Shown here in pieces: positions 1 through 64,000 of a DNA stretch of 64,000 nt (its first letter is position 1; each line of letters begins with the position of its first letter). The notes under the pieces were generated by a model. That model was not told where the DNA came from. It worked only from the letters and a program-made list of their open reading frames with translations, and did not search any database. The DNA comes from a virus: positions 764 to 64,763 of IMG/VR virus record IMGVR_UViG_3300032144_000007; one strand, written 5' to 3'. Both the position numbers and the translations under genes were made by a program.

Positions 1-1
1 C

Positions 2-1417
2 GTCTACAATCCGATCCGGCCTGACGGTCGGCGCAAACGGCGGCAAGCGGTGCTGTCGGTCGGGCGTCGAGCGGGCAAGTCGCTGCTGGCGGCGATCCTC
101 TTGCTGCTGCACCTGGTAGGGCCGTTCAAGAAACCGAACTCGACCATCGTGTCCGCCGCGACGACCCGCAAGCAAGCCGCCATCGTTCACCGCCTCGTCT
201 CAGACATCATCGCCCGCAACACCGCACTCATCCGCAAGCTGAAGGTCATCCCGTCGTCGAAGGTCATCACGCACCGCGACGACGGCTCGACCTACACCGC
301 GATCTCGGCGGACGCCGGAGCGGCGTTCGGCGAAGGCCTGGATTTTGTGATCTATGACGAACTGGCGCAAACCAAGGGCACGGCGCTCTATGACGCGCTG
401 ATGACCTCGCTTGGATCGCAGACCGAACCGCTGATGATGGTGATTTCGACGCAGGCGGCGAATGACGAGCATATCCTCAGTGAATTGATCGACTATGGCC
501 TGAAGGTGAAGGCGGGGCAGATCGAAGACGAGACCTTCACGGTGCACCTCTACACCGCCGACGCGGAATGCAAGCTGGATGATGAAAGCCAGTGGCTGAA
601 GGCAAACCCGACGCTCGGCGACTATCGCGACATCGACGAGTTCCGCACGATGATGCAGCGGGCGGCAAAGATGCCAGCGTTGCAGGCGTCAGTGAGAAAC
701 CTGTACTTGAACCAACGGGTGCAGGCGAAGGCACCGTTCATCACGCAAGGCATTTGGGCGAGGGGAAGCGAACCGATCAACGAGGCGCTGTTCTATGACG
801 GGCGCAAGGTCGGGGCAGGGCTCGACCTGTCGGCTCGCGTGGACTTGTCGGCGCTGGTGATGGCGGCTGAAGACGACGACGGCATCATCCACCTGATGCC
901 GCGCATCTGGACGCCGGACGACACGCTGGACGCTCGTGCGATCCGCGACCGCGCGCCCTACCGCGCATGGGCGGACAAAGACCTGATGATCCCGGTGCCG
1001 GGCGAAGCGCTCGACTATGACTTCCTCGCCGCCGACATCGGCGAACTGTCGCGCACCGTGCCGTTCCACAGGATCGCATACGACCGCTGGCGCATCGACG
1101 TGTTCAAGCAGTCGCTGGCGCGGCAAGGGCTGATCATTCCGCTGATGAGCCACGGACAGGGTTTTAAGGATATGGCACCGACACTGGACCTGTTCGAAGA
1201 ACTGGTTTTGCAGGGTAGGATACGGCACGGCAATCACCCGGTGTTGAAGTGGGCGATGTCGAATGTGGTGGTAGCTTTCGATGCGGCCTATAACCGCAAG
1301 CCTGAGAAGGCGAAGAGTACCGGGCGCATTGACCCGGCTGTGGCCGCATTCATGGCGATTGCGGCGCTCAAACTGGAGACCGAAGCGGCTGTCGATGTCG
1401 CCGCCTTGATCGCCTGA
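2..1417 (+). CDS. terL: Terminase large subunit (5'-truncated at window edge)
   Basis: Frame open from base 2. Walker A-like GRRAGKS, Walker B VIYDE, nuclease GLDLS..DLSA, C-terminal HPVLKWAMSNV..K.KSTGRIDPAVA typical of Terminase_1/HK97-type TerL. Confidence 0.95.
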   Translation, partial: VYNPIRPDGRRKRRQAVLSVGRRAGKSLLAAILLLLHLVGPFKKPNSTIVSAATTRKQAAIVHRLVSDIIARNTALIRKLKVIPSSKVITHRDDGSTYTAISADAGAAFGEGLDFVIYDELAQTKGTALYDALMTSLGSQTEPLMMVISTQAANDEHILSELIDYGLKVKAGQIEDETFTVHLYTADAECKLDDESQWLKANPTLGDYRDIDEFRTMMQRAAKMPALQASVRNLYLNQRVQAKAPFITQGIWARGSEPINEALFYDGRKVGAGLDLSARVDLSALVMAAEDDDGIIHLMPRIWTPDDTLDARAIRDRAPYRAWADKDLMIPVPGEALDYDFLAADIGELSRTVPFHRIAYDRWRIDVFKQSLARQGLIIPLMSHGQGFKDMAPTLDLFEELVLQGRIRHGNHPVLKWAMSNVVVAFDAAYNRKPEKAKSTGRIDPAVAAFMAIAALKLETEAAVDVAALIA

Positions 1418-1435
1418 AACCATAGGGGAAGTCCG

Positions 1436-1636
1436 ATGATCGGAACATTCATCTATCTGGTCGTGGTGTGCGCCGTCGCGGCGCTGGTCTATTGGGCCGT
1501 CGATGCGTTGGGGACGCCGGAGCCAATCGCGCGCATCGTCAAGGTGGCGGCGGTGGTGATCGCCGTCCTGATCATCATCCTGATCTTTCTCAGGATGCTT
1601 GGAATGGCTGACGGCATCACCATCCCGGCGCTATGA
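1436..1636 (+). CDS. Small 2-TM membrane protein (possible holin)
   Basis: 66 aa, two hydrophobic helices, GGGGA SD. Holin role is inference only. Confidence 0.55.
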   Translation: MIGTFIYLVVVCAVAALVYWAVDALGTPEPIARIVKVAAVVIAVLIIILIFLRMLGMADGITIPAL

Positions 1637-1639
1637 GCG

Positions 1640-1870
1640 TCAGGTGAATTTCCAGTTCCAGTCTTCGTCACAGGCGGCGTTGATGCGGATGCCTGTGCCT
1701 TCTTCCGCCATCTTCTTCGCGGCCAGCGCCAGCCGGGCGATCTCGACCCGGTCGAGGTTGGTGACGTTCTGTTCCGCCGCCGTGCGCTCGCACAGTATTT
1801 CGAAGAAGGATTGAGCATTCCGGGCCGTCTCAACGCGCTTCCGGTTCATCCGCATATCGATGATCGTCAT
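1640..1870 (-). CDS. Hypothetical protein
   Basis: Start re-called at MTIIDMR with GGAG SD; packed in leftward operon. Confidence 0.6.
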   Translation of the reverse strand: MTIIDMRMNRKRVETARNAQSFFEILCERTAAEQNVTNLDRVEIARLALAAKKMAEEGTGIRINAACDEDWNWKFT

Positions 1871-2100
1871 GCCTGCTCCCTGTGGACGGTGAGACCAAGG
1901 CAAAAGGCGGCGGCTTGGATTTCCAGCGCTTCCGCCAGCAGCGGACTGGTGATGTCGCCATGCACCCGGTAAACGCGGAACTCGCCCTTGCCGGTGACCC
2001 TGTCGTGCCAGACGGCACAATCGACATGCCAGACCATGCCCTCATGTTCGATGCGGCGATGGTTCTCGCTGAAGACTTTCTTGCGGGCTGCAATTTTCAT
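1867..2100 (-). CDS. Hypothetical protein
   Basis: Start MKIAARKK with AGGAG SD; 4-nt overlap with next gene. Confidence 0.6.
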   Translation of the reverse strand: MKIAARKKVFSENHRRIEHEGMVWHVDCAVWHDRVTGKGEFRVYRVHGDITSPLLAEALEIQAAAFCLGLTVHREQA

Positions 2101-2108
2101 GACTGCTC

Positions 2109-2195
2109 CTACAGGCGAAAGAGTTGTCGGATGAAGACGTAGAAGGCGGCGGCGATCACGAGCCAAGCGCATGCCCAAATCAGAATCGCTTCCAT
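2109..2195 (-). CDS. 28-aa hydrophobic micro-peptide (MEAILIWACAWLVIAAAFYVFIRQLFRL)
   Basis: Read manually; fills the gap between two operon genes; single TM with basic tail. Confidence 0.4.
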   Translation of the reverse strand: MEAILIWACAWLVIAAAFYVFIRQLFRL

Positions 2196-2197
2196 GG

Positions 2198-2536
2198 TCA
2201 ATAGTCCAGTCGCTTGTCACGGACGTTGTACGGCGTCGCCTTTCCGTCCGCGTGGCGGTAGCGCAACGAATATCCATGACGATAGAAGCAGTTTCGCAGA
2301 TCGTCGATCTGGCCGCTGAAATCGGCAAACTGGCCGTAGAGATAATCCTGCGTTCCGCTGATCGACTGATAGCGTGCGCCGCATCCCTTGCGGACAGGCT
2401 GCAACGCCGGATCGCTGATCGGCACCTTCTTGTTGTCGGACAGCCGGACGTACTCCGGCTTCCCGATGGAGATGTTGGGATCGGTGACGCACCCGGCGAG
2501 TGGGATGAGTGCGGCGAGCGCGATGATCCGTTTCAT
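2198..2536 (-). CDS. Predicted lipoprotein
   Basis: MKR + hydrophobic stretch + lipobox LAG-C. Confidence 0.75.
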   Translation of the reverse strand: MKRIIALAALIPLAGCVTDPNISIGKPEYVRLSDNKKVPISDPALQPVRKGCGARYQSISGTQDYLYGQFADFSGQIDDLRNCFYRHGYSLRYRHADGKATPYNVRDKRLDY

Positions 2537-2548
2537 GATGTGATCCTC

Positions 2549-2827
2549 TCAGCCGTGACCGGCGCAAGCTTTGAGACGGGCGATCTCGCCTTCATTGTCG
2601 GAGCCGGACATGGAGCCAAGCGGAAGGCCGATCAGGAAGACGCCGATGGCGTCGGTGTTGGCGGCGGATTGCTGCACGGCGGACAGTTCCTTCAGGCGCT
2701 GCTCGGCTTTGGCAACGGGCGGGCAGTTCGTCTTGTAGGGGAGCGGCTTGATCCGGCCCGGTGGTGTGGCGCAACCGGCGATCAGAGCAGCGACGGCAAC
2801 GGCGATGACGGTAGTGGTTTTCTTCAC
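2549..2827 (-). CDS. Predicted lipoprotein
   Basis: GTG start after AGGA SD; MKK + hydrophobic stretch + lipobox IAG-C; internal hydrophobic hairpin. Confidence 0.7.
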   Translation of the reverse strand: MKKTTTVIAVAVAALIAGCATPPGRIKPLPYKTNCPPVAKAEQRLKELSAVQQSAANTDAIGVFLIGLPLGSMSGSDNEGEIARLKACAGHG

Positions 2828-2837
2828 GGTGATTGTC

Positions 2838-3218
2838 CTACTTCGCAGGGTAGATGGCGGCGATGGTGAAGGCGTCCGCCTCAAAGGTGATTTCGAGATC
2901 GCGGCCATCGCAGGCGGTGTTGATGATGAAGGCGGCTTCAATGAACTCGACGCCATCGTCGCCGCCGAAGGTGTTCTCCTTCGCGTGCCACCAGACATCG
3001 AATGCCATCGTGTCTGGATTGCACTCGCGGGCGTAGATGTGGTTTGGCGTGCCGCGCTCTTCGCCATTGTGCATCAGATAGACGCCTTGATCGCCGACCA
3101 GCCAGAAACCAGCGCCGGTCTCTTGATCCCATTGAGGCCTGACGCCTTTCGGCCACTGGTTGGTCGCGTCTTTGACCAGTTCGATCAGGTCGGCGTTCGC
3201 GAAGGTGAGTTTGTTCAT
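2838..3218 (-). CDS. DUF3085-like protein
   Basis: Motifs FWLVGDQGVYLM, YARECNP, FGGDDGVEFI. Confidence 0.7.
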   Translation of the reverse strand: MNKLTFANADLIELVKDATNQWPKGVRPQWDQETGAGFWLVGDQGVYLMHNGEERGTPNHIYARECNPDTMAFDVWWHAKENTFGGDDGVEFIEAAFIINTACDGRDLEITFEADAFTIAAIYPAK

Positions 3219-3227
3219 GGCCGCGAC

Positions 3228-3506
3228 TCAGAAGCAGTTGCCGTAGGCGTCGCAGGACCACGAGTTGCCCTTCGAACTCCAGCCATTCGTGCGACCGGTC
3301 GAGCCGTTGGTGCGCTGATTCCACATCGTTCCGGTGTTGTAATTGTAGCCTTGCGTGGTCGAGTTGCCGTACGTGTCGCGGCGAGTCGTGTAGCTGTTGC
3401 CGCTCTGGTAGTCATAGCAGCGCGTGGTCGAGCCGAACGAGTTGCACCCTGCATAGGCAGGAGCGGCAATGAGGGTCGCAGCGACGGCGATGATGAGCTT
3501 CTTCAT
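3228..3506 (-). CDS. Secreted Cys/Gly/Thr-rich small protein
   Basis: Sec signal MKKLIIAVAATLIAAPAYA; AAGGA SD; four Cys. Confidence 0.75.
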   Translation of the reverse strand: MKKLIIAVAATLIAAPAYAGCNSFGSTTRCYDYQSGNSYTTRRDTYGNSTTQGYNYNTGTMWNQRTNGSTGRTNGWSSKGNSWSCDAYGNCF

Positions 3507-3544
3507 GGTGATTTTCCTTGGTGAGTTGGTTTGACGGCGGCTTG

Positions 3545-4654
3545 TTAAGCGGCCTTCTTGGAATTGTTGAACGCTTCGATGATGTCGGCGAGCGGGGTGA
3601 GGGCGTCCAGCTTCGGCTCGATCAGCAGCGCCTCGAAACCCTTGAACATACCGAACACGGATGCCAGCTTCATCTTCTGGCTTTCGTCCTGTGCATTGTC
3701 GGGGTGCAGGCACGACAGCACCTTGCGGAACTGTGCCTTCGTCATGATGCCCTTCTCGTGCGAGCGGACGATCTGCTCGGCCAGTTCGATGCGGCGACCG
3801 TAGACCGGAAGGACGCTGTTGTTGATGAAGGTCTCGATGCCAGCAGCGATGCGACCGCCGACTTCCTTCTCCAGTGCGCGGCGCTCGACCTTCAGTGCGG
3901 CCTCGACACGCTTGGCGATCTTCTTTTCCAGCTTTTCATCGACCGGCTTTGCTTCCGGCTCGACATGCGTCAGCTTCAGCGGATCGATCTCGGTCGGCTT
4001 GACGACGGGCTCGATGGCGGGGCGCTTGTTGAGCCAGCTACCGTCAGTTGCGATTTCGGAATTATTCCGCTTCTGCATCACGCGGCTCACTGTCGCAGCG
4101 TTGACGCCGACTTCGTCAGCGGCTTCCTTCTGCGTCTTGCCTTCGGAAACCAGCGCGACGATCTTCTTGTTGCGGTCTTCCTCCAGCAGTTCGCGCGTCT
4201 CGGCAGTGATCTTCGTCGCCGACGATTCGGACACGCCGAACATGTCGGCGACTTCCTTCAGAGAGAACCCGTCGAAGACGAGATCGTTCATCATCTGGTC
4301 GCGCTGCTGGCGGGTGAGGTGGCGACGGCCAAGGTTCTGCGACAGGGCGAACCGGCGCGCGGCTTCATCGTTCGGGAAGTCGATGAAGGCGACCGGAACC
4401 TGATCGTCCTTGCCGATCTCCTTCAGTGCCGTCCATCGCGAACGGCCATCGACGATTTTGTTCTGGCCGGAATAGACGATGATCGGCGACGTCGCGTTGA
4501 AGCCGTGGTCGAGGATCGAACGCTTCAGCGTCTGGAAATCTTCGTCGGACGGGAAGGGGAAAGCCGATGCGGCCTGATGGATTTCGAACTCGACGGCCTT
4601 CGGGTTTACGTACTGGATTGTAGCGGCGAAACCGCAGATAACCATGTCAGTCAT
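3545..4654 (-). CDS. ParB/Srx-like N-terminal domain plus HTH domains
   Basis: IVDGRSR (ParB-like DG.HR motif), FALSQNLGRRHLT, two HTH-like segments (SLKEVADMFGVSES; TQKEAADEVGVNAATVSR); AGGAG SD at MTDMVI. Confidence 0.75.
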   Translation of the reverse strand: MTDMVICGFAATIQYVNPKAVEFEIHQAASAFPFPSDEDFQTLKRSILDHGFNATSPIIVYSGQNKIVDGRSRWTALKEIGKDDQVPVAFIDFPNDEAARRFALSQNLGRRHLTRQQRDQMMNDLVFDGFSLKEVADMFGVSESSATKITAETRELLEEDRNKKIVALVSEGKTQKEAADEVGVNAATVSRVMQKRNNSEIATDGSWLNKRPAIEPVVKPTEIDPLKLTHVEPEAKPVDEKLEKKIAKRVEAALKVERRALEKEVGGRIAAGIETFINNSVLPVYGRRIELAEQIVRSHEKGIMTKAQFRKVLSCLHPDNAQDESQKMKLASVFGMFKGFEALLIEPKLDALTPLADIIEAFNNSKKAA

Positions 4655-4707
4655 TGCCTTGCTCCTGTTTTGCAGCCCTACGCCGCGTTGATGTACATAG
4701 ATGTAAA

Positions 4708-4760
4708 TTACCCTCACGGTAAATGCAAGTGTTGCAATCGAACAAATTTGCATTTAAGGA
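4708..4760 (+). promoter_or_regulatory. Sigma70-like promoter of Y RNA-Ro60 operon with palindromic operator candidates
   Basis: TTGCAA(4732-4737)-17 nt-TAAGGA(4755-4760); predicted +1 near 4767 coincides with the 5' end of the first Y RNA stem; CAAATTTG in spacer; TTACC-N5-GGTAA at 4708-4722. Confidence 0.55.
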
Positions 4761-4766
4761 ATGATT

Positions 4767-4839
4767 GTCGGTGTGGCGAAAGATCGCGGTTACTTCCTTT
4801 GAACGGAACCTCGTACCGCTTTCGTTTATTCCCATCGGC
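4767..4839 (+). ncRNA. Y RNA-like unit 1 (73 nt, minimal)
   Basis: Terminal stem GTCGGTG/CATCGGC; 5' motif TGGCGAAAG (fits bacterial Ro-binding GNCGAAN0-1G); CGGTTACTTC; 3' TTCC; inner GCGGT(T)AC/GTACCGC pairing. Confidence 0.75.
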
Positions 4840-4854
4840 GCTTCGGACGATTTC

Positions 4855-4988
4855 GTCTGGCGTGGCGTAGAGATCGGTTACTTCATGTAATCTGTGGGTC
4901 GTCGGTTCGAATCCGGCTCCGGCTTTGCCGGGTAGCTCAGTGGTAGAGCAACGGAAAAAAGCCCGAACTCGCTTCATTCCCGCCAGAC
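4855..4988 (+). ncRNA. yrlA: YrlA-type Y RNA (circularly permuted tRNA mimic), unit 2
   Basis: Terminal stem GTCTGGCG/CGCCAGAC; TGGCGTAG..CGGTTACTTC; T arm GTCGG-TTCGAAT-CCGGC (4901-4917) BEFORE a loop-closed acceptor stem TCCGGC-TTT-GCCGGG (4918-4932) and D arm AGCTC-AGTGGTA-GAGC; TCTGT/ACGGA stem replaces the anticodon arm. Confidence 0.92.
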
Positions 4989-5001
4989 CTCAATGACTGC
5001 G

Positions 5002-5069
5002 CTGACGTGGCGTAGGACGCGGCTACTTCTTTCAAATGGTGGACGCCGCTATCCGTTTGTTCCCGTCAG
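5002..5069 (+). ncRNA. Y RNA-like unit 3 (68 nt, minimal)
   Basis: Terminal stem CTGACG/CGTCAG; TGGCGTAG..CGGCTACTTC; GCGGC/GCCGC inner stem; 3' TTCC. Confidence 0.75.
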
Positions 5070-5078
5070 AACCGTCAA

Positions 5079-5208
5079 GTCGGGCGTGGCGAAAGGACCG
5101 GTTACTTCGGAAAAGCAGTTGGTTAACAGCCGACTGTGAGTGGTCTTCAAAGTCCACAGCACCATGCTTAGGATGGTGTGTTAACCGACCTGATTTTTCC
5201 CGCCCGAC
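5079..5208 (+). ncRNA. Y RNA-like unit 4 (130 nt, branched distal domain)
   Basis: Terminal stem GTCGGGCG/CGCCCGAC; TGGCGAAAG..CGGTTACTTC; GGTTAAC/GTTAACC stem enclosing two hairpins (TTCAAA loop; CACCAT-GCTTAGG-ATGGTG). Confidence 0.78.
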
Positions 5209-5266
5209 CCTCGTCCCTTCGCGCCCTGGTACGCCTCGATCGACGATCGAAAACAGGAGACCAGGC

Positions 5267-6571
5267 ATGCGCAAGAACAACAAGATCAAGTCCGAAATCA
5301 CCACTCACGAAGGCGCTCCGGCTGTCGGCATCACGCCGGTCCAGCAGCTGCGCCGGTCGATCCTGTCGTGCCTTCTTTGGGAACGCGAGTTCTATGAAGA
5401 CGGCCAGTCCATCGTGGATCGCATCGTCGAGACCGCCGCCAAGGTGCCGAAGGACGAGGTGGCGAAACTCGCCATCGAAGCACGCACGACCCACGGCCTG
5501 CGCCATGCGCCACTGATGCTGCTGCTCGACCTCATCCGTCGTGGCGGTCCGGGCGTCGCCGACGCTATCGAAGGCACGATCTCGCGTCCCGACGAAATCA
5601 CCGAACTGGTCGCGCTCTACTGGCTGAAGGGCAAGCGTCCGCTGTCGGCGCAGATGAAGATCGGTCTGGCCCGCGCGTTCGCCAAGTTCAACGAGTATTC
5701 GCTGGCGAAGTATGACCGCGACGGCAAGGTGCGTCTGCGCGACGTCCTGTTCCTGTGCCACGCCAAGGGCGCGACGGAAGAACAGGCGGCGGTCTACAAG
5801 CGGCTTGCCAACAAGGAACTGAAGACGCCGGACACGTGGGAAGTCGCCCTGTCTGGCGGCGCGGACAAGAAGGAGACGTTCACCCGTCTGCTGACGGAAG
5901 GAAAGCTTGGCTATCTGGCTCTGCTGCGCAACCTGCGCAACATGGTCGATGCCGGTGTCGATATCGATCTGGTGCGTCAGGCCATTCTGAAGCGCAGTGG
6001 TGCAAAGCTGGTCTTCCCGTTCCGCTATGTCGCCGCTGCTCGCGTGGTGCCGCAGCTGGAGTCGGTTCTCGACGTGGCGCTGATCGACGCGGTGACGGAA
6101 GGCGTGCATCTGCCCGGCAAGACGATTGTGCTGGTGGACGTATCCGGTTCGATGGATGCCAAGATGTCGGCCAAGTCGGACATGACCCGCATGGATGCGG
6201 CGGCAACGCTGGCATCTGTGATCAACGGCGATCTCAGGGTGTTCTCGTTCTCCGGTCACACCAAGGAAGTCCCGGCACGTCGCGGCATGGCCGGTGTCGA
6301 TGCGATCATCCATTCGCAGCTTCACGGCGGCACGGAACTCGGCGGTGCGGTGCGCCACGCCAACGCGCTTGCGCACGACCGGCTGATCGTCATCACCGAC
6401 GAACAGTCCGCGACGCGCGTCCCGGCTCCGAAGGCTGGCAAGGCCTACATGATCAACGTCGCGTCCTACAAGAACGGCGTCGGTTACCGGAACGGCTGGA
6501 CGCACATCGACGGTTTCTCTGAAGCGGTCATCCGCTACATCGCCGCGATGGAAGGTCTGGTGTCGGAATGA
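5267..6571 (+). CDS. rsr: Ro60/Rsr TROVE-domain RNA-binding protein
   Basis: N-terminal THEGAPA, SCLLWEREFYEDG, vWA MIDAS DVSGSM, IVITDEQS, C-terminal INVASYKNGVGY..W.HIDGFSE; start at 5267 with AGGAG SD; 434 aa. Confidence 0.93.
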   Translation: MRKNNKIKSEITTHEGAPAVGITPVQQLRRSILSCLLWEREFYEDGQSIVDRIVETAAKVPKDEVAKLAIEARTTHGLRHAPLMLLLDLIRRGGPGVADAIEGTISRPDEITELVALYWLKGKRPLSAQMKIGLARAFAKFNEYSLAKYDRDGKVRLRDVLFLCHAKGATEEQAAVYKRLANKELKTPDTWEVALSGGADKKETFTRLLTEGKLGYLALLRNLRNMVDAGVDIDLVRQAILKRSGAKLVFPFRYVAAARVVPQLESVLDVALIDAVTEGVHLPGKTIVLVDVSGSMDAKMSAKSDMTRMDAAATLASVINGDLRVFSFSGHTKEVPARRGMAGVDAIIHSQLHGGTELGGAVRHANALAHDRLIVITDEQSATRVPAPKAGKAYMINVASYKNGVGYRNGWTHIDGFSEAVIRYIAAMEGLVSE

Positions 6572-6774
6572 AGGAGAAAACCGCCGCGATCCTTCGGGAC
6601 ATCTTCGACGAGACGGAAACGGATCGGCCTGACAAGTCGTTCGAATGGCTGTTGCAAATGACAGCCGACGTCGCAAACCAGCGGCACGGCTGGCGGTTCG
6701 AACCGCACGACATCGTGCAGGCACTGGCGATGGGAGTGCCAAAGCTGGCCGATGAGAAGACCATGAAGCAGTAA
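6568..6774 (+). CDS. Hypothetical protein translationally coupled to Ro60
   Basis: ATGA overlap with Ro60 stop; lies before the operon terminator. Confidence 0.65.
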   Translation: MKEKTAAILRDIFDETETDRPDKSFEWLLQMTADVANQRHGWRFEPHDIVQALAMGVPKLADEKTMKQ

Positions 6775-6776
6775 AG

Positions 6777-6802
6777 AAAGGGGCCGCGAAAGCGGCCCTT
6801 TT
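6777..6802. terminator. Bidirectional intrinsic terminator
   Basis: AAAGGGCCGC-GAAA-GCGGCCCTTTT between convergent operons. Confidence 0.85.
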
Positions 6803-6873
6803 CACAGGAAGGCGAGCAGGATGAAGAGCAGGGCGATCACGATCAGAAAGGTGAAGGCCTGACGCTCGTTCAT
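6802..6873 (-). CDS. 23-aa membrane micro-peptide (MNERQAFTFLIVIALLFILLAFL)
   Basis: Read manually; TGATG coupling to upstream gene; AAGGA SD. Confidence 0.5.
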   Translation of the reverse strand: MNERQAFTFLIVIALLFILLAFL

Positions 6874-7043
6874 CACCGATCCTTTCTGCGCTCCAGTTCG
6901 ACGACCCGCCGATGCAGATCATTGATCAGGATGCGTTGCAACCGCGCTGTCTTTGCGGCGTAGATCAGGCCGACAGCGACGAGCAGCATGCCCATGGTCT
7001 GAAAGAACTCTCTGAAGGCCGACAGCCAATCCATCAATGTCAT
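6873..7043 (-). CDS. Small membrane protein
   Basis: One TM helix plus coiled-coil tail; ATGA coupling. Confidence 0.5.
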   Translation of the reverse strand: MTLMDWLSAFREFFQTMGMLLVAVGLIYAAKTARLQRILINDLHRRVVELERRKDR

Positions 7044-7333
7044 GCGTCGATCCATTCTTCGCCAGTTTCCAGGTTGCGTCGTCTTCCGGTGCCAAAGTGC
7101 CGGTGCCAGCGGTCGCCGGGATCGCCAGTGCCATCCCAATTCATGAGCGCGCTGATCGCGTCGGGCAGGTGCTTGAAGCAATACCTGTCGGCGTAACCGT
7201 TGTGGTCGATGTCCACATGGAGCGTCCAGTGAAACATCAGCCGCAGCACGCCGCCGAGCCGCCCATCAGGAAGCGTGCGAAGGATGACGTAGGATTTGCG
7301 TATGCGAGGGTCGAGATCGTCAGGGGTTATCAT
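7040..7333 (-). CDS. Hypothetical phage protein
   Basis: 97 aa; GGAGG SD; RYCF..WDG.GDP motif. Confidence 0.7.
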   Translation of the reverse strand: MITPDDLDPRIRKSYVILRTLPDGRLGGVLRLMFHWTLHVDIDHNGYADRYCFKHLPDAISALMNWDGTGDPGDRWHRHFGTGRRRNLETGEEWIDA

Positions 7334-7511
7334 GGAGTGTTGCCTCCATCGTTTCGGCGGACAGGCGCAATCCTGTCGCCATGAAGTCGAGCCAGCGTTC
7401 GACAGCTTTATCGACTTCGGCTTTCGTTTTTGGCAGTGGAATGCGCAGTTCGGACGAAAAGCCGCCAGACGCCAGCTTGAAGCCGAAGATCACTTCGTCA
7501 GGGGTTATCAT
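7320..7511 (-). CDS. Hypothetical protein
   Basis: 63 aa, overlapping operon packing, AGGA SD. Confidence 0.6.
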   Translation of the reverse strand: MITPDEVIFGFKLASGGFSSELRIPLPKTKAEVDKAVERWLDFMATGLRLSAETMEATLHDNP

Positions 7512-7710
7512 CGCGATCCTGTTCCGCCGCCATGCCGACGACCTTCAGCCGCAATTCCGCCAGCACCTCGTCACGTGCAGCAGCCTCATCAGGGGCCGAC
7601 GTGATGAAGTCGTCGATCAGTTCTTCCAGAATGATGGCAAACTCCTTCGCTGGCGCGTCGATGGCCGTCACTTCGCCATCTGCATTGATGGTCAGTCTTT
7701 CACCGGGCAT
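7498..7710 (-). CDS. Hypothetical protein
   Basis: 70 aa acidic; AGGAG SD. Confidence 0.6.
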   Translation of the reverse strand: MPGERLTINADGEVTAIDAPAKEFAIILEELIDDFITSAPDEAAARDEVLAELRLKVVGMAAEQDRDDNP

Positions 7711-7721
7711 GTCGTCTTCTC

Positions 7722-7934
7722 CTATCCAAATTTCCGCGCCTTCATGCGCGCTATCAGTGCCTCGATATCGTCGAGGTTGTCGTCGGTGATGCAGACCTCT
7801 GCATCCTCGTCTTCCGGGGCTCGCACGAGCAGCGTCAGCTTCACGTCAGCGGTGAAGCATTTCCTCAAGTCGTTGAGCGTGTCCGCCGCCATCTTGTGGA
7901 ACAGTTCCAACCCTTCGATTTCAACATCATCCAT
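7722..7934 (-). CDS. Hypothetical protein
   Basis: 70 aa; AAGG SD; operon packing. Confidence 0.6.
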   Translation of the reverse strand: MDDVEIEGLELFHKMAADTLNDLRKCFTADVKLTLLVRAPEDEDAEVCITDDNLDDIEALIARMKARKFG

Positions 7935-8328
7935 TGTTCGCCACCTTCAATGTGAACCCCTGTGCCCGCTTGCGGTCGGCGACCAGAGACGAACGGCTTT
8001 CCTTGCGCCGATACATCCTGACGACGCCCCAATGCCAGCGTTGGGCGTCATCCCATGTGCAATGCCGCCAGCAGCCCTGTTCGTCGCCTGTGGCGAAGTG
8101 CGGGCTGAAGGGGCTTCCGTGCTGGCGGGCGAAGACCATAGTCTCAAACAGGACGGGATCGCCTTCTCCCCAAAAATTGTGATCGATGCCAAGGAAGACG
8201 GTCGAGACCACGAAGTGCCGCGTCATCGTCAGGGCAACGTGGCGGTCGGCGGTCTCAAACCAGCGGCCAAATTCCAGAATGCTACGGCATACCACCGGCT
8301 GCTTCCCGACAAGGATGTAATGGCGCAT
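7927..8328 (-). CDS. Hypothetical phage protein (VSTVFLGIDH..LFETMVF family)
   Basis: Motif recurrent in phage hypothetical proteins; TGATG coupling. Confidence 0.65.
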   Translation of the reverse strand: MRHYILVGKQPVVCRSILEFGRWFETADRHVALTMTRHFVVSTVFLGIDHNFWGEGDPVLFETMVFARQHGSPFSPHFATGDEQGCWRHCTWDDAQRWHWGVVRMYRRKESRSSLVADRKRAQGFTLKVANNG

Positions 8329-8780
8329 CAGAACCCCCTGTTCGGGCGGCAAGGCCTGAGAACCGGATCGTCTGGATCGACGCCATTGGCCTCGGCCATC
8401 TCGCGATAGGAGCCATAGAGTTCGTGCGGGCTTTCCGGCAAGTCGGCCCAATCGAAGCGGCCAGCAGCGATGGCGAGCCGGATGCCGAGATTATGATCGG
8501 CATTGGCGTTGAGGAAGCCGTTGCAGACTGCACCCTTCTCGATGCCGGACATGTGGCAGGAGAACACGTTCTGCGCCATGTCATAGGCTGTCGTCGCGGA
8601 ATGGCGATAGGCGCTGGCCGGGAAGGCACCAATGGGCGCATCCTTGCGCCATGGGCATTCGTCGCAAATCTTGCGCCGGAAGATCAGCGGCCCGTCATTC
8701 GGGCTCGTGATCGTTGCCACCTGATGATGCCCGTCGCCGCAATCGAATATGGACGTCTTGTGTTTCTTCCGTCTTGCCAT
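8328..8780 (-). CDS. Cys-rich protein, DUF6283-like
   Basis: C..CPWRKD..G.FP, TAYD..FSCH.SG, C.GFL pattern. Confidence 0.65.
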   Translation of the reverse strand: MARRKKHKTSIFDCGDGHHQVATITSPNDGPLIFRRKICDECPWRKDAPIGAFPASAYRHSATTAYDMAQNVFSCHMSGIEKGAVCNGFLNANADHNLGIRLAIAAGRFDWADLPESPHELYGSYREMAEANGVDPDDPVLRPCRPNRGF

Positions 8781-9003
8781 CGGTTTTCTCGTAGCGCTTG
8801 GCGCTTTCGTTGTAGATCATCACGTTGGGATAGCGCTGTTTGAACAGCCTGAAATCGAGTGCCACCTGTGGCTCTGAAATACCGAACTTCCTGACGACGT
8901 GATCTCGGTTGATGAAGCCGTAAATGTCGAGCATCTCGGCGATCCACGCCATGCGGTGGTCGATATACCACTCGCGGCCCTTCTCCTTGCCGGGCTTACC
9001 CAT
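8695..9003 (-). CDS. Stand-alone CapW/BrxR-like winged-helix domain
   Basis: W..RM.WI..L..G.INR..V..FGIS..Q..DF..F..YP..M.YN.S.K.YE matches the N-terminal wHTH pattern of WYL repressors; no WYL domain follows. Confidence 0.65.
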   Translation of the reverse strand: MGKPGKEKGREWYIDHRMAWIAEMLDIYGFINRDHVVRKFGISEPQVALDFRLFKQRYPNVMIYNESAKRYEKTDGKTEETQDVHIRLRRRASSGGNDHEPE

Positions 9004-9244
9004 GGGCGTCTAGCAGCTTGTCGGCGTTCTCTGCGATCAGCTTCTGGACCAGTTCCGACAGCATTTGGAGGGCAACGATCTGCACCGCGACCGATTCGCC
9101 CTTGACCCGAAAGACATAGGTTCCGATGCCAACCCGGATGAACTCTTCAAGCAACATGAACTGCTCTTCGCCGCTCTGACAGTCGTTCATCTTGTTGAGC
9201 AGGTAGCCGCCAAATTCGGCTCTGATTTCTTTGGCTATCGTCAT
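8996..9244 (-). CDS. Hypothetical protein
   Basis: 82 aa, operon packing. Confidence 0.6.
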   Translation of the reverse strand: MTIAKEIRAEFGGYLLNKMNDCQSGEEQFMLLEEFIRVGIGTYVFRVKGESVAVQIVALQMLSELVQKLIAENADKLLDAHG

Positions 9245-9492
9245 TTCCCGAATCCTCCCTTGTTGGCCGTCAGCGCGGCGTTATAGGCGTCGCATCCAGC
9301 GGGCGTGACGAAGTAGGCGTTGCCGAGCGAGACCGGCACGCCGACCGGGCCATGATCCGTGAGCCAGCCTTGCTTCGCCATGTCGGCGGCAAGCTTGCCA
9401 CGGCGCGGGCCATCGACGAGGAATGGCGCTTCAGGGAACCGCGCGTTGTAGCTGTAGATTTGCTTGAACAGCTTCGCTTGCCGGGGTGTCAC
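9241..9492 (-). CDS. Hypothetical protein
   Basis: 83 aa, 4-nt overlaps at both ends. Confidence 0.6.
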   Translation of the reverse strand: MTPRQAKLFKQIYSYNARFPEAPFLVDGPRRGKLAADMAKQGWLTDHGPVGVPVSLGNAYFVTPAGCDAYNAALTANKGGFGK

Positions 9493-9734
9493 ATCCAGAC
9501 CTCAAGGATAACGGGATTGTCTTCTGGATCGCGGGGCATGCGAAAAAGGCCCGCCCGCATCAACGGGCGGCGGATGCCGATCAGGTGCGGGGTAACGTGG
9601 ACGTGCTGATCAACGTATATTTTTCCGCCTCTGACGATGAAGTGGCGGCGACACGTGAACATGCCCGGAAAGTCTGCCGGTGACCGGCAGACCACGTATT
9701 GCACCAAGGCGTCATCAAGCAGCCCGGCTTGCAT
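9489..9734 (-). CDS. Hypothetical phage protein
   Basis: C-terminal R.P.D.PVI.EVW motif; start uncertain. Confidence 0.55.
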   Translation of the reverse strand: MQAGLLDDALVQYVVCRSPADFPGMFTCRRHFIVRGGKIYVDQHVHVTPHLIGIRRPLMRAGLFRMPRDPEDNPVILEVWM

Positions 9735-10395
9735 CGGAAGCCTCTTGGCCTTCCGGCTCGACGATGATCGGATCAACGGTAGCAGGCTGAAGCTTGCTGG
9801 CGAGCGTGTAGCTGTTCGCGTCGTCCATGACGATAACACCTTCAAGCTTCAGCTTGCTAAGGCAGCTGTCGAAGGTGTGAAGCGAACGGCCCTGAAGGTC
9901 GATGAGGTTGAGAAGGTCGTCGCGCGACAGCGGGTGAGGGAACGCCTCGAAAGCCGCCATGACTTGCGTGCGAATGGAAACGCCGGTCGTCGGCTCTTCC
10001 TTGACCTTGCCGGTATAGCCCGGCAACGCGTATTTGCCGCCGCCAACAGAGATGATCTCGCCCTTTTTCTTCAATTGGTTGAGCGGATTGGATGCGCTCT
10101 TCTTGGCGCGGCTACCGTAGTTGAGACGCTTGGATATCTGCTCTGCTTTGAGTGCCTTGCCGCCCTCAAGAAGTTTGATGATCTGCGATGACAGGGACGG
10201 GCCGTCCTTCGATGCCGCCGCTGATTCCTTCCGGGGAGCGGTGGTGCCACCTATCTTCTGGACGGTGAACATCGGTCCGGCCTTCGGAGCCGGTGCGCTT
10301 TCAAGCTTCTCGACGACCGCAAGCGCGATCTGGAGGCGTTCGATCTCTGACAGGTGCTGATCGATCTCAGCCCTGATCTTCTCGATCATGTTCAT
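9715..10395 (-). CDS. Coiled-coil plus two putative winged-helix domains
   Basis: Start MNMIEK with GAGGG SD; two helix-turn-helix-wing-like segments ending GKYAL and SYTL. Confidence 0.6.
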   Translation of the reverse strand: MNMIEKIRAEIDQHLSEIERLQIALAVVEKLESAPAPKAGPMFTVQKIGGTTAPRKESAAASKDGPSLSSQIIKLLEGGKALKAEQISKRLNYGSRAKKSASNPLNQLKKKGEIISVGGGKYALPGYTGKVKEEPTTGVSIRTQVMAAFEAFPHPLSRDDLLNLIDLQGRSLHTFDSCLSKLKLEGVIVMDDANSYTLASKLQPATVDPIIVEPEGQEASDASRAA

Positions 10396-10570
10396 TGTAT
10401 GCCCTCGCTTCTGTGATGAATGATTCAAGCATCTGGAAAACGTCTTCTTCGCTTGCCTCAACCGCAATGAGTGCAAGCATCGCCGCCAGTACCGCCTTCG
10501 CATTCTCTGTCGGATCGTCGCTGTTCGCGATCATGTGGACGATATCTGAGACGGTAAGCTCTACGGTCAT
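10367..10570 (-). CDS. Hypothetical protein
   Basis: Start MTVELT, coupled to upstream HTH gene. Confidence 0.55.
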   Translation of the reverse strand: MTVELTVSDIVHMIANSDDPTENAKAVLAAMLALIAVEASEEDVFQMLESFITEARAYNEHDREDQG

Positions 10571-10854
10571 CGGCGGACCGCGACGCGATATCCCAACACC
10601 TGAAGGATTTTGATCACGGTCGAAGCGCGCGGATCGCGCGTTACGCCATGTGCGATGTTGGAAACGGTTGCAGAGCAGCATGACGCCTTCTCGGCGATCT
10701 TATTGTACTTCATCTTGGAGAGACGTATCTCGCCAGCAACGAACTTCGTCAGTTCGTAGATGTTTTCGAAGCTGATGTTCTCCGACTGTATCTGCACTGC
10801 CATTGGTTTAGCCGCCTTGCGCGCAGCGGACGACATCGAGACTACGTTCACCAT
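10567..10854 (-). CDS. Cro/C1-type HTH protein
   Basis: YNKIAEKASCCSATVSNIAHGVTRDPRASTVIKIL. Confidence 0.75.
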   Translation of the reverse strand: MVNVVSMSSAARKAAKPMAVQIQSENISFENIYELTKFVAGEIRLSKMKYNKIAEKASCCSATVSNIAHGVTRDPRASTVIKILQVLGYRVAVRR

Positions 10855-10863
10855 CTATAGCTC

Positions 10864-11070
10864 CTATCTGGATTGATTGCCTTGTACTGTCCGATTGTTC
10901 TCGGCTTCACCTTCGGACCGCCGTGCGATCTCGTTATTGATAGCTGTGCGGATGAACGCGACACGCGTTTCGCCGACCGCCCGAACGCTTTCCAGGCGCT
11001 CCGGCATGTCCCCCAACAGAGGCAGGTTGATGCTCTTTGAGACCGACCCGTTGGCCGCGCGTGTGATCAT
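10864..11070 (-). CDS. Ribbon-helix-helix (CopG/Arc-like) regulator
   Basis: SINLPL beta strand followed by two helices (ETRVAFIRTAINNEI). Confidence 0.6.
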   Translation of the reverse strand: MITRAANGSVSKSINLPLLGDMPERLESVRAVGETRVAFIRTAINNEIARRSEGEAENNRTVQGNQSR

Positions 11071-11087
11071 AACAAATCCTGCATAAC

Positions 11088-11132
11088 TATGTACATAAAC
11101 TACTTGACGTTGCGGTAATTAAAGTACATAAA
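11088..11132 (+). promoter_or_regulatory. Divergent promoter region
   Basis: TTGACG(11104)-17 nt-CATAAA; perfect palindrome TATGTACATA at 11088-11097. Confidence 0.45.
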
Positions 11133-11167
11133 TAATTCATAAACGCAAGGGGTAACGGACGCAAACC

Positions 11168-11650
11168 ATGATTATCGACATCCAAGCACATCCTTCTTTC
11201 CAGCGCCGTCAGGAAGAGCAGACTGTAGAGCGAATTACGACGCTAGAACAAGGGCTTATCGATGGTCTATCGAACAACTGCCTGCTTGGCGAACTGGCGC
11301 TGAAGCAGGTCGAGAACGACCCTTCTCAAGCCGGAACAACTCGCCTTATCAACACCCGCAGAGCCCTCGATACCCTTCTGACGGGAATCGAAGTGGAAGA
11401 GCCGAATTTCGACTTTGCCAGCGAATCGTTTCTGGCGCTTTATGGCCCGGTGAAGCAGCGCATGCGCGACCTTTCCAAGGCGCTCGCCGACGCCATCGAT
11501 CAGCGCGCCATGGCCGCGACCGCCGAACCGGTGCGGATCGAAGTCGTCGTCCAGCCTCAGAAGCAGCAACGCTCGTGGGTGCCGCAGGTTCTCGGCGTCG
11601 CCATCCTCGTCACCATCGGTGGCATGATCCTCAACGCTCTTGGTGCCTGA
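11168..11650 (+). CDS. Hypothetical protein with C-terminal TM anchor
   Basis: 160 aa helical, terminal hydrophobic helix. Confidence 0.7.
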   Translation: MIIDIQAHPSFQRRQEEQTVERITTLEQGLIDGLSNNCLLGELALKQVENDPSQAGTTRLINTRRALDTLLTGIEVEEPNFDFASESFLALYGPVKQRMRDLSKALADAIDQRAMAATAEPVRIEVVVQPQKQQRSWVPQVLGVAILVTIGGMILNALGA

Positions 11651-11654
11651 TCTC

Positions 11655-11852
11655 ATGACAACGGTTACCCGCAAGGTCTGGTGCGAGAAAACGCGCCAAT
11701 ATCTCATGATGGATTTCGAGGTTGCCATCGACCTCGACAAGTTGCCGGTCTCGGCGATTTACGGTGCAGCCCGCAATGTGCAGGGCAAGTCGATTATCGG
11801 CTATGGCACCATCACAGTGAAACGCGTCGGCAAAGGATTGGAACGGCCATGA
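11655..11852 (+). CDS. Hypothetical protein
   Basis: 65 aa directly after the preceding gene. Confidence 0.55.
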   Translation: MTTVTRKVWCEKTRQYLMMDFEVAIDLDKLPVSAIYGAARNVQGKSIIGYGTITVKRVGKGLERP

Positions 11853-11868
11853 TGATCGTTAACGCCGA

Positions 11869-12069
11869 ATGAAGATGCACGCCGCCAGTCTCATTGCGGC
11901 ACAGGCTTGCTGCATCATTATCGGCTGGCATGTCGCCAATTTCGATTGGCAGCTGGTGCGGCGATTGAGTTGGGCGGCGCTGCACTTCCTCGATCCATGG
12001 CCGCGTTGGATCATCTGCTACAAGATCGGCGTGACGGTCGGGCAGCTGGCCTACAGGAAGCGGCAATGA
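11869..12069 (+). CDS. Small hydrophobic protein
   Basis: 66 aa, Trp-rich hydrophobic. Confidence 0.45.
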   Translation: MKMHAASLIAAQACCIIIGWHVANFDWQLVRRLSWAALHFLDPWPRWIICYKIGVTVGQLAYRKRQ

Positions 12070-12180
12070 AAAAGCCCGCCGAAGTGGCGGGCAATAGACA
12101 GGAGTAGATCAAAAATCTCAGTCATTCATCACATCGTCATGATACCGAACGCCGCCGCTTTCACAAGTGGCGGTTTTTTA
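12069..12180. terminator. Two terminator hairpins between convergent units
   Basis: AAAAA-GCCCGCC-GAAGT-GGCGGGC (T-tract on minus strand) and CCGCCGCT-TTCACA-AGTGGCGG-TTTTT (T-tract on plus strand). Confidence 0.65.
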
Positions 12181-12215
12181 TGCGTTGCACATTCGGAAGA
12201 TTTCCTGATCTGCAA

Positions 12216-12494
12216 TCAGTCGGCATTTCCCATCCAGTTCGGATTGCCAGCCGGGCGCTTCGATGGCTCGATGTGCGGGTTTTTCTTCTTCTCGGCCACA
12301 AGGTTCTCTGGCAGTTGCCATGGGCCAAGACCAGCAGCGATGGCAGCACAGGCCAGAGGCAGATAGGCCGGGATTGATTTGCCGCTTTCATAGACCCGCA
12401 ATGAGTTGAGCGCGATGCCGAGTGTCTTCGCCGCCGCCTTGCGGTCAAGGCCGAAGTGCATCTCGCGCCATTTGATAAAATCGAATGCGTCCAT
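12216..12494 (-). CDS. HTH transcriptional regulator
   Basis: F..WR..GL.RK.AAK.LG.ALNSLR.YESG..IP..L.LAC. Confidence 0.8.
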   Translation of the reverse strand: MDAFDFIKWREMHFGLDRKAAAKTLGIALNSLRVYESGKSIPAYLPLACAAIAAGLGPWQLPENLVAEKKKNPHIEPSKRPAGNPNWMGNAD

Positions 12495-12526
12495 TTCCGT
12501 ATCAACCCTCGTGTTGTGTTGACAGA

Positions 12527-12577
12527 CATCTATCCAAATTTGGTGGTTTTGTAAAGCGGTAATCGGTCATGTATACT
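12527..12577. promoter_or_regulatory. Back-to-back promoters between two HTH genes
   Basis: Plus: TTGTAA(12549)-17-TATACT(12572). Minus: TTTACA(12555)-17-TAGATG with CCAAATTTGG palindrome in the spacer. Confidence 0.6.
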
Positions 12578-12595
12578 GTTGCCACTCTCAAAAGC

Positions 12596-12820
12596 ATGGG
12601 GACGCGCATGTCGGAAGTCGATCTCGCCGCGATAATCGCTGGCCTTGAAGCCACAGGAATGTCGCGAACAGAGATCGCCACCGAAGCGAAATTGTCCCGC
12701 AATACCGTCTGGCGCATGGCGCAGGGCGAAGTCCGCGATCCGAACTATTCCACCGTCATGCGGATAAAAAATCTGTCAGATCGACGAACTGTTCGACACG
12801 CCGAACAAAAACGGGCGTAA
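12596..12820 (+). CDS. Cro-like HTH protein
   Basis: GMSRTEIATEAKLSRNTVWRMAQGEVRDPNYSTV; start 12596 or 12608. Confidence 0.75.
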   Translation: MGTRMSEVDLAAIIAGLEATGMSRTEIATEAKLSRNTVWRMAQGEVRDPNYSTVMRIKNLSDRRTVRHAEQKRA

Positions 12821-12856
12821 ATAGACGCGCAACTCTCTCAACAGAGGTTGCGCATC

Positions 12857-14878
12857 ATGGACATTCGCTACCGCTCGGCAAAGCAGTCCGACAAGAACCC
12901 ATCCGAATACATCCTGTCCGACGAAACCGTTGATCGCTATGGCGACGTCATCGTGGCTTCCGGTTGGGATTTGTCCCACTTCAAGAACAATCCGATTGCG
13001 CTGTTCAACCACGACAGCGACGAAGTGATCGGCACGTGGGAGAACGTCCGCATCGAGGGCAAGCGCCTGATCGGCAAGCTGAAGCTTGCTGCTGAAGGCA
13101 CGTCGCCGACAGTGGACAAGGTCCGCCGTCTGGTGGCGCAAGGCATCCTTCGCGCCGTTTCGGTCGGCTTCCGCCCGGTCACATATGAACCCCTCGACGA
13201 AAAGGCCGACTCGTTTTGGGGGCCGTTCCGCTACCTGAAGCAGGAACTGCTGGAAACATCCGTCGTTTCCGTCCCGGCTAATCCGAACGCTCAACAGCTT
13301 TCGATGCGCGGTGTCAGCACGACGCCGCCAGACGCGATTGAAGGCCTGCCAGGCCTTCCGCTTCCTGTCGCACAGCAACTCTTCGGCAAGATCGCCAATG
13401 AAGAGCGCAGCGCGGCACCTGCACCCGGCAAGATCGCCGTTCCCGCTGTTATCCCATCCAAGCCAAAGGGTACTCCCATGAAAATCAGTGAAAAGATCGC
13501 TGGTGTGCAGAAGCATCTGAATGACCTTCGCAACCAGCTGACCGAACTCGTCGCCAACGACATCGAAAACCTGTCCGATGACGACGCAACGATCCTCGAA
13601 AATCTGCCGGGCGAAATCGAAGCTGCTGAAAAGCGCCTCACCAGCCTCCAGAATGCCGAACGCGCCCTCATGCCAGCCGCGCAACGCGGTGCTGCTCCGG
13701 TTGCTGATGATGATGACGAAGCACGCCCGCAGCTTCCGGCTCCGGTCGTCGTCGATAGCCCGACCAAGCTTTACACGGTCGGCCCGAAGAAGCTTCGTCC
13801 CGCCGACCTCATCATCCGTCAGGGCGTCGTCAACTTCCTCGCTCACGTCACCAAGGCATCGCCGCTGGCAATCCAGCAGAAGATGTATGGCCGTGACGAA
13901 GCGCTGGCGATGGCCGTCAAGGCAGCTGTCAATCCGGCCATGACCACGGTCACCGGTTGGGCGGCGGAACTGGTGCAGGAATCGGTCGCGGACTTCCTCG
14001 ACATCCTGTATCCGGTTTCGCTCTATCCGCGCCTTGCCGCCGCTGGTGTGCGCCTGTCGTTCGACACGAACGGATCGATCAAGATTCCGTCGCGCCTGAC
14101 GACGCCGAACCTTGCCGGTTCGTTCATCGCTGAAGGTGACCCGATCCCGGTCCGCCGCCTCGGCCTGACCTCGATCACCCTGACGCCGAAGAAGATGGCC
14201 GTCATCTCGACCTTCACCCGCGAGATGGCAGCACACTCGACGCCGCAGATCGAAAGCCTCATCCGTGGTGCCATGGTCGAAGACACCGCGCAGGTGATCG
14301 ACACCTATCTGCTCGACGCAAACCCGGCGACCGCCGTGCGCCCGGCTGGTCTGCTGAATGGTGCGACCGATGTGCCTCCCGGCGATGAGACCGATCCGCT
14401 GGCAATGGTGGCCGACCTCAAGAACCTCGTCAAAGCCATCATCCCGAATACCGGTGGCGTCGTCCGCAACATCGTCATCCTGCTCAACCCCGCGCAGGCG
14501 CTGTCCATCGTCACCCAACAGACCACGACCGGCGATTTCGTCTTCGCTGGCCTCACCGATCTGGGTGGCCGGATCAACGTGACGTTCATGGAATCCGGTA
14601 ACGTCCCGGACAAGACGGTGATCGCACTGGATGCGACCGACTTCGTCACGGTGACGGGCGACACGCCGGAGTTCGACGTCTCCGATCAGGCGACGCTTCA
14701 CATGGAAGACACCGCACCGCTTCCCATTGCAACGGGTGCACCCGGCGCAGCGGTTGTCGCGACGCCTATCCGTTCGCTCTGGCAGACGGCTTCCATCGGC
14801 GTCCGCATGATTTGGGATATCAACTGGGCGATGCGTCGCACCGGTATGGTCGCCAAGATCACCGACGTCACTTGGTAA
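12857..14878 (+). CDS. Prohead protease-scaffold-major capsid fusion (HK97 fold)
   Basis: Protease motifs VDRYGDVI, ALFNHD..IG.W, AVSVGF, LLETSVVSVPANPNA; coiled-coil delta domain; capsid motifs EG.PIP, L.PKKMAVI..TRE, SLWQT. Confidence 0.92.
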   Translation: MDIRYRSAKQSDKNPSEYILSDETVDRYGDVIVASGWDLSHFKNNPIALFNHDSDEVIGTWENVRIEGKRLIGKLKLAAEGTSPTVDKVRRLVAQGILRAVSVGFRPVTYEPLDEKADSFWGPFRYLKQELLETSVVSVPANPNAQQLSMRGVSTTPPDAIEGLPGLPLPVAQQLFGKIANEERSAAPAPGKIAVPAVIPSKPKGTPMKISEKIAGVQKHLNDLRNQLTELVANDIENLSDDDATILENLPGEIEAAEKRLTSLQNAERALMPAAQRGAAPVADDDDEARPQLPAPVVVDSPTKLYTVGPKKLRPADLIIRQGVVNFLAHVTKASPLAIQQKMYGRDEALAMAVKAAVNPAMTTVTGWAAELVQESVADFLDILYPVSLYPRLAAAGVRLSFDTNGSIKIPSRLTTPNLAGSFIAEGDPIPVRRLGLTSITLTPKKMAVISTFTREMAAHSTPQIESLIRGAMVEDTAQVIDTYLLDANPATAVRPAGLLNGATDVPPGDETDPLAMVADLKNLVKAIIPNTGGVVRNIVILLNPAQALSIVTQQTTTGDFVFAGLTDLGGRINVTFMESGNVPDKTVIALDATDFVTVTGDTPEFDVSDQATLHMEDTAPLPIATGAPGAAVVATPIRSLWQTASIGVRMIWDINWAMRRTGMVAKITDVTW

Positions 14879-14891
14879 TTGGGGGCTCAAC

Positions 14892-15986
14892 ATGTCGAGC
14901 CTATCGCAGGAAATGGGCTTCGCGCGGACCTTCCGTCCGCGCATGCCTTCCAACGCACCACAGGCGCGTGAAGTCATCGCGCGTGGCATTGCGGCCCGTT
15001 TCATGGCGTGGGCTCGCAGGCGCTCCATCGAAGAGATTGTCGCCGAAAAGTTCGGCGGCAATGACCTTGTCATGAAAGCAGCCGTCAACCCGGCGATGAC
15101 CAATGTCCCTGGTTGGGCGCAGGAACTCGTCGGCGATGCCATCGGCCCGTTCGTGGCGCTGGCACCACAGTCGGCTTATGCGCAGCTGGTGTTGCGCGGC
15201 GCACGCATGTCGTTCACCAACAACGGCAAGATCGCTGTTCCCGCGACCACCTTCGACACGACCGGTTCGCTGTTCGTCCCTGAAGGTGCGCCGATCCCTG
15301 TCCTGAAGGGGGTAGGGGCCGCTGCATCGCTGGAGCCACGCAAGGCGGCGGCAATCGCCACCGCCACGCGGGAACTGGCGAAGGCGACGCCGTTCACCCT
15401 GACGTCGATGTTCGCGCAGCTGCTCGGCAACTTCGTCGCCATGCAGGGTGATGCCGTCCTGCTCGGCGCAGGGGCCGGTTCGGCATCGCAGCCGCCCGGC
15501 CTCGGCAACGGCGCAATCGCGGTGACCGCTGCAACGTCCGGCACGCCGGATGAACGGATGCTGGCCGATCTGCATGCCATGGCGTTGGCGCTGTCGGAAG
15601 AAGGTGGCCTGATCGCGCCGGTCTACATCATGAGCCAAGCCAACAAGCTGGCGGTCGATCTGGCATATGCCGGGCACGATCTCGACATCATCGCCTCTCC
15701 GGCGCTGGTCGGGGCCGAAGCTTCCACCATCCTGCTCGTCGATGCCGCCTCGTTCGTCTCGGCTGAAGGCGACACCGCCGATGTCGATATCGGCGAGGAA
15801 GCCACGCTGCACATGGAAGACGCGACGCCTTTGCCCATCAATGCCGGAACCATGGCGACACCAGTTCGTTCGCTCTGGCAGACGGCATCGATCGGGGTGC
15901 GCGTCATCAACCAGATGGATTGGGCGATGAGCAGTGCGAACAAGGTCGCGACGCTGACCGAAGAATGGTTCGACACCACGCCTTAA
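14892..15986 (+). CDS. Second HK97-fold capsid paralog
   Basis: Collinear with the first capsid: KAAVNPAMT..GWA.ELV, EGAPIP, TRE, ATLHMED, RSLWQTASIGVR. Confidence 0.88.
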   Translation: MSSLSQEMGFARTFRPRMPSNAPQAREVIARGIAARFMAWARRRSIEEIVAEKFGGNDLVMKAAVNPAMTNVPGWAQELVGDAIGPFVALAPQSAYAQLVLRGARMSFTNNGKIAVPATTFDTTGSLFVPEGAPIPVLKGVGAAASLEPRKAAAIATATRELAKATPFTLTSMFAQLLGNFVAMQGDAVLLGAGAGSASQPPGLGNGAIAVTAATSGTPDERMLADLHAMALALSEEGGLIAPVYIMSQANKLAVDLAYAGHDLDIIASPALVGAEASTILLVDAASFVSAEGDTADVDIGEEATLHMEDATPLPINAGTMATPVRSLWQTASIGVRVINQMDWAMSSANKVATLTEEWFDTTP

Positions 15987-16009
15987 ATCCTTTCCATGGA
16001 GGAATACCA

Positions 16010-16354
16010 ATGACCAAGGTTGTTCGTGCAGTTTACGGCCCGGTTCGCGGCATCATGACCCTGTCGGACGAAGAAGCCGACAAGGCGATCAAGGATGGAT
16101 GGGCGGTCGATGCCTCGACCACCTATGCAGTCGCCGACGATTTCGACGTCGAGAAGGCCACCAAGGCAGCAGAAGCTTTCGACAAGAAGCGCCGGGAAGC
16201 CGATGCACCGAAGGAAGAAAAGCCAGCCGCGAAGAAGGAGGCTGAAAAGCCTGTGGAACCGGTCAAGGCTGATGAAAAACCGGAAGGCGATACGACGGCC
16301 AAATCGACGGAATCCGCCGCCTATCAGACGCGGGTTTCCAAGCCGAAGGAATGA
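16010..16354 (+). CDS. Head-associated hypothetical protein
   Basis: GGAGG SD; K/E/A/P-rich low-complexity tail. Confidence 0.7.
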   Translation: MTKVVRAVYGPVRGIMTLSDEEADKAIKDGWAVDASTTYAVADDFDVEKATKAAEAFDKKRREADAPKEEKPAAKKEAEKPVEPVKADEKPEGDTTAKSTESAAYQTRVSKPKE

Positions 16355-16357
16355 CCC

Positions 16358-17815
16358 ATGGCCGACAAGCCGCGTATCCGCGTCCCGGCGCATTCGCAAC
16401 CTGTGAAGGCTGTTGAAGGTGAACCGCGAGATGGTCCGTGGCATGTCCACTGGCCTGACGGTCTGTTGCCGGACTCGTGGGGCCAGTATTGGAACTACTG
16501 GCAGATGGGCCGCGATCCTATCGCTGGCTTTGATGGTGTCGCGGTCGTCGAGGCATGTGTAAACGCGTATGCGCAGACAATCGCGCAATGCCCTGGCGAT
16601 CACTGGCGGGCAACGCCGGATGGTGGACGTGAGCGTGTCACCAATTCGGCGCTGTCCCGCATCTTGCGGAACCCGAACAGCTACCAGACCCGGTCGGACT
16701 TCCTCCTGATGCTGGTGCGCAACCTCTACATGGATGGCAACAGCTATCATCTGGCCGAACGCAATGCCCGGTTCGAACCTTCCGCGCTGCATCCCTTCGA
16801 TCCACGTCGTTCCAAGGCTGTCGTCGGCGCGGACGAAGCGATCTTCTATGAATTGGCCGGAAACAATGTGCTGGAGGGCAGCTACACCGGGCAGTTCAAC
16901 AACTCGACGCTAAAGTACATCGTGCCAGCCCGCGACGTCCTGCACGTGAAGCTGGAAACAGAGCGCGACAACTGGCTGAAGGGCGTGCCGCCGCTTCGCC
17001 ATGCCGGTGACGCGATCCTTGCACAGCGGATGATCGGCCAGCGGCTGATCTCCATGTTCGCTTCCATGGGCAAGCCGCCCGGCGTGATCGAAACATCCTT
17101 GAATCTGACGGCAAGCCAGATTTCCGAATTGCGCGCCAAGATCAACGAGACGTGGCGCGGCGTCGATGACATCAACTCCGGTCCGCCGATCCTGACAAAC
17201 GGTTTGCAGTTCAAGGGCATCTCCATGACGGCGCAGGAAGCGGAACTCGCCAACCTGTCGAAGCTGACGCAGGACCAGATTTTCATGGTCTACGGCGTGC
17301 CGCCAGCGATCCTCGGCCTGACGGATCGTGCGACGTTCTCATCGACGGAAGCGCTGATGCAGTTCTGGCTTTCGCGCGGTCTCGGCTTTGCGATCAACCA
17401 CGTCGAAACCGCCTTCGATCAGTTCTTTGGTCTCAGAGGATGGCCGGATGAGTATGTGGAACTCGACACGCGGGCGCTTCTTCGCGCGGCTTACAAGGAT
17501 CGCATCGAAGGATTGGTCCGTGGCGTACAAGGCGGCGTTTACTCGCCGGACGAGGCACGAAATTCGGAAGACCTACCGAAGACGCCATATGGCAGTGAAC
17601 CCCGCGTGCAGCAGCAAGTCGTGCCGTTGTCAGCATGGGCGCAAACATTGAACCAACCGGCGACGCCGCCAGCACCGGCACCCGATCCAGCGCCGCCAGC
17701 GTCGCCGGATGAAGGTGAGCCGGTCGAGGATGAAGCCAAGGCAATCGAAGATAAAAGCGTCAACTTCGACGAAAGCAAACTCATGCGAACGATCGAGGGG
17801 CAGGTATGTCACTGA
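16358..17815 (+). CDS. Portal protein (HK97 family)
   Basis: [51 protein letters not shown]. Confidence 0.93.
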
Positions 17816-19095
17816 AAGATGAATTTGATCGGCTGACAGAAAGTGCTGGCCGAATCATCGGGCAACATCTGGACAAGATGCGCGCTTCGTTTGCTGATCT
17901 TCGTGCAGAGTTCAAGGATATTGTTCTCGACCTCAACGAGCGTTCGAACGAGCTTCGGGACCGTCTCGCGGAACTGAAGGATGGCGCACCTGGTCGCGAC
18001 GGCGAACGTGGCGAACGGGGTGATCCCGGTCCGCAAGGGCTGGCGGGCGATAGTGGGCCGCAAGGGGAGCCGGGATCGCCGGGGGAAAAAGGCGATCCCG
18101 GTCCGTCTGGCGAAAGCGGCCCGCAAGGCGAGCGCGGCGAGAAGGGTGATCCCGGCGAGAAGGGTGAGACTGGACCGCAGGGCGAGCCCGGCCCGCAAGG
18201 CGAACCGGGTGAAAAGGGCGAGCGTGGCGAAGACGGCGCGAACGGCGTTGACGGTCGCGATGGTGCGCCCGGTGAAAAGGGCGAGAAGGGTGACGCTGGC
18301 GATGCCGGTGAGCGTGGCGAAACCGGGCCGCAGGGTGAGCGCGGCATGGATGGTGCCGATGGCGAGCGCGGTGAAAAAGGTGATCCCGGCGATATCGGTC
18401 CGCAAGGTGAGAAGGGCGAGCGTGGCGATCCCGGTGAGCGCGGCGAGCAGGGCGAACGCGGCCTTCAGGGTGAGCGTGGCGAGATCGGACCAGTCGGCCC
18501 GGTAGGGGACACCGGCCCGCGTGGATTCCGTGGCGAGCAGGGACCGCCCGGTCCGCAAGGTGAGCGTGGCATTCAGGGCGAGCAGGGCACGATCCCGGAC
18601 ATCCATGTTTGGGAACCGGGCAGTGTCGCGCTGAAGGGCCATCTCTACAGCCATAAAGGATCGACCTTCTACGCCAAGGCGATCACGGCACATGCACCGG
18701 ATGATGACAACGAAGCATGGGCGATGGTCGCGCAGAAGGGCGACGATGCCTATCCCGGCATTGCCAAGGGCCGCTTCGATCCCGACAGCGAATATCGCGC
18801 CCGCGATTGCGTCGCTCATGACGGATCGTTGTGGATGGCGAAGCATGACAATCCCGGCCAGTGCCCCGGTGAAGGCTGGATGCTTGCCGCCAAGGCCGGA
18901 TCGAAGGGCAAGCCGGGTGATGCCGGTCCGCCCGGACCAGCCGGTCCGCGTGGCGCTACAGGTCGTGGTTTCGCTGGTGAGCCAGAACTGGACTTGAAGA
19001 ACTTCCGCTGGATCATCCCGACGACAGACGGTGATCCGATCATTCTTGACATGAAGCCTATGTTCCAGCGCTTCCTTGACGAGACCAACCCATGA
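17806..19095 (+). CDS. Collagen-like protein 1 (coiled coil + long G-X-Y run + aromatic C-terminal modules)
   Basis: Several dozen uninterrupted G-X-Y triplets; C-terminal W..G..Y / GSLW motifs resemble small carbohydrate-binding repeats. Confidence 0.85.
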
Positions 19096-19985
19096 ACGTG
19101 ATGCCGAAGAGTGATGACCTCGAAAAGAGCAGGGCGGCGCGAGTCCTCCTTGTTCCAGAGGAAGGTCATGACTTCATCGGCAGTGAACTTCACGAACTTC
19201 TCTATGACCTCGATCGTCAAAAACTGCTCGTCAACGGCGTCGATCTCGTCGAGGAAGCGCCGCTGGACGGCAAGACCTACGGTCGGAACATGGGGGCATG
19301 GGTAACCGTTGGCGGCGGCGGGGGCGGCGGCGGCACTGGCGATGGATCGCAGGGGCCACCCGGCCCGCCCGGTCCACCGGGGCCGCAAGGCCCGAAGGGC
19401 GACACAGGCGCGACAGGTCCAAAAGGCGACACAGGACTTCAAGGGCCACAGGGACCGCAGGGCATTCAAGGTCCGCCCGGCGCTGACGGCATTGATGGCG
19501 CAGACGGCGCACCCGGCGCGCAAGGTCCGCAAGGCGATCCCGGACCACAGGGGCCGGAAGGTCCGCAGGGTCCGCAGGGCGATACCGGCGCACCCGGACT
19601 TCCCGGTATGGACGGCGTTTCGATGACATCCGGTAGCGGTGATCCGACCGCGCCAGGGCAGGAGATCGGCGACAGCTATGTCGATAGCGACACTGGCGCG
19701 ATCTGGACATGGGATGGAACAAGCTGGACCAGCACAGGCGGTAGTCTTGAAGGTCCAGCCGGACCGCAGGGGCCACAAGGTGATCCCGGCGCACAAGGGC
19801 CAGAAGGTCCGCAGGGCGAGCCCGGCCCGCAGGGCATCCAAGGTCCACAAGGGCCGCAAGGCATTCAAGGTCCAGCCGGGCCGGGACTACCGTTGCCGCC
19901 ATCTGACGGCAAGACTTATGCGATGAAGAACGGTGTCTGGACCGAAATCATCATCCCGACAACGATGGACGCGATAGGTGCATGA
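19092..19985 (+). CDS. Collagen-like protein 2
   Basis: Two GPQ/GPP-rich G-X-Y blocks; repeated P.DGKTY.R/MK.G.W motif at both ends. Confidence 0.85.
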
Positions 19986-20539
19986 TGTCGAACAACTGGT
20001 TTGTTCTCACTGTTGATCGGACGACCCTTCCGGGCGATCTGTTGCCGATGTTCAAGACGCATTGCCGGGTGACGTTCGCAGACGATGACGCCTACCTGAC
20101 GCTGTGCCTGCAACGGTCCATCGATCTGTTTGAACGTCATGCCGGATGGTTCGTGTTCGGCAACACGACCGTTTGGGTGCCGCTGGTGACATCAACGACG
20201 ACTCGCGTCGCACTACCGGTGCAGCCTGTCTCCGACTTCATCGTCACGCTCGACAGCGTCGATATCTCAGACGAGTACCGGATGCTTCGCGGATCGACGG
20301 CAACGACGCCATGGTATCTTGAGCGCAAGGACGGCGGCGTCATTCCGTCAGGGCTGGAGAACACGCTGACGGTAGGCTATGCGGCCATGGCCGACCTTCC
20401 GCCATCGGTCATCGACATCGCTTTCAGGATCGGAGGATTCTTCTATGAGAACCGCGAGTCGATCTCGTCCTACACCCTCGATCAGGTGCCACAGTGGATG
20501 AACGATCTGCTCCTTGGAAACTGGATACCACGAGCATGA
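19982..20539 (+). CDS. Head-tail connector (gp6-like adaptor)
   Basis: K.HCRV..DD.YL, GY..DLP..V pattern; position after portal. Confidence 0.75.
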
Positions 20540-20548
20540 GGACTCCAC

Positions 20549-20977
20549 ATGAGCGCGAAACTGAAAACGGTCGAATTGCAGAATCGGAGAAAATCCGAAA
20601 GCGCAGCGACAGTCGTCGCGATCCGGGAATCCTCGATAGCGACACTCGCAGCCCATGGGCTCTTGGACGCCGAACAGGTCTCAGCAGCACTGCACTTTCG
20701 CGACCTATGGGAACGCTATATCAGCCTGTCCAGACCAACGATGGCCTTCGAACGCATCGATCGATCCCATACCCCGGACGGCCAAAGCGCCAAGGCTGAT
20801 GCCAAGAAGGCGCTTGCCCATATCCGCCAAACGACAGGCGTCTATGGCTTCCAACTTCTCGCGAAGGTTTGCGGTGACGGCTATCACATTCGCGACCTCT
20901 ACAGCGGTCGTCGAGATCGCGATACTCACACTGATCTTTTGCGTATTCTTCTGACGCAGATCGCGTCATCGCGTTGA
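20549..20977 (+). CDS. DUF6456-like / Q-like antiterminator candidate
   Basis: S.I..LA..G.LD.EQ..AA..FR..W and L..VCG.G...DL pattern; lower GC than neighbours. Confidence 0.55.
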   Translation: MSAKLKTVELQNRRKSESAATVVAIRESSIATLAAHGLLDAEQVSAALHFRDLWERYISLSRPTMAFERIDRSHTPDGQSAKADAKKALAHIRQTTGVYGFQLLAKVCGDGYHIRDLYSGRRDRDTHTDLLRILLTQIASSR

Positions 20978-21031
20978 CCTTCGTGCACGCTTGGCGCATG
21001 GTTATGGCATTCCTGATAACTGTCAGATGAG

Positions 21032-21065
21032 AGCCCCCCGGTCACCAACCGGGGGGTTTTTCTTT
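21032..21065 (+). terminator. Intrinsic terminator inside the structural region
   Basis: AGCCCCCCGGT-CACCA-ACCGGGGGGTT followed by T-rich tract. Confidence 0.8.
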
Positions 21066-21081
21066 GTGCGCGAGGTGAGCC

Positions 21082-21432
21082 ATGCCAGCCAAGTTCGGCG
21101 CGGGACAAATGCGCGATCTCATGTCGTTCCAGAGCCGCGAAGTCCTGAATGACGGATACGGGAACCGTGTCGCTGGCGACTTCGTCGAGCGCTTCCGCGA
21201 CAACGCGAAGATCACGAACCTTCGGGGTAGCGAAAGCGTCATGGCCGCGCGCCTCGATAGCCGCAACGTCGCCCTGATGCAGGTGCGGACGTCGCAGCAG
21301 ATGGGGACGGTAACGACAGACTGGCGCGTCGTCGATGTGCGCCGGGGCGTTGAATACAACATCCGGGAAATCCACCAAGACCGTTCGACCGCCATTTACG
21401 AAATGATGATCGAAACCGGTGTCGCAACGTGA
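21082..21432 (+). CDS. Head closure / head-tail adaptor (gp16-like)
   Basis: DGYGN..G, GSE.V.AARL, WRVVD..G..YNIREI. Confidence 0.8.
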   Translation: MPAKFGAGQMRDLMSFQSREVLNDGYGNRVAGDFVERFRDNAKITNLRGSESVMAARLDSRNVALMQVRTSQQMGTVTTDWRVVDVRRGVEYNIREIHQDRSTAIYEMMIETGVAT

Positions 21433-21442
21433 GGAAGCAAAC

Positions 21443-21664
21443 ATGTGGGTACGGTTCATCAACACCTTCAACTGGCGTCCGCGTCCCGGTGTCATTCAGG
21501 CGTTCACACCCGGCACGGAAGCAAGCGTCACCCATGACTGTGGCGAGCAGGCTGTCGCAGGCGGCTATGCGGTGAAGCTGAAAGCCCCACGGCGCGGCGA
21601 GAAGAAGCAGGCTGTCAAGGAAACACCGACAGAGGAAGCGAAAGCGGATGGCACTGACGGCTAA
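21443..21664 (+). CDS. Small virion-associated hypothetical protein
   Basis: GAGG SD; position in head-tail block. Confidence 0.6.
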   Translation: MWVRFINTFNWRPRPGVIQAFTPGTEASVTHDCGEQAVAGGYAVKLKAPRRGEKKQAVKETPTEEAKADGTDG

Positions 21665-22184
21665 AATGATCGGGCGCGACCGGGTGATGAAGATGTTCAA
21701 TCTCGTCGAACCGAACATTGCCACCGCACTGGCTGGCATGCAGATGAAGGTTGCGCGCGATCTGGCTGACAAGATCAAGACCTATGCGCCGGTCGAAAGT
21801 GGCGACTATCGCGACAGCATCCATGCCGACCGTCTGGCGAACAGGCCAGACGCGAAGATCGTCGGCAACTTCAACAAGACCACCGACCCGAATGCGACCG
21901 GCGTCTTTGCCGCCTGGTACTGGCACATGATCGAGTTCGGCACCAAGGCGCACATCATCAAAGCAAAGAACGCGCCAATGCTCGCCTTTGATGGGCGTGA
22001 TGGCAGGGTGAAGTATGTCAGGCAGGTTTCCCATCCGGGCACAAACGCGCAGGCGCACATCTTCCCGATCTATCGCTCTGAGAAAAAGAACATGCGCCGC
22101 CGCATGGCGCGCGTCGTCAATCGTGCGCTGAAGAAGGCCATCGAAAACCAGCAGACGACCAAAGCCGATGGGGAGATCGCCTGA
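21648..22184 (+). CDS. HK97 gp10-like tail completion protein
   Basis: APVESGDYRDSI, WHMIEFGT, HPGT.AQ.HIFP. Confidence 0.85.
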   Translation: MALTAKMIGRDRVMKMFNLVEPNIATALAGMQMKVARDLADKIKTYAPVESGDYRDSIHADRLANRPDAKIVGNFNKTTDPNATGVFAAWYWHMIEFGTKAHIIKAKNAPMLAFDGRDGRVKYVRQVSHPGTNAQAHIFPIYRSEKKNMRRRMARVVNRALKKAIENQQTTKADGEIA

Positions 22185-22603
22185 TGGCAATATCACCGGA
22201 CCTCGAATTGCAGGGGCTGATCGTCACGACGCTGGAGAACGACGCGACCGTCAGCGCGCTCGTCGATGGGCGTATCTATGACCGCATCGACAATGGAGAT
22301 ACCGACGTCGAGTTCCCTTATGTGAACTTCGCCAATTCCAACGAAGTCGAGGATGACGCCGACTGCATCAACGGTTCCGGCATCTTCGTCCAGATCGATG
22401 TCTGGTCGAGGGCACCCGGCTTTCCCGAATGCAAGCAGATCGCCAGCGCCGTCCGCGATGCGCTGCATGACCGCGATCTGCAACTCACTGTGAATGCGCT
22501 TGTCCAGCTTCGGTGCCAGCGCATCCGCGTCTTCCGCGATGGCGATGGCCTGACAAGTCACGGCGTCGTGGAATTAGAAGCGCTCGTCGAGCGTCGTCCT
22601 TAA
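22184..22603 (+). CDS. Tail terminator, DUF3168-like
   Basis: LQ..I...L, GRIYD, FPYV, QIDVWSR, DG.T.HGV. Confidence 0.85.
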   Translation: MAISPDLELQGLIVTTLENDATVSALVDGRIYDRIDNGDTDVEFPYVNFANSNEVEDDADCINGSGIFVQIDVWSRAPGFPECKQIASAVRDALHDRDLQLTVNALVQLRCQRIRVFRDGDGLTSHGVVELEALVERRP

Positions 22604-22619
22604 TCGAAAGGGAGCCCCA

Positions 22620-23324
22620 ATGGCACAGCCAACAACCGCCAAATTTGGCAAAATGCGCATCCTGCTCGGGGCTTACCCCGACGTTCTCGTATCGATCACC
22701 AGTATGTCGAACACCAACCCGGCGCAGGCCACCGTCGCGTCAGGCGATATCGGCAAGTTCCATGACGGCCAGTCGGTCACCATCTCCGGCCTCACCACCG
22801 ACATGGTTGCCGGTAACGGCGTCCACAACATCACGGCGGTCGGTTCTCCAGCCAACACCTTCACGTTGGTCGGCGTCGATCTGTCCGCAGCAGCAGCGGC
22901 GCAGACGACCGGCAACGCGACCGTCAAGGATACGTCCGGCACGGTTACCTATGTTGCGCCGTGCGGCCTGACGACCAAGAACCTGCAAATCTCCAAGAAC
23001 CTTCAGGAAGTCGATATCCCGGATTGCGACGATCCTGATGCGCCGTCGTGGATCGCCCGCGACGTCCAGAACCTGTCGATCACGATCTCCGGCGACGGCG
23101 TTGCCGCAGCGGAAAGCGTGCCCGACTGGAATGCCGCCGCCATCTCAACGGCGTCGGTTCCGATGAAGGTCGAAATCGAGTTCTCGGTCGGCGTCAAAAC
23201 CTTCACTGGTGACTTCGTTGTCGATCAGCTGACCTTCGGTGCAGAGCAGGGCGGTCGCGTGACCCTCGCCTTCAATGCGCAGTCGGACGGCCAGATCGCC
23301 GACGTCTGGACACCAACGCCGTAA
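22620..23324 (+). CDS. Major tail tube protein with an inserted accessory domain
   Basis: Tube motifs APCGLT.K, IPDCDDPDAP.W, SI.GDGV; roughly 75-aa ITS.SN.NPA...GQSVTISG..NG...NTFTL.G insert near the N-terminus. Confidence 0.85.
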   Translation: MAQPTTAKFGKMRILLGAYPDVLVSITSMSNTNPAQATVASGDIGKFHDGQSVTISGLTTDMVAGNGVHNITAVGSPANTFTLVGVDLSAAAAAQTTGNATVKDTSGTVTYVAPCGLTTKNLQISKNLQEVDIPDCDDPDAPSWIARDVQNLSITISGDGVAAAESVPDWNAAAISTASVPMKVEIEFSVGVKTFTGDFVVDQLTFGAEQGGRVTLAFNAQSDGQIADVWTPTP

Positions 23325-23337
23325 CGGGGTGTGACGA

Positions 23338-23724
23338 ATGGCAAATCGTGACGCCAGAATCACGGAAGACTTCGCGGATGGCACCTATGAGTTCTGCATG
23401 AACTACGGGGCCATCCGCATGCTTCAGGAAGCTCGCGAGATGGGGCCGCTATTGCTTTACGGCGTCCTTCAGTCGAGCGCCTGGCGCGTCGAAGACCTTC
23501 GCGAAATCATTCGGTGCGGCCTCATCGGTGCGGGCATGTCGCCAGCGCAAGCCGTGAAACTTGTCCGCCTCTACGTCGAGGAACGTCCGCCCATGGAAAG
23601 TGTGGCGCTCGCCACCAGAATCCTTGGCGCTGGTCTCATCGGCGCACCGGATGAAAACGTGGGGGAGTCCTCAGCGGCAAATCAGCCAGTGACCGGGCCG
23701 ACGATCTTCCCGGTGGTCAACTGA
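23338..23724 (+). CDS. Tail assembly chaperone (gpG-like)
   Basis: Position between tube and tape measure; IR.GLIGAGM motif. Confidence 0.8.
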   Translation: MANRDARITEDFADGTYEFCMNYGAIRMLQEAREMGPLLLYGVLQSSAWRVEDLREIIRCGLIGAGMSPAQAVKLVRLYVEERPPMESVALATRILGAGLIGAPDENVGESSAANQPVTGPTIFPVVN

Positions 23725-23951
23725 GGTTTGCCGCGATCTATGGCAGTGGCGCAGCAATCGGTTTCTCGCCTGATCAGATCGACAGGATGTCGATGTGGCA
23801 GTTCACGGCAGCAGTCGAAGGATGGGTGAAGGCAAACAGCACGGATGAAGACGGTCCTTCCGGTTCAACGATGAGCGACGCTCAGGCCGATGAAATCTGG
23901 AAGTGGATGCAGGACAAGCGGGACGTTCCGCTCACCGGTATGAGGCATTGA
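23338..23951 (+). CDS. gpGT-like -1 frameshift product
   Basis: Slippery G GGG GAG at 23661-23667; -1 frame open to TGA 23949-23951, encoding FAAIYGSGAAIGFSPDQIDRMSMWQF. Confidence 0.7.
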
Positions 23952-23952
23952 G

Positions 23953-26322
23953 ATGGCGAACGAAGCTGACACAAAACTGGTCCTGCAAATCGAGGCGAAT
24001 ATCAAATCGCTGGAACGGTCGCTGAAGCAGGCCGGTCTTCTCGAAAAGCAGTTGAACACGGAAATCCAGAAGGATTTCACCAAGACCAGCAACGTCGTCG
24101 AGCAGCAGTCGCAGTCGATCAGCCGTTCGATGCGCCAGACGCAGCAAGCGACACAGAACCTGTCGTTCCAGTTCAACGACATCGCACAAGGGCTGCTGTC
24201 TGGCACGTCGCCGTTCACGATCATGATCCAGCAGAGCGGGCAGGCGGCTCAAGCAATCGAGGGCATCGGCAAGGGCAACGTGCTTCGTGGCGTCGGACAG
24301 GCGCTCGCCAGCATGTTCTCTCCGGCGTCGCTGGCGATCTCCGGCCTCATCCTCGGTTTCGGCTTTCTGGCACAGGCGGCGTCGGACTATTTCAGCAGCG
24401 GCGAGAAAGAGGCGAAAGACCTCAACGAAGAACTGCTGAAACAGGTCGATATCCTCAACACCATCCGCGAACAGCAAGGCCTGTCGAAGGTCTCGACCGA
24501 CAACATGTCATCGGTCGAAATCTTCGTCGCGATGCGGGATGCGCTTGCCAAGAGCAAGGAAGCAGCGACCAGCCTTGCCGACACGCTCAACGATTTGCAG
24601 GACGAAATCCTTGGCATCCCGGTCGATGAGTTCGAAGGGCAGACCTACGTCATCCAGACGCTCGACAGCGAATTGAGCAAGCTTCAACAAGGAATCAAAA
24701 GGGGTGATGCCGACTTCGAAGCGTTCGCCCGGCGCATGCAGGAAATCGAGAAAATTCCGCTACCGGATCGGATAAAGGAACTGGTGACACAGGTCATCGA
24801 CCTTTCATCGAAGGCGGCACTTTCCAAGGAAGCGCTCGACAAGCTGAAGGCCGCGATGGCCGGTGTGAACGATGGCGTACGCGAACTCAACGCGTCGATG
24901 ATCCAGTTCCAGCCGCTGTCGCCGATCACGTCGGACATGATCCAGACGAACGAATTTTCACAGCGCGTCGGCGAGTTCCGCCGTCTTGCCGGTGAGGCGA
25001 AAGGCATCACCGCCGACTTCATCAAAGACCGTGAGCAGTTCCGCACCCATGCCTATTGGGATGTGAATGCATGGCGCGTCGGATTTGGCAGTGACACCTA
25101 TGTCGATAGCATGGGCCAAATCCAGAAGGTGACCGAACAGACCGTCGTCACCCTCGACCAGGCAAACGCCGATCTGGCGCGGCGCATCGGCGAGTTCCAG
25201 CGTGGCGTCATCGGCGCTATCGGGCCGGACCTCTGGCGGTCGCTCGACGAAAAGCAACAAGCGGCTCTGACATCCATTGCCTATAACTACGGCTCGTTGC
25301 CGGGCCGGATTGCCAAAGCGATCAAGACTGGCGACCGTGGACAAGTGGCAGACGCCATCGCGGCGCTTGGTGGCGACAACAAGGGCGTCAATCGTGGACG
25401 TCGCCAGATGGAAGCCGAACTCTACGGCGGTGGCAGCTATGACGCGAAGAAGAAGTCCATCGACGACCTCATCCTCAGTGAGCGTGAGCAGTTGGTGCTT
25501 CAGCAGCAGATCAACGAGATCAATGCGAATGCCGCACTCACCGATGAGCAGCAGCAGTTCCAGATCGATAAGCTGACGGCCTCGACGAAGCTGCTCAATC
25601 AGGCAAAAGCCGAAGGCATCGTTCTCACCGATGCGGTGCGCACGAAGATCGAACAGCAAGCGACGGCCTATGCCGCAGCAGAGCAGCAGCAACGCCAGCT
25701 GGCGCTGACGCAGAAGGACAGTGTGACGGCGGCGAAGGAACTGGCCGCTGCACAGGAACAACTCGGCCAGCAATACACCAACATCGCCAAGAGCGCGCTG
25801 TCGGGCTTCATCAACGATCTGCGCAATGGCGTGAGTGCCGGTGAAGCCTTCAAGAACATGCTCAACCGGGTGATCGACGGCATCATCAACATGACCATCG
25901 AAGCGCTGTTCGCGAAGAACGCACTTGGCGGCGTCTTCTCCAACTTGTTTGGTGGTGGCAGCGGTGGTTTGGGTGTCGGCCTTTATCACCGTGGCACAGG
26001 CGGCGGCACGCGGGACATGCGCAATGTCAGTCCGGCAATGTTCGCTGGCGCACCACGGCTGCACAACGGGCTCAATCCCGGTGAGTTCCCGGCAATCCTT
26101 CAGCAAGGCGAGCGCGTCGTGCCTCGATCGACTGTCCGGCGCGGCGGCGGCGGTGGTGGCGGCAACACCTATCTCGGCGACGTCTCGATCGATGTCCAGA
26201 CCGGCATGGTGACGGCATCGAATGATGACGCGCGCGATCTCGGTCGCCAGATCGATGTCGCCGTTCAAGCCGTGCTGGTGCGCGAAAGTAGGCCGGGCGG
26301 TTTGTTGAAGAGGGCTGGATAA
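23953..26322 (+). CDS. Tape measure protein with internal GH24-like lysozyme domain
   Basis: Lambda-type N-terminus QFNDIAQGL.SG.SPF..IQQ.GQ; internal E.FR..AY.D..W..GFG.DT ... AL.SIAYNYG. Confidence 0.9.
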   Translation: MANEADTKLVLQIEANIKSLERSLKQAGLLEKQLNTEIQKDFTKTSNVVEQQSQSISRSMRQTQQATQNLSFQFNDIAQGLLSGTSPFTIMIQQSGQAAQAIEGIGKGNVLRGVGQALASMFSPASLAISGLILGFGFLAQAASDYFSSGEKEAKDLNEELLKQVDILNTIREQQGLSKVSTDNMSSVEIFVAMRDALAKSKEAATSLADTLNDLQDEILGIPVDEFEGQTYVIQTLDSELSKLQQGIKRGDADFEAFARRMQEIEKIPLPDRIKELVTQVIDLSSKAALSKEALDKLKAAMAGVNDGVRELNASMIQFQPLSPITSDMIQTNEFSQRVGEFRRLAGEAKGITADFIKDREQFRTHAYWDVNAWRVGFGSDTYVDSMGQIQKVTEQTVVTLDQANADLARRIGEFQRGVIGAIGPDLWRSLDEKQQAALTSIAYNYGSLPGRIAKAIKTGDRGQVADAIAALGGDNKGVNRGRRQMEAELYGGGSYDAKKKSIDDLILSEREQLVLQQQINEINANAALTDEQQQFQIDKLTASTKLLNQAKAEGIVLTDAVRTKIEQQATAYAAAEQQQRQLALTQKDSVTAAKELAAAQEQLGQQYTNIAKSALSGFINDLRNGVSAGEAFKNMLNRVIDGIINMTIEALFAKNALGGVFSNLFGGGSGGLGVGLYHRGTGGGTRDMRNVSPAMFAGAPRLHNGLNPGEFPAILQQGERVVPRSTVRRGGGGGGGNTYLGDVSIDVQTGMVTASNDDARDLGRQIDVAVQAVLVRESRPGGLLKRAG

Positions 26323-26714
26323 TGGCAAGTTTCGATGGCACCACACCTTGCTGGATCCCGGACGTTCCTCTCACGCGGGAAGACAGCACGCGCATCCGTG
26401 TCGCGCAGTTCGGCGACGGCTATCAGCAGCGCACACTGGACGGCATCAACGCCGTCAACACCAAGTTCTCGTTGCAGTGGGTGAACCGCAAGAACGACGT
26501 CATCAACGCGATGGTCGCATTCTTCGTCGCGCAGAAGGGCGAAAGCTTTCTCTATCGCGAACAGCAGACACAGGAAGTCTGGCAGGTGGTTTGCGACGAG
26601 TGGCGCATCTCGTGGGATATCCGCCGCCGCAACTTCATCGGTTTCGTCTCGGTTCCGCTCTACTACGGCACGCTGTCGGCAGAGTTCAAGCGCATCTACG
26701 GGGTGACGGCATGA
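26322..26714 (+). CDS. Minor tail protein M-like (distal tail)
   Basis: AQFGDGYQQR..DGIN motif. Confidence 0.85.
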   Translation: MASFDGTTPCWIPDVPLTREDSTRIRVAQFGDGYQQRTLDGINAVNTKFSLQWVNRKNDVINAMVAFFVAQKGESFLYREQQTQEVWQVVCDEWRISWDIRRRNFIGFVSVPLYYGTLSAEFKRIYGVTA

Positions 26715-27409
26715 CGGTCAGGACAGACGTCCACCAACTTGGTCCGCTGGAGATGGTCGAGATGTTCGTCTTCGACGCGACGGCCATCGGCGGGCAGGTG
26801 TATCGCTGGCATCCCGGCACCACCAACACCGGGGCGGCAATCACATGGCAGGGGCAAATCTACAATCCGATGCCGATACAGGCGGAAGGTTTCGAGGTGT
26901 CGGCGGTCGGCAAGTTGCCGCGCCCGACCTTGCGCGCATCCAACATCAGCGGCGAACTCGACAACTATCTGAGATCGGTCAACGACGGCCTCAACGCCAA
27001 GGTGACGAGAAAGCGGACCCTGGGAAAGTACCTCGACGCAGTCAACTTTCCTGATGGCAATCCCTACGCCAATCCAGCGACGTCGTTCCCTGACGAAATC
27101 TACTATGTGTCGCGCAAGGTGACGGCCAATCCGATCTTCGTCGAAGTCGAACTTGCGGTGAAGTTCGATACCGAAGGCGTCATGCTTCCGCGTCGGCAAG
27201 TGATCGCTGGCATCTGCCAGTGGGTCTATCGCTCGGCGGAATGCTCCTATGCCGGACCGCCAGTGCAGGACATCGACGGCAACCCGACGACCGATCCGGC
27301 GAAGGACAGGTGTCGGAAGACGCTGACGGCGTGCCAAGCCCGGTTCGGCGTCAACGGCGTGCTGCGCACATCCGCATTCCCGTCATCCTTGCTTGTGAGG
27401 CAGTCATGA
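26711..27409 (+). CDS. Minor tail protein L-like
   Basis: WQG..Y.P.PI..EGFE, RKRTL.KYLDAVNF, Cys cluster CQW.YR..C.Y ... C.K..C. Confidence 0.9.
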   Translation: MTVRTDVHQLGPLEMVEMFVFDATAIGGQVYRWHPGTTNTGAAITWQGQIYNPMPIQAEGFEVSAVGKLPRPTLRASNISGELDNYLRSVNDGLNAKVTRKRTLGKYLDAVNFPDGNPYANPATSFPDEIYYVSRKVTANPIFVEVELAVKFDTEGVMLPRRQVIAGICQWVYRSAECSYAGPPVQDIDGNPTTDPAKDRCRKTLTACQARFGVNGVLRTSAFPSSLLVRQS

Positions 27410-28161
27410 CGTTTGAGCCGACCGACGACATCATCAAAGCGGTTCTGGCGCATGCGGCGGAATGCGATCCATACGAATGTTGCGGTGTCATCGCCGATGG
27501 CACGTTCATGCCGATCACGAACAACGCAACCGACTTCGACACGTTCGTCATGAACATGACCGAATACCTGGCAATCGCGAAGAAGCACAAGATCGAGGCC
27601 ATCGTTCATAGCCACATCTACGGACCGCCCGTACCGTCCGAAGCCGACAAGGCGATATGCGAAGCGACCGGCAAGCCGTGGTTGATCGTCTCGTGGCCGC
27701 TCGGCACATGGGGCGTGATCGTGCCGACCGGATACAAGGCACCGCTGATCGGTCGCCAGTGGGTCTATGGCGCGCACGATTGCTATGGCTGCATGCGTGA
27801 CGGTTTCGAGCATTTCACCGGCATCAAAATCCCGGACTTCCCGCGCGACTGGCTATGGTGGGAAAACGGCGAGAACATCATCGAAGGCCAGTTCGCGGAA
27901 GCCGGTTTCAAGCAGGTGACCGGCGAGTGGCGACACTGCGATGTCATCGGCATGAAGGTCTGGCCGTCGAAGGTCGTCAACCATCTCGGCCTGTTCGTCT
28001 CGCCCGATCTTATCCTGCACCACCTGTTCGGTCGGTTGTCGGCGCGCGAAGTCTATGGCGGCGTGTATCAGATGACGACGGTGCTGCACTTGCGCCACGA
28101 AAACTTCATGGATGCACCGCCGCCATTGCCAGCTGGCTACACGCCGTGGGGGTGGACATGA
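27406..28161 (+). CDS. Tail tip protein K-like (Mov34/JAB + NlpC/P60)
   Basis: P.ECCG, IVHSH..PS..D, DCY, NHLG. Confidence 0.9.
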   Translation: MTFEPTDDIIKAVLAHAAECDPYECCGVIADGTFMPITNNATDFDTFVMNMTEYLAIAKKHKIEAIVHSHIYGPPVPSEADKAICEATGKPWLIVSWPLGTWGVIVPTGYKAPLIGRQWVYGAHDCYGCMRDGFEHFTGIKIPDFPRDWLWWENGENIIEGQFAEAGFKQVTGEWRHCDVIGMKVWPSKVVNHLGLFVSPDLILHHLFGRLSAREVYGGVYQMTTVLHLRHENFMDAPPPLPAGYTPWGWT

Positions 28162-28916
28162 TCACGCAAGACCTGATCACCATCCGCATCCATGGGCCGC
28201 TCGGCGACAAGTATGGCGTCGAGCATCATTTCGCCGTGTCATCGCCAAAAGAAGCGATCGATGCGCTCGACGCCAACTATCCGGGCTTCCGTGGCGACTT
28301 CCTTGCGATCCCGTCCTATGGCCTTCTGGTGGACGGTGACTGGCGGGACGAGGGCAACTGCCCTGATGTTGCCAATGCGCCGGTTGCCAAGGAACTGGAC
28401 ATCTGCCCGATTATCGAAGGCCGCATCTTCGGAGCCATCGTCTCGGCGGTCACCGCCATCACCGGCCTGACAGGGATCGCGGCGACCGTGATCGGCGGCA
28501 TCATCACCCTTGGCCTGATGACCGGCATTTCTCTGCTCTTGGCACCGAAGCAGAAGAAGACCTCTACGGACTCGCAGAAAAACGAGAACTACATGTTCGC
28601 CGGGCCGGAGAACGTCACCGAACAGGGTGCGCCAGTTCCGCTGGTCTACGGTCATTGCTTCGTCGGTTCGGTGGTGATCTCGGCTGGTTTCGAAGTGGCC
28701 GATGGCGTCGGTACGACGATCAATGACGAATACATCTGGCCGCAGAACGATCCCGCCTTTGCGATGATGACGATGGAGAAGGTGAGCATCAGCGACAAGC
28801 TGGCGGCATCTCGCCAGACACCAGCTGACCCGGATGAAGCGATCTCGCCACCCTTTGAAGAGCCAGACCCGTTCTCGGTCTGGCGCAAGCCGCGCTGGAT
28901 TGGGGATAACGCATGA
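28158..28916 (+). CDS. Tail assembly protein I-like
   Basis: I.IHG.LG..YG, QG.PVPLVYG..VGS.VIS. Confidence 0.85.
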   Translation: MITQDLITIRIHGPLGDKYGVEHHFAVSSPKEAIDALDANYPGFRGDFLAIPSYGLLVDGDWRDEGNCPDVANAPVAKELDICPIIEGRIFGAIVSAVTAITGLTGIAATVIGGIITLGLMTGISLLLAPKQKKTSTDSQKNENYMFAGPENVTEQGAPVPLVYGHCFVGSVVISAGFEVADGVGTTINDEYIWPQNDPAFAMMTMEKVSISDKLAASRQTPADPDEAISPPFEEPDPFSVWRKPRWIGDNA

Positions 28917-31900
28917 ACCAACACCTCACGCCATTCGGGATTGTTGGCGCTGGCGGCGGCAAGAAGAAGAGCGGCGGTGCGACCGAACAGCCGAACTCGC
29001 TGCACTCGAAACAGATCGCCCGCATCGTCGATCTCCTGTCCGAAGGACCAATCGTCGGGCCGGTGAACGGTGCCAAGTCGATCTACTTCGATGGCGTGCC
29101 GATCATCTCGCCGGACGGAACGAGCAACTTCACCAACTATTCCATCGTCGGCGCTGGCGGGTGGCCCGACCAGGACGTGCTGAAGGGCTTTGCCCAACAA
29201 CAAGCAGAGACCGGCGTCGGTGCGCAGGTGAAGAAGCCGACGCCGATTACACGCACGATCATCAATGGTGATGTTGACCGGGCGCGCATCACCGTATCCG
29301 TTCCGGCATTGCAGATCGTCAACACGTCGAGTGGCGACATCAGGGGCACAAGCGTTGTCTTCGATGTCTTCCTGCAATCGAATGGCGGCGGCTACCAGCT
29401 GGTGACCCGGCACGAAATTTCCGGCAAGACCAACACCCGCTATCAGCGCGCCCTGTCGTTCCCGCTGACGGGCAGCCCGCCGTGGAATATCCGCGTCACC
29501 CGCGTCACGGATGACTCGACCACGACCAATCTGCAAAACGATCTCTATTGGGATAGCTATACTGAAATCATCGACCAGAAGGTGAATTACACCCTGTCGT
29601 CGGTGATCGGCGTGACGGTCGATTCCGAGCAGTTTCAGTCGGTGCCAAAGCGGACCTATGAGATCAAGGGTCTCATCATCAACGTGCCGTCGAATTACGA
29701 TCCTGAAACGCGCGTCTATACCGGCGTTTGGGACGGCACCTTCAAGGCGGCATGGACGAACAATCCGGCGTGGATTTTCTATGACCTCGTCACCAATTCC
29801 CGCTACGGGCTTGGTCGCTTCATCAGCCAGACCGAAGTCAACAAATGGGCGCTCTACAAGATCGGCCAGTGGTGCGATGTGAATGTCTCTGACGGCAAGG
29901 GTGGTGTCGAGCCACGCTTCGTTTGCAACGTCGTCATCAACACGCTTCAGGAAGCCTATGATCTGCTCAACACCATGGCCGCGACATTCCGGGGCTCGGC
30001 CTATTGGGCAGGCGGCGAGATGGTGGCGACGGCTGACATGCCGTCCGATCCCGTCGCGCTCTACACCAACGCCAACGTCATCGACGGCACGTTCAACTAT
30101 CACGGCTCCGACCTTCGTTCCCGCCACAACATGGCGGTCGTCGCTTGGAACGATCCCGACAACCTTGGTGAGAACCGGCTATCCATCGTCGAGGGCGACA
30201 TCGACAGCATCGCCCGGCTCGGCATTCAGAAGGTTGATCTCGCCGCCGTAGGCTGCACATCGGAAGGGCAGGCGATCCGCACCGGGCGCTGGCAGCTTTA
30301 CACCGATACCTATGAAGGCGAGTCGGTCGATTTCGTCGCTGGCCTCGATACCGCATGGGCGCGACCGGGCGAGATCGTCAAGGTGGCCGACATCAATGTC
30401 GGCGGTCAACGTCGCGGTGGCCGCGTCATCGCATCGACGACAATATCCATCACGACCGATGCGCCGATCCCGATGCAGGCCGGTGTGCAGTATGCGGTAT
30501 CCGTCATGCTGGCTGGCGGCATCGTCGCCACGTCGCAATACATCTCCAACATCGACGCCGACGTCACCGTTATCCCACTGTCGCCACCACTGGCGTCAGC
30601 GCCTCTTCTCGATTCGATTTTCGTGATCACCTCAACCGATCTCGACGCGACCCTCTGGCGGGTGGTGACGACTCGCGAGCGCGACGGCGACAAGTATGAA
30701 ATGACATGCATCCGCCACTTCCCCGGAAAGTGGGATGCTGTCGAGAACAACATACCGCTGGCGATTCCCGACATCTCGAACATCGGTATCATCGATCCCA
30801 TCACCAACCTCAACGTCACCGACTATCTGGTGGCGCTTTCGACAATCTCTGTCGGCGTCCGCATGCTGATCTCGTGGACGTCGAGCGCACCGCAGTTCGA
30901 AGTGGCAATCCGACCGAAGAACGGCAACTGGATGCGCGCCGTTATCAGCCAGACGGCTTATGACATCGAAGCGCTGGAATCGGTTTACGACGTCTGGATC
31001 ACACCGATGAACCTGCTTGGTCGCAGGGGGGCAACAACCAAGATCACTTACGAAGTCATCGGGCGATCCGCGCAACCAGCCGACGTGACGAACTTCCGCA
31101 TCAACATCGTCAATGGCGTTGCCATGTTCCAATGGGCACCGGCAACCGACATCGACGTCATTATCGGCGGCACGTTCGAAATCAGGTATTCACCGCGCAC
31201 GAGTGGCGTCACCTGGACAAGTTCCAACACCCAATTGCAAGCCATTCCCGGCACTGCAACGAGTGTCGAACTGCCCTACAGGGCTGGCACATATCTGATC
31301 AAGGCAAGGGATATTCTCGGCCTCCAGTCGAAAAACCCGGCGATGATCACGGCCACGCAATCAGATCAGGCGACAACGACATTCGTCCGCATCTGTGAAA
31401 GCCCGACGTGGCCCGGCACGAAATCCAACGTGCAGGTCCAGATGCCGCAGGAATGGCTGATCATCACCGACAGCGGTACTGGTCCCGGCATCTACACGTT
31501 CCAACAGAAGATCGACATGGGCGGAACGTTCCCGGTCCGGCTCTATGTCGATATGCTGGCGTTCCCGTACTATGAAGACGACATCTTCATCGACAGCAGA
31601 ACCGACCCGGTCGATACATGGCAGAGTTGGGATTCGTCGCAGGACGACGGGCTAGGCTCCGTCACTATTCAGGTCAGCCAGACCAACGACGATCCGGCGA
31701 GCGGTAGCGCAGTCTGGTCCGACTGGACGCAATTCATCGGTTCCGATTACACCGGTCGCGGCTTCCGCTTCCGCGCTTGGCTCGACGCGCCGGACGGCCA
31801 GAACGTCGCCATCGAACAGCTATGCATCATCGCCGACGTCTCAGCCAAGATGGACTATGGTTCCGACATCCCATGGCCCGCTGCGACGACGATCATGCAC

Positions 31901-32086
31901 ATCTCTTACGCCTTCAATTTCGTCTATGAACCCGCGATCTCGATTGCGGTGCAGGAAGGCGTGCCCGGCGACACGTTCAAGATCACCAACAAGACGCAAG
32001 GCGGATTCGATCTGCAAATCCTGAAATCTAATGGCACTCCGGTCGGGGCGAACCGCACCTTCGACTGGACCGCGCAGGGGTACTGA
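28913..32086 (+). CDS. Central tail fibre / host specificity protein J
   Basis: DLLSEGPI.G, WTNNPAW..YD..TN.RYGLG, EPRF.CN; 1057 aa. Confidence 0.92.
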   Translation: MNQHLTPFGIVGAGGGKKKSGGATEQPNSLHSKQIARIVDLLSEGPIVGPVNGAKSIYFDGVPIISPDGTSNFTNYSIVGAGGWPDQDVLKGFAQQQAETGVGAQVKKPTPITRTIINGDVDRARITVSVPALQIVNTSSGDIRGTSVVFDVFLQSNGGGYQLVTRHEISGKTNTRYQRALSFPLTGSPPWNIRVTRVTDDSTTTNLQNDLYWDSYTEIIDQKVNYTLSSVIGVTVDSEQFQSVPKRTYEIKGLIINVPSNYDPETRVYTGVWDGTFKAAWTNNPAWIFYDLVTNSRYGLGRFISQTEVNKWALYKIGQWCDVNVSDGKGGVEPRFVCNVVINTLQEAYDLLNTMAATFRGSAYWAGGEMVATADMPSDPVALYTNANVIDGTFNYHGSDLRSRHNMAVVAWNDPDNLGENRLSIVEGDIDSIARLGIQKVDLAAVGCTSEGQAIRTGRWQLYTDTYEGESVDFVAGLDTAWARPGEIVKVADINVGGQRRGGRVIASTTISITTDAPIPMQAGVQYAVSVMLAGGIVATSQYISNIDADVTVIPLSPPLASAPLLDSIFVITSTDLDATLWRVVTTRERDGDKYEMTCIRHFPGKWDAVENNIPLAIPDISNIGIIDPITNLNVTDYLVALSTISVGVRMLISWTSSAPQFEVAIRPKNGNWMRAVISQTAYDIEALESVYDVWITPMNLLGRRGATTKITYEVIGRSAQPADVTNFRINIVNGVAMFQWAPATDIDVIIGGTFEIRYSPRTSGVTWTSSNTQLQAIPGTATSVELPYRAGTYLIKARDILGLQSKNPAMITATQSDQATTTFVRICESPTWPGTKSNVQVQMPQEWLIITDSGTGPGIYTFQQKIDMGGTFPVRLYVDMLAFPYYEDDIFIDSRTDPVDTWQSWDSSQDDGLGSVTIQVSQTNDDPASGSAVWSDWTQFIGSDYTGRGFRFRAWLDAPDGQNVAIEQLCIIADVSAKMDYGSDIPWPAATTIMHISYAFNFVYEPAISIAVQEGVPGDTFKITNKTQGGFDLQILKSNGTPVGANRTFDWTAQGY

Positions 32087-32088
32087 CC

Positions 32089-33318
32089 ATGGCACAGCAC
32101 GACTATGTAATCGACAACGGTCCCGGCCTGACGGTCCGCACCGATATCAACGCCGCCTTTGCCGCGATCAGGTCATCGAACTCCGGCGCGGTCGCGCCAG
32201 CATCCGTCGTTGCCGGTCAGTTATGGTTCAACACCACGACCGGGCAGCTTCAGATGCGCAATGCCGGGAATACCGCTTGGGTCGGCATGACGTCGGAAAT
32301 GGGCGGCAACGTCGCCATCGACACGACCAACAACTATCTGCAATTCACCGGCACGACGCCGAACGTCGGAACGGCGCTTTTGGCCGTTCGCGATAACAGG
32401 ACAACCACCACCACAACCGGCAATGCCGTTTTCTCGGTCAAGCGTCAAAACAGCACGTCGGATAGCCTGCTTCTTGGCAACGACGGCAATAGCGCGGCGT
32501 TGATCGGCGGCGCGAATGTGCCAATGCGGTTCGGCAATTGGGTGAGCGGCGTTTTCACGGAAAGCCTGAATGTCTCAGCGGCGGGCCAATACACGTTTTT
32601 GTCGGGTTCGGCAGATGTAATCATCGGTGCCGGATCGGGTATCGAGATTGTCGGTGCAGCCCCTAACATCAAATTCACCGACAACACCGCGAGCGCCTAT
32701 GATTTTTGGGCGCATGCCGATGGAAACACCTTCTATATTCTCGTTGACCGCGATGGCAACGGTTCGTGGGATACGCCGCACCCGCTGTCGTTGGCCGTCG
32801 CGACTGGCGTTGGACAACTATTCGGTAACACGATCTACACGACCGCGAACCTTCCGCCCTATCCCGTTGGCGTCGTGGAATCGACCGGCAGCACGATTGT
32901 TGCGCGTGATCCAAGCGGCGACATCAACGTGCGGCTCGTCAAGTCGGAATACGATGTAACCAATGCGTCAATCGGCTTCATCATGACGCAGATCGATACC
33001 GCCACAAATAACTACGTTCGACCATCGACGCCCGCACAAGTGGCCGCCGCCTTGAGCGGCATGATCTCGCCGCCGATGTATACCGGCAGCAACTCAGGAG
33101 AAACGAACTTCCCGGTCGGAACAATACTGGCGGCCACGGTGGGGACCGGGGAAGGTATCAGAAACCAAGCACACACCCTCAGAATTTGGTCAGAGAATGC
33201 TGGCCAGTATGTAACGGTGGCGGTCGGTGGAACGGGCGCAAACTTGTCTGGAACATGGCGATGCCGTGGAATGACGTCCTACGCTGGGTCTGAGGTTCTA
33301 TTCCAGCGTGTCGCGTAA
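32089..33318 (+). CDS. Side tail fibre / receptor-binding protein
   Basis: MAQHDYVIDN..R.DIN.A anchor; G/T/N-rich body; C-terminal GTWRCRG..LFQRVA. Confidence 0.8.
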   Translation: MAQHDYVIDNGPGLTVRTDINAAFAAIRSSNSGAVAPASVVAGQLWFNTTTGQLQMRNAGNTAWVGMTSEMGGNVAIDTTNNYLQFTGTTPNVGTALLAVRDNRTTTTTTGNAVFSVKRQNSTSDSLLLGNDGNSAALIGGANVPMRFGNWVSGVFTESLNVSAAGQYTFLSGSADVIIGAGSGIEIVGAAPNIKFTDNTASAYDFWAHADGNTFYILVDRDGNGSWDTPHPLSLAVATGVGQLFGNTIYTTANLPPYPVGVVESTGSTIVARDPSGDINVRLVKSEYDVTNASIGFIMTQIDTATNNYVRPSTPAQVAAALSGMISPPMYTGSNSGETNFPVGTILAATVGTGEGIRNQAHTLRIWSENAGQYVTVAVGGTGANLSGTWRCRGMTSYAGSEVLFQRVA

Positions 33319-33335
33319 AAAACGGAGATATCAGA

Positions 33336-33851
33336 ATGACATTGGATGACAATATGCCGCTGAATGAAGAGCCGGTTATCTATCCGCTCTTGATCACAGT
33401 GCATTCAGCAACGGAAACAGCCACCGCTGGAACTCTCAGCATGGACGTAACCATGCAAGTCTCAGCCGATGGCGTCGAAGAACGTACCTCCTATGCGTAC
33501 AACGAGACCGACCCTTACGGGCTTTCGCCGCAGATAAGGCAATGGCTCGCCGACAATCCCGATTTTCCGATTGCGCCATACGTGCCGCCGACCATCGAGG
33601 AATTGCGCGCGGGATCGGCACCGATCCCGCGCATCGATTTTCGCAACCGGGCGCTTGAAATCGGTATTACCACCACCGTCATCAACGAATATCTGGCGAG
33701 CATCAGCGACCCGTTGCACCAAGAGGAGATGCGAATCTTTTGGGAAGATTCGCAGTGGTTTCAACGCCTGGATACCTTCTGCGTCGAGCTAGGCGAATAT
33801 GCCGGGAAGACGCCGGAAGAGATGGACACGATATGGCGGATCACAGCTTGA
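33336..33851 (+). CDS. Tail fibre assembly/chaperone-like protein
   Basis: Directly follows the fibre; C-terminal W....F.R..G.T.EE.D..W pattern. Confidence 0.65.
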   Translation: MTLDDNMPLNEEPVIYPLLITVHSATETATAGTLSMDVTMQVSADGVEERTSYAYNETDPYGLSPQIRQWLADNPDFPIAPYVPPTIEELRAGSAPIPRIDFRNRALEIGITTTVINEYLASISDPLHQEEMRIFWEDSQWFQRLDTFCVELGEYAGKTPEEMDTIWRITA

Positions 33852-33904
33852 ACGGATTCAAGGAATGATAAGTGAAGCAGGACAGTCCAGCGCAGGAAAA
33901 CGAT

Positions 33905-34180
33905 ATGTCGCTACCAGACGCCATTGAACGAAGCGTCGAGACGGTGACAGGAGGCTTGCGGGGAAACCCGCTTTGCCTCGCTGCGGTCCTGCTGTCGGCC
34001 CTGTTCGGCCTGCTCACCTATTACTCTTTGACGAATGAACGACAGGAGCAGCACGCGCGGATGATGCGCCTGCTCGACGCCTGCCTTCCGATCAAGGGGT
34101 CGCCAGCCACGATCCCGGACAGTTACCTTCGCGGCGGATTGGATACACGGCCACAAGGAGGCCAGCTGGCCGACTTTTGA
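33905..34180 (+). CDS. Single-TM membrane protein
   Basis: PLCLAAVLLSALFGLLTYY helix; AGGA SD. Confidence 0.55.
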   Translation: MSLPDAIERSVETVTGGLRGNPLCLAAVLLSALFGLLTYYSLTNERQEQHARMMRLLDACLPIKGSPATIPDSYLRGGLDTRPQGGQLADF

Positions 34181-34184
34181 ACTG

Positions 34185-34499
34185 ATGGGTATGATGGGAG
34201 CCGACAAGGCGCAAGAAGACGCTGTACGCGTCGCTGTGAAGGGAAGAGCAATGAACGAGCATGCAAAGCCGGAACCTTTACCAGAACGCATCCCGTTCGA
34301 AACGAACATGAACCTGACGATGCGGACGCCAAAGCTGCCGCCGACATACAAGTATGCGCCGCTACCGGATATCACGGCGCTTGAAGTGGCGTATCTGCTG
34401 GAGTTTTGCATCGCGGCGGTTTCAAATAGCCCGCTGGAAAAGCTGTATGAAAAAATGCCGCCAGAGGCGCGGCGTCATCTTGAAGTGGTCGAGGGATAG
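34185..34499 (+). CDS. Hypothetical protein
   Basis: ORF track; start uncertain. Confidence 0.45.
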   Translation: MGMMGADKAQEDAVRVAVKGRAMNEHAKPEPLPERIPFETNMNLTMRTPKLPPTYKYAPLPDITALEVAYLLEFCIAAVSNSPLEKLYEKMPPEARRHLEVVEG

Positions 34500-34609
34500 C
34501 CGGGCAGTGGCCGGTGCCCTTGCCGTGGTGGCGTAGGGAACGACACCGGCCCGCCACCTGTCCGGTTATGGACGGCGCAGCCAAAGTGCTTCAGCTGCGC
34601 CGTCATCAT

Positions 34610-35881
34610 TCAGGCCCGATGCTGCTCCAGCATCACGACGTTGTTCTCTCCCATGCAGATGCGGCGCACGGCGCTTTCCCACTTCAGCATCGCCTCGTAC
34701 TTCTCTTCGAAATAATCATAACGGTTATAGATCGCAGCGACGCCGGAGATCGTGCCGGAGCGGTGGTTCAAGATCGCTTCGACCACGTGCGGCGGAATCT
34801 TCATCCGCGCCATGCCGGTCGCAGCGGTGCGGCGCAGATCATGGAAGGTCCAGTGATCCATCGGTTCGATGAGTTGGGCGTCGGCACCAGCGGCCTCGGC
34901 TTCCTCGCGTTTGATGTCGATGATGTGCTGGTCAAGTGCAACCTTGGCGACACCATAGGCCGTCGCGGCGGTCGTGCGGCGATGGGTAAAGACATGCGTC
35001 TGGTCGTCATCCCTTGGCAGCGCATTGAACAGCGTGAGCAGCATGCCTGTCATCGGAACGACGTGGTCATCCTTCTTGTTCTTCGTGCGGTGTTTCGGGA
35101 TCGTCCAGATGGGCATGTTGGTCTGGTAGTCTGGATCGCCAAGAAGTTCGTCGAACGTGGCACCGCCGACTTCCATCTTTCGCTGGCCGGACAGGATCAA
35201 CGCCTTCGTCACCAGACCGTAAGGGTAGCCAAGGCGATCCGCCGCCAGCCAGACGAGACGCAGTTCGTCGTTGGTGAGAACGCGGGAACGGCTCTTCTCT
35301 TCGTTTGGTTGCTTGGCTGTGGCGAGCGGTGAAAAGTCGATCAGGTCGCGATTGACGCACCATGCAAAGAAGGTGCGCAGGATCGAGAATATCCGGTTCG
35401 CTTGAACAGGTGCGCCACGGTCGGTGATCGCATCGAGAAGAACGACCACGTCACGGCGGCGGATGTCGCTGACGCGCTTGTTGCCCCATGCTGGCTTGAT
35501 GTCGTTCTTCCACGCCGCCTTGCACAGGCGGTTATGGGATTCGCCATTGGCCTTCATGTAGCGCGTGATGAAATCAGGAAAGACCGAACTCAACAGCGTG
35601 ACTTCCGGCTTCATCTCTTCGCGAGGATCGCGCCCGCTGGCGACGGCGAGGAAGATTTTGCGGGCGATGTCGCGGGCGTCCTTCAGTCCAATCTTGGGAT
35701 AGGTGCCGATGGTCTGCTTGATCGGCTTGCCGCCGAAACGGTAGCGCGCGGCCCACGACTTTGCGCCTGACGACTGCACGACGAGATAGAAGCCCGGAAG
35801 GGTCGCGTCGGCGATCTCCTTGCGGTTGGCGGGGGTCGGGACGTTCAGGACATACTTGTCGGTGAGATTGACAGCGGCCAT
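34610..35881 (-). CDS. int: Tyrosine integrase with arm-binding (DUF4102-like) N-terminus
   Basis: D...PGF.L.V..SG.KSW..RYR; catalytic R (GQRK), HDLRRT, H (ILNH), Y (YNRYDY). Confidence 0.95.
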   Translation of the reverse strand: MAAVNLTDKYVLNVPTPANRKEIADATLPGFYLVVQSSGAKSWAARYRFGGKPIKQTIGTYPKIGLKDARDIARKIFLAVASGRDPREEMKPEVTLLSSVFPDFITRYMKANGESHNRLCKAAWKNDIKPAWGNKRVSDIRRRDVVVLLDAITDRGAPVQANRIFSILRTFFAWCVNRDLIDFSPLATAKQPNEEKSRSRVLTNDELRLVWLAADRLGYPYGLVTKALILSGQRKMEVGGATFDELLGDPDYQTNMPIWTIPKHRTKNKKDDHVVPMTGMLLTLFNALPRDDDQTHVFTHRRTTAATAYGVAKVALDQHIIDIKREEAEAAGADAQLIEPMDHWTFHDLRRTAATGMARMKIPPHVVEAILNHRSGTISGVAAIYNRYDYFEEKYEAMLKWESAVRRICMGENNVVMLEQHRA

Positions 35882-35937
35882 TTGTGCTTCCTTTGGCGAG
35901 TTGCAAAACCGGAATTTTTACGGGGCTGCAAATTCCG

Positions 35938-36217
35938 GGGTAACCCTTGGGGTAACTGGCTATCTGTATACTCGTGTATTCAACTGTTGTCTACTGTTGC
36001 CAGTAAGTACCGGAACGTATTGGGTAATTCTGGTGTTTTGTATGTCTACTGTAGTCTCGTGGGGTAACAAGTTTGGCTATTTCTGTTGATCGTTCGTCAC
36101 TTGATTCGCCAAAAAATATGCCGCCTTTTCAATTAGATAGGTCTATGGGGCCATGTTCGGGGTAACAGTCGGGTGAAAAATGCAGCTGTTAGCCACTGTA
36201 GTCTCGTGTCGGGTAAC
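35938..36217. repeat. attP-like region with GGGTAAC direct repeats
   Basis: GGGTAAC at 35938, 35950, 36062, 36160, 36211 (GGGTAAT at 36022); ACTGTAGTCTCGTG duplicated at 36048 and 36195. Confidence 0.6.
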
Positions 36218-36224
36218 GTTGCCA

Positions 36225-36500
36225 TCAGTCGTCATCCTTCGGCGGCTTCAGCCCGGCGAAATAGAGCAGATCGTCTTCCGTCGTCTCGGCCAGATTGAGG
36301 ATCGTGATCTTATCGGCGACATCGATGCCGAACCGTGGTTCCCATGTCGCGTCGCAGTAGCTGGTCGCCACGCGCTCGTCCGGGCGATCCACCGGATAAA
36401 ATTCGAGCCGGTAGCGGTGGCGCTCCGGCTCATAAAAGACCTTCAGGTGGTGATGGCGCGACGTGGACTCGTAGACCAGTACGCCGGTCGGTTCGGTCAT
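36225..36500 (-). CDS. Hypothetical protein
   Basis: 91 aa, operon packing. Confidence 0.6.
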   Translation of the reverse strand: MTEPTGVLVYESTSRHHHLKVFYEPERHRYRLEFYPVDRPDERVATSYCDATWEPRFGIDVADKITILNLAETTEDDLLYFAGLKPPKDDD

Positions 36501-36673
36501 GGTTTCTTCTCCTTGTAAGCGATCATCAGCGCCGCGCCGGTCGCAGCAGCTTCGCGCCTGGCAGCGGCCTCGTCGTCAAAATAAATCCAGCCGTCCGCAA
36601 AGTCTTTCACGAACCATGCGTCGGGCTTGCGCCGCTCCAGAGCGTCGGGAAACATCTTGAACTCGCCGGTCAT
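36497..36673 (-). CDS. Hypothetical protein
   Basis: Start MTGEF, GGAGG SD. Confidence 0.55.
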   Translation of the reverse strand: MTGEFKMFPDALERRKPDAWFVKDFADGWIYFDDEAAARREAAATGAALMIAYKEKKP

Positions 36674-36942
36674 TCGGCCCTCCTGTCCTTCGCGGCCAGT
36701 GCCGCCGCTTTCAAGATTGCCGTCGCGCAGAGCGGGCACAGATCGGTGAAGTCCAGCCGCTCCTTGTTGCCGTAAGCGTCGGCGTCGCGGGTGCCCTCGA
36801 TCCGGCACGAGCCCCAATCCTTCGGCTTGGAATACTTGACGCTCGCCATGCCGCCGCCGCTGTAATCCTTGTGGCCCGTCTTCTCGACGGTGGCACCGCA
36901 GTTGTCGCAGCTGATCTTCGGGATGATCTCGACGTCAGCCAA
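36670..36942 (-). CDS. Zn-finger protein
   Basis: CDNC ... C..C pairs. Confidence 0.65.
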   Translation of the reverse strand: MADVEIIPKISCDNCGATVEKTGHKDYSGGGMASVKYSKPKDWGSCRIEGTRDADAYGNKERLDFTDLCPLCATAILKAAALAAKDRRAE

Positions 36943-37261
36943 TTTTCAGTTCCCCCTTCACATTTAGGGTGACGTCGTGAACTTTGTGGTCCGTATCCTC
37001 ATCGACCATCGCTTCCCGCAGCGCGTAGTTGATCATGTTCAGGTTCATGCCGTGATTGCACGACAGCGCTACACTCATCGGCGACGCTCGACCGTCTGGC
37101 CCGCGCCCGACAATGACTGTGATGAGCAATGTCGTGACGGCCATATCGACGCCGTCCGATAGGTTGTTCAATTCGAACTCGCCCTTCGCCCAAACTTCCG
37201 GCGCATGAATTTCGAGCCGACTGGCAAGTTCTTCGACCTTCTCTTCTATCGTCGCCATCAC
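36935..37261 (-). CDS. Hypothetical protein
   Basis: 108 aa, GGAGG SD. Confidence 0.6.
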   Translation of the reverse strand: MMATIEEKVEELASRLEIHAPEVWAKGEFELNNLSDGVDMAVTTLLITVIVGRGPDGRASPMSVALSCNHGMNLNMINYALREAMVDEDTDHKVHDVTLNVKGELKIG

Positions 37262-37387
37262 CGTTCCTCCTTCTTCCGTGTTTCGAAAACATAGACGGCT
37301 TCAGCATGCCAAGGCGGTTGCCGGTCGTCATAAATCCAGCCGCCGTGCGGCCCGCGCCAGCGCCAGCCGACGTGCTTGAAGATCACG

Positions 37388-37750
37388 TCAGTAGGTGGAA
37401 TACGAGCGTCGGTTTCGGACGTAGATTTCGACAAACCGGATCGGTGTTTTGATGTGGCCGACAGTGATGGCTCCAGAGATTCCACGTTTCAATTCCCTCG
37501 CAATATGTTCGCTGACAAACCCGGCGTGCGACAGGCCGGATGGTTCTCGGTCGTTCCACGCTTCCGCCGCCGCCGTCTCGCTTTCGCACCAGCCGATGGG
37601 ATAGTTGTTGCGGCCATGGGCGTGACAGTCGTTGCAGAACACGTGCATCGCATAGGAGTGCGACGGATCGTCTTCGGCATAATCCTTGCGGATCGACAGG
37701 TCGGTGCCTTGACAGAACGGGCAGGGGAGAAGGACAGGGGCTTCAGACAT
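37388..37750 (-). CDS. Lar-like restriction alleviation protein
   Basis: LLPCPFC...V.C..C...AA.AWN.R. Confidence 0.75.
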   Translation of the reverse strand: MSEAPVLLPCPFCQGTDLSIRKDYAEDDPSHSYAMHVFCNDCHAHGRNNYPIGWCESETAAAEAWNDREPSGLSHAGFVSEHIARELKRGISGAITVGHIKTPIRFVEIYVRNRRSYSTY

Positions 37751-38168
37751 TGACCTCGTCCGGCTTGGTGGCCGCGATCTTCGCCGCGACGTTCCAGCAC
37801 GCTTGGCAGATGTCGTTCATCGATGAGCGCCTGCGTTCGTGGTAGTCCGCCCGGTAGCTCTGCTGCTGCGTCTCTGTCATCAGCGACCGGTTCTTCTCGT
37901 ACAGGCCGCGCTGTTCGATGGTGCCGATGAGGAAGCTGTCATAGGCGGCGGCATAGCTGGCGATCCCTTCAGGCGTCTTCCAGATCGCCTCATAGGCCCG
38001 CTTCAGTTCGTCGGCTTCCATCGATGGCACCGGCATGCCGTTCCCGGCGTCGTTGACGAAATACATCGCTTCCAGCATCCGGTCGGCGATGATCACCGCC
38101 TCGACTTCGGTCGCGCGGAAGGTGATAGGGTCTGACGGATTGACCAGTTCCCAAAGCTTCTTTTCCAT
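37743..38168 (-). CDS. Hypothetical protein
   Basis: 141 aa, GGAGG SD. Confidence 0.7.
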   Translation of the reverse strand: MEKKLWELVNPSDPITFRATEVEAVIIADRMLEAMYFVNDAGNGMPVPSMEADELKRAYEAIWKTPEGIASYAAAYDSFLIGTIEQRGLYEKNRSLMTETQQQSYRADYHERRRSSMNDICQACWNVAAKIAATKPDEVNV

Positions 38169-38183
38169 TGCACTTCCTCCTGC

Positions 38184-38546
38184 TCAATAGAGCGCCAGTC
38201 GCGGATCAAGTCCGAGACGCAACGCGGTTCGGGGCGGGCAGATGCCGCCCTCTTTTTCAGCTTGCAACTGCCATTGGCATTCATGGGCGCGCGGGCAGTC
38301 ATAGTCGCGCGGCTCGCGGGCGTCGGTGCGCTTCGGCTGGTTTGGCCCGGCGACCGGAACCGGCTGGCCGTGCGCGGCGCTACCGATCTGGTCATGGGCC
38401 ATGTTCGCGCCGTCGCAGCAGCCTCGGCGATTGTCGTACCAGGCGCACGCTTTCGAGCGGCGCGGACAGGGATGGTTCTTCTGGCCGGTCCAAGGCGAGC
38501 CGTCAGGGGCGATCAAAGGGCACATGGTGGCTGGACACATCGTCAT
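38184..38546 (-). CDS. Cys-rich hypothetical protein
   Basis: About ten Cys; start uncertain. Confidence 0.55.
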   Translation of the reverse strand: MTMCPATMCPLIAPDGSPWTGQKNHPCPRRSKACAWYDNRRGCCDGANMAHDQIGSAAHGQPVPVAGPNQPKRTDAREPRDYDCPRAHECQWQLQAEKEGGICPPRTALRLGLDPRLALY

Positions 38547-38972
38547 CACAACTTGCCTTTCAGGTACGCATTCATCCGATAATATTATTCGAAGGCGATC
38601 GATGTACATCCGCACTCGAAAGACAGGCAAAACTGTCGCAAGGATTATGAATGAAAGGTTATCAGCAGCATTCACCAAGTGATCGTAACGGCACCACCAA
38701 AAGTGTGAATTGACAGCGCTTGGCGTTGCGATAATCACCGTGGGTTATGCACGCAAGCCCTTGCATGCATAACCCTCACCACAATCATGTACTGAGAACT
38801 GCTATGAAAATCCTTATGACTGCCGTGTCAATCGTTTTGGCCGGTTTTGTGGCACTTGCTGAGAAGAAGGAACTTTGCAACGCCATCGATCCTACCGTCT
38901 GCGTTGTTCTTGACGCGATCCACACCGGCCTCAACACCTGATGATGGAGGGGCGGTCTCACGACCGCCCTTT

Positions 38973-39176
38973 TCATTCCGGCCCTTTCCCACGGTGCCTT
39001 TTCTCCCATTCCTCCAGTTCTGAAACCTTGAAATACCAGCGCCGTCCGACGACCAGCGGCTGAGGAAATTCCAGTTCCGGGTTACGCACCCATCGTTGCA
39101 GCGTCACCGTGTTGATGTTGTCGTAACGCTTGCAGACCTTGGCGCTCGTCAGGTAGACGTCCTGCTCTTCTGTCAT
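38973..39176 (-). CDS. xis: Excisionase / AlpA-like winged helix
   Basis: YLT...V..RY....TL.RW......FPQP.VVGRRWYF...ELE.W. Confidence 0.75.
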   Translation of the reverse strand: MTEEQDVYLTSAKVCKRYDNINTVTLQRWVRNPELEFPQPLVVGRRWYFKVSELEEWEKRHRGKGPE

Positions 39177-39220
39177 CTTTTCTCACCATGTTTGACGCCT
39201 TGCCTTTCGTGGTTGATCGT

Positions 39221-39496
39221 TCACGCGTGATGTATCTGGTCATCCTCCAAACCGGCCATCGGGTGCGGCCCGCCAAACAGTTCTTCCTCGAAAGTCGGGA
39301 TCATGCTTTCGGTCGCTATACGCAGCGACTTGAAAACGTGCTTGCGGATTTGCGGCGCGTGGCCCGCGAGATAAAGCGCCATCAGCTGGCAGAGCGCCGC
39401 ACCCTGGATGGACGGATCGCGGCCCTCCAGCGCCTGACGGCACTGCTCGACGATCTCTTCCATTTCGTTAAATTCTTCGGCTGTGACGTTGCTCAT
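39221..39496 (-). CDS. Hypothetical protein
   Basis: Start MSNVT; operon packing. Confidence 0.6.
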   Translation of the reverse strand: MSNVTAEEFNEMEEIVEQCRQALEGRDPSIQGAALCQLMALYLAGHAPQIRKHVFKSLRIATESMIPTFEEELFGGPHPMAGLEDDQIHHA

Positions 39497-39840
39497 ATCC
39501 AGACCTTTTTTTCGAACAGGACCATCGGACCGACGATCCACGGCATGGTGCGCGGCTCGTATTCCTTTGGTGCGTGGACCCGGACATTGTTGTGATAGAT
39601 CGCGGTCGCCGCCCGGTTGACTGGCAGACCGATGATGTGACCTTCCTCGTGCACGAACGCATCGAGATATTCCGCCTTGGTGTCCGTCCAGAACGGCCAG
39701 AACACGTTCACATGCTCCAGCAGTCTCGTGGTGACCGGATCGACGATGCGGTGGATGTGGTTGATGTTGCCGGGCTCGCACTCGACGACCCGGACCTCGT
39801 CCATTCCGTTCGGCCAGTAGATGCGGACATGCATCCTCAT
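39493..39840 (-). CDS. Hypothetical protein
   Basis: EEG..GLPVN..AT..Y..IVG motif. Confidence 0.6.
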   Translation of the reverse strand: MRMHVRIYWPNGMDEVRVVECEPGNINHIHRIVDPVTTRLLEHVNVFWPFWTDTKAEYLDAFVHEEGHIIGLPVNRAATAIYHNNVRVHAPKEYEPRTMPWIVGPMVLFEKKVWI

Positions 39841-40040
39841 GGCTGCTGCACCATGAAATCGTGCGCCCAATTCTGATGATACTCGCCGCACTGGCAGACC
39901 CATCCGCCAGTCGTCGCGATCAGTTCCCGGTGCCCGGCGCACTCCGGCTTGCCGCCCGGACAGGTGAACGGATGAAACTGGCCGTTCTTCTGCCAAGCAT
40001 TGAGCCGGGCGACATCATCTTCGGTGAATGGAGCCTTCAT
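39837..40040 (-). CDS. Small Cys/His protein
   Basis: HPFTC..C..GWVC.C.Y.Q.WAH. Confidence 0.6.
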   Translation of the reverse strand: MKAPFTEDDVARLNAWQKNGQFHPFTCPGGKPECAGHRELIATTGGWVCQCGEYHQNWAHDFMVQQP

Positions 40041-40049
40041 GACACATCC

Positions 40050-40325
40050 TCATCCAAGCGTGATGGTCGATGGGTGCACGCCCATCTCGTTCGCCAGTGC
40101 GGCGCGTTGCAGTTCGGCTTCTTCAGCCGCCGACTGCGTCACCGCGTCGATGTATTCTTCCTTGGTGAAAACGCCCTTGGCGATGAGAAGATCGACAAGC
40201 CCCTTCTGATCGGCCTTGCTCATATCTATGCCGACGCGAAGGTGTTTTGGCTCCAGTGCCTTCTTGTTCGGATTGTAGCCAATCGCCGCCTGCACCTTCT
40301 TGGCGGATTGCTGATAACTGTCCAT
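40050..40325 (-). CDS. Hypothetical protein
   Basis: KHLRVGI..L.DLLI.KG motif; GGA SD. Confidence 0.6.
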   Translation of the reverse strand: MDSYQQSAKKVQAAIGYNPNKKALEPKHLRVGIDMSKADQKGLVDLLIAKGVFTKEEYIDAVTQSAAEEAELQRAALANEMGVHPSTITLG

Positions 40326-40335
40326 CGTCGCATCC

Positions 40336-40593
40336 TCACTTGCTATAGACCGACGCCTCGACCCTACTCATCGCGTCGGCGAAATCCGGTTCGAACCATT
40401 CGGAGATCGGCTCCTTGCCGACGCCCTCTATCAATTGGTGACCGCACTGTTTGCATTCCCATAGGTCACCGGCCCAGACCTTGTATGCGCGCCAGCCGAG
40501 TTTCGGTCCGACAGTCGGGACCATTTCGCAGAAGACGAAACCGTTCTTCTTCGGATGGTAAAATGCCCGGCAATTGACGCATATCGGTCTCAT
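40336..40593 (-). CDS. Zn-ribbon protein
   Basis: CVNC ... WECKQCG. Confidence 0.6.
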   Translation of the reverse strand: MRPICVNCRAFYHPKKNGFVFCEMVPTVGPKLGWRAYKVWAGDLWECKQCGHQLIEGVGKEPISEWFEPDFADAMSRVEASVYSK

Positions 40594-40692
40594 CGCTCTT
40601 CCCTTGCCACCTGCCAAATCGCTACCAAGGCGATCCAGATGACGATCCCGATCACCACGAAGGCGATCTCATCCAGCCCCATCGTTCCCCCA

Positions 40693-41250
40693 TCATTCCT
40701 TGCCGTGCATCATCCGATCTTTGTAGCGCACCAGTTCTTCGGCGATTTCGTCGAACGCCGTCCCGAAGATAACGGTGTCGCTGTCAGGATCGTCGTTCGC
40801 CGTGATCAGAATGGTCATCGCGGATGCCGCGCCATAGTAGAACAGGCGGCGGAACTCACGCTGGACGTCAGGCGGCGCTTTCGTTGTCAGCTTGCCGCCG
40901 TAGACCTCTTTCTCCATGCGGTGGAAAGCTTCGTCGAGCGGGCCGAGCGACGTTCGCTCCGGCTCCGGTGGTGCCTTCGCTTTCGCTTCGCGCTTCTCCT
41001 TCAGGTCGAGCCACGCCTTGCGAATGAACGCCATCTTCTCGTCGCTGGCGATGTAGTCGTATTCCTTGCTGTTCGGCTTGCGTAGACCGCCGTCAACGAA
41101 CGACGCGAACACCGCCCATTCACCGCAACGGAAGCACATGGAGATGTCGCCATCGTTCGGTTTCTTTCCATTGTCGGTGACGCACGACGCCGCTTCCGCC
41201 TTGTATCCGCAGAACGGGCAGCACGTGTTGCTGTCAATGGCGTTTAGCAT
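40693..41250 (-). CDS. Zn-finger-containing hypothetical protein
   Basis: CPFC ... CFRC plus C-terminal EFRRLFYYGA domain. Confidence 0.6.
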   Translation of the reverse strand: MLNAIDSNTCCPFCGYKAEAASCVTDNGKKPNDGDISMCFRCGEWAVFASFVDGGLRKPNSKEYDYIASDEKMAFIRKAWLDLKEKREAKAKAPPEPERTSLGPLDEAFHRMEKEVYGGKLTTKAPPDVQREFRRLFYYGAASAMTILITANDDPDSDTVIFGTAFDEIAEELVRYKDRMMHGKE

Positions 41251-41506
41251 CTTCGCCTCCTTCGAAACGGGCGATCTGCTCCTTGAGCAGGCGCACAACG
41301 TCGTCGCGCTGGACGTTGGAAATGTAATTGGCGCGGCCCAATTCATCGCCGATGGGAAAGACCATGAGGATGAACCCGTTCTCGGCATCCTTGCGGAAAG
41401 CTTTGCCGTTCAGGACTTTATCGACGCCTTCAGCAAGTCCCTGCATCAGTCTGGTGTAGCGCTCTTCAATCGGCGTATCTCCGAGTCGCTTCTGGTCGTC
41501 GCTCAT
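41234..41506 (-). CDS. Hypothetical phage protein
   Basis: GF.L.VF..G..NYISN..R.DV motif. Confidence 0.65.
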   Translation of the reverse strand: MSDDQKRLGDTPIEERYTRLMQGLAEGVDKVLNGKAFRKDAENGFILMVFPIGDELGRANYISNVQRDDVVRLLKEQIARFEGGEDAKRH

Positions 41507-41811
41507 GATTTCGTTCCCCCTACGGTGATGGTGGCGCTCGACGCTTCTTCCGGCATTTCGCCATTCAGATGTTGCGCGGTGATCCGCAGCAGCTTGGCGA
41601 CCTCGTTGATCGGCTGCGTCCGGTTGAAGGTGCAGGTGCTGGCGATGACCCTTGCGCCATCCGCATCGACCTCGATCCCGGCGACGATGACGATGGGCAC
41701 ATAGAACAGGGTGTCGGTATTGGCCTCATGGCAAACCTCGCTCAAATCCTCCAGCGCAGCGCCAGCCAGCAGACCGACCTTCTTCGTGGCGATCTTTGTC
41801 GACTCCGACAT
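41503..41811 (-). CDS. Hypothetical protein
   Basis: Start MSEST, AAGGAG SD. Confidence 0.55.
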   Translation of the reverse strand: MSESTKIATKKVGLLAGAALEDLSEVCHEANTDTLFYVPIVIVAGIEVDADGARVIASTCTFNRTQPINEVAKLLRITAQHLNGEMPEEASSATITVGGTKS

Positions 41812-42461
41812 CACGCGGGCTCCTTCATGAAACGATCGAGGATGTTGGTGCGGAAGCGCTCGACGGTGGACAGCAGTTCTTCCACAGCTTCCCGACCTTC
41901 TTCCTCTGCCAGTTTGGTGAGGGCTGGCATGCCGGTGCGGATGCTTTCGATCACCTCGGCGCGCGTTGCCCGGCGACCTTCGCGCCAGAAGGTGACGGCC
42001 TCTGGATCGCCAACCTGCATCAGGATTCCGTGCGCCCGGAACACCGTGTAACTCTTCGTCGCCCATAGAGCGGTGACGCCTGGATTGCGTTCGATCATGA
42101 TGCCGCCCGGATTGACGTGGTCGATGTCCGACACGTCGGAGCGCTTCGCCAGCGGCTTTGTCAGGAACGGGCAGGCGCGGGCCGCGAACTCGGCGCACTC
42201 GCGATGGCACGGCGGCTCGCTGGTCGTGCGCGTCACGGTGCACATCGGGCCAAGAACGAACGTCTTCAGCTTGCCGAGATGACCGCCGCAAACCCAACAG
42301 CGATGCTCCTTCAGGCATTTGGTGAACTTCGCCGGATCGGCCACGCGGAAGTCCGGCTTGCCTTCGATCTCCATGGCGAAGTAGGGCACCGGATAGCCCT
42401 TCTCGTTGCGCGGCAAGTGCTTGATCGAATCTGGCAGGTAGTCGAAGTGCCTATTCAGCAT
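41811..42461 (-). CDS. Conserved Cys-containing phage protein
   Basis: G.PVPYF, C..CG..L, F..GPMC, EPP.H.ECA.FA..CPFL. Confidence 0.7.
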   Translation of the reverse strand: MLNRHFDYLPDSIKHLPRNEKGYPVPYFAMEIEGKPDFRVADPAKFTKCLKEHRCWVCGGHLGKLKTFVLGPMCTVTRTTSEPPCHRECAEFAARACPFLTKPLAKRSDVSDIDHVNPGGIMIERNPGVTALWATKSYTVFRAHGILMQVGDPEAVTFWREGRRATRAEVIESIRTGMPALTKLAEEEGREAVEELLSTVERFRTNILDRFMKEPA

Positions 42462-42672
42462 CGGCTTGCTCCTTGTATTTCCGTCCGCAGAACGGGCAGT
42501 AGGTGAGAAACATGCCGGTTGCCTTCTCCTTGCCGCGCCCGGTTTCGATCTGCTCTGTCCTAAGCAACAGCCTGTCGCCGACGTCGTCAGCGCCGAGCGT
42601 GAAAGCCTGATAGAGCCGCGTGTTGCGCGTCTTCAGCATCGCGTTGATTTTCTCGACGCATTCGCATGTCAT
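42451..42672 (-). CDS. Zn-binding protein
   Basis: C.C ... YCPFCG. Confidence 0.65.
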   Translation of the reverse strand: MTCECVEKINAMLKTRNTRLYQAFTLGADDVGDRLLLRTEQIETGRGKEKATGMFLTYCPFCGRKYKEQADAE

Positions 42673-43019
42673 TGGATTTCGCTTTCCGGGATCGACGTGC
42701 CGTCAGCCATGATGACGTTGCGCCGCAGCACCTTGTCATCGACCTTGTCGAGCGCGCTGTTAAGCACGGACTTGAAGCCCTCGGCATCCATGCCGCCCGG
42801 CCCGGCGATGGCAACCCCGGCGAGGCCTGTATCGCCACTATCGTCATCATAGCGGTGGCCGATTCCAATGATGAGAACGGGTATGCAGAAGGTGTTGCCG
42901 TCCGGGAAGGCGTCCGCGAACTTCGCGATCCATTCCTGTTCCAGCGCCTTGAACGTGCCGCCCATGTTGGACCTGATCAGTTTCTCGACGCGCTCGTGGG
43001 GGAAATCATCGTCGCTCAT
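42669..43019 (-). CDS. Hypothetical protein
   Basis: Start MSDDDF, coupled to upstream gene. Confidence 0.55.
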   Translation of the reverse strand: MSDDDFPHERVEKLIRSNMGGTFKALEQEWIAKFADAFPDGNTFCIPVLIIGIGHRYDDDSGDTGLAGVAIAGPGGMDAEGFKSVLNSALDKVDDKVLRRNVIMADGTSIPESEIQ

Positions 43020-43183
43020 TTCGCTGGTCCTGCCTTGTTGACGAACGATGCCAGCCCGACCAAGCCAAGCAGCACCAGATCGAAGATGAAGTCGAAGACG
43101 GGCGGCACGATCAATTGCAGCATCACGACCGCGCCCGCGACCGTCAGCAGAACTTCGGTGGTTTTCTTCTTGAGCCAATCCAT
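43016..43183 (-). CDS. 2-TM small membrane protein downstream of TerB
   Basis: MDWLKKK plus two hydrophobic helices; AAGG SD. Confidence 0.6.
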   Translation of the reverse strand: MDWLKKKTTEVLLTVAGAVVMLQLIVPPVFDFIFDLVLLGLVGLASFVNKAGPAK

Positions 43184-43291
43184 TGCCTTGTTCCTTGAAA
43201 GAGAGGGGCGTGGAGCCGGAGCAGACTGCCGGTGCCCGGCTCCACTACGGCGGCGACGAAAGTTCCGAGTCAACGTCGCCACCGATCTGGA

Positions 43292-43741
43292 TCAACCAGC
43301 GGCCAGCTTGTCATAGCTGACGTTGCAGATGTCGGCGATTGAACGCATCACCGTTTCTTCCTGTGGCCCGATGCCGCCCTCGTCGGCGACGTCGAGGCAG
43401 GCGAGCAGGATCGCTTTGCCCATCTCGCCCGTCTTGTCGCGGGCGATCACTTGCGCAATCTCGGCCTTCAGTTCGCTCTTGCCGGACCGTGTCGCGGTCT
43501 TCGGCGTCATGCGGCTGAAGGTGCTTTCGATCTGCTGTAGGGTGAAGGCCGACGAGATCGCGGTGTTCGACCGGATCACCGTCAGCGTCTTTTCGAACTC
43601 GGCATCGTCGATGCCGCCTTCCGCCGCCGCCGTCAGCGCGCACGCCGCCGCCATGCCTTCAAGATAGTCGGTGTTGCCAGCGAACTTGTTGATCGCTTCC
43701 TTGGCATTGCCTTTGAACATATTTCCGAGCAAACCCATCAT
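43292..43741 (-). CDS. terB: TerB-family (tellurite resistance / P1 TciA-like) protein
   Basis: LE.M.AAC.L.A.A.G.ID..E, L..C.DVAD..GI...E..I. Confidence 0.8.
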   Translation of the reverse strand: MMGLLGNMFKGNAKEAINKFAGNTDYLEGMAAACALTAAAEGGIDDAEFEKTLTVIRSNTAISSAFTLQQIESTFSRMTPKTATRSGKSELKAEIAQVIARDKTGEMGKAILLACLDVADEGGIGPQEETVMRSIADICNVSYDKLAAG

Positions 43742-43766
43742 CTTCTCCTGTGGTGGTTTTCGTTTT

Positions 43767-44036
43767 TCAGAGCGCCTGGCCGGTGTCGATCAGGTGGCGC
43801 AGCCGTTCAAATGACTTGCCCGTCTGCAACTGGACCGCCAGCACGGACGGAAGCGCCTGCTCAAAGCCATCGACGGCGTAGGAATACATCCCGACCTCGA
43901 TGTGCGCGTTTGGACCATGCTTCTCCTTCAGGAAGCGCGCGAAGGCGCAGTCCCGGCAATGGTCATAGTCGTACTGGCCCGTCTGATCGTTGAGCCAGTA
44001 GCGGAACTCTTCAGTGATCGTCCGCATTTGCAGCAT
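43767..44036 (-). CDS. Hypothetical protein
   Basis: YDY..C..CA.A.FL motif. Confidence 0.6.
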   Translation of the reverse strand: MLQMRTITEEFRYWLNDQTGQYDYDHCRDCAFARFLKEKHGPNAHIEVGMYSYAVDGFEQALPSVLAVQLQTGKSFERLRHLIDTGQAL

Positions 44037-44226
44037 CAGGATTCTCCTTCCGTTGGTATTTGCGTTTGATGCCCACGAAGTAGTCGTTGAGCGCTTCCAG
44101 AACGGGCGGTTCAATGGCGATGGAATGCAGCTGGTCGTCACGCTCTGTTTCCAACCAGATGTTCCAGCCGTCGAAGGACACATAGACGCCATCGCCGATG
44201 TAAGCCCTGTCAGTTCTTTCCTGCAT
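44011..44226 (-). CDS. Hypothetical phage protein
   Basis: YIGDGVY..FDG..IWL..I.IEP motif. Confidence 0.65.
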   Translation of the reverse strand: MQERTDRAYIGDGVYVSFDGWNIWLETERDDQLHSIAIEPPVLEALNDYFVGIKRKYQRKENPDAANADDH

Positions 44227-44389
44227 TCGCCTTGCCCTTCCGGTTATCGACGCGCGCCTCGATCGCGACCATCGGCATCTGGCACCGGGCGCAATAGGGC
44301 GTGTCGTCGAGCATCGCCGCTTCCTCCAGCGACAGGTCGCGCCTGCCCTTGCAGGCGACGCACTCGATGGTGATGCCGCTCTTGGTCAT
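44210..44389 (-). CDS. Zn-ribbon protein
   Basis: CVAC ... CARC. Confidence 0.55.
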   Translation of the reverse strand: MTKSGITIECVACKGRRDLSLEEAAMLDDTPYCARCQMPMVAIEARVDNRKGKANAGKN

Positions 44390-45462
44390 TTGCGCACCTC
44401 CTTCAGCCGCTTTTCGGCCAGCGCCCATGCGTTGCGGCGACCGGCGTCGTCCTTCTCGAAATGCTTGTCGAGACCAAGGTTTTCCCAAATCTGATGCACG
44501 GTGGCTTCATCCTTGGCTTCGGCAAGCTGGCGCTTCAGGCGCTCAATTGGGTCGGCTGACGTGTTTGTTGAGGACGGAACGTCAGCCCCTTCCGTGCCCT
44601 TCCCTGTTGCGGGGGAAGGCGGTGTGGCACGGTCGGCACCAGTAGCGGCGAAGGTGTCGAGCGACGCCGTGCTGGAGGATGGGGAATTGGGATCGGCACC
44701 AAGCGACGGGAAGGCGTCGTCGAGACTGGTCATGCCATCTTCGACAGCCTTCATCGTCGCAACGATGCGGGCAATATCAGGGGCCAACCATTCGGCGTGG
44801 ACACGGCCCATCACCGCTTCGACCCGCCGAATGTCCAGCTTTTCTGCAATGCGTTCGCCGACGCGCGTGCGCCAGCCGACCAAGTTGCGGCCAATCTTGT
44901 CGACAAGGGCGTTCTTGGCTTCCTCGAAAGCGAAGTCGGCATAGGTCTGGAGCGCGTTGACGACCACGTTGCGGATCGCCTTCGATGCGCCGATCTGGAA
45001 TGCGATGTCCAGCCTGCGATCCTCGTCACCGCCCATGCGTGATGCGTTCTTGCGCTGCTGGAATGGCCGAACCAACGAGTATCCGCTTTCGAGATCGACG
45101 AAGCGGGCGTGGAACAGCCAGTGATCGCCCAAATCCTGCGCCCGGCAATCGACTTCGCAGTTGCCGTACATGCGCGACAGGTCGTTCGCCAGCTTGATCG
45201 ATGGCCCTTCGATCCAGTCGGTGGTGCCCTTGGCTTTGTTCTTCACCGGGAATCTGTAATACCAATTTTCGCCAGCAGCAGCGGCCAGCACCTTCAGTTT
45301 GTGCAGCACTTCGGAATCGTCGCGCTTCACCGCAACCGCCTGTGCGCCGTGCACCTGGTCCGTCATCGACATCGCCGCCGACATCGGCTGGACCGCCACT
45401 TCCTGCTTCACGCTGGCTGCAAAATCGTCGAGCGCCGAGCGCCGGTCTTCACGCGTTTCCAT
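44386..45462 (-). CDS. Putative single-strand annealing / recombination protein
   Basis: Y..P......IEGPSIKLA..YGN motif; lies in the YqaJ operon; acidic low-complexity C-terminus. Confidence 0.55.
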   Translation of the reverse strand: METREDRRSALDDFAASVKQEVAVQPMSAAMSMTDQVHGAQAVAVKRDDSEVLHKLKVLAAAAGENWYYRFPVKNKAKGTTDWIEGPSIKLANDLSRMYGNCEVDCRAQDLGDHWLFHARFVDLESGYSLVRPFQQRKNASRMGGDEDRRLDIAFQIGASKAIRNVVVNALQTYADFAFEEAKNALVDKIGRNLVGWRTRVGERIAEKLDIRRVEAVMGRVHAEWLAPDIARIVATMKAVEDGMTSLDDAFPSLGADPNSPSSSTASLDTFAATGADRATPPSPATGKGTEGADVPSSTNTSADPIERLKRQLAEAKDEATVHQIWENLGLDKHFEKDDAGRRNAWALAEKRLKEVRK

Positions 45463-45473
45463 GTCTCAATCCT

Positions 45474-45998
45474 TCAGATTGTTCTCTGTGGCGCTTCGAA
45501 CAAGTTCCACATAAATCCAGCATACTTGCCTTCACCGGGATCGACATCGACCCGGACGCCGCGCCGGTTTTGCGGCTCACGAACCGTCACCAGATAGCGG
45601 GTGATCAGATGGTCGCCGCCGCGTATCTGCGTTGTCACCATCATCACGTCGTCGCGCTCGTTTGCAGGGCGATCACCCGGACGCACGTGGTTTTCCGGGA
45701 ACTGGCCGTCCGGGCCTGCTTTTTCGGTCGCGACCCATGCCTCGACGAGGTGCGAATAGGCGCGGGCGTTGGATACCTCCAGCAGCTTTCGAACGAACTT
45801 GGTCGAAACCATCTTCTCGAAATCGTTGCTCCAGAGCGTCTTCACCCAAATCAGATGCGAACCGTCGTCGATCACAAACAGGAACGGCACATTGCCGCGA
45901 AGGTCGAACTCCTTCTCGGCGAAGGCGACCAGCTTTTCGTGCAGTTCATGCGGCGTGATGCCGTGGTGATTTTCCGTCTGCCAAAGTTCCGGCAACAT
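45474..45998 (-). CDS. Hypothetical protein
   Basis: Y.HL.EAW motif; AGGA SD. Confidence 0.6.
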   Translation of the reverse strand: MLPELWQTENHHGITPHELHEKLVAFAEKEFDLRGNVPFLFVIDDGSHLIWVKTLWSNDFEKMVSTKFVRKLLEVSNARAYSHLVEAWVATEKAGPDGQFPENHVRPGDRPANERDDVMMVTTQIRGGDHLITRYLVTVREPQNRRGVRVDVDPGEGKYAGFMWNLFEAPQRTI

Positions 45999-45999
45999 C

Positions 46000-46908
46000 C
46001 TACTTCTCCTTCTCACGGCTGATGCGCAACACGCGGCTCGACGATGCGGGCACCTCGTATGCTTTCCTGACCGTCTCCTTGCATGTGATCTTCCATCCGG
46101 GAAAATTGGCCTGTTCGAACTCGCCCATCTTGTGCCTGATCTCGGCGTTGAGCGCGTCCACTTCCTCAATGTTCTCGCCGATCTGTGCCTTCAGCGCTTC
46201 CCGGCGTTCCAGCACTTCGCCAAGCATGTTGTCCTGCGACAGGTCGATGGCTTCCGGGCGCGCGTCTGGATAGAGCGCGTTGATGGTATCGGTGTCGCGG
46301 CGGTAGTTCGGCGCGGGCATCTTGCCAGCCGCCATGTCTTTCCAGAACTCGTCGGCGATCTCGCATATCCGGGATTCCGCAGCCGCATGGCGCGGAATGT
46401 CGAAGACGTGCAGATCGGCGGAATAGTTGCCAACCGCCAGCACCGCGAGGATGCCGTGATCGGCGTTGAGCAGCATGTTTTCAGCGGCCACCTGAAGCGT
46501 GTAGCTCATCGGCGGCTTGCCATCCCATGCCTCGAAAGAGGGCAGGGCAATCGTCTTGATCTGGACGTTGACCAGACCTTGATATTCCGGCGTCTCGGCG
46601 ATGGCGTCCGGTGTCGCGCCGAGCCGGTGAACGTTTTCGAACAGAAAGACGTTCGGCTGCGTCACGCGCCAGTCCGGGAAATCCTCGCCGATATAAGTGA
46701 GTGCGGCCCTTTCGAAATTCCGGCCACGCCGCATGATCGGGCTGTCCGGTTGGTTCTGGATAAGACCGCTCTTTTCGGCATAGACCGACAGGGGCGTGCG
46801 GTACTCATCGACGCCGCAGACGGCACCAAGTTCGGAGGCGCAAAGATAGGCACGCCGCCAGTCCAGCCATTCGGCCCTTGTCGTGACTGCTCTTCTGTGG
46901 ACTTCCAT
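46000..46908 (-). CDS. YqaJ-like viral recombinase exonuclease
   Basis: EWL..R...ASE..G...Y.TP..Y..K, G..FE, ATPD, Q.KT, Y..QV. Confidence 0.88.
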   Translation of the reverse strand: MEVHRRAVTTRAEWLDWRRAYLCASELGAVCGVDEYRTPLSVYAEKSGLIQNQPDSPIMRRGRNFERAALTYIGEDFPDWRVTQPNVFLFENVHRLGATPDAIAETPEYQGLVNVQIKTIALPSFEAWDGKPPMSYTLQVAAENMLLNADHGILAVLAVGNYSADLHVFDIPRHAAAESRICEIADEFWKDMAAGKMPAPNYRRDTDTINALYPDARPEAIDLSQDNMLGEVLERREALKAQIGENIEEVDALNAEIRHKMGEFEQANFPGWKITCKETVRKAYEVPASSSRVLRISREKEK

Positions 46909-46912
46909 TTCG

Positions 46913-47074
46913 TCACCTGATCAGCAGCCAGAGGATTGTTGCGAACTGGACGATCTCGGCGACCAGACAGGCGAAAACGACACGGTCATAGAAGTTGGTG
47001 GAACTTTCGAGATGTCTGATGCGGACGTTCGCTTCGATCAGTTGTTCTTCTATCGACTTCATCTCGACTGGCAT
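46913..47074 (-). CDS. Small membrane protein
   Basis: Coiled coil plus C-terminal TM. Confidence 0.5.
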   Translation of the reverse strand: MPVEMKSIEEQLIEANVRIRHLESSTNFYDRVVFACLVAEIVQFATILWLLIR

Positions 47075-47175
47075 CCTTGATCCTCCAGAATGGTGCGGGA
47101 CGGCACCGGCAAGGCATTGCAGCGCCATCCCGCTTTCCCGCGCACGAAGGTAGGGCAACCGTGCGCGGAAATCTG

Positions 47176-48615
47176 TTACTCGACGGCCTCGATGATCCGC
47201 TGGACATCCTTCGCGACAGCTTCAATGGCCTTTTGCGGAGCCTCGTTGATGATGTCGGTCAGGCTGTCGGCCAGCACTTCACCCTTCGTCTTGGCAGGCG
47301 GAAGATCGGCGAGCAGGGCGAGGTGGCGCATGGCGCTTTCCGCCGCGATCAGCAGATCGTCTTCCGTCAGATCGCGCCGGTCTTCGGTGAGCATCGCCAG
47401 CTTGGCGCGCTTCACGACTTCGGCGATGGATGCCGGGATTTGACCCGCCAGCCGTTCGCCTGTCGCCTCCAGTTTCACGTCGGCGGCAAGGGCGTCACCG
47501 GCGTAGTGGGTGATCAGGCGGGTGACGGCTTCCGCGTCCGGTGCGTCGATGGAGATCACCGCGTCGAGGCGACCGGGCCGCAGCAGCGCCTTGTCGATCC
47601 GGTCGAGGTGGTTGGTCGTCAGCACGGTCATGATCGCCGAGCCGAGCGGCACGAGGCCGTCGAGCAGGTTGACCAGATCGTTGACCTTCTCCTTGGTGCG
47701 GTCGCCGAACCGGTCGATGTCTTCGGCGAAGACGACGCATGGCTGGTAGCGGCGGGCGGTTTCGAGCGCGGCCTTCAGTCCCTGCGCCCGGTCGAGAACG
47801 ATGAAGGTCCAGCCGTTGTCCTGCGCCACCTTGGCGGCGACGCGGGCGGTGAGCGACTTGCCGCAGCCATACCGGCCTTCAAGCAGGATGCCGCGCTTCA
47901 GCGAAATGTTGTTCTTGCGGCACGCTTCGGTGTGCTTCATCGGCGCAAGGATGGCGGTGCGGATAATCGCCTGCGTTGCACGATTGTAGATGGCGTCGGT
48001 TTCCTTGACGCCGGAGACGTCGAAGAAGTCCGGCTGTTCCGACAGGTCCAGATCGCCTTCGTCATCGACCTTCAAGGCGATGGCCTTGCCCTTGTAGATG
48101 GACGAGGTGTTGACGATCTCGCGGGCGCGGGTGGCGATCTCGACGAGGCGGGCGCGGTCCTTCTTGTTGACCTTGCCGTACATGCGGACGCCGCCAGCGA
48201 AGATGGTGACGTTCACCGGATTTACCATGCCGGGAAGCGTCATCTGACCGACCGGAACCTGCACGACGTCGCTCGCCTTGATCCCGGTTTTCACCGTCAG
48301 GAACGACGGATCGCGCGGGCCGAACCATGTCATCACCGTCTTCGGCAGCACGACGCCATAGATGTCCTGCATGGCGAGGAAGGCGGCGACGGCGGCGTCC
48401 CACGGAAGGCCTTCGATGGTTTCCATCGCGTCGAAAGTTTGCTTGTTCGACTGGTCGATGCGGTGAAGCGTTTCGATGGCGGACTCGATTGGCATCTCGC
48501 CCGGCTCGCCTGGCAGAACAATTTTCTTGCCGCGATATTCGATGCCGGTATCCAGCTTCGTCCAGTCGATTTCCTGATCACGGTCGGCGATCACTGGCGT
48601 CTTGTGCACGTTCAT
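47176..48615 (-). CDS. AAA+ ATPase (classic AAA clade)
   Basis: Walker A GRYGCGKS, Walker B VVFAEDID, SRH TTNHLDRIDKALLRPGRLD; start MNVHKT with AGGAG SD. Confidence 0.88.
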   Translation of the reverse strand: MNVHKTPVIADRDQEIDWTKLDTGIEYRGKKIVLPGEPGEMPIESAIETLHRIDQSNKQTFDAMETIEGLPWDAAVAAFLAMQDIYGVVLPKTVMTWFGPRDPSFLTVKTGIKASDVVQVPVGQMTLPGMVNPVNVTIFAGGVRMYGKVNKKDRARLVEIATRAREIVNTSSIYKGKAIALKVDDEGDLDLSEQPDFFDVSGVKETDAIYNRATQAIIRTAILAPMKHTEACRKNNISLKRGILLEGRYGCGKSLTARVAAKVAQDNGWTFIVLDRAQGLKAALETARRYQPCVVFAEDIDRFGDRTKEKVNDLVNLLDGLVPLGSAIMTVLTTNHLDRIDKALLRPGRLDAVISIDAPDAEAVTRLITHYAGDALAADVKLEATGERLAGQIPASIAEVVKRAKLAMLTEDRRDLTEDDLLIAAESAMRHLALLADLPPAKTKGEVLADSLTDIINEAPQKAIEAVAKDVQRIIEAVE

Positions 48616-49074
48616 CTGGTAGCTCCTGTTTGGGCGAGGGTTTTGTGAAATCGTGCCTTTCGCCCCCCTCATGGCGCACGGCATCGCTGTCGCAAAAAGG
48701 GTGGTTCCCCTTGCGAAATCGTATGTGTGTAAAACCTGTGGAAAAGTCGTCTTGAGTTGTGGATGATAACCGTTCAGGCGAACGTGGCAAGCCAAAAACC
48801 GCCACTGATTCGCCATCGATCGTTAAGCCTTCGGAACGGTTATCGAATTTTTAACGGCGTACATAAATCCGTCATCTATGCGAAATTGCATCGTTGGAAA
48901 CGGCGCTCATTTTTGCAGTTCGGTAAAAATTACTGGTATGCATTAGGCCACAGTAGGCAACAAAAGCCTACTTCTGGCAACTTTGTAACACATTGAAATC
49001 GTTGATGTTCCATTGCATCCGCTGTGATGATCAATTACCGTCTGGTTTAACCACCAACGCCGGGAGCAGACGAT

Positions 49075-49281
49075 ATGCACCCTATCCGAGAATACAGGTT
49101 GAAGCAGCCGATCCCGCTTAGTCAGTCATCGATCGCTGACCGGATCGGCGTGAGCGCCCAACTGGTTTCGCGTTACGAGACCGGGCAAAAACGCGTGACC
49201 GCCGAAAAGGCCGTCATCATCGAGAAGGCGCTCGGCATTCCGCGAGAAGTTCTCAGACCCGACATTTTTGCCACAGACTAA
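49075..49281 (+). CDS. Cro-like HTH protein
   Basis: LSQ..IAD.IGVS..VSRYETG..RPDIF; GGGAG SD. Confidence 0.85.
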   Translation: MHPIREYRLKQPIPLSQSSIADRIGVSAQLVSRYETGQKRVTAEKAVIIEKALGIPREVLRPDIFATD

Positions 49282-49330
49282 ACCGACCTGATCCCGTCCA
49301 TTTCGGCTGCGCTTCCGCGCACCCTTTGTC

Positions 49331-49552
49331 GTGTCTGGAACAATCATGCTCAAACTCGCCAGCATCGAACCGACCGAACTGCTTCCCCTTCACGCCCTTC
49401 CGCAGCAGTCCTGCAAGTACCCGGTCGAAGAGAACTGGAACGTCGCGGGCCACTTCCTGTTCTGCGCAAAAGCGACACGTCCAGCCGAACGCTATTGCCC
49501 GCATCACATGCAGCGCTGCTACCGCGCACCAGAGCAGAAAAGGAAGGGCTGA
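49331..49552 (+). CDS. GcrA C-terminal-domain-like protein
   Basis: L..L....C.YPV......F.FC.......YC..H..CY pattern. Confidence 0.65.
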   Translation: MSGTIMLKLASIEPTELLPLHALPQQSCKYPVEENWNVAGHFLFCAKATRPAERYCPHHMQRCYRAPEQKRKG

Positions 49553-50109
49553 TGGGCAAGCGGTCGAACTTCGCACGCCGGAAGATGGACGCCTACCAGA
49601 CGCCGCACAAGCCGGTCGTGCCGCTCATCCCGTACCTGCGCCGCGACGGTATCCAGACCTTCGATGAACCCTGCGCCGGGCTCGGCGATCTGATCGATCA
49701 TCTGCGCTGTTTTGGTTTCGATTGCCTCTACTCCGGCGACATCCAGAACGGTTTCGATGCGCTCGACGTGCCGAAGTTCCGGGCCGACGCCGTGATCACA
49801 AACCCGCCCTGGACCCGCCAGCTGATGCACCCGCTGATCTGGCACTTCATGCGCAACGCTCCGATCACATGGCTGCTGTTCGACAGCGACTGGTGCCACA
49901 CCAAGCAGGCGACAGGGCTTTTGCAGCACTGCACCGACATCGTCAGCGTCGGTCGGCACAAGTGGATTCCGGGCTCCAAGCACAGCGGCAAGGACAACGC
50001 TGCATGGCATCGTTTCGTCGCCAGCCATCGCGACGGGCCGCACTTCCATAGTCAATGGCAACCGGTGGCTGCTTCTGAAAACAAGGTCAAATTCGAGGTG
50101 CGCGTATGA
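49552..50109 (+). CDS. Amino (N6-adenine/N4-cytosine) DNA methyltransferase
   Basis: D.Y.TP, EPCAG.G.L, catalytic ITNPPW. Confidence 0.85.
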   Translation: MGKRSNFARRKMDAYQTPHKPVVPLIPYLRRDGIQTFDEPCAGLGDLIDHLRCFGFDCLYSGDIQNGFDALDVPKFRADAVITNPPWTRQLMHPLIWHFMRNAPITWLLFDSDWCHTKQATGLLQHCTDIVSVGRHKWIPGSKHSGKDNAAWHRFVASHRDGPHFHSQWQPVAASENKVKFEVRV

Positions 50110-50624
50110 CTCTTCTCATGGGCCTCGATCCTTCCAAGACAGCAACCGGCTGGTCGCTCTTCGACAAGCGCGATCTGGTCGCGTCCGGCACGATCCGCTC
50201 TGACGGCGCGCTCGACTTCGCGGGCAAGTTTCACATGCTGCTCGTCGAGTTTCGACCGTCCGTCATCGCCTATGAGCAGGCGATCCGCTCCATCCGCACC
50301 TATGGCCGCAAGACGCTGATGCCGGGTGAAGCCGCATGGTCGGGGCCGAACGCGGGGCAAATGATCCTGCTCGAAATCCAGGGCGCGATCCTCGGCCTCT
50401 CTAAGGCAATGGATATCCATACCCTGCCAGTGTCGGCCTCGACGTGGCGCTCGGCGATCCTGAAGGACGGCAAGCTGTCGCGCGACGTCGCCAAGCAACG
50501 GGCGAAGGAAACGTGCAAGGCGCTCGGTCTGAAGTTCAAGTCGGTGGACGAGGCTGAAGCGATCCTGATCGGCCTATGGGCGTCGCAAACCATGGAAGTC
50601 AAATATTGGGGCCAGCAGCGATGA
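50106..50624 (+). CDS. RuvC-like Holliday junction resolvase
   Basis: LMGLDPS..TGW, AYEQ, ..W...K, D.AEA..IG. Confidence 0.8.
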   Translation: MTLLMGLDPSKTATGWSLFDKRDLVASGTIRSDGALDFAGKFHMLLVEFRPSVIAYEQAIRSIRTYGRKTLMPGEAAWSGPNAGQMILLEIQGAILGLSKAMDIHTLPVSASTWRSAILKDGKLSRDVAKQRAKETCKALGLKFKSVDEAEAILIGLWASQTMEVKYWGQQR

Positions 50625-50968
50625 CCGACGAGAAGATCACGCCCATTGGCATCGGTTACAAGCAACCGCCAAGCGAAGACGAGGGCCAGTTGCGCATCGT
50701 GCGCTATGACGGCTGCAATCACCGTTACCATTGGGTCGGCGGCAAGATGAATGACGCCCATTTCTTCATCCGCGAAGGCGAGACGGAAGTCGAGTGCGGC
50801 CTATGCGGCACCAAACTCGACCCGATGTTCGTGCTGCGCCACCTCGCATCCGAAGAAAGCCAGTGGCAGACGAAGCGCCGCGCCTATCAGGACGAGATGA
50901 AGCGGCTCAACGAGCGCATGAGAACCAAGTGCCAGCACTGTGAACGGATGACGAGGATCAAACGATGA
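50621..50968 (+). CDS. Zn-finger protein
   Basis: C.H, C..C, C..C motifs. Confidence 0.65.
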   Translation: MTDEKITPIGIGYKQPPSEDEGQLRIVRYDGCNHRYHWVGGKMNDAHFFIREGETEVECGLCGTKLDPMFVLRHLASEESQWQTKRRAYQDEMKRLNERMRTKCQHCERMTRIKR

Positions 50969-51744
50969 ATGCACTATCGCGTATCGACGCTATCAGCACT
51001 CTTCCCTCATTGGTCAAGAAGGCTGCTGATCGACTTGCCAGTGCAGCAACCGCTGCTGAAATCCTCGACGCAAGAGACATGGCTTCCGTTGCATACGACG
51101 CCGCGAAGAAGGCCGCGAGGATGGCGAGGGCCAAGCAAGCACACGACGAGATCATCGCGAAAGTGGCGCATGCGCAAGCCGACGCACTGGAGATCGAAGC
51201 GACGGCGAAGCGCCGCCTTGCTGACGAATACGATGCGGCGCAAGAGCGCGGCGAGGTGGCGAGTAACGGGCAACGCGGGAAAGCTGTTCCAGATGGGAAC
51301 GGCTTTTCGCCACCGACCGCCGCCGACATCGGTATCACCCGCAAAGAGGTGCACGACGCCCGCCAAATCCGCGATGCCGAGAAAATCCAGCCGGGCATCG
51401 TTCGACGCGTTCTGGACGAGCGGATCGCCAGCGGACAAGAACCCAACCGTGCCGCTCTTCGGGAAGCTGTGATTGAAGTTGCAAGGCGCGGCCAGAACGA
51501 CACGTCTGGCACGCCGTCGAGGAACCCGCTTTACCAGTTGCCAACAGTGAATGGTGCCGCCTGGACGCACCTATACGGTGCCTGCCGGGCTCTCAGTGAA
51601 TGGAGCGAGAAGGACGAAAACATGATCGCTGCCCTTCGCGGGATGAAGGAACGGCGCGACGATCAAAAGTTGAACGTCGCCGCTGTCAGAAAATGCGCAG
51701 CAACCTTGAACCGTTTCCTTGGGGAGTTGGAAGATGCTCAATGA
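50965..51744 (+). CDS. Helical/HTH-containing hypothetical protein
   Basis: A.RRLADEYD, TAADIGITRKEVH.ARQ motif. Confidence 0.7.
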   Translation: MNALSRIDAISTLPSLVKKAADRLASAATAAEILDARDMASVAYDAAKKAARMARAKQAHDEIIAKVAHAQADALEIEATAKRRLADEYDAAQERGEVASNGQRGKAVPDGNGFSPPTAADIGITRKEVHDARQIRDAEKIQPGIVRRVLDERIASGQEPNRAALREAVIEVARRGQNDTSGTPSRNPLYQLPTVNGAAWTHLYGACRALSEWSEKDENMIAALRGMKERRDDQKLNVAAVRKCAATLNRFLGELEDAQ

Positions 51745-52198
51745 CAAACTGAATACATTCTATCATCTGGTAAACGAGGCTTGCGTTATTCATGGCCTCA
51801 ATGCGCCGCTTGTTGCAGATGAAATCATCGCAGCGGCATTTCCAGAAACGACTTCGGCGGCTAGAGCCGAAGGTGCAGACACGATGCTTCGCAACGGCGT
51901 CATCGCTTTCCTTGCCAAGTTCTTCAAGAAGACCGCTCCGGCAACCGAAAGCAGCGGAAGCCAACTTTCCTTCATGCCGATGATCCCGGAGCCGCTTGCG
52001 CCAATAGTGGCGCGACTGAAGGCCGAAGCACACTATGTCGAATCCCTCGCCGAATACATCCCAGTGGCTCTTCTCATAGCCAATCCTGAATGGCTGGACG
52101 ATGCCCGCAAATACAAGCGGCGCAAAGGTGAAGAGACAATCGCGGAAGCGACAATCCTTGACGAACTTTATGCCGCGATCACGGAAGGTGAGGTGTAG
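51734..52198 (+). CDS. Hypothetical protein
   Basis: 154 aa, GGAG SD. Confidence 0.65.
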   Translation: MLNDKLNTFYHLVNEACVIHGLNAPLVADEIIAAAFPETTSAARAEGADTMLRNGVIAFLAKFFKKTAPATESSGSQLSFMPMIPEPLAPIVARLKAEAHYVESLAEYIPVALLIANPEWLDDARKYKRRKGEETIAEATILDELYAAITEGEV

Positions 52199-52259
52199 TC
52201 GCATGACGATGACCCACTACCACGAGCGCCGGTCGCGCATTTCCGTGAAAGGATAGACC

Positions 52260-52997
52260 ATGCCAAATCCTGTCATCATCGACATTTCGCATCACCAGCC
52301 CGACCCTATCGATTGGGGCAAGGTCAAGTCTGGCGGCACGGTCGGCGTGATCCTGAAGGCCACAGAAGGCACCTCTTACACCGATCCGACCTATGCAAGT
52401 CGCAAACAGGCGGCGCTCGCCGCTGGCCTGACGGTGTCGTCTTATCACTTCTTCAAGAAGGGCAACCCGACCGGGCAGATGTCCTACTTCCTGAAGGTGG
52501 TGAAGCCGGTCGAAGGCGAGCGTGTCGTCATCGATCATGAGACCGACGCCTCGCTCGACGAACTGAAGCAGGCCGTCCAGTGGCTGATGACCAACGCGCC
52601 GGAAGTCGAGATCACCATCTATTCCGGGCACACGATCAAGGATCAACTCGGCTCCAAGAAGGACGATCTTCTGGCAGAGAACACCTCGCTCTGGATCGCG
52701 CAATACACGTCCGCCGCGTCGCCATCGTGGCCGAAGGGCACATGGCCGACATGGTCGCTCTGGCAATACACGGACAAGGCGTCGGTCTCCGGCATCAGTG
52801 GTCCTGTCGATGGCAACAAGTTCAACGGCTCGTCCGCCAACGCTGTGAAGTGGATGGGGCCGGTTGCCTCGCCGCCAGAACCGGAACCCGCGCCGGAGCC
52901 GACGCCGGAGCCGGAGGAAAAGCTGGTGACCATCGATCTCGACGTGCCGGAGGGCGTCGATGTTCGTATCCGCGTCAATGGCAAGGACGTGATGTGA
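52260..52997 (+). CDS. GH25 muramidase (endolysin)
   Basis: IDISHHQ..IDW, ILKATEG..Y.D, D.E, LWIAQY, W..WQYT, VDGN. Confidence 0.92.
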   Translation: MPNPVIIDISHHQPDPIDWGKVKSGGTVGVILKATEGTSYTDPTYASRKQAALAAGLTVSSYHFFKKGNPTGQMSYFLKVVKPVEGERVVIDHETDASLDELKQAVQWLMTNAPEVEITIYSGHTIKDQLGSKKDDLLAENTSLWIAQYTSAASPSWPKGTWPTWSLWQYTDKASVSGISGPVDGNKFNGSSANAVKWMGPVASPPEPEPAPEPTPEPEEKLVTIDLDVPEGVDVRIRVNGKDVM

Positions 52998-53007
52998 GCG
53001 CTGGCCG

Positions 53008-54129
53008 ATGCGATACCTTGATCTCTTCTCCGGCATCGGCACGGCGTCGGTCGCCTTCGATCCGCTTGGCTGGCAATGCGTCGGCCATTCGGAGATAGAC
53101 CGGTTCGCGTCGGCGGTTCTCAGCTATCGATATCCCGACGTCGCCAATTTCGGCGACATCAACCGCTTTGAGGAATGGCCCGATGTCGCAGTTGACCTTG
53201 TTTGCGGAGGAAGCCCCTGCCAGGCGTTCTCAATCGCCGGATTGCGCGATGGACTGGCTGACCCGCGCGGCAAGCTCATGCTCACATATCTTGCCGTCGT
53301 TCGCCGCTATCGTCCCCGCTGGATCATTTGGGAAAATGTCACCGGAGTCCTGTCACTTCACAGAGGGAAAGCGTTCGAAACGCTTCTCAGAGGGCTGGCG
53401 GAATGCGGGTATCATGCGTCATGGCGAGTGCTTGACAGTCAATATGTGCGAGTGGACGGCTACCCTCGTGCCGTGCCCCAACGACGGAACCGTGTCTTCC
53501 TTGTCGGACATTCTTCAGACTGGCGATATCCCGCGCAAGTTCTTCTTGAGCCCGAAAGCCTGCGCTGGAGTGCTGCGCCGGGCCGACAAGCGTTCGAAGG
53601 TAATCCCGAACGGGATGCGGGCGGCGCTGGAACAGGTAGCGTCCCGGATGTCGCCAACGTCCTGACCAACCGCATGCACAAGGGCGTCAACACGACGATG
53701 GACGAGGGCCAGACGATGATCCCCGTCGATGTCGAGGATGTCAGCTATGCCCTGACGTCGGGCATGCACCACAGCGCAAACCGGGTGCCAAGCGAGCAGG
53801 GGACTCTGGTGCCGGTCGGTTTCGACAGTAAGCGCCACGGTCATCAGGAAGGCGTCGCGCCAGCCTTGCGCGCCATGGGCCATTCAGGATCGCACGCCAA
53901 CGCAGGCGGACAGATGGCGGTCGCGCACGGCACCATGATCCGCCGCCTGATGCCGATTGAGTGCGAGCGCCTTCAGGGGCTTCCCGACGACTGGACCAAC
54001 ATACCGTGGCGGGGCCGCGATCACGCGCCGGACGGACCTCGATACAAGGCCATCGGCAACGCATGGGCGGTGCCTGTCGGGCGATGGGTGGCCCGGCGCA
54101 TCGAAATGGTCGAGGCGTTCAATGCTTGA
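53008..54129 (+). CDS. C5-cytosine DNA methyltransferase
   Basis: DLFSGIG, GGSPCQ.FS, ENV, Q.R.RVF, RRL.P.ECERLQG, YKAIGN. Confidence 0.95.
   Translation: MRYLDLFSGIGTASVAFDPLGWQCVGHSEIDRFASAVLSYRYPDVANFGDINRFEEWPDVAVDLVCGGSPCQAFSIAGLRDGLADPRGKLMLTYLAVVRRYRPRWIIWENVTGVLSLHRGKAFETLLRGLAECGYHASWRVLDSQYVRVDGYPRAVPQRRNRVFLVGHSSDWRYPAQVLLEPESLRWSAAPGRQAFEGNPERDAGGAGTGSVPDVANVLTNRMHKGVNTTMDEGQTMIPVDVEDVSYALTSGMHHSANRVPSEQGTLVPVGFDSKRHGHQEGVAPALRAMGHSGSHANAGGQMAVAHGTMIRRLMPIECERLQGLPDDWTNIPWRGRDHAPDGPRYKAIGNAWAVPVGRWVARRIEMVEAFNA
53183..53665 (+). CDS. Nested alternative-frame ORF within the C5 MTase (M.EcoHK31I beta-like candidate)
   Basis: 160 aa in a second frame; GAGGA SD 8 nt before ATG; SLSDILQTG.IP.KFFLSPKAC.G.LRRA motif. 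Confidence 0.6.
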   Translation: MSQLTLFAEEAPARRSQSPDCAMDWLTRAASSCSHILPSFAAIVPAGSFGKMSPESCHFTEGKRSKRFSEGWRNAGIMRHGECLTVNMCEWTATLVPCPNDGTVSSLSDILQTGDIPRKFFLSPKACAGVLRRADKRSKVIPNGMRAALEQVASRMSPTS

Positions 54130-54625
54130 GAAACTGGTCGAGTTGTCGGATCGGGATTTCGCGCGCCTGCTCGCCGCGATTGGCCGTGCCAGGCTCGCCG
54201 ACGCCTTCGCCTCGTCGATCGTCGAGGACGAGGAACCCGACCCGATCATGGTCCGGCTGGCGGAAGAATACCGGTCGTCAGGAGGATTCAAGCCGCGCAA
54301 TGGCAAGCCGCCGAAACCGCCAGATTGGCATGCGCTTTTGACGAAAGATGCCAAGGGCATCATCGAAAAGGGTATGGTGAATGTTCTCATTGCGATGCGT
54401 GAAGACCCGGCGATTTCGGGCGTCCTTGGTTACGAGGACAGAATTGGCAAGGTGGTGCTGAAGGGTCGGCTTCCCGACGATTGGGAGCCGGATTTCCAGA
54501 TGCGTGTGATCGAAGAGCGGGACTTCCTGTCGCTCTATGAATACCTCGTTCGATGCGGCTTCCGGCTGACGAAGGACGAGATGAAGACCGTCATCCGCAA
54601 GGTAGCCCGCGAGAATCCGTTATGA
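54122..54625 (+). CDS. VapE/primase-associated N-terminal-like domain protein
   Basis: L.....G.....NV..A...DP...G.L.Y......P.W pattern. Confidence 0.5.
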   Translation: MLEKLVELSDRDFARLLAAIGRARLADAFASSIVEDEEPDPIMVRLAEEYRSSGGFKPRNGKPPKPPDWHALLTKDAKGIIEKGMVNVLIAMREDPAISGVLGYEDRIGKVVLKGRLPDDWEPDFQMRVIEERDFLSLYEYLVRCGFRLTKDEMKTVIRKVARENPL

Positions 54626-56076
54626 GCATCGGCGAAAGCCTTCTCAATCCAGACCAGCAAAAGGCGGTCGAGAACTGCGCCGGGAAACTTCGCGATGGCG
54701 AATGGGCGCGGCTGGAGGGACCGGCTGGCACCGGCAAGACGTTCACGGCTGGCAAGGTTCTTCCGCGCATCCCGATCATGGCGCGCGACGTGCTTGGCTG
54801 CACCCTGTCGCATACCGCCGCCAAGCAGCTGCGCAACCGCGTCAAGTTCTCGGTGACCACCGTGGCGTCGTCTATGTACAAGCATGTCAAGGTGGACACG
54901 ACGCAATCCGACATGGCCTTCAAGGCGCTGGAGCGATCCGTGGTCGGCGGCGACATCGACCGGGAAAGCGACCGATACCGCGATCTCTATGACGATGCCG
55001 AAGCGCTGATGGATGACGCCTTCGTTCTCAATCCAGAAGGCCGAGTCGCCAGCCTGACGGAAGATCAGCTGCTGATCATCGATGAGCATTCCATGGTGCC
55101 GCCAGAGGTTTTGCCGTACCTTCGCGAACACCTTAAATGCCCGTTGCTCTTGCTCGGCGACAGCTTTCAGCTTCCGCCGCCTGGTTACCGTGAAGGCGCT
55201 TTCGTGGACGTTCCGATCACTCATGAACTATCGACGATCATGCGTGGCCTTGGCACCAACATCCCTGAGATCGCCATGCGCTTCAGGAAGGGCGCACCGC
55301 GCTTCATGGATGGCAAATATGGTGACTTCGGCGTCCACACCCTGAATGCGCCGGACCGGCAATTCTGCCTTCGACAGTCGGCATGGAAGAAGATCGGCGA
55401 GCAGTCGGACATCGTTCTCGCGCCGCATCACGCCACTCGCATGCACATTATCAAGAACGTCCGCCATGCGCTCTACGGCTGTGGACTGGATCGCCCGGTC
55501 ATGCCGGGCGACCGATTCCTTGTGAAGTCGCGCAACGATCTCGGACTGGAAAAATCCACGCTGATGACAGTCGGAAAGCAGCTGGCATTCCCGCCGCCAG
55601 ACGCCGAACGTCCGCCGTCAGGATATCTGCGCCTCGACATCGTCGATCAGGAGATGCTTGCCGAGTTCTGGCACTCACGCCGGTTCAAGGGCATCGTTGC
55701 CGGTCGCACGCCGGAGAAGTTCCCGCCAGAGCCGGTCTACTTCCCGGTGACGATGCTGCAATGGGCGTATCAGTCGAGCAACCAGCGCCACGGCTATGAC
55801 CGGGCGCTCAACATGGCCCGCAGCAGCGCCGCCCGCTTCAAGCGCAAATATTCGGGCTACATCACGGACGAATGCGGGATGGTGGCGGTCATCGAATATG
55901 GATGGGCGGTCACCGTGCATAGCGTTCAGGGAGGTGAATATGACCGAGTCTTTCTCTTCTACCCCGGATGGGGCGCACTCCCAACCGGGCACGAAGCTCG
56001 ACGCCTCGTCTACACCGGAATCACCCGCGCCAAACGCAATATATGGCTTTTACGAACGCCCGGCTGTTTCGATTAA
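54622..56076 (+). CDS. RecD/Dda-like SF1B helicase
   Basis: GPAGTGKT, LLIIDE.SM, GD..QLPP, YGWAVTVHSVQG.EY, YTGITRAK. Confidence 0.9.
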   Translation: MSIGESLLNPDQQKAVENCAGKLRDGEWARLEGPAGTGKTFTAGKVLPRIPIMARDVLGCTLSHTAAKQLRNRVKFSVTTVASSMYKHVKVDTTQSDMAFKALERSVVGGDIDRESDRYRDLYDDAEALMDDAFVLNPEGRVASLTEDQLLIIDEHSMVPPEVLPYLREHLKCPLLLLGDSFQLPPPGYREGAFVDVPITHELSTIMRGLGTNIPEIAMRFRKGAPRFMDGKYGDFGVHTLNAPDRQFCLRQSAWKKIGEQSDIVLAPHHATRMHIIKNVRHALYGCGLDRPVMPGDRFLVKSRNDLGLEKSTLMTVGKQLAFPPPDAERPPSGYLRLDIVDQEMLAEFWHSRRFKGIVAGRTPEKFPPEPVYFPVTMLQWAYQSSNQRHGYDRALNMARSSAARFKRKYSGYITDECGMVAVIEYGWAVTVHSVQGGEYDRVFLFYPGWGALPTGHEARRLVYTGITRAKRNIWLLRTPGCFD

Positions 56077-56086
56077 AGGAACCGAA

Positions 56087-57643
56087 ATGCTCAAACAGAT
56101 GACCCGCCGCGAGATCAACCTAGAACCGGGATGCGAGGTTGAGATTTGCCGCGCCGTCGAGGATGCGATCCTTGAAAACCGGTTGCCGGTCTATGTGAAG
56201 GCCGGGATGCTGGTCGAGGGGCTGGAGGCGGATACGCTGGTGGCGGACGACGGCGAGTACCGCACCGGTCGCGCCGTCCGGCTGTTGCCCATCGACGTCC
56301 AGCGCATGAAACACATCATGGGCGAGACCTGCATGTTCGTGAAATGGGACAAGAAGCAGAAGGACTATGTGCCAGCGGCGACGCCCATCGATATCGCCTA
56401 TCTGATGCTGGCGCGGATCGGACACTGGCCGTTCCCGGAAGTCACCAACATCGTCGCTTCTCAGACGCTGACGAAGCAGGGCGACATCGTCAACGAGATC
56501 GGCGTGCACCGGCAATCGCGGCTGCTGCTCGCCAAGCTTCCGCTGTTGCCGTCAACGGTCGTGTCCGGCGAGAAGGCCGATGCGATCGAGGCGATGGACG
56601 TCTTGAACGGGCTGCTCGCCGAGTTCGAATTTGTCGGCGAGGAAAGCCGGTCGGTGGCGCTGTCGATGCTGCTGACACCGGTCTGCCGTGGCATCATTCC
56701 AATGGCTCCGATGCACGCTGTCACCGCGCCGACGCCGGGATCGGGAAAGAGCTACCTGTCGCGGCTCGCCAGCCTGATCGCCACCGGAGCGCCATGCCCG
56801 GTCATTCCGCCAGCCCGCGACGAAGACGAACTGGAGAAGCGGCTGACGGCGGCAATGCTGGCAGGCACATCGATCATCTCGCTCGACAACGTCACCGGGC
56901 GGCTCGGCTCGTCGCTGTTGTGCCAGGCGCTGACGGAACCGGTCATCGACGTGCGCCCGCTCGGCACATCCAGCCTATCGACCATCGAACAGCGGGTGAC
57001 ATGGTTCGCCAACGGCAACAATCTGGCGATCATCGACGACCTGACACGCCGGACATTGCTGGCGAAGGTGGACCGCAACGAAGAGAACCCGGAAGAGCAT
57101 GACTATCGCCAGCGCCCGGACAAGGCGGTACTGGCGGATCGTGGCCGCTATGTGCATGCGGCGCTTTCGGTGGTCGGCAACTATCTCAAGAGCAAGGGGA
57201 AGGTGCGGCTACCGCCGCTGGTTTCTTATGAACACTGGTCGAAATCGGTGAGGGAAGCGCTGGTCTGGCTTGGATATGAGGATCCAGTTCTGTCGATGCG
57301 CAACGTCAAGGAAAACGACCCGGAAAGGAACAAGCGGGAAGCTGTCTTTGCCAACTGGCCGGAAGCGGCACTCGGAGTCACCAACAACGTCAATCTTCTT
57401 ACGGTTGCGGACCTGATCGAAGCGCCGGGCAAGTCATCGGGCGATCTACAGGGATGGAACGACGCCCTGAAGCAGGTGGCCGGGAACAACAAGGGCGAGA
57501 TCGACAAGATGCTTTTGGGCAAGTGGTTGGGCAAGCAGAAGGACCGGGTGTGCGGGGGAAGAAAACTGGTGAGCCAGATGGACAGCCATCGAAAGATTTT
57601 GAAGTGGGGCTGCATCGTGGTCGAGGGCGGAACACTGCTGTAA
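56087..57643 (+). CDS. P-loop replicative helicase/primase-type ATPase
   Basis: APTPGSGKS, ISLDNV, ANGNN, D..RR; AAGGA SD at MLKQ. Confidence 0.75.
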   Translation: MLKQMTRREINLEPGCEVEICRAVEDAILENRLPVYVKAGMLVEGLEADTLVADDGEYRTGRAVRLLPIDVQRMKHIMGETCMFVKWDKKQKDYVPAATPIDIAYLMLARIGHWPFPEVTNIVASQTLTKQGDIVNEIGVHRQSRLLLAKLPLLPSTVVSGEKADAIEAMDVLNGLLAEFEFVGEESRSVALSMLLTPVCRGIIPMAPMHAVTAPTPGSGKSYLSRLASLIATGAPCPVIPPARDEDELEKRLTAAMLAGTSIISLDNVTGRLGSSLLCQALTEPVIDVRPLGTSSLSTIEQRVTWFANGNNLAIIDDLTRRTLLAKVDRNEENPEEHDYRQRPDKAVLADRGRYVHAALSVVGNYLKSKGKVRLPPLVSYEHWSKSVREALVWLGYEDPVLSMRNVKENDPERNKREAVFANWPEAALGVTNNVNLLTVADLIEAPGKSSGDLQGWNDALKQVAGNNKGEIDKMLLGKWLGKQKDRVCGGRKLVSQMDSHRKILKWGCIVVEGGTLL

Positions 57644-57653
57644 AAGCCTTCCC

Positions 57654-57850
57654 CGCACCCCCGCAGATCGGATTCAGTCTTTCTATACACTTAACCCTTC
57701 GGGTAACCCCTTTAGCGGGTAAAAGCGGGTATAGTCTCTATAGTCGTGTGAAAAATAGTGCTGCATTGCACAATCGTATTGCGTTGCAGCGTTATTTTAT
57801 AATGGGGTGAGTCAACCTATACCCGCGAAACCACGCACCCCCGCAAATCG
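57654..57850. repeat. Putative replication origin / control region
   Basis: 17-bp direct repeat CGCACCCCCGCA(G/A)ATCG at 57654 and 57834 flanking an AT-rich core. Confidence 0.45.
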
Positions 57851-57927
57851 CATCTTTCCCGAAATCGTCTTGTCGCTTCGAACCTTTTGGGTAAAGATCG
57901 CCTGTTCCAAAAAACAGGAGAACAAAA

Positions 57928-58386
57928 ATGCAGGAGTTATTCAGCATCCTTCGCGACTGCTGCTTCGAGTTCCGCAAGGGGCCAGAGGTTACAACCAAAA
58001 GGATCGGCATCGTCGAGGTGACGGAAGTCTTCGCCATGCCGCACGTCGATGAAGCGTCGCCTGCCCTGGCACAGGTTGATTGCCACTATCTCATCATCGG
58101 CGTCGATCCAGAGCGTGCGGTGTGCGCCCGTTCCACACTTGTTCCGATCCTCGACCAGCATGCCGACTTCCTTCGCACCGGACCGAGTTACATCACAGTC
58201 GCCAACGAGTTCCAGATGGAGCAGGGCACGGCGTTCCAGCTGATGGCGCTCGGCGAAGTTCTCGGCTTATGGGATGTCATCACGCCAGCCCGGCTGAGGA
58301 TCGAAGGGGAAGACGCCGAACAGATCGCAGGGAACGGCGGCATCTGGATTTCCACCTACCGCAATGTGAAGGAGCAGGCGGCATGA
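57928..58386 (+). CDS. Hypothetical protein
   Basis: AGGAG SD; GPSYI..G...L.LMALG..LGLW.V.TP motif. Confidence 0.7.
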   Translation: MQELFSILRDCCFEFRKGPEVTTKRIGIVEVTEVFAMPHVDEASPALAQVDCHYLIIGVDPERAVCARSTLVPILDQHADFLRTGPSYITVANEFQMEQGTAFQLMALGEVLGLWDVITPARLRIEGEDAEQIAGNGGIWISTYRNVKEQAA

Positions 58387-58790
58387 CCATCACCATCCCG
58401 GAACACGTCACCAGCATCAACACCGACCGGCTCCAGATGCCACGGCTCGCCAAGCCAGCGATCTTCCCGCACAAGCAGGGCAAGTTCGTCATGGTCCGCA
58501 AGGCCGGTGAGGATGTCACCCGTCTCGGCCTGATGCTCGGCGAGATGCCCATCTCGGTCATGGCGCTTCAGGAGCCGAACGAGCAGGACACCGTTCGTCT
58601 CGTCCCTGCCATGCACAACCCCTGCATCTACGTCTTCGACACCTGCCAGCTGGTCTATGGCATCGAAAGCTGGTGGGGCGAGATCGAGACCGAAGGTCAG
58701 CTGCGCCAGATCACTGACGGTGACATCGACAACGTCTGGTACGTGAAAGCGCTGAAGCAGCTTCAGGACGAGAAGGGCGATGTCCAATGA
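58383..58790 (+). CDS. Hypothetical phage protein
   Basis: NP.I.V....V.G.ESWWG.I..I.D.DI motif. Confidence 0.7.
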   Translation: MTITIPEHVTSINTDRLQMPRLAKPAIFPHKQGKFVMVRKAGEDVTRLGLMLGEMPISVMALQEPNEQDTVRLVPAMHNPCIYVFDTCQLVYGIESWWGEIETEGQLRQITDGDIDNVWYVKALKQLQDEKGDVQ

Positions 58791-59050
58791 ACGAACGCAG
58801 GATCACCATCACCCTGATCGATGGCAGGAAGAACATACGCTGGTTTGCCACGCTGTTCGGCATCGTCTTCTCGGTATGCGGCCCGATCATGCTCGGCGTC
58901 CTGCTCGACAGCACCGCCATGCAGTGGGTCGGCTTCCTGTTCGGGATGCTCTGCATCGTCGCCATCATCTATCGCGATAGCCGCAGCCACACCTTCGACA
59001 ATGTCGAGGCTGCAAAGCGCCGCCTGGATGAATGGGAGGAAGGCAAATGA
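58787..59050 (+). CDS. 2-TM membrane protein
   Basis: Two hydrophobic helices. Confidence 0.65.
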   Translation: MNERRITITLIDGRKNIRWFATLFGIVFSVCGPIMLGVLLDSTAMQWVGFLFGMLCIVAIIYRDSRSHTFDNVEAAKRRLDEWEEGK

Positions 59051-59313
59051 TCACCAAGCCTGCACTGGATGCGCTGCTGGCGGAAGTCGCATCATCCGAC
59101 CGGCCACAGGATGCCGCCATGCTGATCATCGGCATGATGTGCGGCCAGATCACCAAGGCGACGGGCAATAGCGAATACATTGCCCTGATGCGACACATGG
59201 TCCAGATCGCCGACAAGGAGAAACCCGGTTACCAGCCGGTGCACTCGATCATCGACGAGATGACCGCCTTCCTCAGAACCAAGTACATCGAAAACATGGA
59301 GCAGACATCATGA
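59047..59313 (+). CDS. Hypothetical protein
   Basis: ATGA coupling. Confidence 0.6.
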   Translation: MITKPALDALLAEVASSDRPQDAAMLIIGMMCGQITKATGNSEYIALMRHMVQIADKEKPGYQPVHSIIDEMTAFLRTKYIENMEQTS

Positions 59314-59666
59314 ACGACGTAAAAGCCGAAGCGGACCTCACCCGCGACCTCGCATCGAAGCTGGCCTCGCCATCGGGATTGGGGGGTAGTGTCGTCACCC
59401 GGCCACCAGCCTTCAAGGCCACCGGCAAGGGCGGCACCATCGACCACCTCGACAGTTCGCTCCAGAAGCTGTTCACCGCCTATCAGGACATGCGCGGGCT
59501 GGCTGACAGTCTGGTCGGCAAGGAGACGGAAAAGGGCCAGTTGAGCCTGACGTTCGAAAAGGGTGAAGGGGCTCTGATCGGGCAAGTGCATCTGGCGGCA
59601 CAGGACGTCGAGAACTTGGCGCTGGCTGTCAGTCAGGAAGTGGCCCGTATCCGGGCCGGTTTATAA
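59310..59666 (+). CDS. Hypothetical protein
   Basis: ATGA coupling, GGAG SD. Confidence 0.6.
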   Translation: MNDVKAEADLTRDLASKLASPSGLGGSVVTRPPAFKATGKGGTIDHLDSSLQKLFTAYQDMRGLADSLVGKETEKGQLSLTFEKGEGALIGQVHLAAQDVENLALAVSQEVARIRAGL

Positions 59667-60106
59667 GCGATGTCCGATGGCATGTTGCAGCCAAGGATCG
59701 AGGGAATGCGGCCATCGTGGACGGCGATGGCACCGGTCACGGATTTCTGGCAGAATGGAGGTGCTGATTGACGAGCCTGATCTGCTTCCAATCTGTGAAC
59801 ACGCGCACTGGCCGGGAAAAATCGCCCGGCCATTTTTTTTGCGCGGTCCAAACCGGGCTTCAAAATTTTTTTTCAAAAGCGACCGGGGTAGGGGGGGTCA
59901 CCCGTTTGCTACCACTTTCGCAACCGGATGCAACCGCTCGACGCCCATCGATGCAACCTGATAGGCCAAACCGCCATATTTGCCCGGTGACGCGCGTTTG
60001 CGTCGGGATGTCCGATCATACCGGACACCCCCATGAATCGCGTCGTTGCCCGGTTCCCATGGCGCGCGTGCGCATTGCCGCGATTTTCCGCGCGCCCTGG
60101 ATTCCG

Positions 60107-60364
60107 TCATTCGTGCATGATCGAAAGCGCATAGCCGATAGGGCATGACTCGCCCCAATCCAGCGCATAGAGTTCGGCGATACGGTCGCGCACAATTGCC
60201 GCCTCTGGATCGGTAAACAGACGCGCGCCGCCAATGCCGGTAACGATGCTTTCCGGGCTATCCTCAAAGTGGAACATGAGCCCGGCTCGACATAGCCGTT
60301 GGACCCATAGCATCCCTTCAAACCGGTTTTTGATTGGTTCTCTGAGATTGTCGGGCAAGGTCAT
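60107..60364 (-). CDS. Hypothetical protein
   Basis: L.FHFED motif; last gene of the right-end leftward block. Confidence 0.6.
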   Translation of the reverse strand: MTLPDNLREPIKNRFEGMLWVQRLCRAGLMFHFEDSPESIVTGIGGARLFTDPEAAIVRDRIAELYALDWGESCPIGYALSIMHE

Positions 60365-60828
60365 GGTCTACGCTCCAGTTGTTTGGAGATAGCCGCGCTT
60401 TGCGCCTTCAGGCTTGCCAGACGTTCGGCATAGAGCGGATGCGACCAGACACGGTCTAGCGCCTCTTGAATGTCGCGGACGGCAAGCGGCTTTGATGACG
60501 AAAGCGCGATGGCGCACAAGTCGCGGTCATAGCGCTTGCCGATCAATTCGAAATACCCGCGCGCGAACGCTTCCAAGTCGTCACCCGCTAGGATGTCGGA
60601 TTGCATGCGGGTATCCGTCCACAGCATGCGTTCAAGCGCTTCCAAGTCGTCGGAAACGCGTTCAAGATTGCTGATCAAAAGCCAATGCTTTCCAAGCGAA
60701 TCGTCGATGTCGGCAATCTGCAAGCCGTCCAGATATGTGAAGCCGGTAACCGGTTCGCTTTCGTCGCCATAGGTTTTCGACACGTCGCCATGCGTTCGCG
60801 ACGCTTGAAACTCTCTGAATGTCGTCAT
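60361..60828 (-). CDS. Hypothetical protein
   Basis: AAGG SD at MTTFR. Confidence 0.65.
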   Translation of the reverse strand: MTTFREFQASRTHGDVSKTYGDESEPVTGFTYLDGLQIADIDDSLGKHWLLISNLERVSDDLEALERMLWTDTRMQSDILAGDDLEAFARGYFELIGKRYDRDLCAIALSSSKPLAVRDIQEALDRVWSHPLYAERLASLKAQSAAISKQLERRP

Positions 60829-60864
60829 GGTTTTCCCTTTCTTGGATGAACTCAGCAAACGGCA

Positions 60865-60887
60865 AAACCGGCCTTGAAGGCCGGTTT
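60865..60887. terminator. Hairpin (possible terminator)
   Basis: AAACCGGCCT-TGA-AGGCCGGTTT. Confidence 0.55.
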
Positions 60888-60903
60888 GCAGTTGGTGAAT
60901 GCA

Positions 60904-61278
60904 TCACGCGTGAAAGGTCGCCAAATCGGATTTGACCGCATCCGTAAGCCAATCGGCCTTTGCCAGAATGTCGCGCACTTGGAACGATGTCAGGCAATCC
61001 GTGTAATAGCCTTCGTTCAATTCATGCGCGCCTAATAGCCATGTTTCCCCATAGTAATCGATATCCTCTTGTGTGAGATCATGCCCGGCATTGGAGTTGG
61101 TTATCCAAAGCACATAGGGCGTATCGGGAATGACCCTTTCCCATGCTGTGCACCCGCCGCCTGTATGCGTGAGATCGAATCCAGCGGCATGGAATAGCTT
61201 TCCATCTTCCGTCGCTATTGCAGCGTCACGCATGGCGTCAAACCATGTCCAGAATTTATCAGACATCGCCATCACCAT
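60904..61278 (-). CDS. Hypothetical protein
   Basis: HTGGGCTAW motif. Confidence 0.65.
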   Translation of the reverse strand: MVMAMSDKFWTWFDAMRDAAIATEDGKLFHAAGFDLTHTGGGCTAWERVIPDTPYVLWITNSNAGHDLTQEDIDYYGETWLLGAHELNEGYYTDCLTSFQVRDILAKADWLTDAVKSDLATFHA

Positions 61279-61645
61279 AGGCCGACGGGATTCGCTTGCC
61301 GGTATGGCTGCAAGTCAAGTCGTCGTCTTCATAGTTGATGTCGCATCCGACCACTCGCCAGCCATCGTTTGAGCGATGGGCAATCGAGTCCAGAACGTCG
61401 CGCAAGTTGTCACGAACGGCTTCAAACGAAAGCGCTTCGCCATCGCTGGCGATGAAATAGAGCGGATAACCACCAACGTCCGAACATGCGCCCGCGCGCA
61501 AGGTCGCCTTTAGTTCATGGGTGGTTTCGATCCGCTGGAAATGACCGCGATAAACTGGACGAATCGGCTTTAACAAATGCCACTCGTGAGGGCGCGTGTC
61601 ATACAAGCCGTTATCACTGGACGCGACGAAAAAATGATCTTTCAT
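61259..61645 (-). CDS. Hypothetical phage protein
   Basis: GGYPLYFI..DG..L..C.H.G..I.SAYG motif. Confidence 0.7.
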   Translation of the reverse strand: MKDHFFVASSDNGLYDTRPHEWHLLKPIRPVYRGHFQRIETTHELKATLRAGACSDVGGYPLYFIASDGEALSFEAVRDNLRDVLDSIAHRSNDGWRVVGCDINYEDDDLTCSHTGKRIPSAYGDGDV

Positions 61646-61657
61646 GACAAACCCCTA

Positions 61658-62020
61658 TCAGGCGACGTTGTGGAAAATGGAACCGTCAAGGCGGACGGTC
61701 CGGCAATCGAATAGGCACTCTTTCGCGCCACGGATGGAATTGGCGGCATGCCCGGCAAAGTAGGAACCGTTGCGCTTGTGCGTTGCGGCTTCCAGCCTGT
61801 AGCGCCTTGCCCATGCCAGATCGTTGACGACGCGCGAAAGGGTCGAGCGATCCGCAATGATCGATGGCTGAATGTGCAAACCACTATCGCGACCATTGGC
61901 GAAAAGATGAACCGTCCAGTATGTGCCGCCATGGTGCACCATTTCGGATTGCGCGACCCTTCCCGCGCGACGGTTTGAGCGGATGTAACGGAAAAGGGTT
62001 TTCCAGTCGTTGCGGTTCAT
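61658..62020 (-). CDS. Hypothetical protein
   Basis: 120 aa, operon packing. Confidence 0.6.
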   Translation of the reverse strand: MNRNDWKTLFRYIRSNRRAGRVAQSEMVHHGGTYWTVHLFANGRDSGLHIQPSIIADRSTLSRVVNDLAWARRYRLEAATHKRNGSYFAGHAANSIRGAKECLFDCRTVRLDGSIFHNVA

Positions 62021-62598
62021 CGTGCGAGACTCCAGCGGCGCATTACGCGCAAGTTGTAACGGTATGGGGCGGATTCCAGTTCGCGCTTTAATGGCGCATA
62101 TTCCGCCTCAGTCGCGGCTTTCGTGGTCGCGTACCAATCGCGCGAACATGACGAATGTTGCCCCATATGGGCGTAGCATCCAACGTCGCCATTGCGTTCA
62201 ACCTGATCAGGGAAAACCGCGACGACTTCGCCACGATCCATGCGGAAGATAACGCGCGTTTCCGGTTCCTTGCCCGGCTGTGGCCCGTAGAAGCCGGAAC
62301 CGTCGCGCGTGGCGACCGCTTGCCCCAATCGGCGAATGGTCGCTAGGCGGGAATACTTAGGCGCATTGGCATAGGCCAAATCGCTTAGGCGGGTGACTTC
62401 CTGAGACCAGAACCGCAAAGCGTCCTTAACCTCAGCCGGGAAATGGTCGCGAACACATCCGCTGATCAATGCGCCATGGTCGCCATAAGCATCCAAGGCA
62501 ACGGCGGCTTTCGCCTTGTGCATGCGCGATGCACTGCAAGCCAAAACGAAAAAGGTTTGCGAGTTGGTGAATTTGGGATTGTCCAGAACGGCTTTCAT
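62017..62598 (-). CDS. Hypothetical phage protein
   Basis: C-terminal VIFR...GEV.A.FP..CY.H.GQH..EY..LK.EL motif; GAGG SD at MKAV. Confidence 0.65.
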   Translation of the reverse strand: MKAVLDNPKFTNSQTFFVLACSASRMHKAKAAVALDAYGDHGALISGCVRDHFPAEVKDALRFWSQEVTRLSDLAYANAPKYSRLATIRRLGQAVATRDGSGFYGPQPGKEPETRVIFRMDRGEVVAVFPDQVERNGDVGCYAHMGQHSSCSRDWYATTKAATEAEYAPLKRELESAPYRYNLRVMRRWSLAR

Positions 62599-62605
62599 GG
62601 TCGCC

Positions 62606-62830
62606 TCACTTGCCGAACGCGTTGACGCGCAATGCGCCAATAATGACGGTTTGGAAGTCGCCAGCCTTGCGCGCGACCGTGGCGCGACCGTCGCGGAAAA
62701 TCCGCAAAATCGACTGATCAGGGAACGTATATTCCCGCATATGTTGATTGACGTTGCGACGCTTTGCCGACGCATCGACATTAAACGCGGATGCGTTGCG
62801 GATGCGGTGGTACTCAGTTTCAGCTTGCAT
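62606..62830 (-). CDS. Hypothetical protein
   Basis: GGAG SD at MQAE; first gene after the 62.9 kb promoter. Confidence 0.5.
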   Translation of the reverse strand: MQAETEYHRIRNASAFNVDASAKRRNVNQHMREYTFPDQSILRIFRDGRATVARKAGDFQTVIIGALRVNAFGK

Positions 62831-62888
62831 TTGCCTTGCTCCAGTTCGCCAATGGGGAAAACCCATGGAACGCGTTGTTCATGGGTTT

Positions 62889-62940
62889 TATATAGATGCA
62901 AATTTGAATGATAGCAAGCGGGAATTTACCGATTAGGTAC
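62889..62940 (-). promoter_or_regulatory. Sigma70-like promoter with palindromic operator candidates
   Basis: TTGCTA(62917-62912)-17 nt-TATATA(62894-62889); CAAATTTGCAT in spacer; GTACC-N5-GGTAA upstream. Confidence 0.65.
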
Positions 62941-63205
62941 GAATAAGTTTCCCCATGATCGTACCTGTAGCGCTTGGCACGATTGCGCGCCCTAGCGTTC
63001 TCAGCGCGCGTTCTTCGCTGAATTGGTAGCGTGGTAGCAAGGCATAGCTCCAGATGAATGCCCTGCCATCGTCGTCAATCTGGCGACCCATTGGGAACCG
63101 GCGAACGTCGTTGACATCCGCCAAACCCAAATCAGGCACGTGAGCCCATTTGTCATGGCGACCGTCTATCGATTGCTTGAAGGCCTGATAGATGCGATTC
63201 GTCAT
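62933..63205 (-). CDS. Hypothetical protein
   Basis: Start MTNRI, coupled to upstream gene. Confidence 0.5.
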   Translation of the reverse strand: MTNRIYQAFKQSIDGRHDKWAHVPDLGLADVNDVRRFPMGRQIDDDGRAFIWSYALLPRYQFSEERALRTLGRAIVPSATGTIMGKLIRT

Positions 63206-63426
63206 GGCGTAGCATCCCAATGTTCAAACATTTCCGACGCGATGGCGACCATATCCGCCCATCGTCCAGACTCGTTCTCGACTGGCAAGCCGCGCGAAAG
63301 CCGCTCCAGTTCAAGCGGTGAAAATTCCCTTTCGGCAAGGAAAGCCGTCATGGGAACCGTTTGCATTTCGCCAGCTGGCGAGCGCAAAAGGAAATATCGA
63401 GTCGTCATGAGTGCATCCGTTTTCAT
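63202..63426 (-). CDS. Hypothetical protein
   Basis: Start MKTDA, GGGG SD, ATGA coupling. Confidence 0.5.
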   Translation of the reverse strand: MKTDALMTTRYFLLRSPAGEMQTVPMTAFLAEREFSPLELERLSRGLPVENESGRWADMVAIASEMFEHWDATP

Positions 63427-63860
63427 GCGTGTATTTCCCCATCGTCGCCAACGTACAAATCGACGTTGCCGAATGCCCGCGCTTGTTGGTCGAGAATGCT
63501 TGCCGCCGGTTCGGGCCAGTCGCCATCCCAAAAACCGGCACCATGGCCGCAACGCGTGAGCCAAAAATCATGACCGGCCATGGAAGCCTCACGCGCGCCA
63601 ATCGATCCATCCATGTCATTCGCCAATGGCGCGTCGTCGCAATGGATGTGTTCCGAATTGGCCTGATAGAACATGGCGCAATCTTCCAGCATGGAAGCGC
63701 GCAACGCGTCGGAAAGGTCCGATTCGTCATGGTCGCGGTCAAGCGGTTCGTCGTCGTCGCCATTGGACGACCACAGCGCGCAACCAACGTAAGAGCGGTA
63801 GAAATGCCATTCGGACGAACCGGGCTTTGCCATCGCGGTTTTTACAGTCTGGATATCCAT
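63423..63860 (-). CDS. Hypothetical phage protein (GHDFWLTR.GHG.GFWD family)
   Basis: Y...ALWSS ... AGHDFWLTRCGHGAGFWDGDW motif; GAGGG SD. Confidence 0.75.
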   Translation of the reverse strand: MDIQTVKTAMAKPGSSEWHFYRSYVGCALWSSNGDDDEPLDRDHDESDLSDALRASMLEDCAMFYQANSEHIHCDDAPLANDMDGSIGAREASMAGHDFWLTRCGHGAGFWDGDWPEPAASILDQQARAFGNVDLYVGDDGEIHA

Positions 63861-64000
63861 TTCAAACCCTCACGTTTTCGGGATAGTAAACCTTGCCGCG
63901 ACGTTCATAGACCGCGCGGATTTGCGGATAATCCGCAAGGATGGAGTCGGCATTGTCGAAACGTTGCACCAATGCCTCACGCGTGATTCCGCCTTTGTTG

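What the first reader, a model, noticed from the sequence alone, without database searches (positions are those of the whole stretch)
4732..6802. Self-contained phage cassette: four tandem Y-RNA modules + Ro60 + partner ORF
Seen: four consecutive units (4767-4839, 4855-4988, 5002-5069, 5079-5208), separated by only 9-15 nt. Each has its own closing stem with a different sequence but intact pairing. All share 5' TGGCG(A/T)A(A/G)...CGG(T/C)TACTTC and 3' TTCC, while the distal domains differ completely (73, 134, 68, 130 nt). A promoter starts at the first unit; Ro60 follows 58 nt after the last unit, then a coupled ORF and a terminator. Established: Ro60/Rsr binds Y RNAs through a bulged helix (GNCGAAN0-1G), and Salmonella carries two (yrlA/yrlB) beside rsr-rtcBA; some phages carry Ro and YrlA. 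Inference: a four-member array with one docking stem and interchangeable payloads, and no RtcB/RtcA in the window, looks like a modular Ro60 RNP toolkit (tethers or decoys for different host RNA-processing or defence factors). I do not recall such a phage array being described, but cannot verify novelty.
Basis: partly seen in the sequence, partly recalled or inferred. Interest (0 to 1): 0.9.

Follow-up and report, generated by a model that had tools for sequence, protein, structure and literature searches.

The report
Four Y-RNAs beside phage Ro60
A temperate phage carries four back-to-back small structured RNA genes in front of its gene for the RNA-binding ring protein Ro60; they are real and almost certainly Ro60's partner "Y RNAs", but the same layout sits beside this type of Ro60 in about a hundred other phage and bacterial sequences, so it is a typical member of a known partnership, not a one-off.

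Summary
Four units (4767-4840, 4855-4988, 5002-5069, 5079-5208, + strand) share one handle: a lower stem, a bulged U, GG:CC, an internal loop with GGCG(A/U)A(A/G), an 8-bp upper stem ending CGG:CCG, then UUACUUC. Each closing stem has its own sequence.

A covariance model built only from other loci finds units 1-3 and nothing else credible in 64 kb. A second model finds all four. Across 105 related Ro60 loci plus the window it gives 295 hits, all on the Ro60 strand, 1-8 per locus. Stem pairing is 95-96% with compensatory changes at 14-15 of 16 pairs.

- Unit 2 is a sub-threshold YrlA tRNA mimic (48 bits, cut-off 69).
- Units 1 and 3 are short hairpin types.
- Unit 4 has a three-hairpin head with no relative found.

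The protein (5267-6571) is a TROVE+vWA Ro60, closest to the solved Thermus phage phiLo Ro60. The "partner ORF" is an ORFan and not conserved.

Multiple Y RNAs beside Ro60 are already known (Deinococcus, Salmonella, phage phiLo), and YrlA is reported in 22 phages. This scan has noted such arrays before on other DNA (e.g. e1-3280332, e1-3283709). Expression and Ro60 binding remain untested.

Verdict: new member of a known kind, moderate interest.

The parts
4720..4756 (.). Perfect 9-bp inverted repeat (4720-4728 / 4748-4756) that brackets the -35 and overlaps the -10; possible operator
   Evidence: Related loci carry a palindrome TGTTGC-N5-GCAACA at the same place.
4732..4760 (+). Promoter-like site: TTGCAA, 17-nt spacer, TAAGGA. 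It predicts a start at about G4767, the first base of unit 1.
   Evidence: Read. The same TTGCNN-17-TANNNN layout lies 5-8 nt before the first unit in L004, L005, L008, L026, L027 and L033. The strict consensus scan did not call it. Inferred, not shown.
4767..4840 (+). Unit 1: short Y-RNA-like module. The handle carries GGCGAAAG, an exact GNCGAAN0-1G.
   Evidence: R1 58.5 bits; independent R2 43.4 bits, E 1.6e-9; fold.
4855..4988 (+). Unit 2: YrlA-type Y RNA. Handle plus a tRNA-like head with T arm, closed acceptor-like stem and D arm.
   Evidence: Rfam YrlA RF02553 48.1 bits (cut-off 69), E 1.1e-9; R1 31.6 bits; R2 32.3 bits; fold z -2.63; orthologue in L033 with changed stems.
5002..5069 (+). 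Unit 3: short Y-RNA-like module
   Evidence: R1 65.0 bits; independent R2 57.7 bits, E 1.9e-13.
5079..5208 (+). Unit 4: the handle (GGCGAAAG) plus a three-hairpin head in a four-way junction. There is no canonical T or D arm, and no relative of the head was found.
   Evidence: R1 40.3 bits, E 2.7e-7, not in the training set; fold z -4.64, 0 of 200 shuffles as stable; no Rfam hit; no similar head in the other fetched loci or in IMG/VR.
5267..6571 (+). Ro60 (TROVE + vWA, 434 aa) with MIDAS DxSxS at residues 291-295. An AGGAG ribosome-binding site lies a few nt upstream of the ATG.
   Evidence: Pfam TROVE 45.2 bits (cut-off 23) and VWA_2 28.6 (cut-off 27); phrog_850 E 1.1e-46 over the full length; PDB 9KOP/9L5Y phiLo Ro60 E 1.5e-21, residues 8-429.
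6568..6774 (+). 68-aa ORF that overlaps the Ro60 stop (ATGA). It is an ORFan and not a conserved part of the module.
   Evidence: No Pfam, PHROG or NCBIfam hit; no tblastn hit in related loci; only itself among 5.8 billion proteins.
6781..6798 (.). GC-rich hairpin (7-bp stem, GAAA loop) followed by TTTT; terminator-like in both directions
   Evidence: The scan lists it on the - strand. On the + strand the T run is only 4 long.

Best explanation
The region is one transcription unit of a temperate siphophage. It encodes four Y-RNA-like non-coding RNAs followed by their binding protein Ro60.

Transcription probably starts at the first base of unit 1 and reads through all four units into Ro60. There is no terminator until 6781-6798. 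Host RNases would then cut the 9-14 nt spacers to release four RNAs of about 74, 134, 68 and 130 nt.

Each RNA would dock on Ro60 through the shared handle: lower stem, bulged U, GG:CC, internal loop carrying GGCG(A/U)A(A/G), and an 8-bp upper stem ending CGG:CCG.

The heads differ. Unit 2 is a YrlA-type tRNA mimic, units 1 and 3 are small hairpins, and unit 4 is a unique three-hairpin junction. By analogy with Deinococcus, Salmonella and Thermus phage phiLo, the RNAs would gate Ro60's cavity and tether it to host factors such as PNPase. That would redirect host structured-RNA decay or quality control during infection or lysogeny.

Shown here: the RNA structure (by covariation), its exclusive linkage and shared strand with Ro60, and the identity of the protein.
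Inferred: the promoter, processing into separate RNAs, Ro60 binding, and any effector.
For: Shared handle and private closing stems.

Covariation:
- RNAalifold on 24 short units gives 16 pairs, 13 of them compensatory.
- A MAFFT-only alignment of 28 metagenomic units with a hand-drawn structure is 96.0% paired, against 68.2% shuffled and 37-49% slid. 14 of 16 pairs are compensatory, and the covariation score is 0.802 against 0.225.
- 126 distinct model-aligned units are 95.3% paired.

Specificity:
- 73 + 19 + 203 = 295 R1 hits, all on the Ro60 strand and nearly all directly upstream of Ro60.
- Whole-record scans of a 280-kb and a 43-kb phage and of this record hit only the Ro60-adjacent array.
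- The independent model R2 finds units 1-3 in the window and nothing else above 12 bits.

Other support:
- Unit 2 and the long units of relatives are sub-threshold YrlA.
- GGCGAAAG in units 1 and 4 fits the published Ro60-site motif GNCGAAN0-1G (PMC4201824).
- The protein is Ro60.
- Each unit folds as its own domain within the 500-nt leader.
- Published precedent: phage phiLo Ro60 binds two upstream Yrl RNAs and host PNPase (PMC12135203).
Against: There are no expression data, and no ends or processing sites are known.

Units 2 and 3 have GGCGUAG, not CGAA. In phiLo, single changes in CGAA cost 3-4 fold in affinity.

Rfam's YrlA cut-off is not reached.

Of seven basic residues shown to matter for RNA binding in phiLo Ro60, only three align with a basic residue here. 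This is my reading of the alignment, and the alignment in that stretch is weak.

The invariant UUACUUC is not explained by pairing, and no known Ro60 contact accounts for it.
Confidence: 0.8

Rival explanations
1. The array is mainly a cis-acting 5' leader of the Ro60 mRNA. Ro60 would bind the repeated handles on its own transcript to autoregulate translation or stability, and no stable trans-acting RNAs would be released.
For: No terminator lies between unit 4 and the Ro60 start, and only 58 nt separate them. The whole 500-nt leader folds as a chain of independent domains.
Against: In several related loci the array lies downstream of Ro60 or well away from its start: L065 and L023, also L059, L070 and L021. 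This does not fit an obligatory leader. Bacterial Y RNAs encoded upstream of rsr accumulate as discrete RNAs (PMC4201824). tRNA-like heads make little sense for a leader alone. The two roles are not exclusive.
Confidence: 0.1
2. The units are decayed or permuted tRNA genes from a former phage tRNA cluster, with no link to Ro60.
For: Unit 2 contains T- and D-arm sequences. Public records annotate parts of equivalent units as tRNA-Thr and tRNA-Gln. Rfam's tRNA model gives marginal hits of 29-33 bits inside long units of relatives. One related Ro60 locus (L007) sits in a true tRNA array.
Against: ARAGORN and Rfam find no tRNA in the window. Units 1 and 3 have no tRNA features, and unit 4 has no canonical T or D arm. 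The non-tRNA handle is the conserved and covarying part. The handle occurs only beside Ro60.
Confidence: 0.03
3. The repeats act as DNA, for example as iterons or protein-binding sites, and not as RNA.
For: They form a tandem arrangement with a conserved core. A ParB-N/HTH gene is transcribed divergently just upstream.
Against: Compensatory base changes keep the pairing while the sequence drifts, with G:U pairs tolerated and a strict strand bias of 295 out of 295. These are signatures of RNA, not of DNA sites.
Confidence: 0.02

Closest known systems
Salmonella Typhimurium rsr-yrlB-yrlA (Chen et al. 2013/2014; PMC4201824; Rfam RF02553)
   Same: A Ro60 gene sits with a short Y RNA and a tRNA-like YrlA on the same strand. 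The GNCGAAN0-1G motif lies on the 5' strand of the terminal stem. The head has T arm, closed stem and D arm. The minimal array in the closest relatives here is likewise short unit, then YrlA-like unit, then Ro60.
   Different: The RNAs lie upstream of Ro60, not downstream. There is no RtcB/RtcA and no sign of a sigma-54 promoter. There are four units, not two. YrlA similarity is below Rfam's cut-off (48 against 69 bits). The handle has clade-specific invariants: a bulged U, GG:CC and NUACUUC.
Deinococcus radiodurans rsr with four small RNAs encoded upstream (Yrn1, Yrn2 and two others; PMC4201824)
   Same: Several small RNAs are encoded in a row upstream of Ro60. At least one tethers Ro60 to PNPase.
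   Different: That locus is cellular and stress-induced. Its RNAs do not share an obvious common handle, and only some bind Rsr strongly. Here all four carry the same handle.
Thermus phage phiLo Ro60 with Yrl1 and Yrl2 (NAR 2025, PMC12135203; PDB 9KOP, 9L5Y)
   Same: A phage-encoded Ro60 with simple stem-bulge-stem Y-like RNAs carrying CGAA directly upstream of the gene. It is the closest solved structure to this protein (E 1.5e-21). Binding to the RNAs and to host PNPase was shown in vitro.
   Different: Two RNAs, not four, and no tRNA-like unit is reported. I read the protein alignment as distant; no identity figure was computed. The handle consensus was not compared, because the phiLo RNA sequences were not fetched.
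[quoted passage not shown] 2014; that paper reports 22 phages)
   Same: The same kind of locus. CcrColossus carries about eight units of the handle family found here, upstream of its TROVE gene: seven by model R1 and one more by motif.
   Different: The 2014 search used a YrlA (tRNA-like) model. The short units and odd heads such as unit 4 would not have been found by it. I could not read its supplementary tables to see how many RNAs per phage were listed.

Membership tests
Bacterial/phage Y RNA (Ro60 partner RNA) | Encoded within a few kb of a Ro60 gene, on the same strand | tested here: met
   All four units lie 58-500 nt upstream of Ro60 on the + strand. All 295 family hits are on the Ro60 strand.
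Bacterial/phage Y RNA (Ro60 partner RNA) | 5' and 3' ends pair into a long stem interrupted by a bulge or internal loop, supported by covariation | tested here: met
   95-96% of cells are paired and 14-15 of 16 pairs are compensatory.
Bacterial/phage Y RNA (Ro60 partner RNA) | GNCGAAN0-1G motif on the 5' strand of the stem (PMC4201824) | tested here: inconclusive
   Units 1 and 4 have GGCGAAAG, an exact fit. Units 2 and 3 have GGCGUAG, one base off. Across the family that position is A, U or C.
Bacterial/phage Y RNA (Ro60 partner RNA) | Physically bound by Ro60 in vivo or in vitro | not testable with these tools
   Needs EMSA or immunoprecipitation.
Bacterial/phage Y RNA (Ro60 partner RNA) | Accumulates as a discrete small RNA | not testable with these tools
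   No RNA run could be found for this DNA, so the feature could not be tested.
YrlA (Rfam RF02553) | Reaches Rfam's gathering score (69 bits) | tested here: not met
   Unit 2 scores 48.1 bits, E 1.1e-9. Units 1, 3 and 4 have no hit. Relatives' long units score 35-56 bits.
YrlA (Rfam RF02553) | Head with T arm, closed acceptor-like stem-loop and D arm in that order | tested here: met
   Met for unit 2 only: the cmscan alignment covers model positions 1-114 with all three hairpins. Not met for units 1, 3 and 4.
Ro60 / Rsr (TROVE + vWA) | TROVE domain above Pfam's cut-off, plus a vWA domain with MIDAS DxSxS | tested here: met
   TROVE 45.2 bits (cut-off 23) and VWA_2 28.6 (cut-off 27). D291-x-S293-x-S295 is read.
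Ro60 / Rsr (TROVE + vWA) | Full-length similarity to a Ro60 of solved ring structure | tested here: met
   phiLo Ro60 9KOP/9L5Y, E 1.5e-21, query residues 8-429. The fold itself was not predicted.
rsr-rtcBA RNA repair operon | RtcB ligase (and RtcA) encoded with Ro60 | tested here: not met
   No RtcB (PF01139) in the 66-kb record. RtcA was not searched.

The most novel reading that the evidence does not exclude
The array is a phage-carried adaptor set. One Ro60 handle is fused to different heads, and each head recruits Ro60 to, or titrates, a different host factor. Unit 4 would be a head class not seen elsewhere, and the invariant UUACUUC would be a second, undescribed protein-contact site. 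In this temperate phage the cassette, with its own promoter, possible operator and terminator, would act as a moron. It would be expressed from the prophage to reshape host RNA decay or to blunt tRNA-targeting defences.
Probability: 0.2. Interest if true: 0.7.

Novelty: new member of a known kind. Interest (0 to 1): 0.4.

Why it matters
Ro60-Y RNA particles are conserved from bacteria to humans, and Ro60 is a major lupus and Sjogren autoantigen. What Y RNA heads recruit is known for very few cases.

This window adds little on its own. The family it belongs to is more useful. It has about 300 units in about 100 loci, with a covariation-proven handle and a natural library of heads. It occurs in cultivable phages of Xanthomonas and Caulobacter. 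That gives a tractable system for asking what the heads bind and why phages carry Ro60.

The family is also missed by routine annotation. Rfam's cut-off is not reached, and parts of units are mislabelled as tRNA genes in public records.

Tried and rejected
- Rfam at gathering thresholds found nothing in the window. ARAGORN found no tRNA or tmRNA.
- RNA evidence: no RNA holder is listed. Only one soil-metagenome DNA run holds the stretch, probably the source sample. I did not lay reads.
- Partner ORF: no family, no tblastn match in related loci, and no homologue in the large protein collection. Clustering all ORFs within 1.8 kb downstream of Ro60 in 108 loci gave only the antisense shadow of Ro60 as a shared 'ORF'. 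I therefore sent no complex-prediction job.
- Unit 4 head: no Rfam family even at E 10. No similar sequence in the related loci. No exact-pattern match in IMG/VR.
- First motif scripts with loose patterns gave false positives and register errors. Covariance models replaced them.
- cmsearch with filters off handles the long inserts badly and is not informative for units 2 and 4.
- A weak R2 hit at 62203-62239 (- strand, 12 bits, E 0.69) lies inside an ORF and is at chance level.
- Literature: the supplementary tables of Chen et al. 2014, and the reviews PMC10870794 and PMC6542706, are not held. I cannot exclude that multi-unit phage arrays are listed there. Four full-text searches found no paper describing them.
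- Sigma-54/RtcR control and an alphaproteobacterial LexA box were considered for the promoter-region palindrome and rejected by eye, because the spacing and half-sites do not fit.
Full report
**What is there**

The window is most of a 66-kb IMG/VR virus record. It belongs to a temperate tailed phage: large terminase at 50-1414, capsid-protease fusion, portal, tape measure, tail J and a tyrosine integrase at 34613-35881. It comes from a soil metagenome.

Its coordinates are essentially right.

**The four units**

Aligned, they share GUGGCG(A/U)A(A/G), then CGG(U/C)UACUUC, and at the 3' end UUCCC. Each folds with its own closing stem of 6-8 bp, a bulged U and GG:CC. In a fold of the whole 500-nt leader, each unit forms a separate domain.

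Reading the alignments of relatives shows the full handle:
- a lower stem;
- a bulged U;
- GG:CC;
- an asymmetric internal loop, with 5' YG(A/U/C)A(R) opposite 3' G-N-Y-U-N-U-U;
- an 8-bp upper stem ending CGG:CCG;
- a head that begins with NUACUUC.

**Is it more than chance?**

Public phage genomes with a similar Ro60 have the same repeated motif in the long non-coding stretch before the gene. Xanthomonas phage 10KY502B has five units. Caulobacter phage CcrColossus has about eight: seven by model R1 and one more by motif.

I fetched 21 IMG/VR loci, 7 bacterial genome loci and 76 metagenome loci that encode relatives of the protein.

- A covariance model from 24 short units (R1) gave 73, 19 and 203 hits in these sets. 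Every hit is on the Ro60 strand and almost all are directly upstream of the gene, 1-8 per locus. Some loci are duplicated between collections. Of the 223 aligned hits, 190 are distinct.
- In the 64-kb window, R1 finds exactly the four units. This includes units 2 and 4, which were not used to build it.
- A second model was built only from 28 metagenomic units aligned by MAFFT, with a structure I drew by hand (R2). It finds units 3, 1 and 2 at 57.7, 43.4 and 32.3 bits. Nothing else scores above 12 bits.
- Whole-record scans of a 280-kb phage, a 43-kb phage, two further IMG/VR records and this record hit only the Ro60-adjacent arrays.

**Covariation**

On the sequence-only alignment, 96.0% of cells pair, against 68.2% after shuffling and 37-49% after sliding the partner. 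14 of 16 pairs show changes on both sides. On 126 distinct model-aligned units the figure is 95.3%.

These are structured RNAs tied to Ro60.

**The heads**

Unit lengths in the family are bimodal, at about 60-80 nt and about 120-140 nt. Of 22 long units in the first set, 19 carry a T-arm motif.

- Unit 2 is a YrlA-type tRNA mimic. It scores 48.1 bits on Rfam RF02553, below the 69-bit cut-off, with E 1.1e-9, and it aligns over T arm, closed stem and D arm. The long units of relatives behave the same way, at 35-56 bits.
- Units 1 and 3 are of the short type.
- Unit 4 is unusual. Three hairpins form a four-way junction with the handle, it is very stable (z -4.64), and it has no canonical T or D arm. 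I found no relative of its head anywhere I could look. The closest locus (L033, 71% protein identity) has orthologues of units 1 and 2 with changed stems, but no unit 4.
- The commonest minimal array in relatives is short unit, YrlA-like unit, Ro60.

**The protein and its neighbours**

ORF 5267-6571 has a TROVE domain and a vWA domain with an intact DxSxS motif. It matches phrog_850 over its full length. Its closest solved structure is the Ro60 of Thermus phage phiLo.

There is no RtcB in the record.

The overlapping 68-aa ORF is an ORFan, and no downstream gene travels with Ro60. I therefore drop it from the module.

**Transcription (inferred)**

TTGCAA, a 17-nt spacer and TAAGGA end seven bases before G4767, the first base of unit 1. 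The same geometry precedes the first unit in six relatives.

A perfect 9-bp inverted repeat brackets this site. Relatives have a TGTTGC-N5-GCAACA palindrome on the -35. This suggests a repressor-controlled promoter.

No terminator separates the RNAs from Ro60, so one transcript that is later processed is the simplest reading.

**Mechanism**

Published work supplies the analogy.
- Y RNAs bind the outside of the Ro60 ring through the terminal stem.
- In Deinococcus, the Y RNA tethers Ro60 to PNPase.
- YrlA mimics tRNA and is a substrate of tRNA-recognising enzymes (PMC4201824).
- phiLo Ro60 binds two upstream Yrl RNAs and, with them, host PNPase in vitro (PMC12135203).

I therefore commit to four Ro60-docking RNAs with different heads. 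That they are structured RNAs coupled to Ro60 I put at about 0.9. Handle-mediated Ro60 binding I put at about 0.8. Any specific effector I put at no more than 0.3.

Caveats:
- Units 2 and 3 have CGUA where the motif has CGAA.
- Only part of phiLo's RNA-contact residues align with basic residues here.
- The invariant UUACUUC is unexplained.

**Comparison and novelty**

Several Y RNAs beside one Ro60 gene is an established pattern: four small RNAs upstream of Deinococcus rsr, YrlA and YrlB in Salmonella, and two in phiLo. YrlA has been reported in 22 phages, including CcrColossus.

What I could not find in print is the shared handle with short, tRNA-less units in arrays of up to eight. The key supplementary tables and reviews were not readable.

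This scan has already noted such arrays on other DNA (e1-3280332, e1-3283709 and others). My results agree with those notes and were obtained independently before I read them.

The window is therefore a typical new member of a known kind. Only unit 4's head and the possible operator are local peculiarities.

Noticed in passing
window 4720-4756; L004, L005, L008, L026, L027, L033 just upstream of their first unit: A 9-bp perfect inverted repeat brackets the promoter-like site in the window. Related loci carry a palindrome TGTTGC-N5-GCAACA over the -35. This may be a conserved operator for an unknown regulator of Ro60/Y-RNA expression.
   Followed up: partly
all units; e.g. window 4791-4797, 4878-4884, 5025-5031, 5104-5110: NUACUUC directly after the upper stem is kept in 173 of 190 distinct units, while the stems around it covary. 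Pairing does not explain this conservation. G(A/U)AG of the Ro-site motif could pair with part of it as an alternative fold.
   Followed up: no
L001 1956-2023 (OQ622092.1 20624-20691); L003 1128-1195 (JX100810.1 109217-109284): The public records annotate a 'tRNA-Thr' and a 'tRNA-Gln' that lie inside Y-RNA-like units (L001 1952-2084, L003 1124-1289). These are probably misannotated tRNA-like heads.
   Followed up: partly
L007 (IMG/VR 2896003607_000004): This Ro60 relative (61% identity) sits inside a cluster of about 17 good tRNA genes and has no hit to the handle model. It is a different solution or a different partner set.
   Followed up: no
L065 3834-4307; L023 4351-4497; L059 3360-3428; L070 4116-4185: In these loci the Y-like units lie downstream of Ro60, not upstream.
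   Followed up: no
window 12848-14875 and 14892-15983: Two adjacent genes both match the major-head family phrog_617. The first is fused to a protease-like N-terminal part. The portal gene follows them, which is an unusual order for an HK97-like head module.
   Followed up: no
window 1417-12848: About 11 kb lies between the large terminase and the capsid genes. It includes the Ro60 cassette with its own promoter-like site and terminator, so the cassette looks like a moron inserted in the structural region of a temperate phage (integrase at 34613-35881, - strand).
   Followed up: partly
L026 (Paracoccus sp. ME4 plasmid), L027 (Amaricoccus macauensis), L028-L032 (MAGs): The same handle arrays (2-4 units) precede Ro60 relatives in bacterial replicons, so the family is not confined to free phage genomes. 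I did not check whether these are prophages.
   Followed up: no
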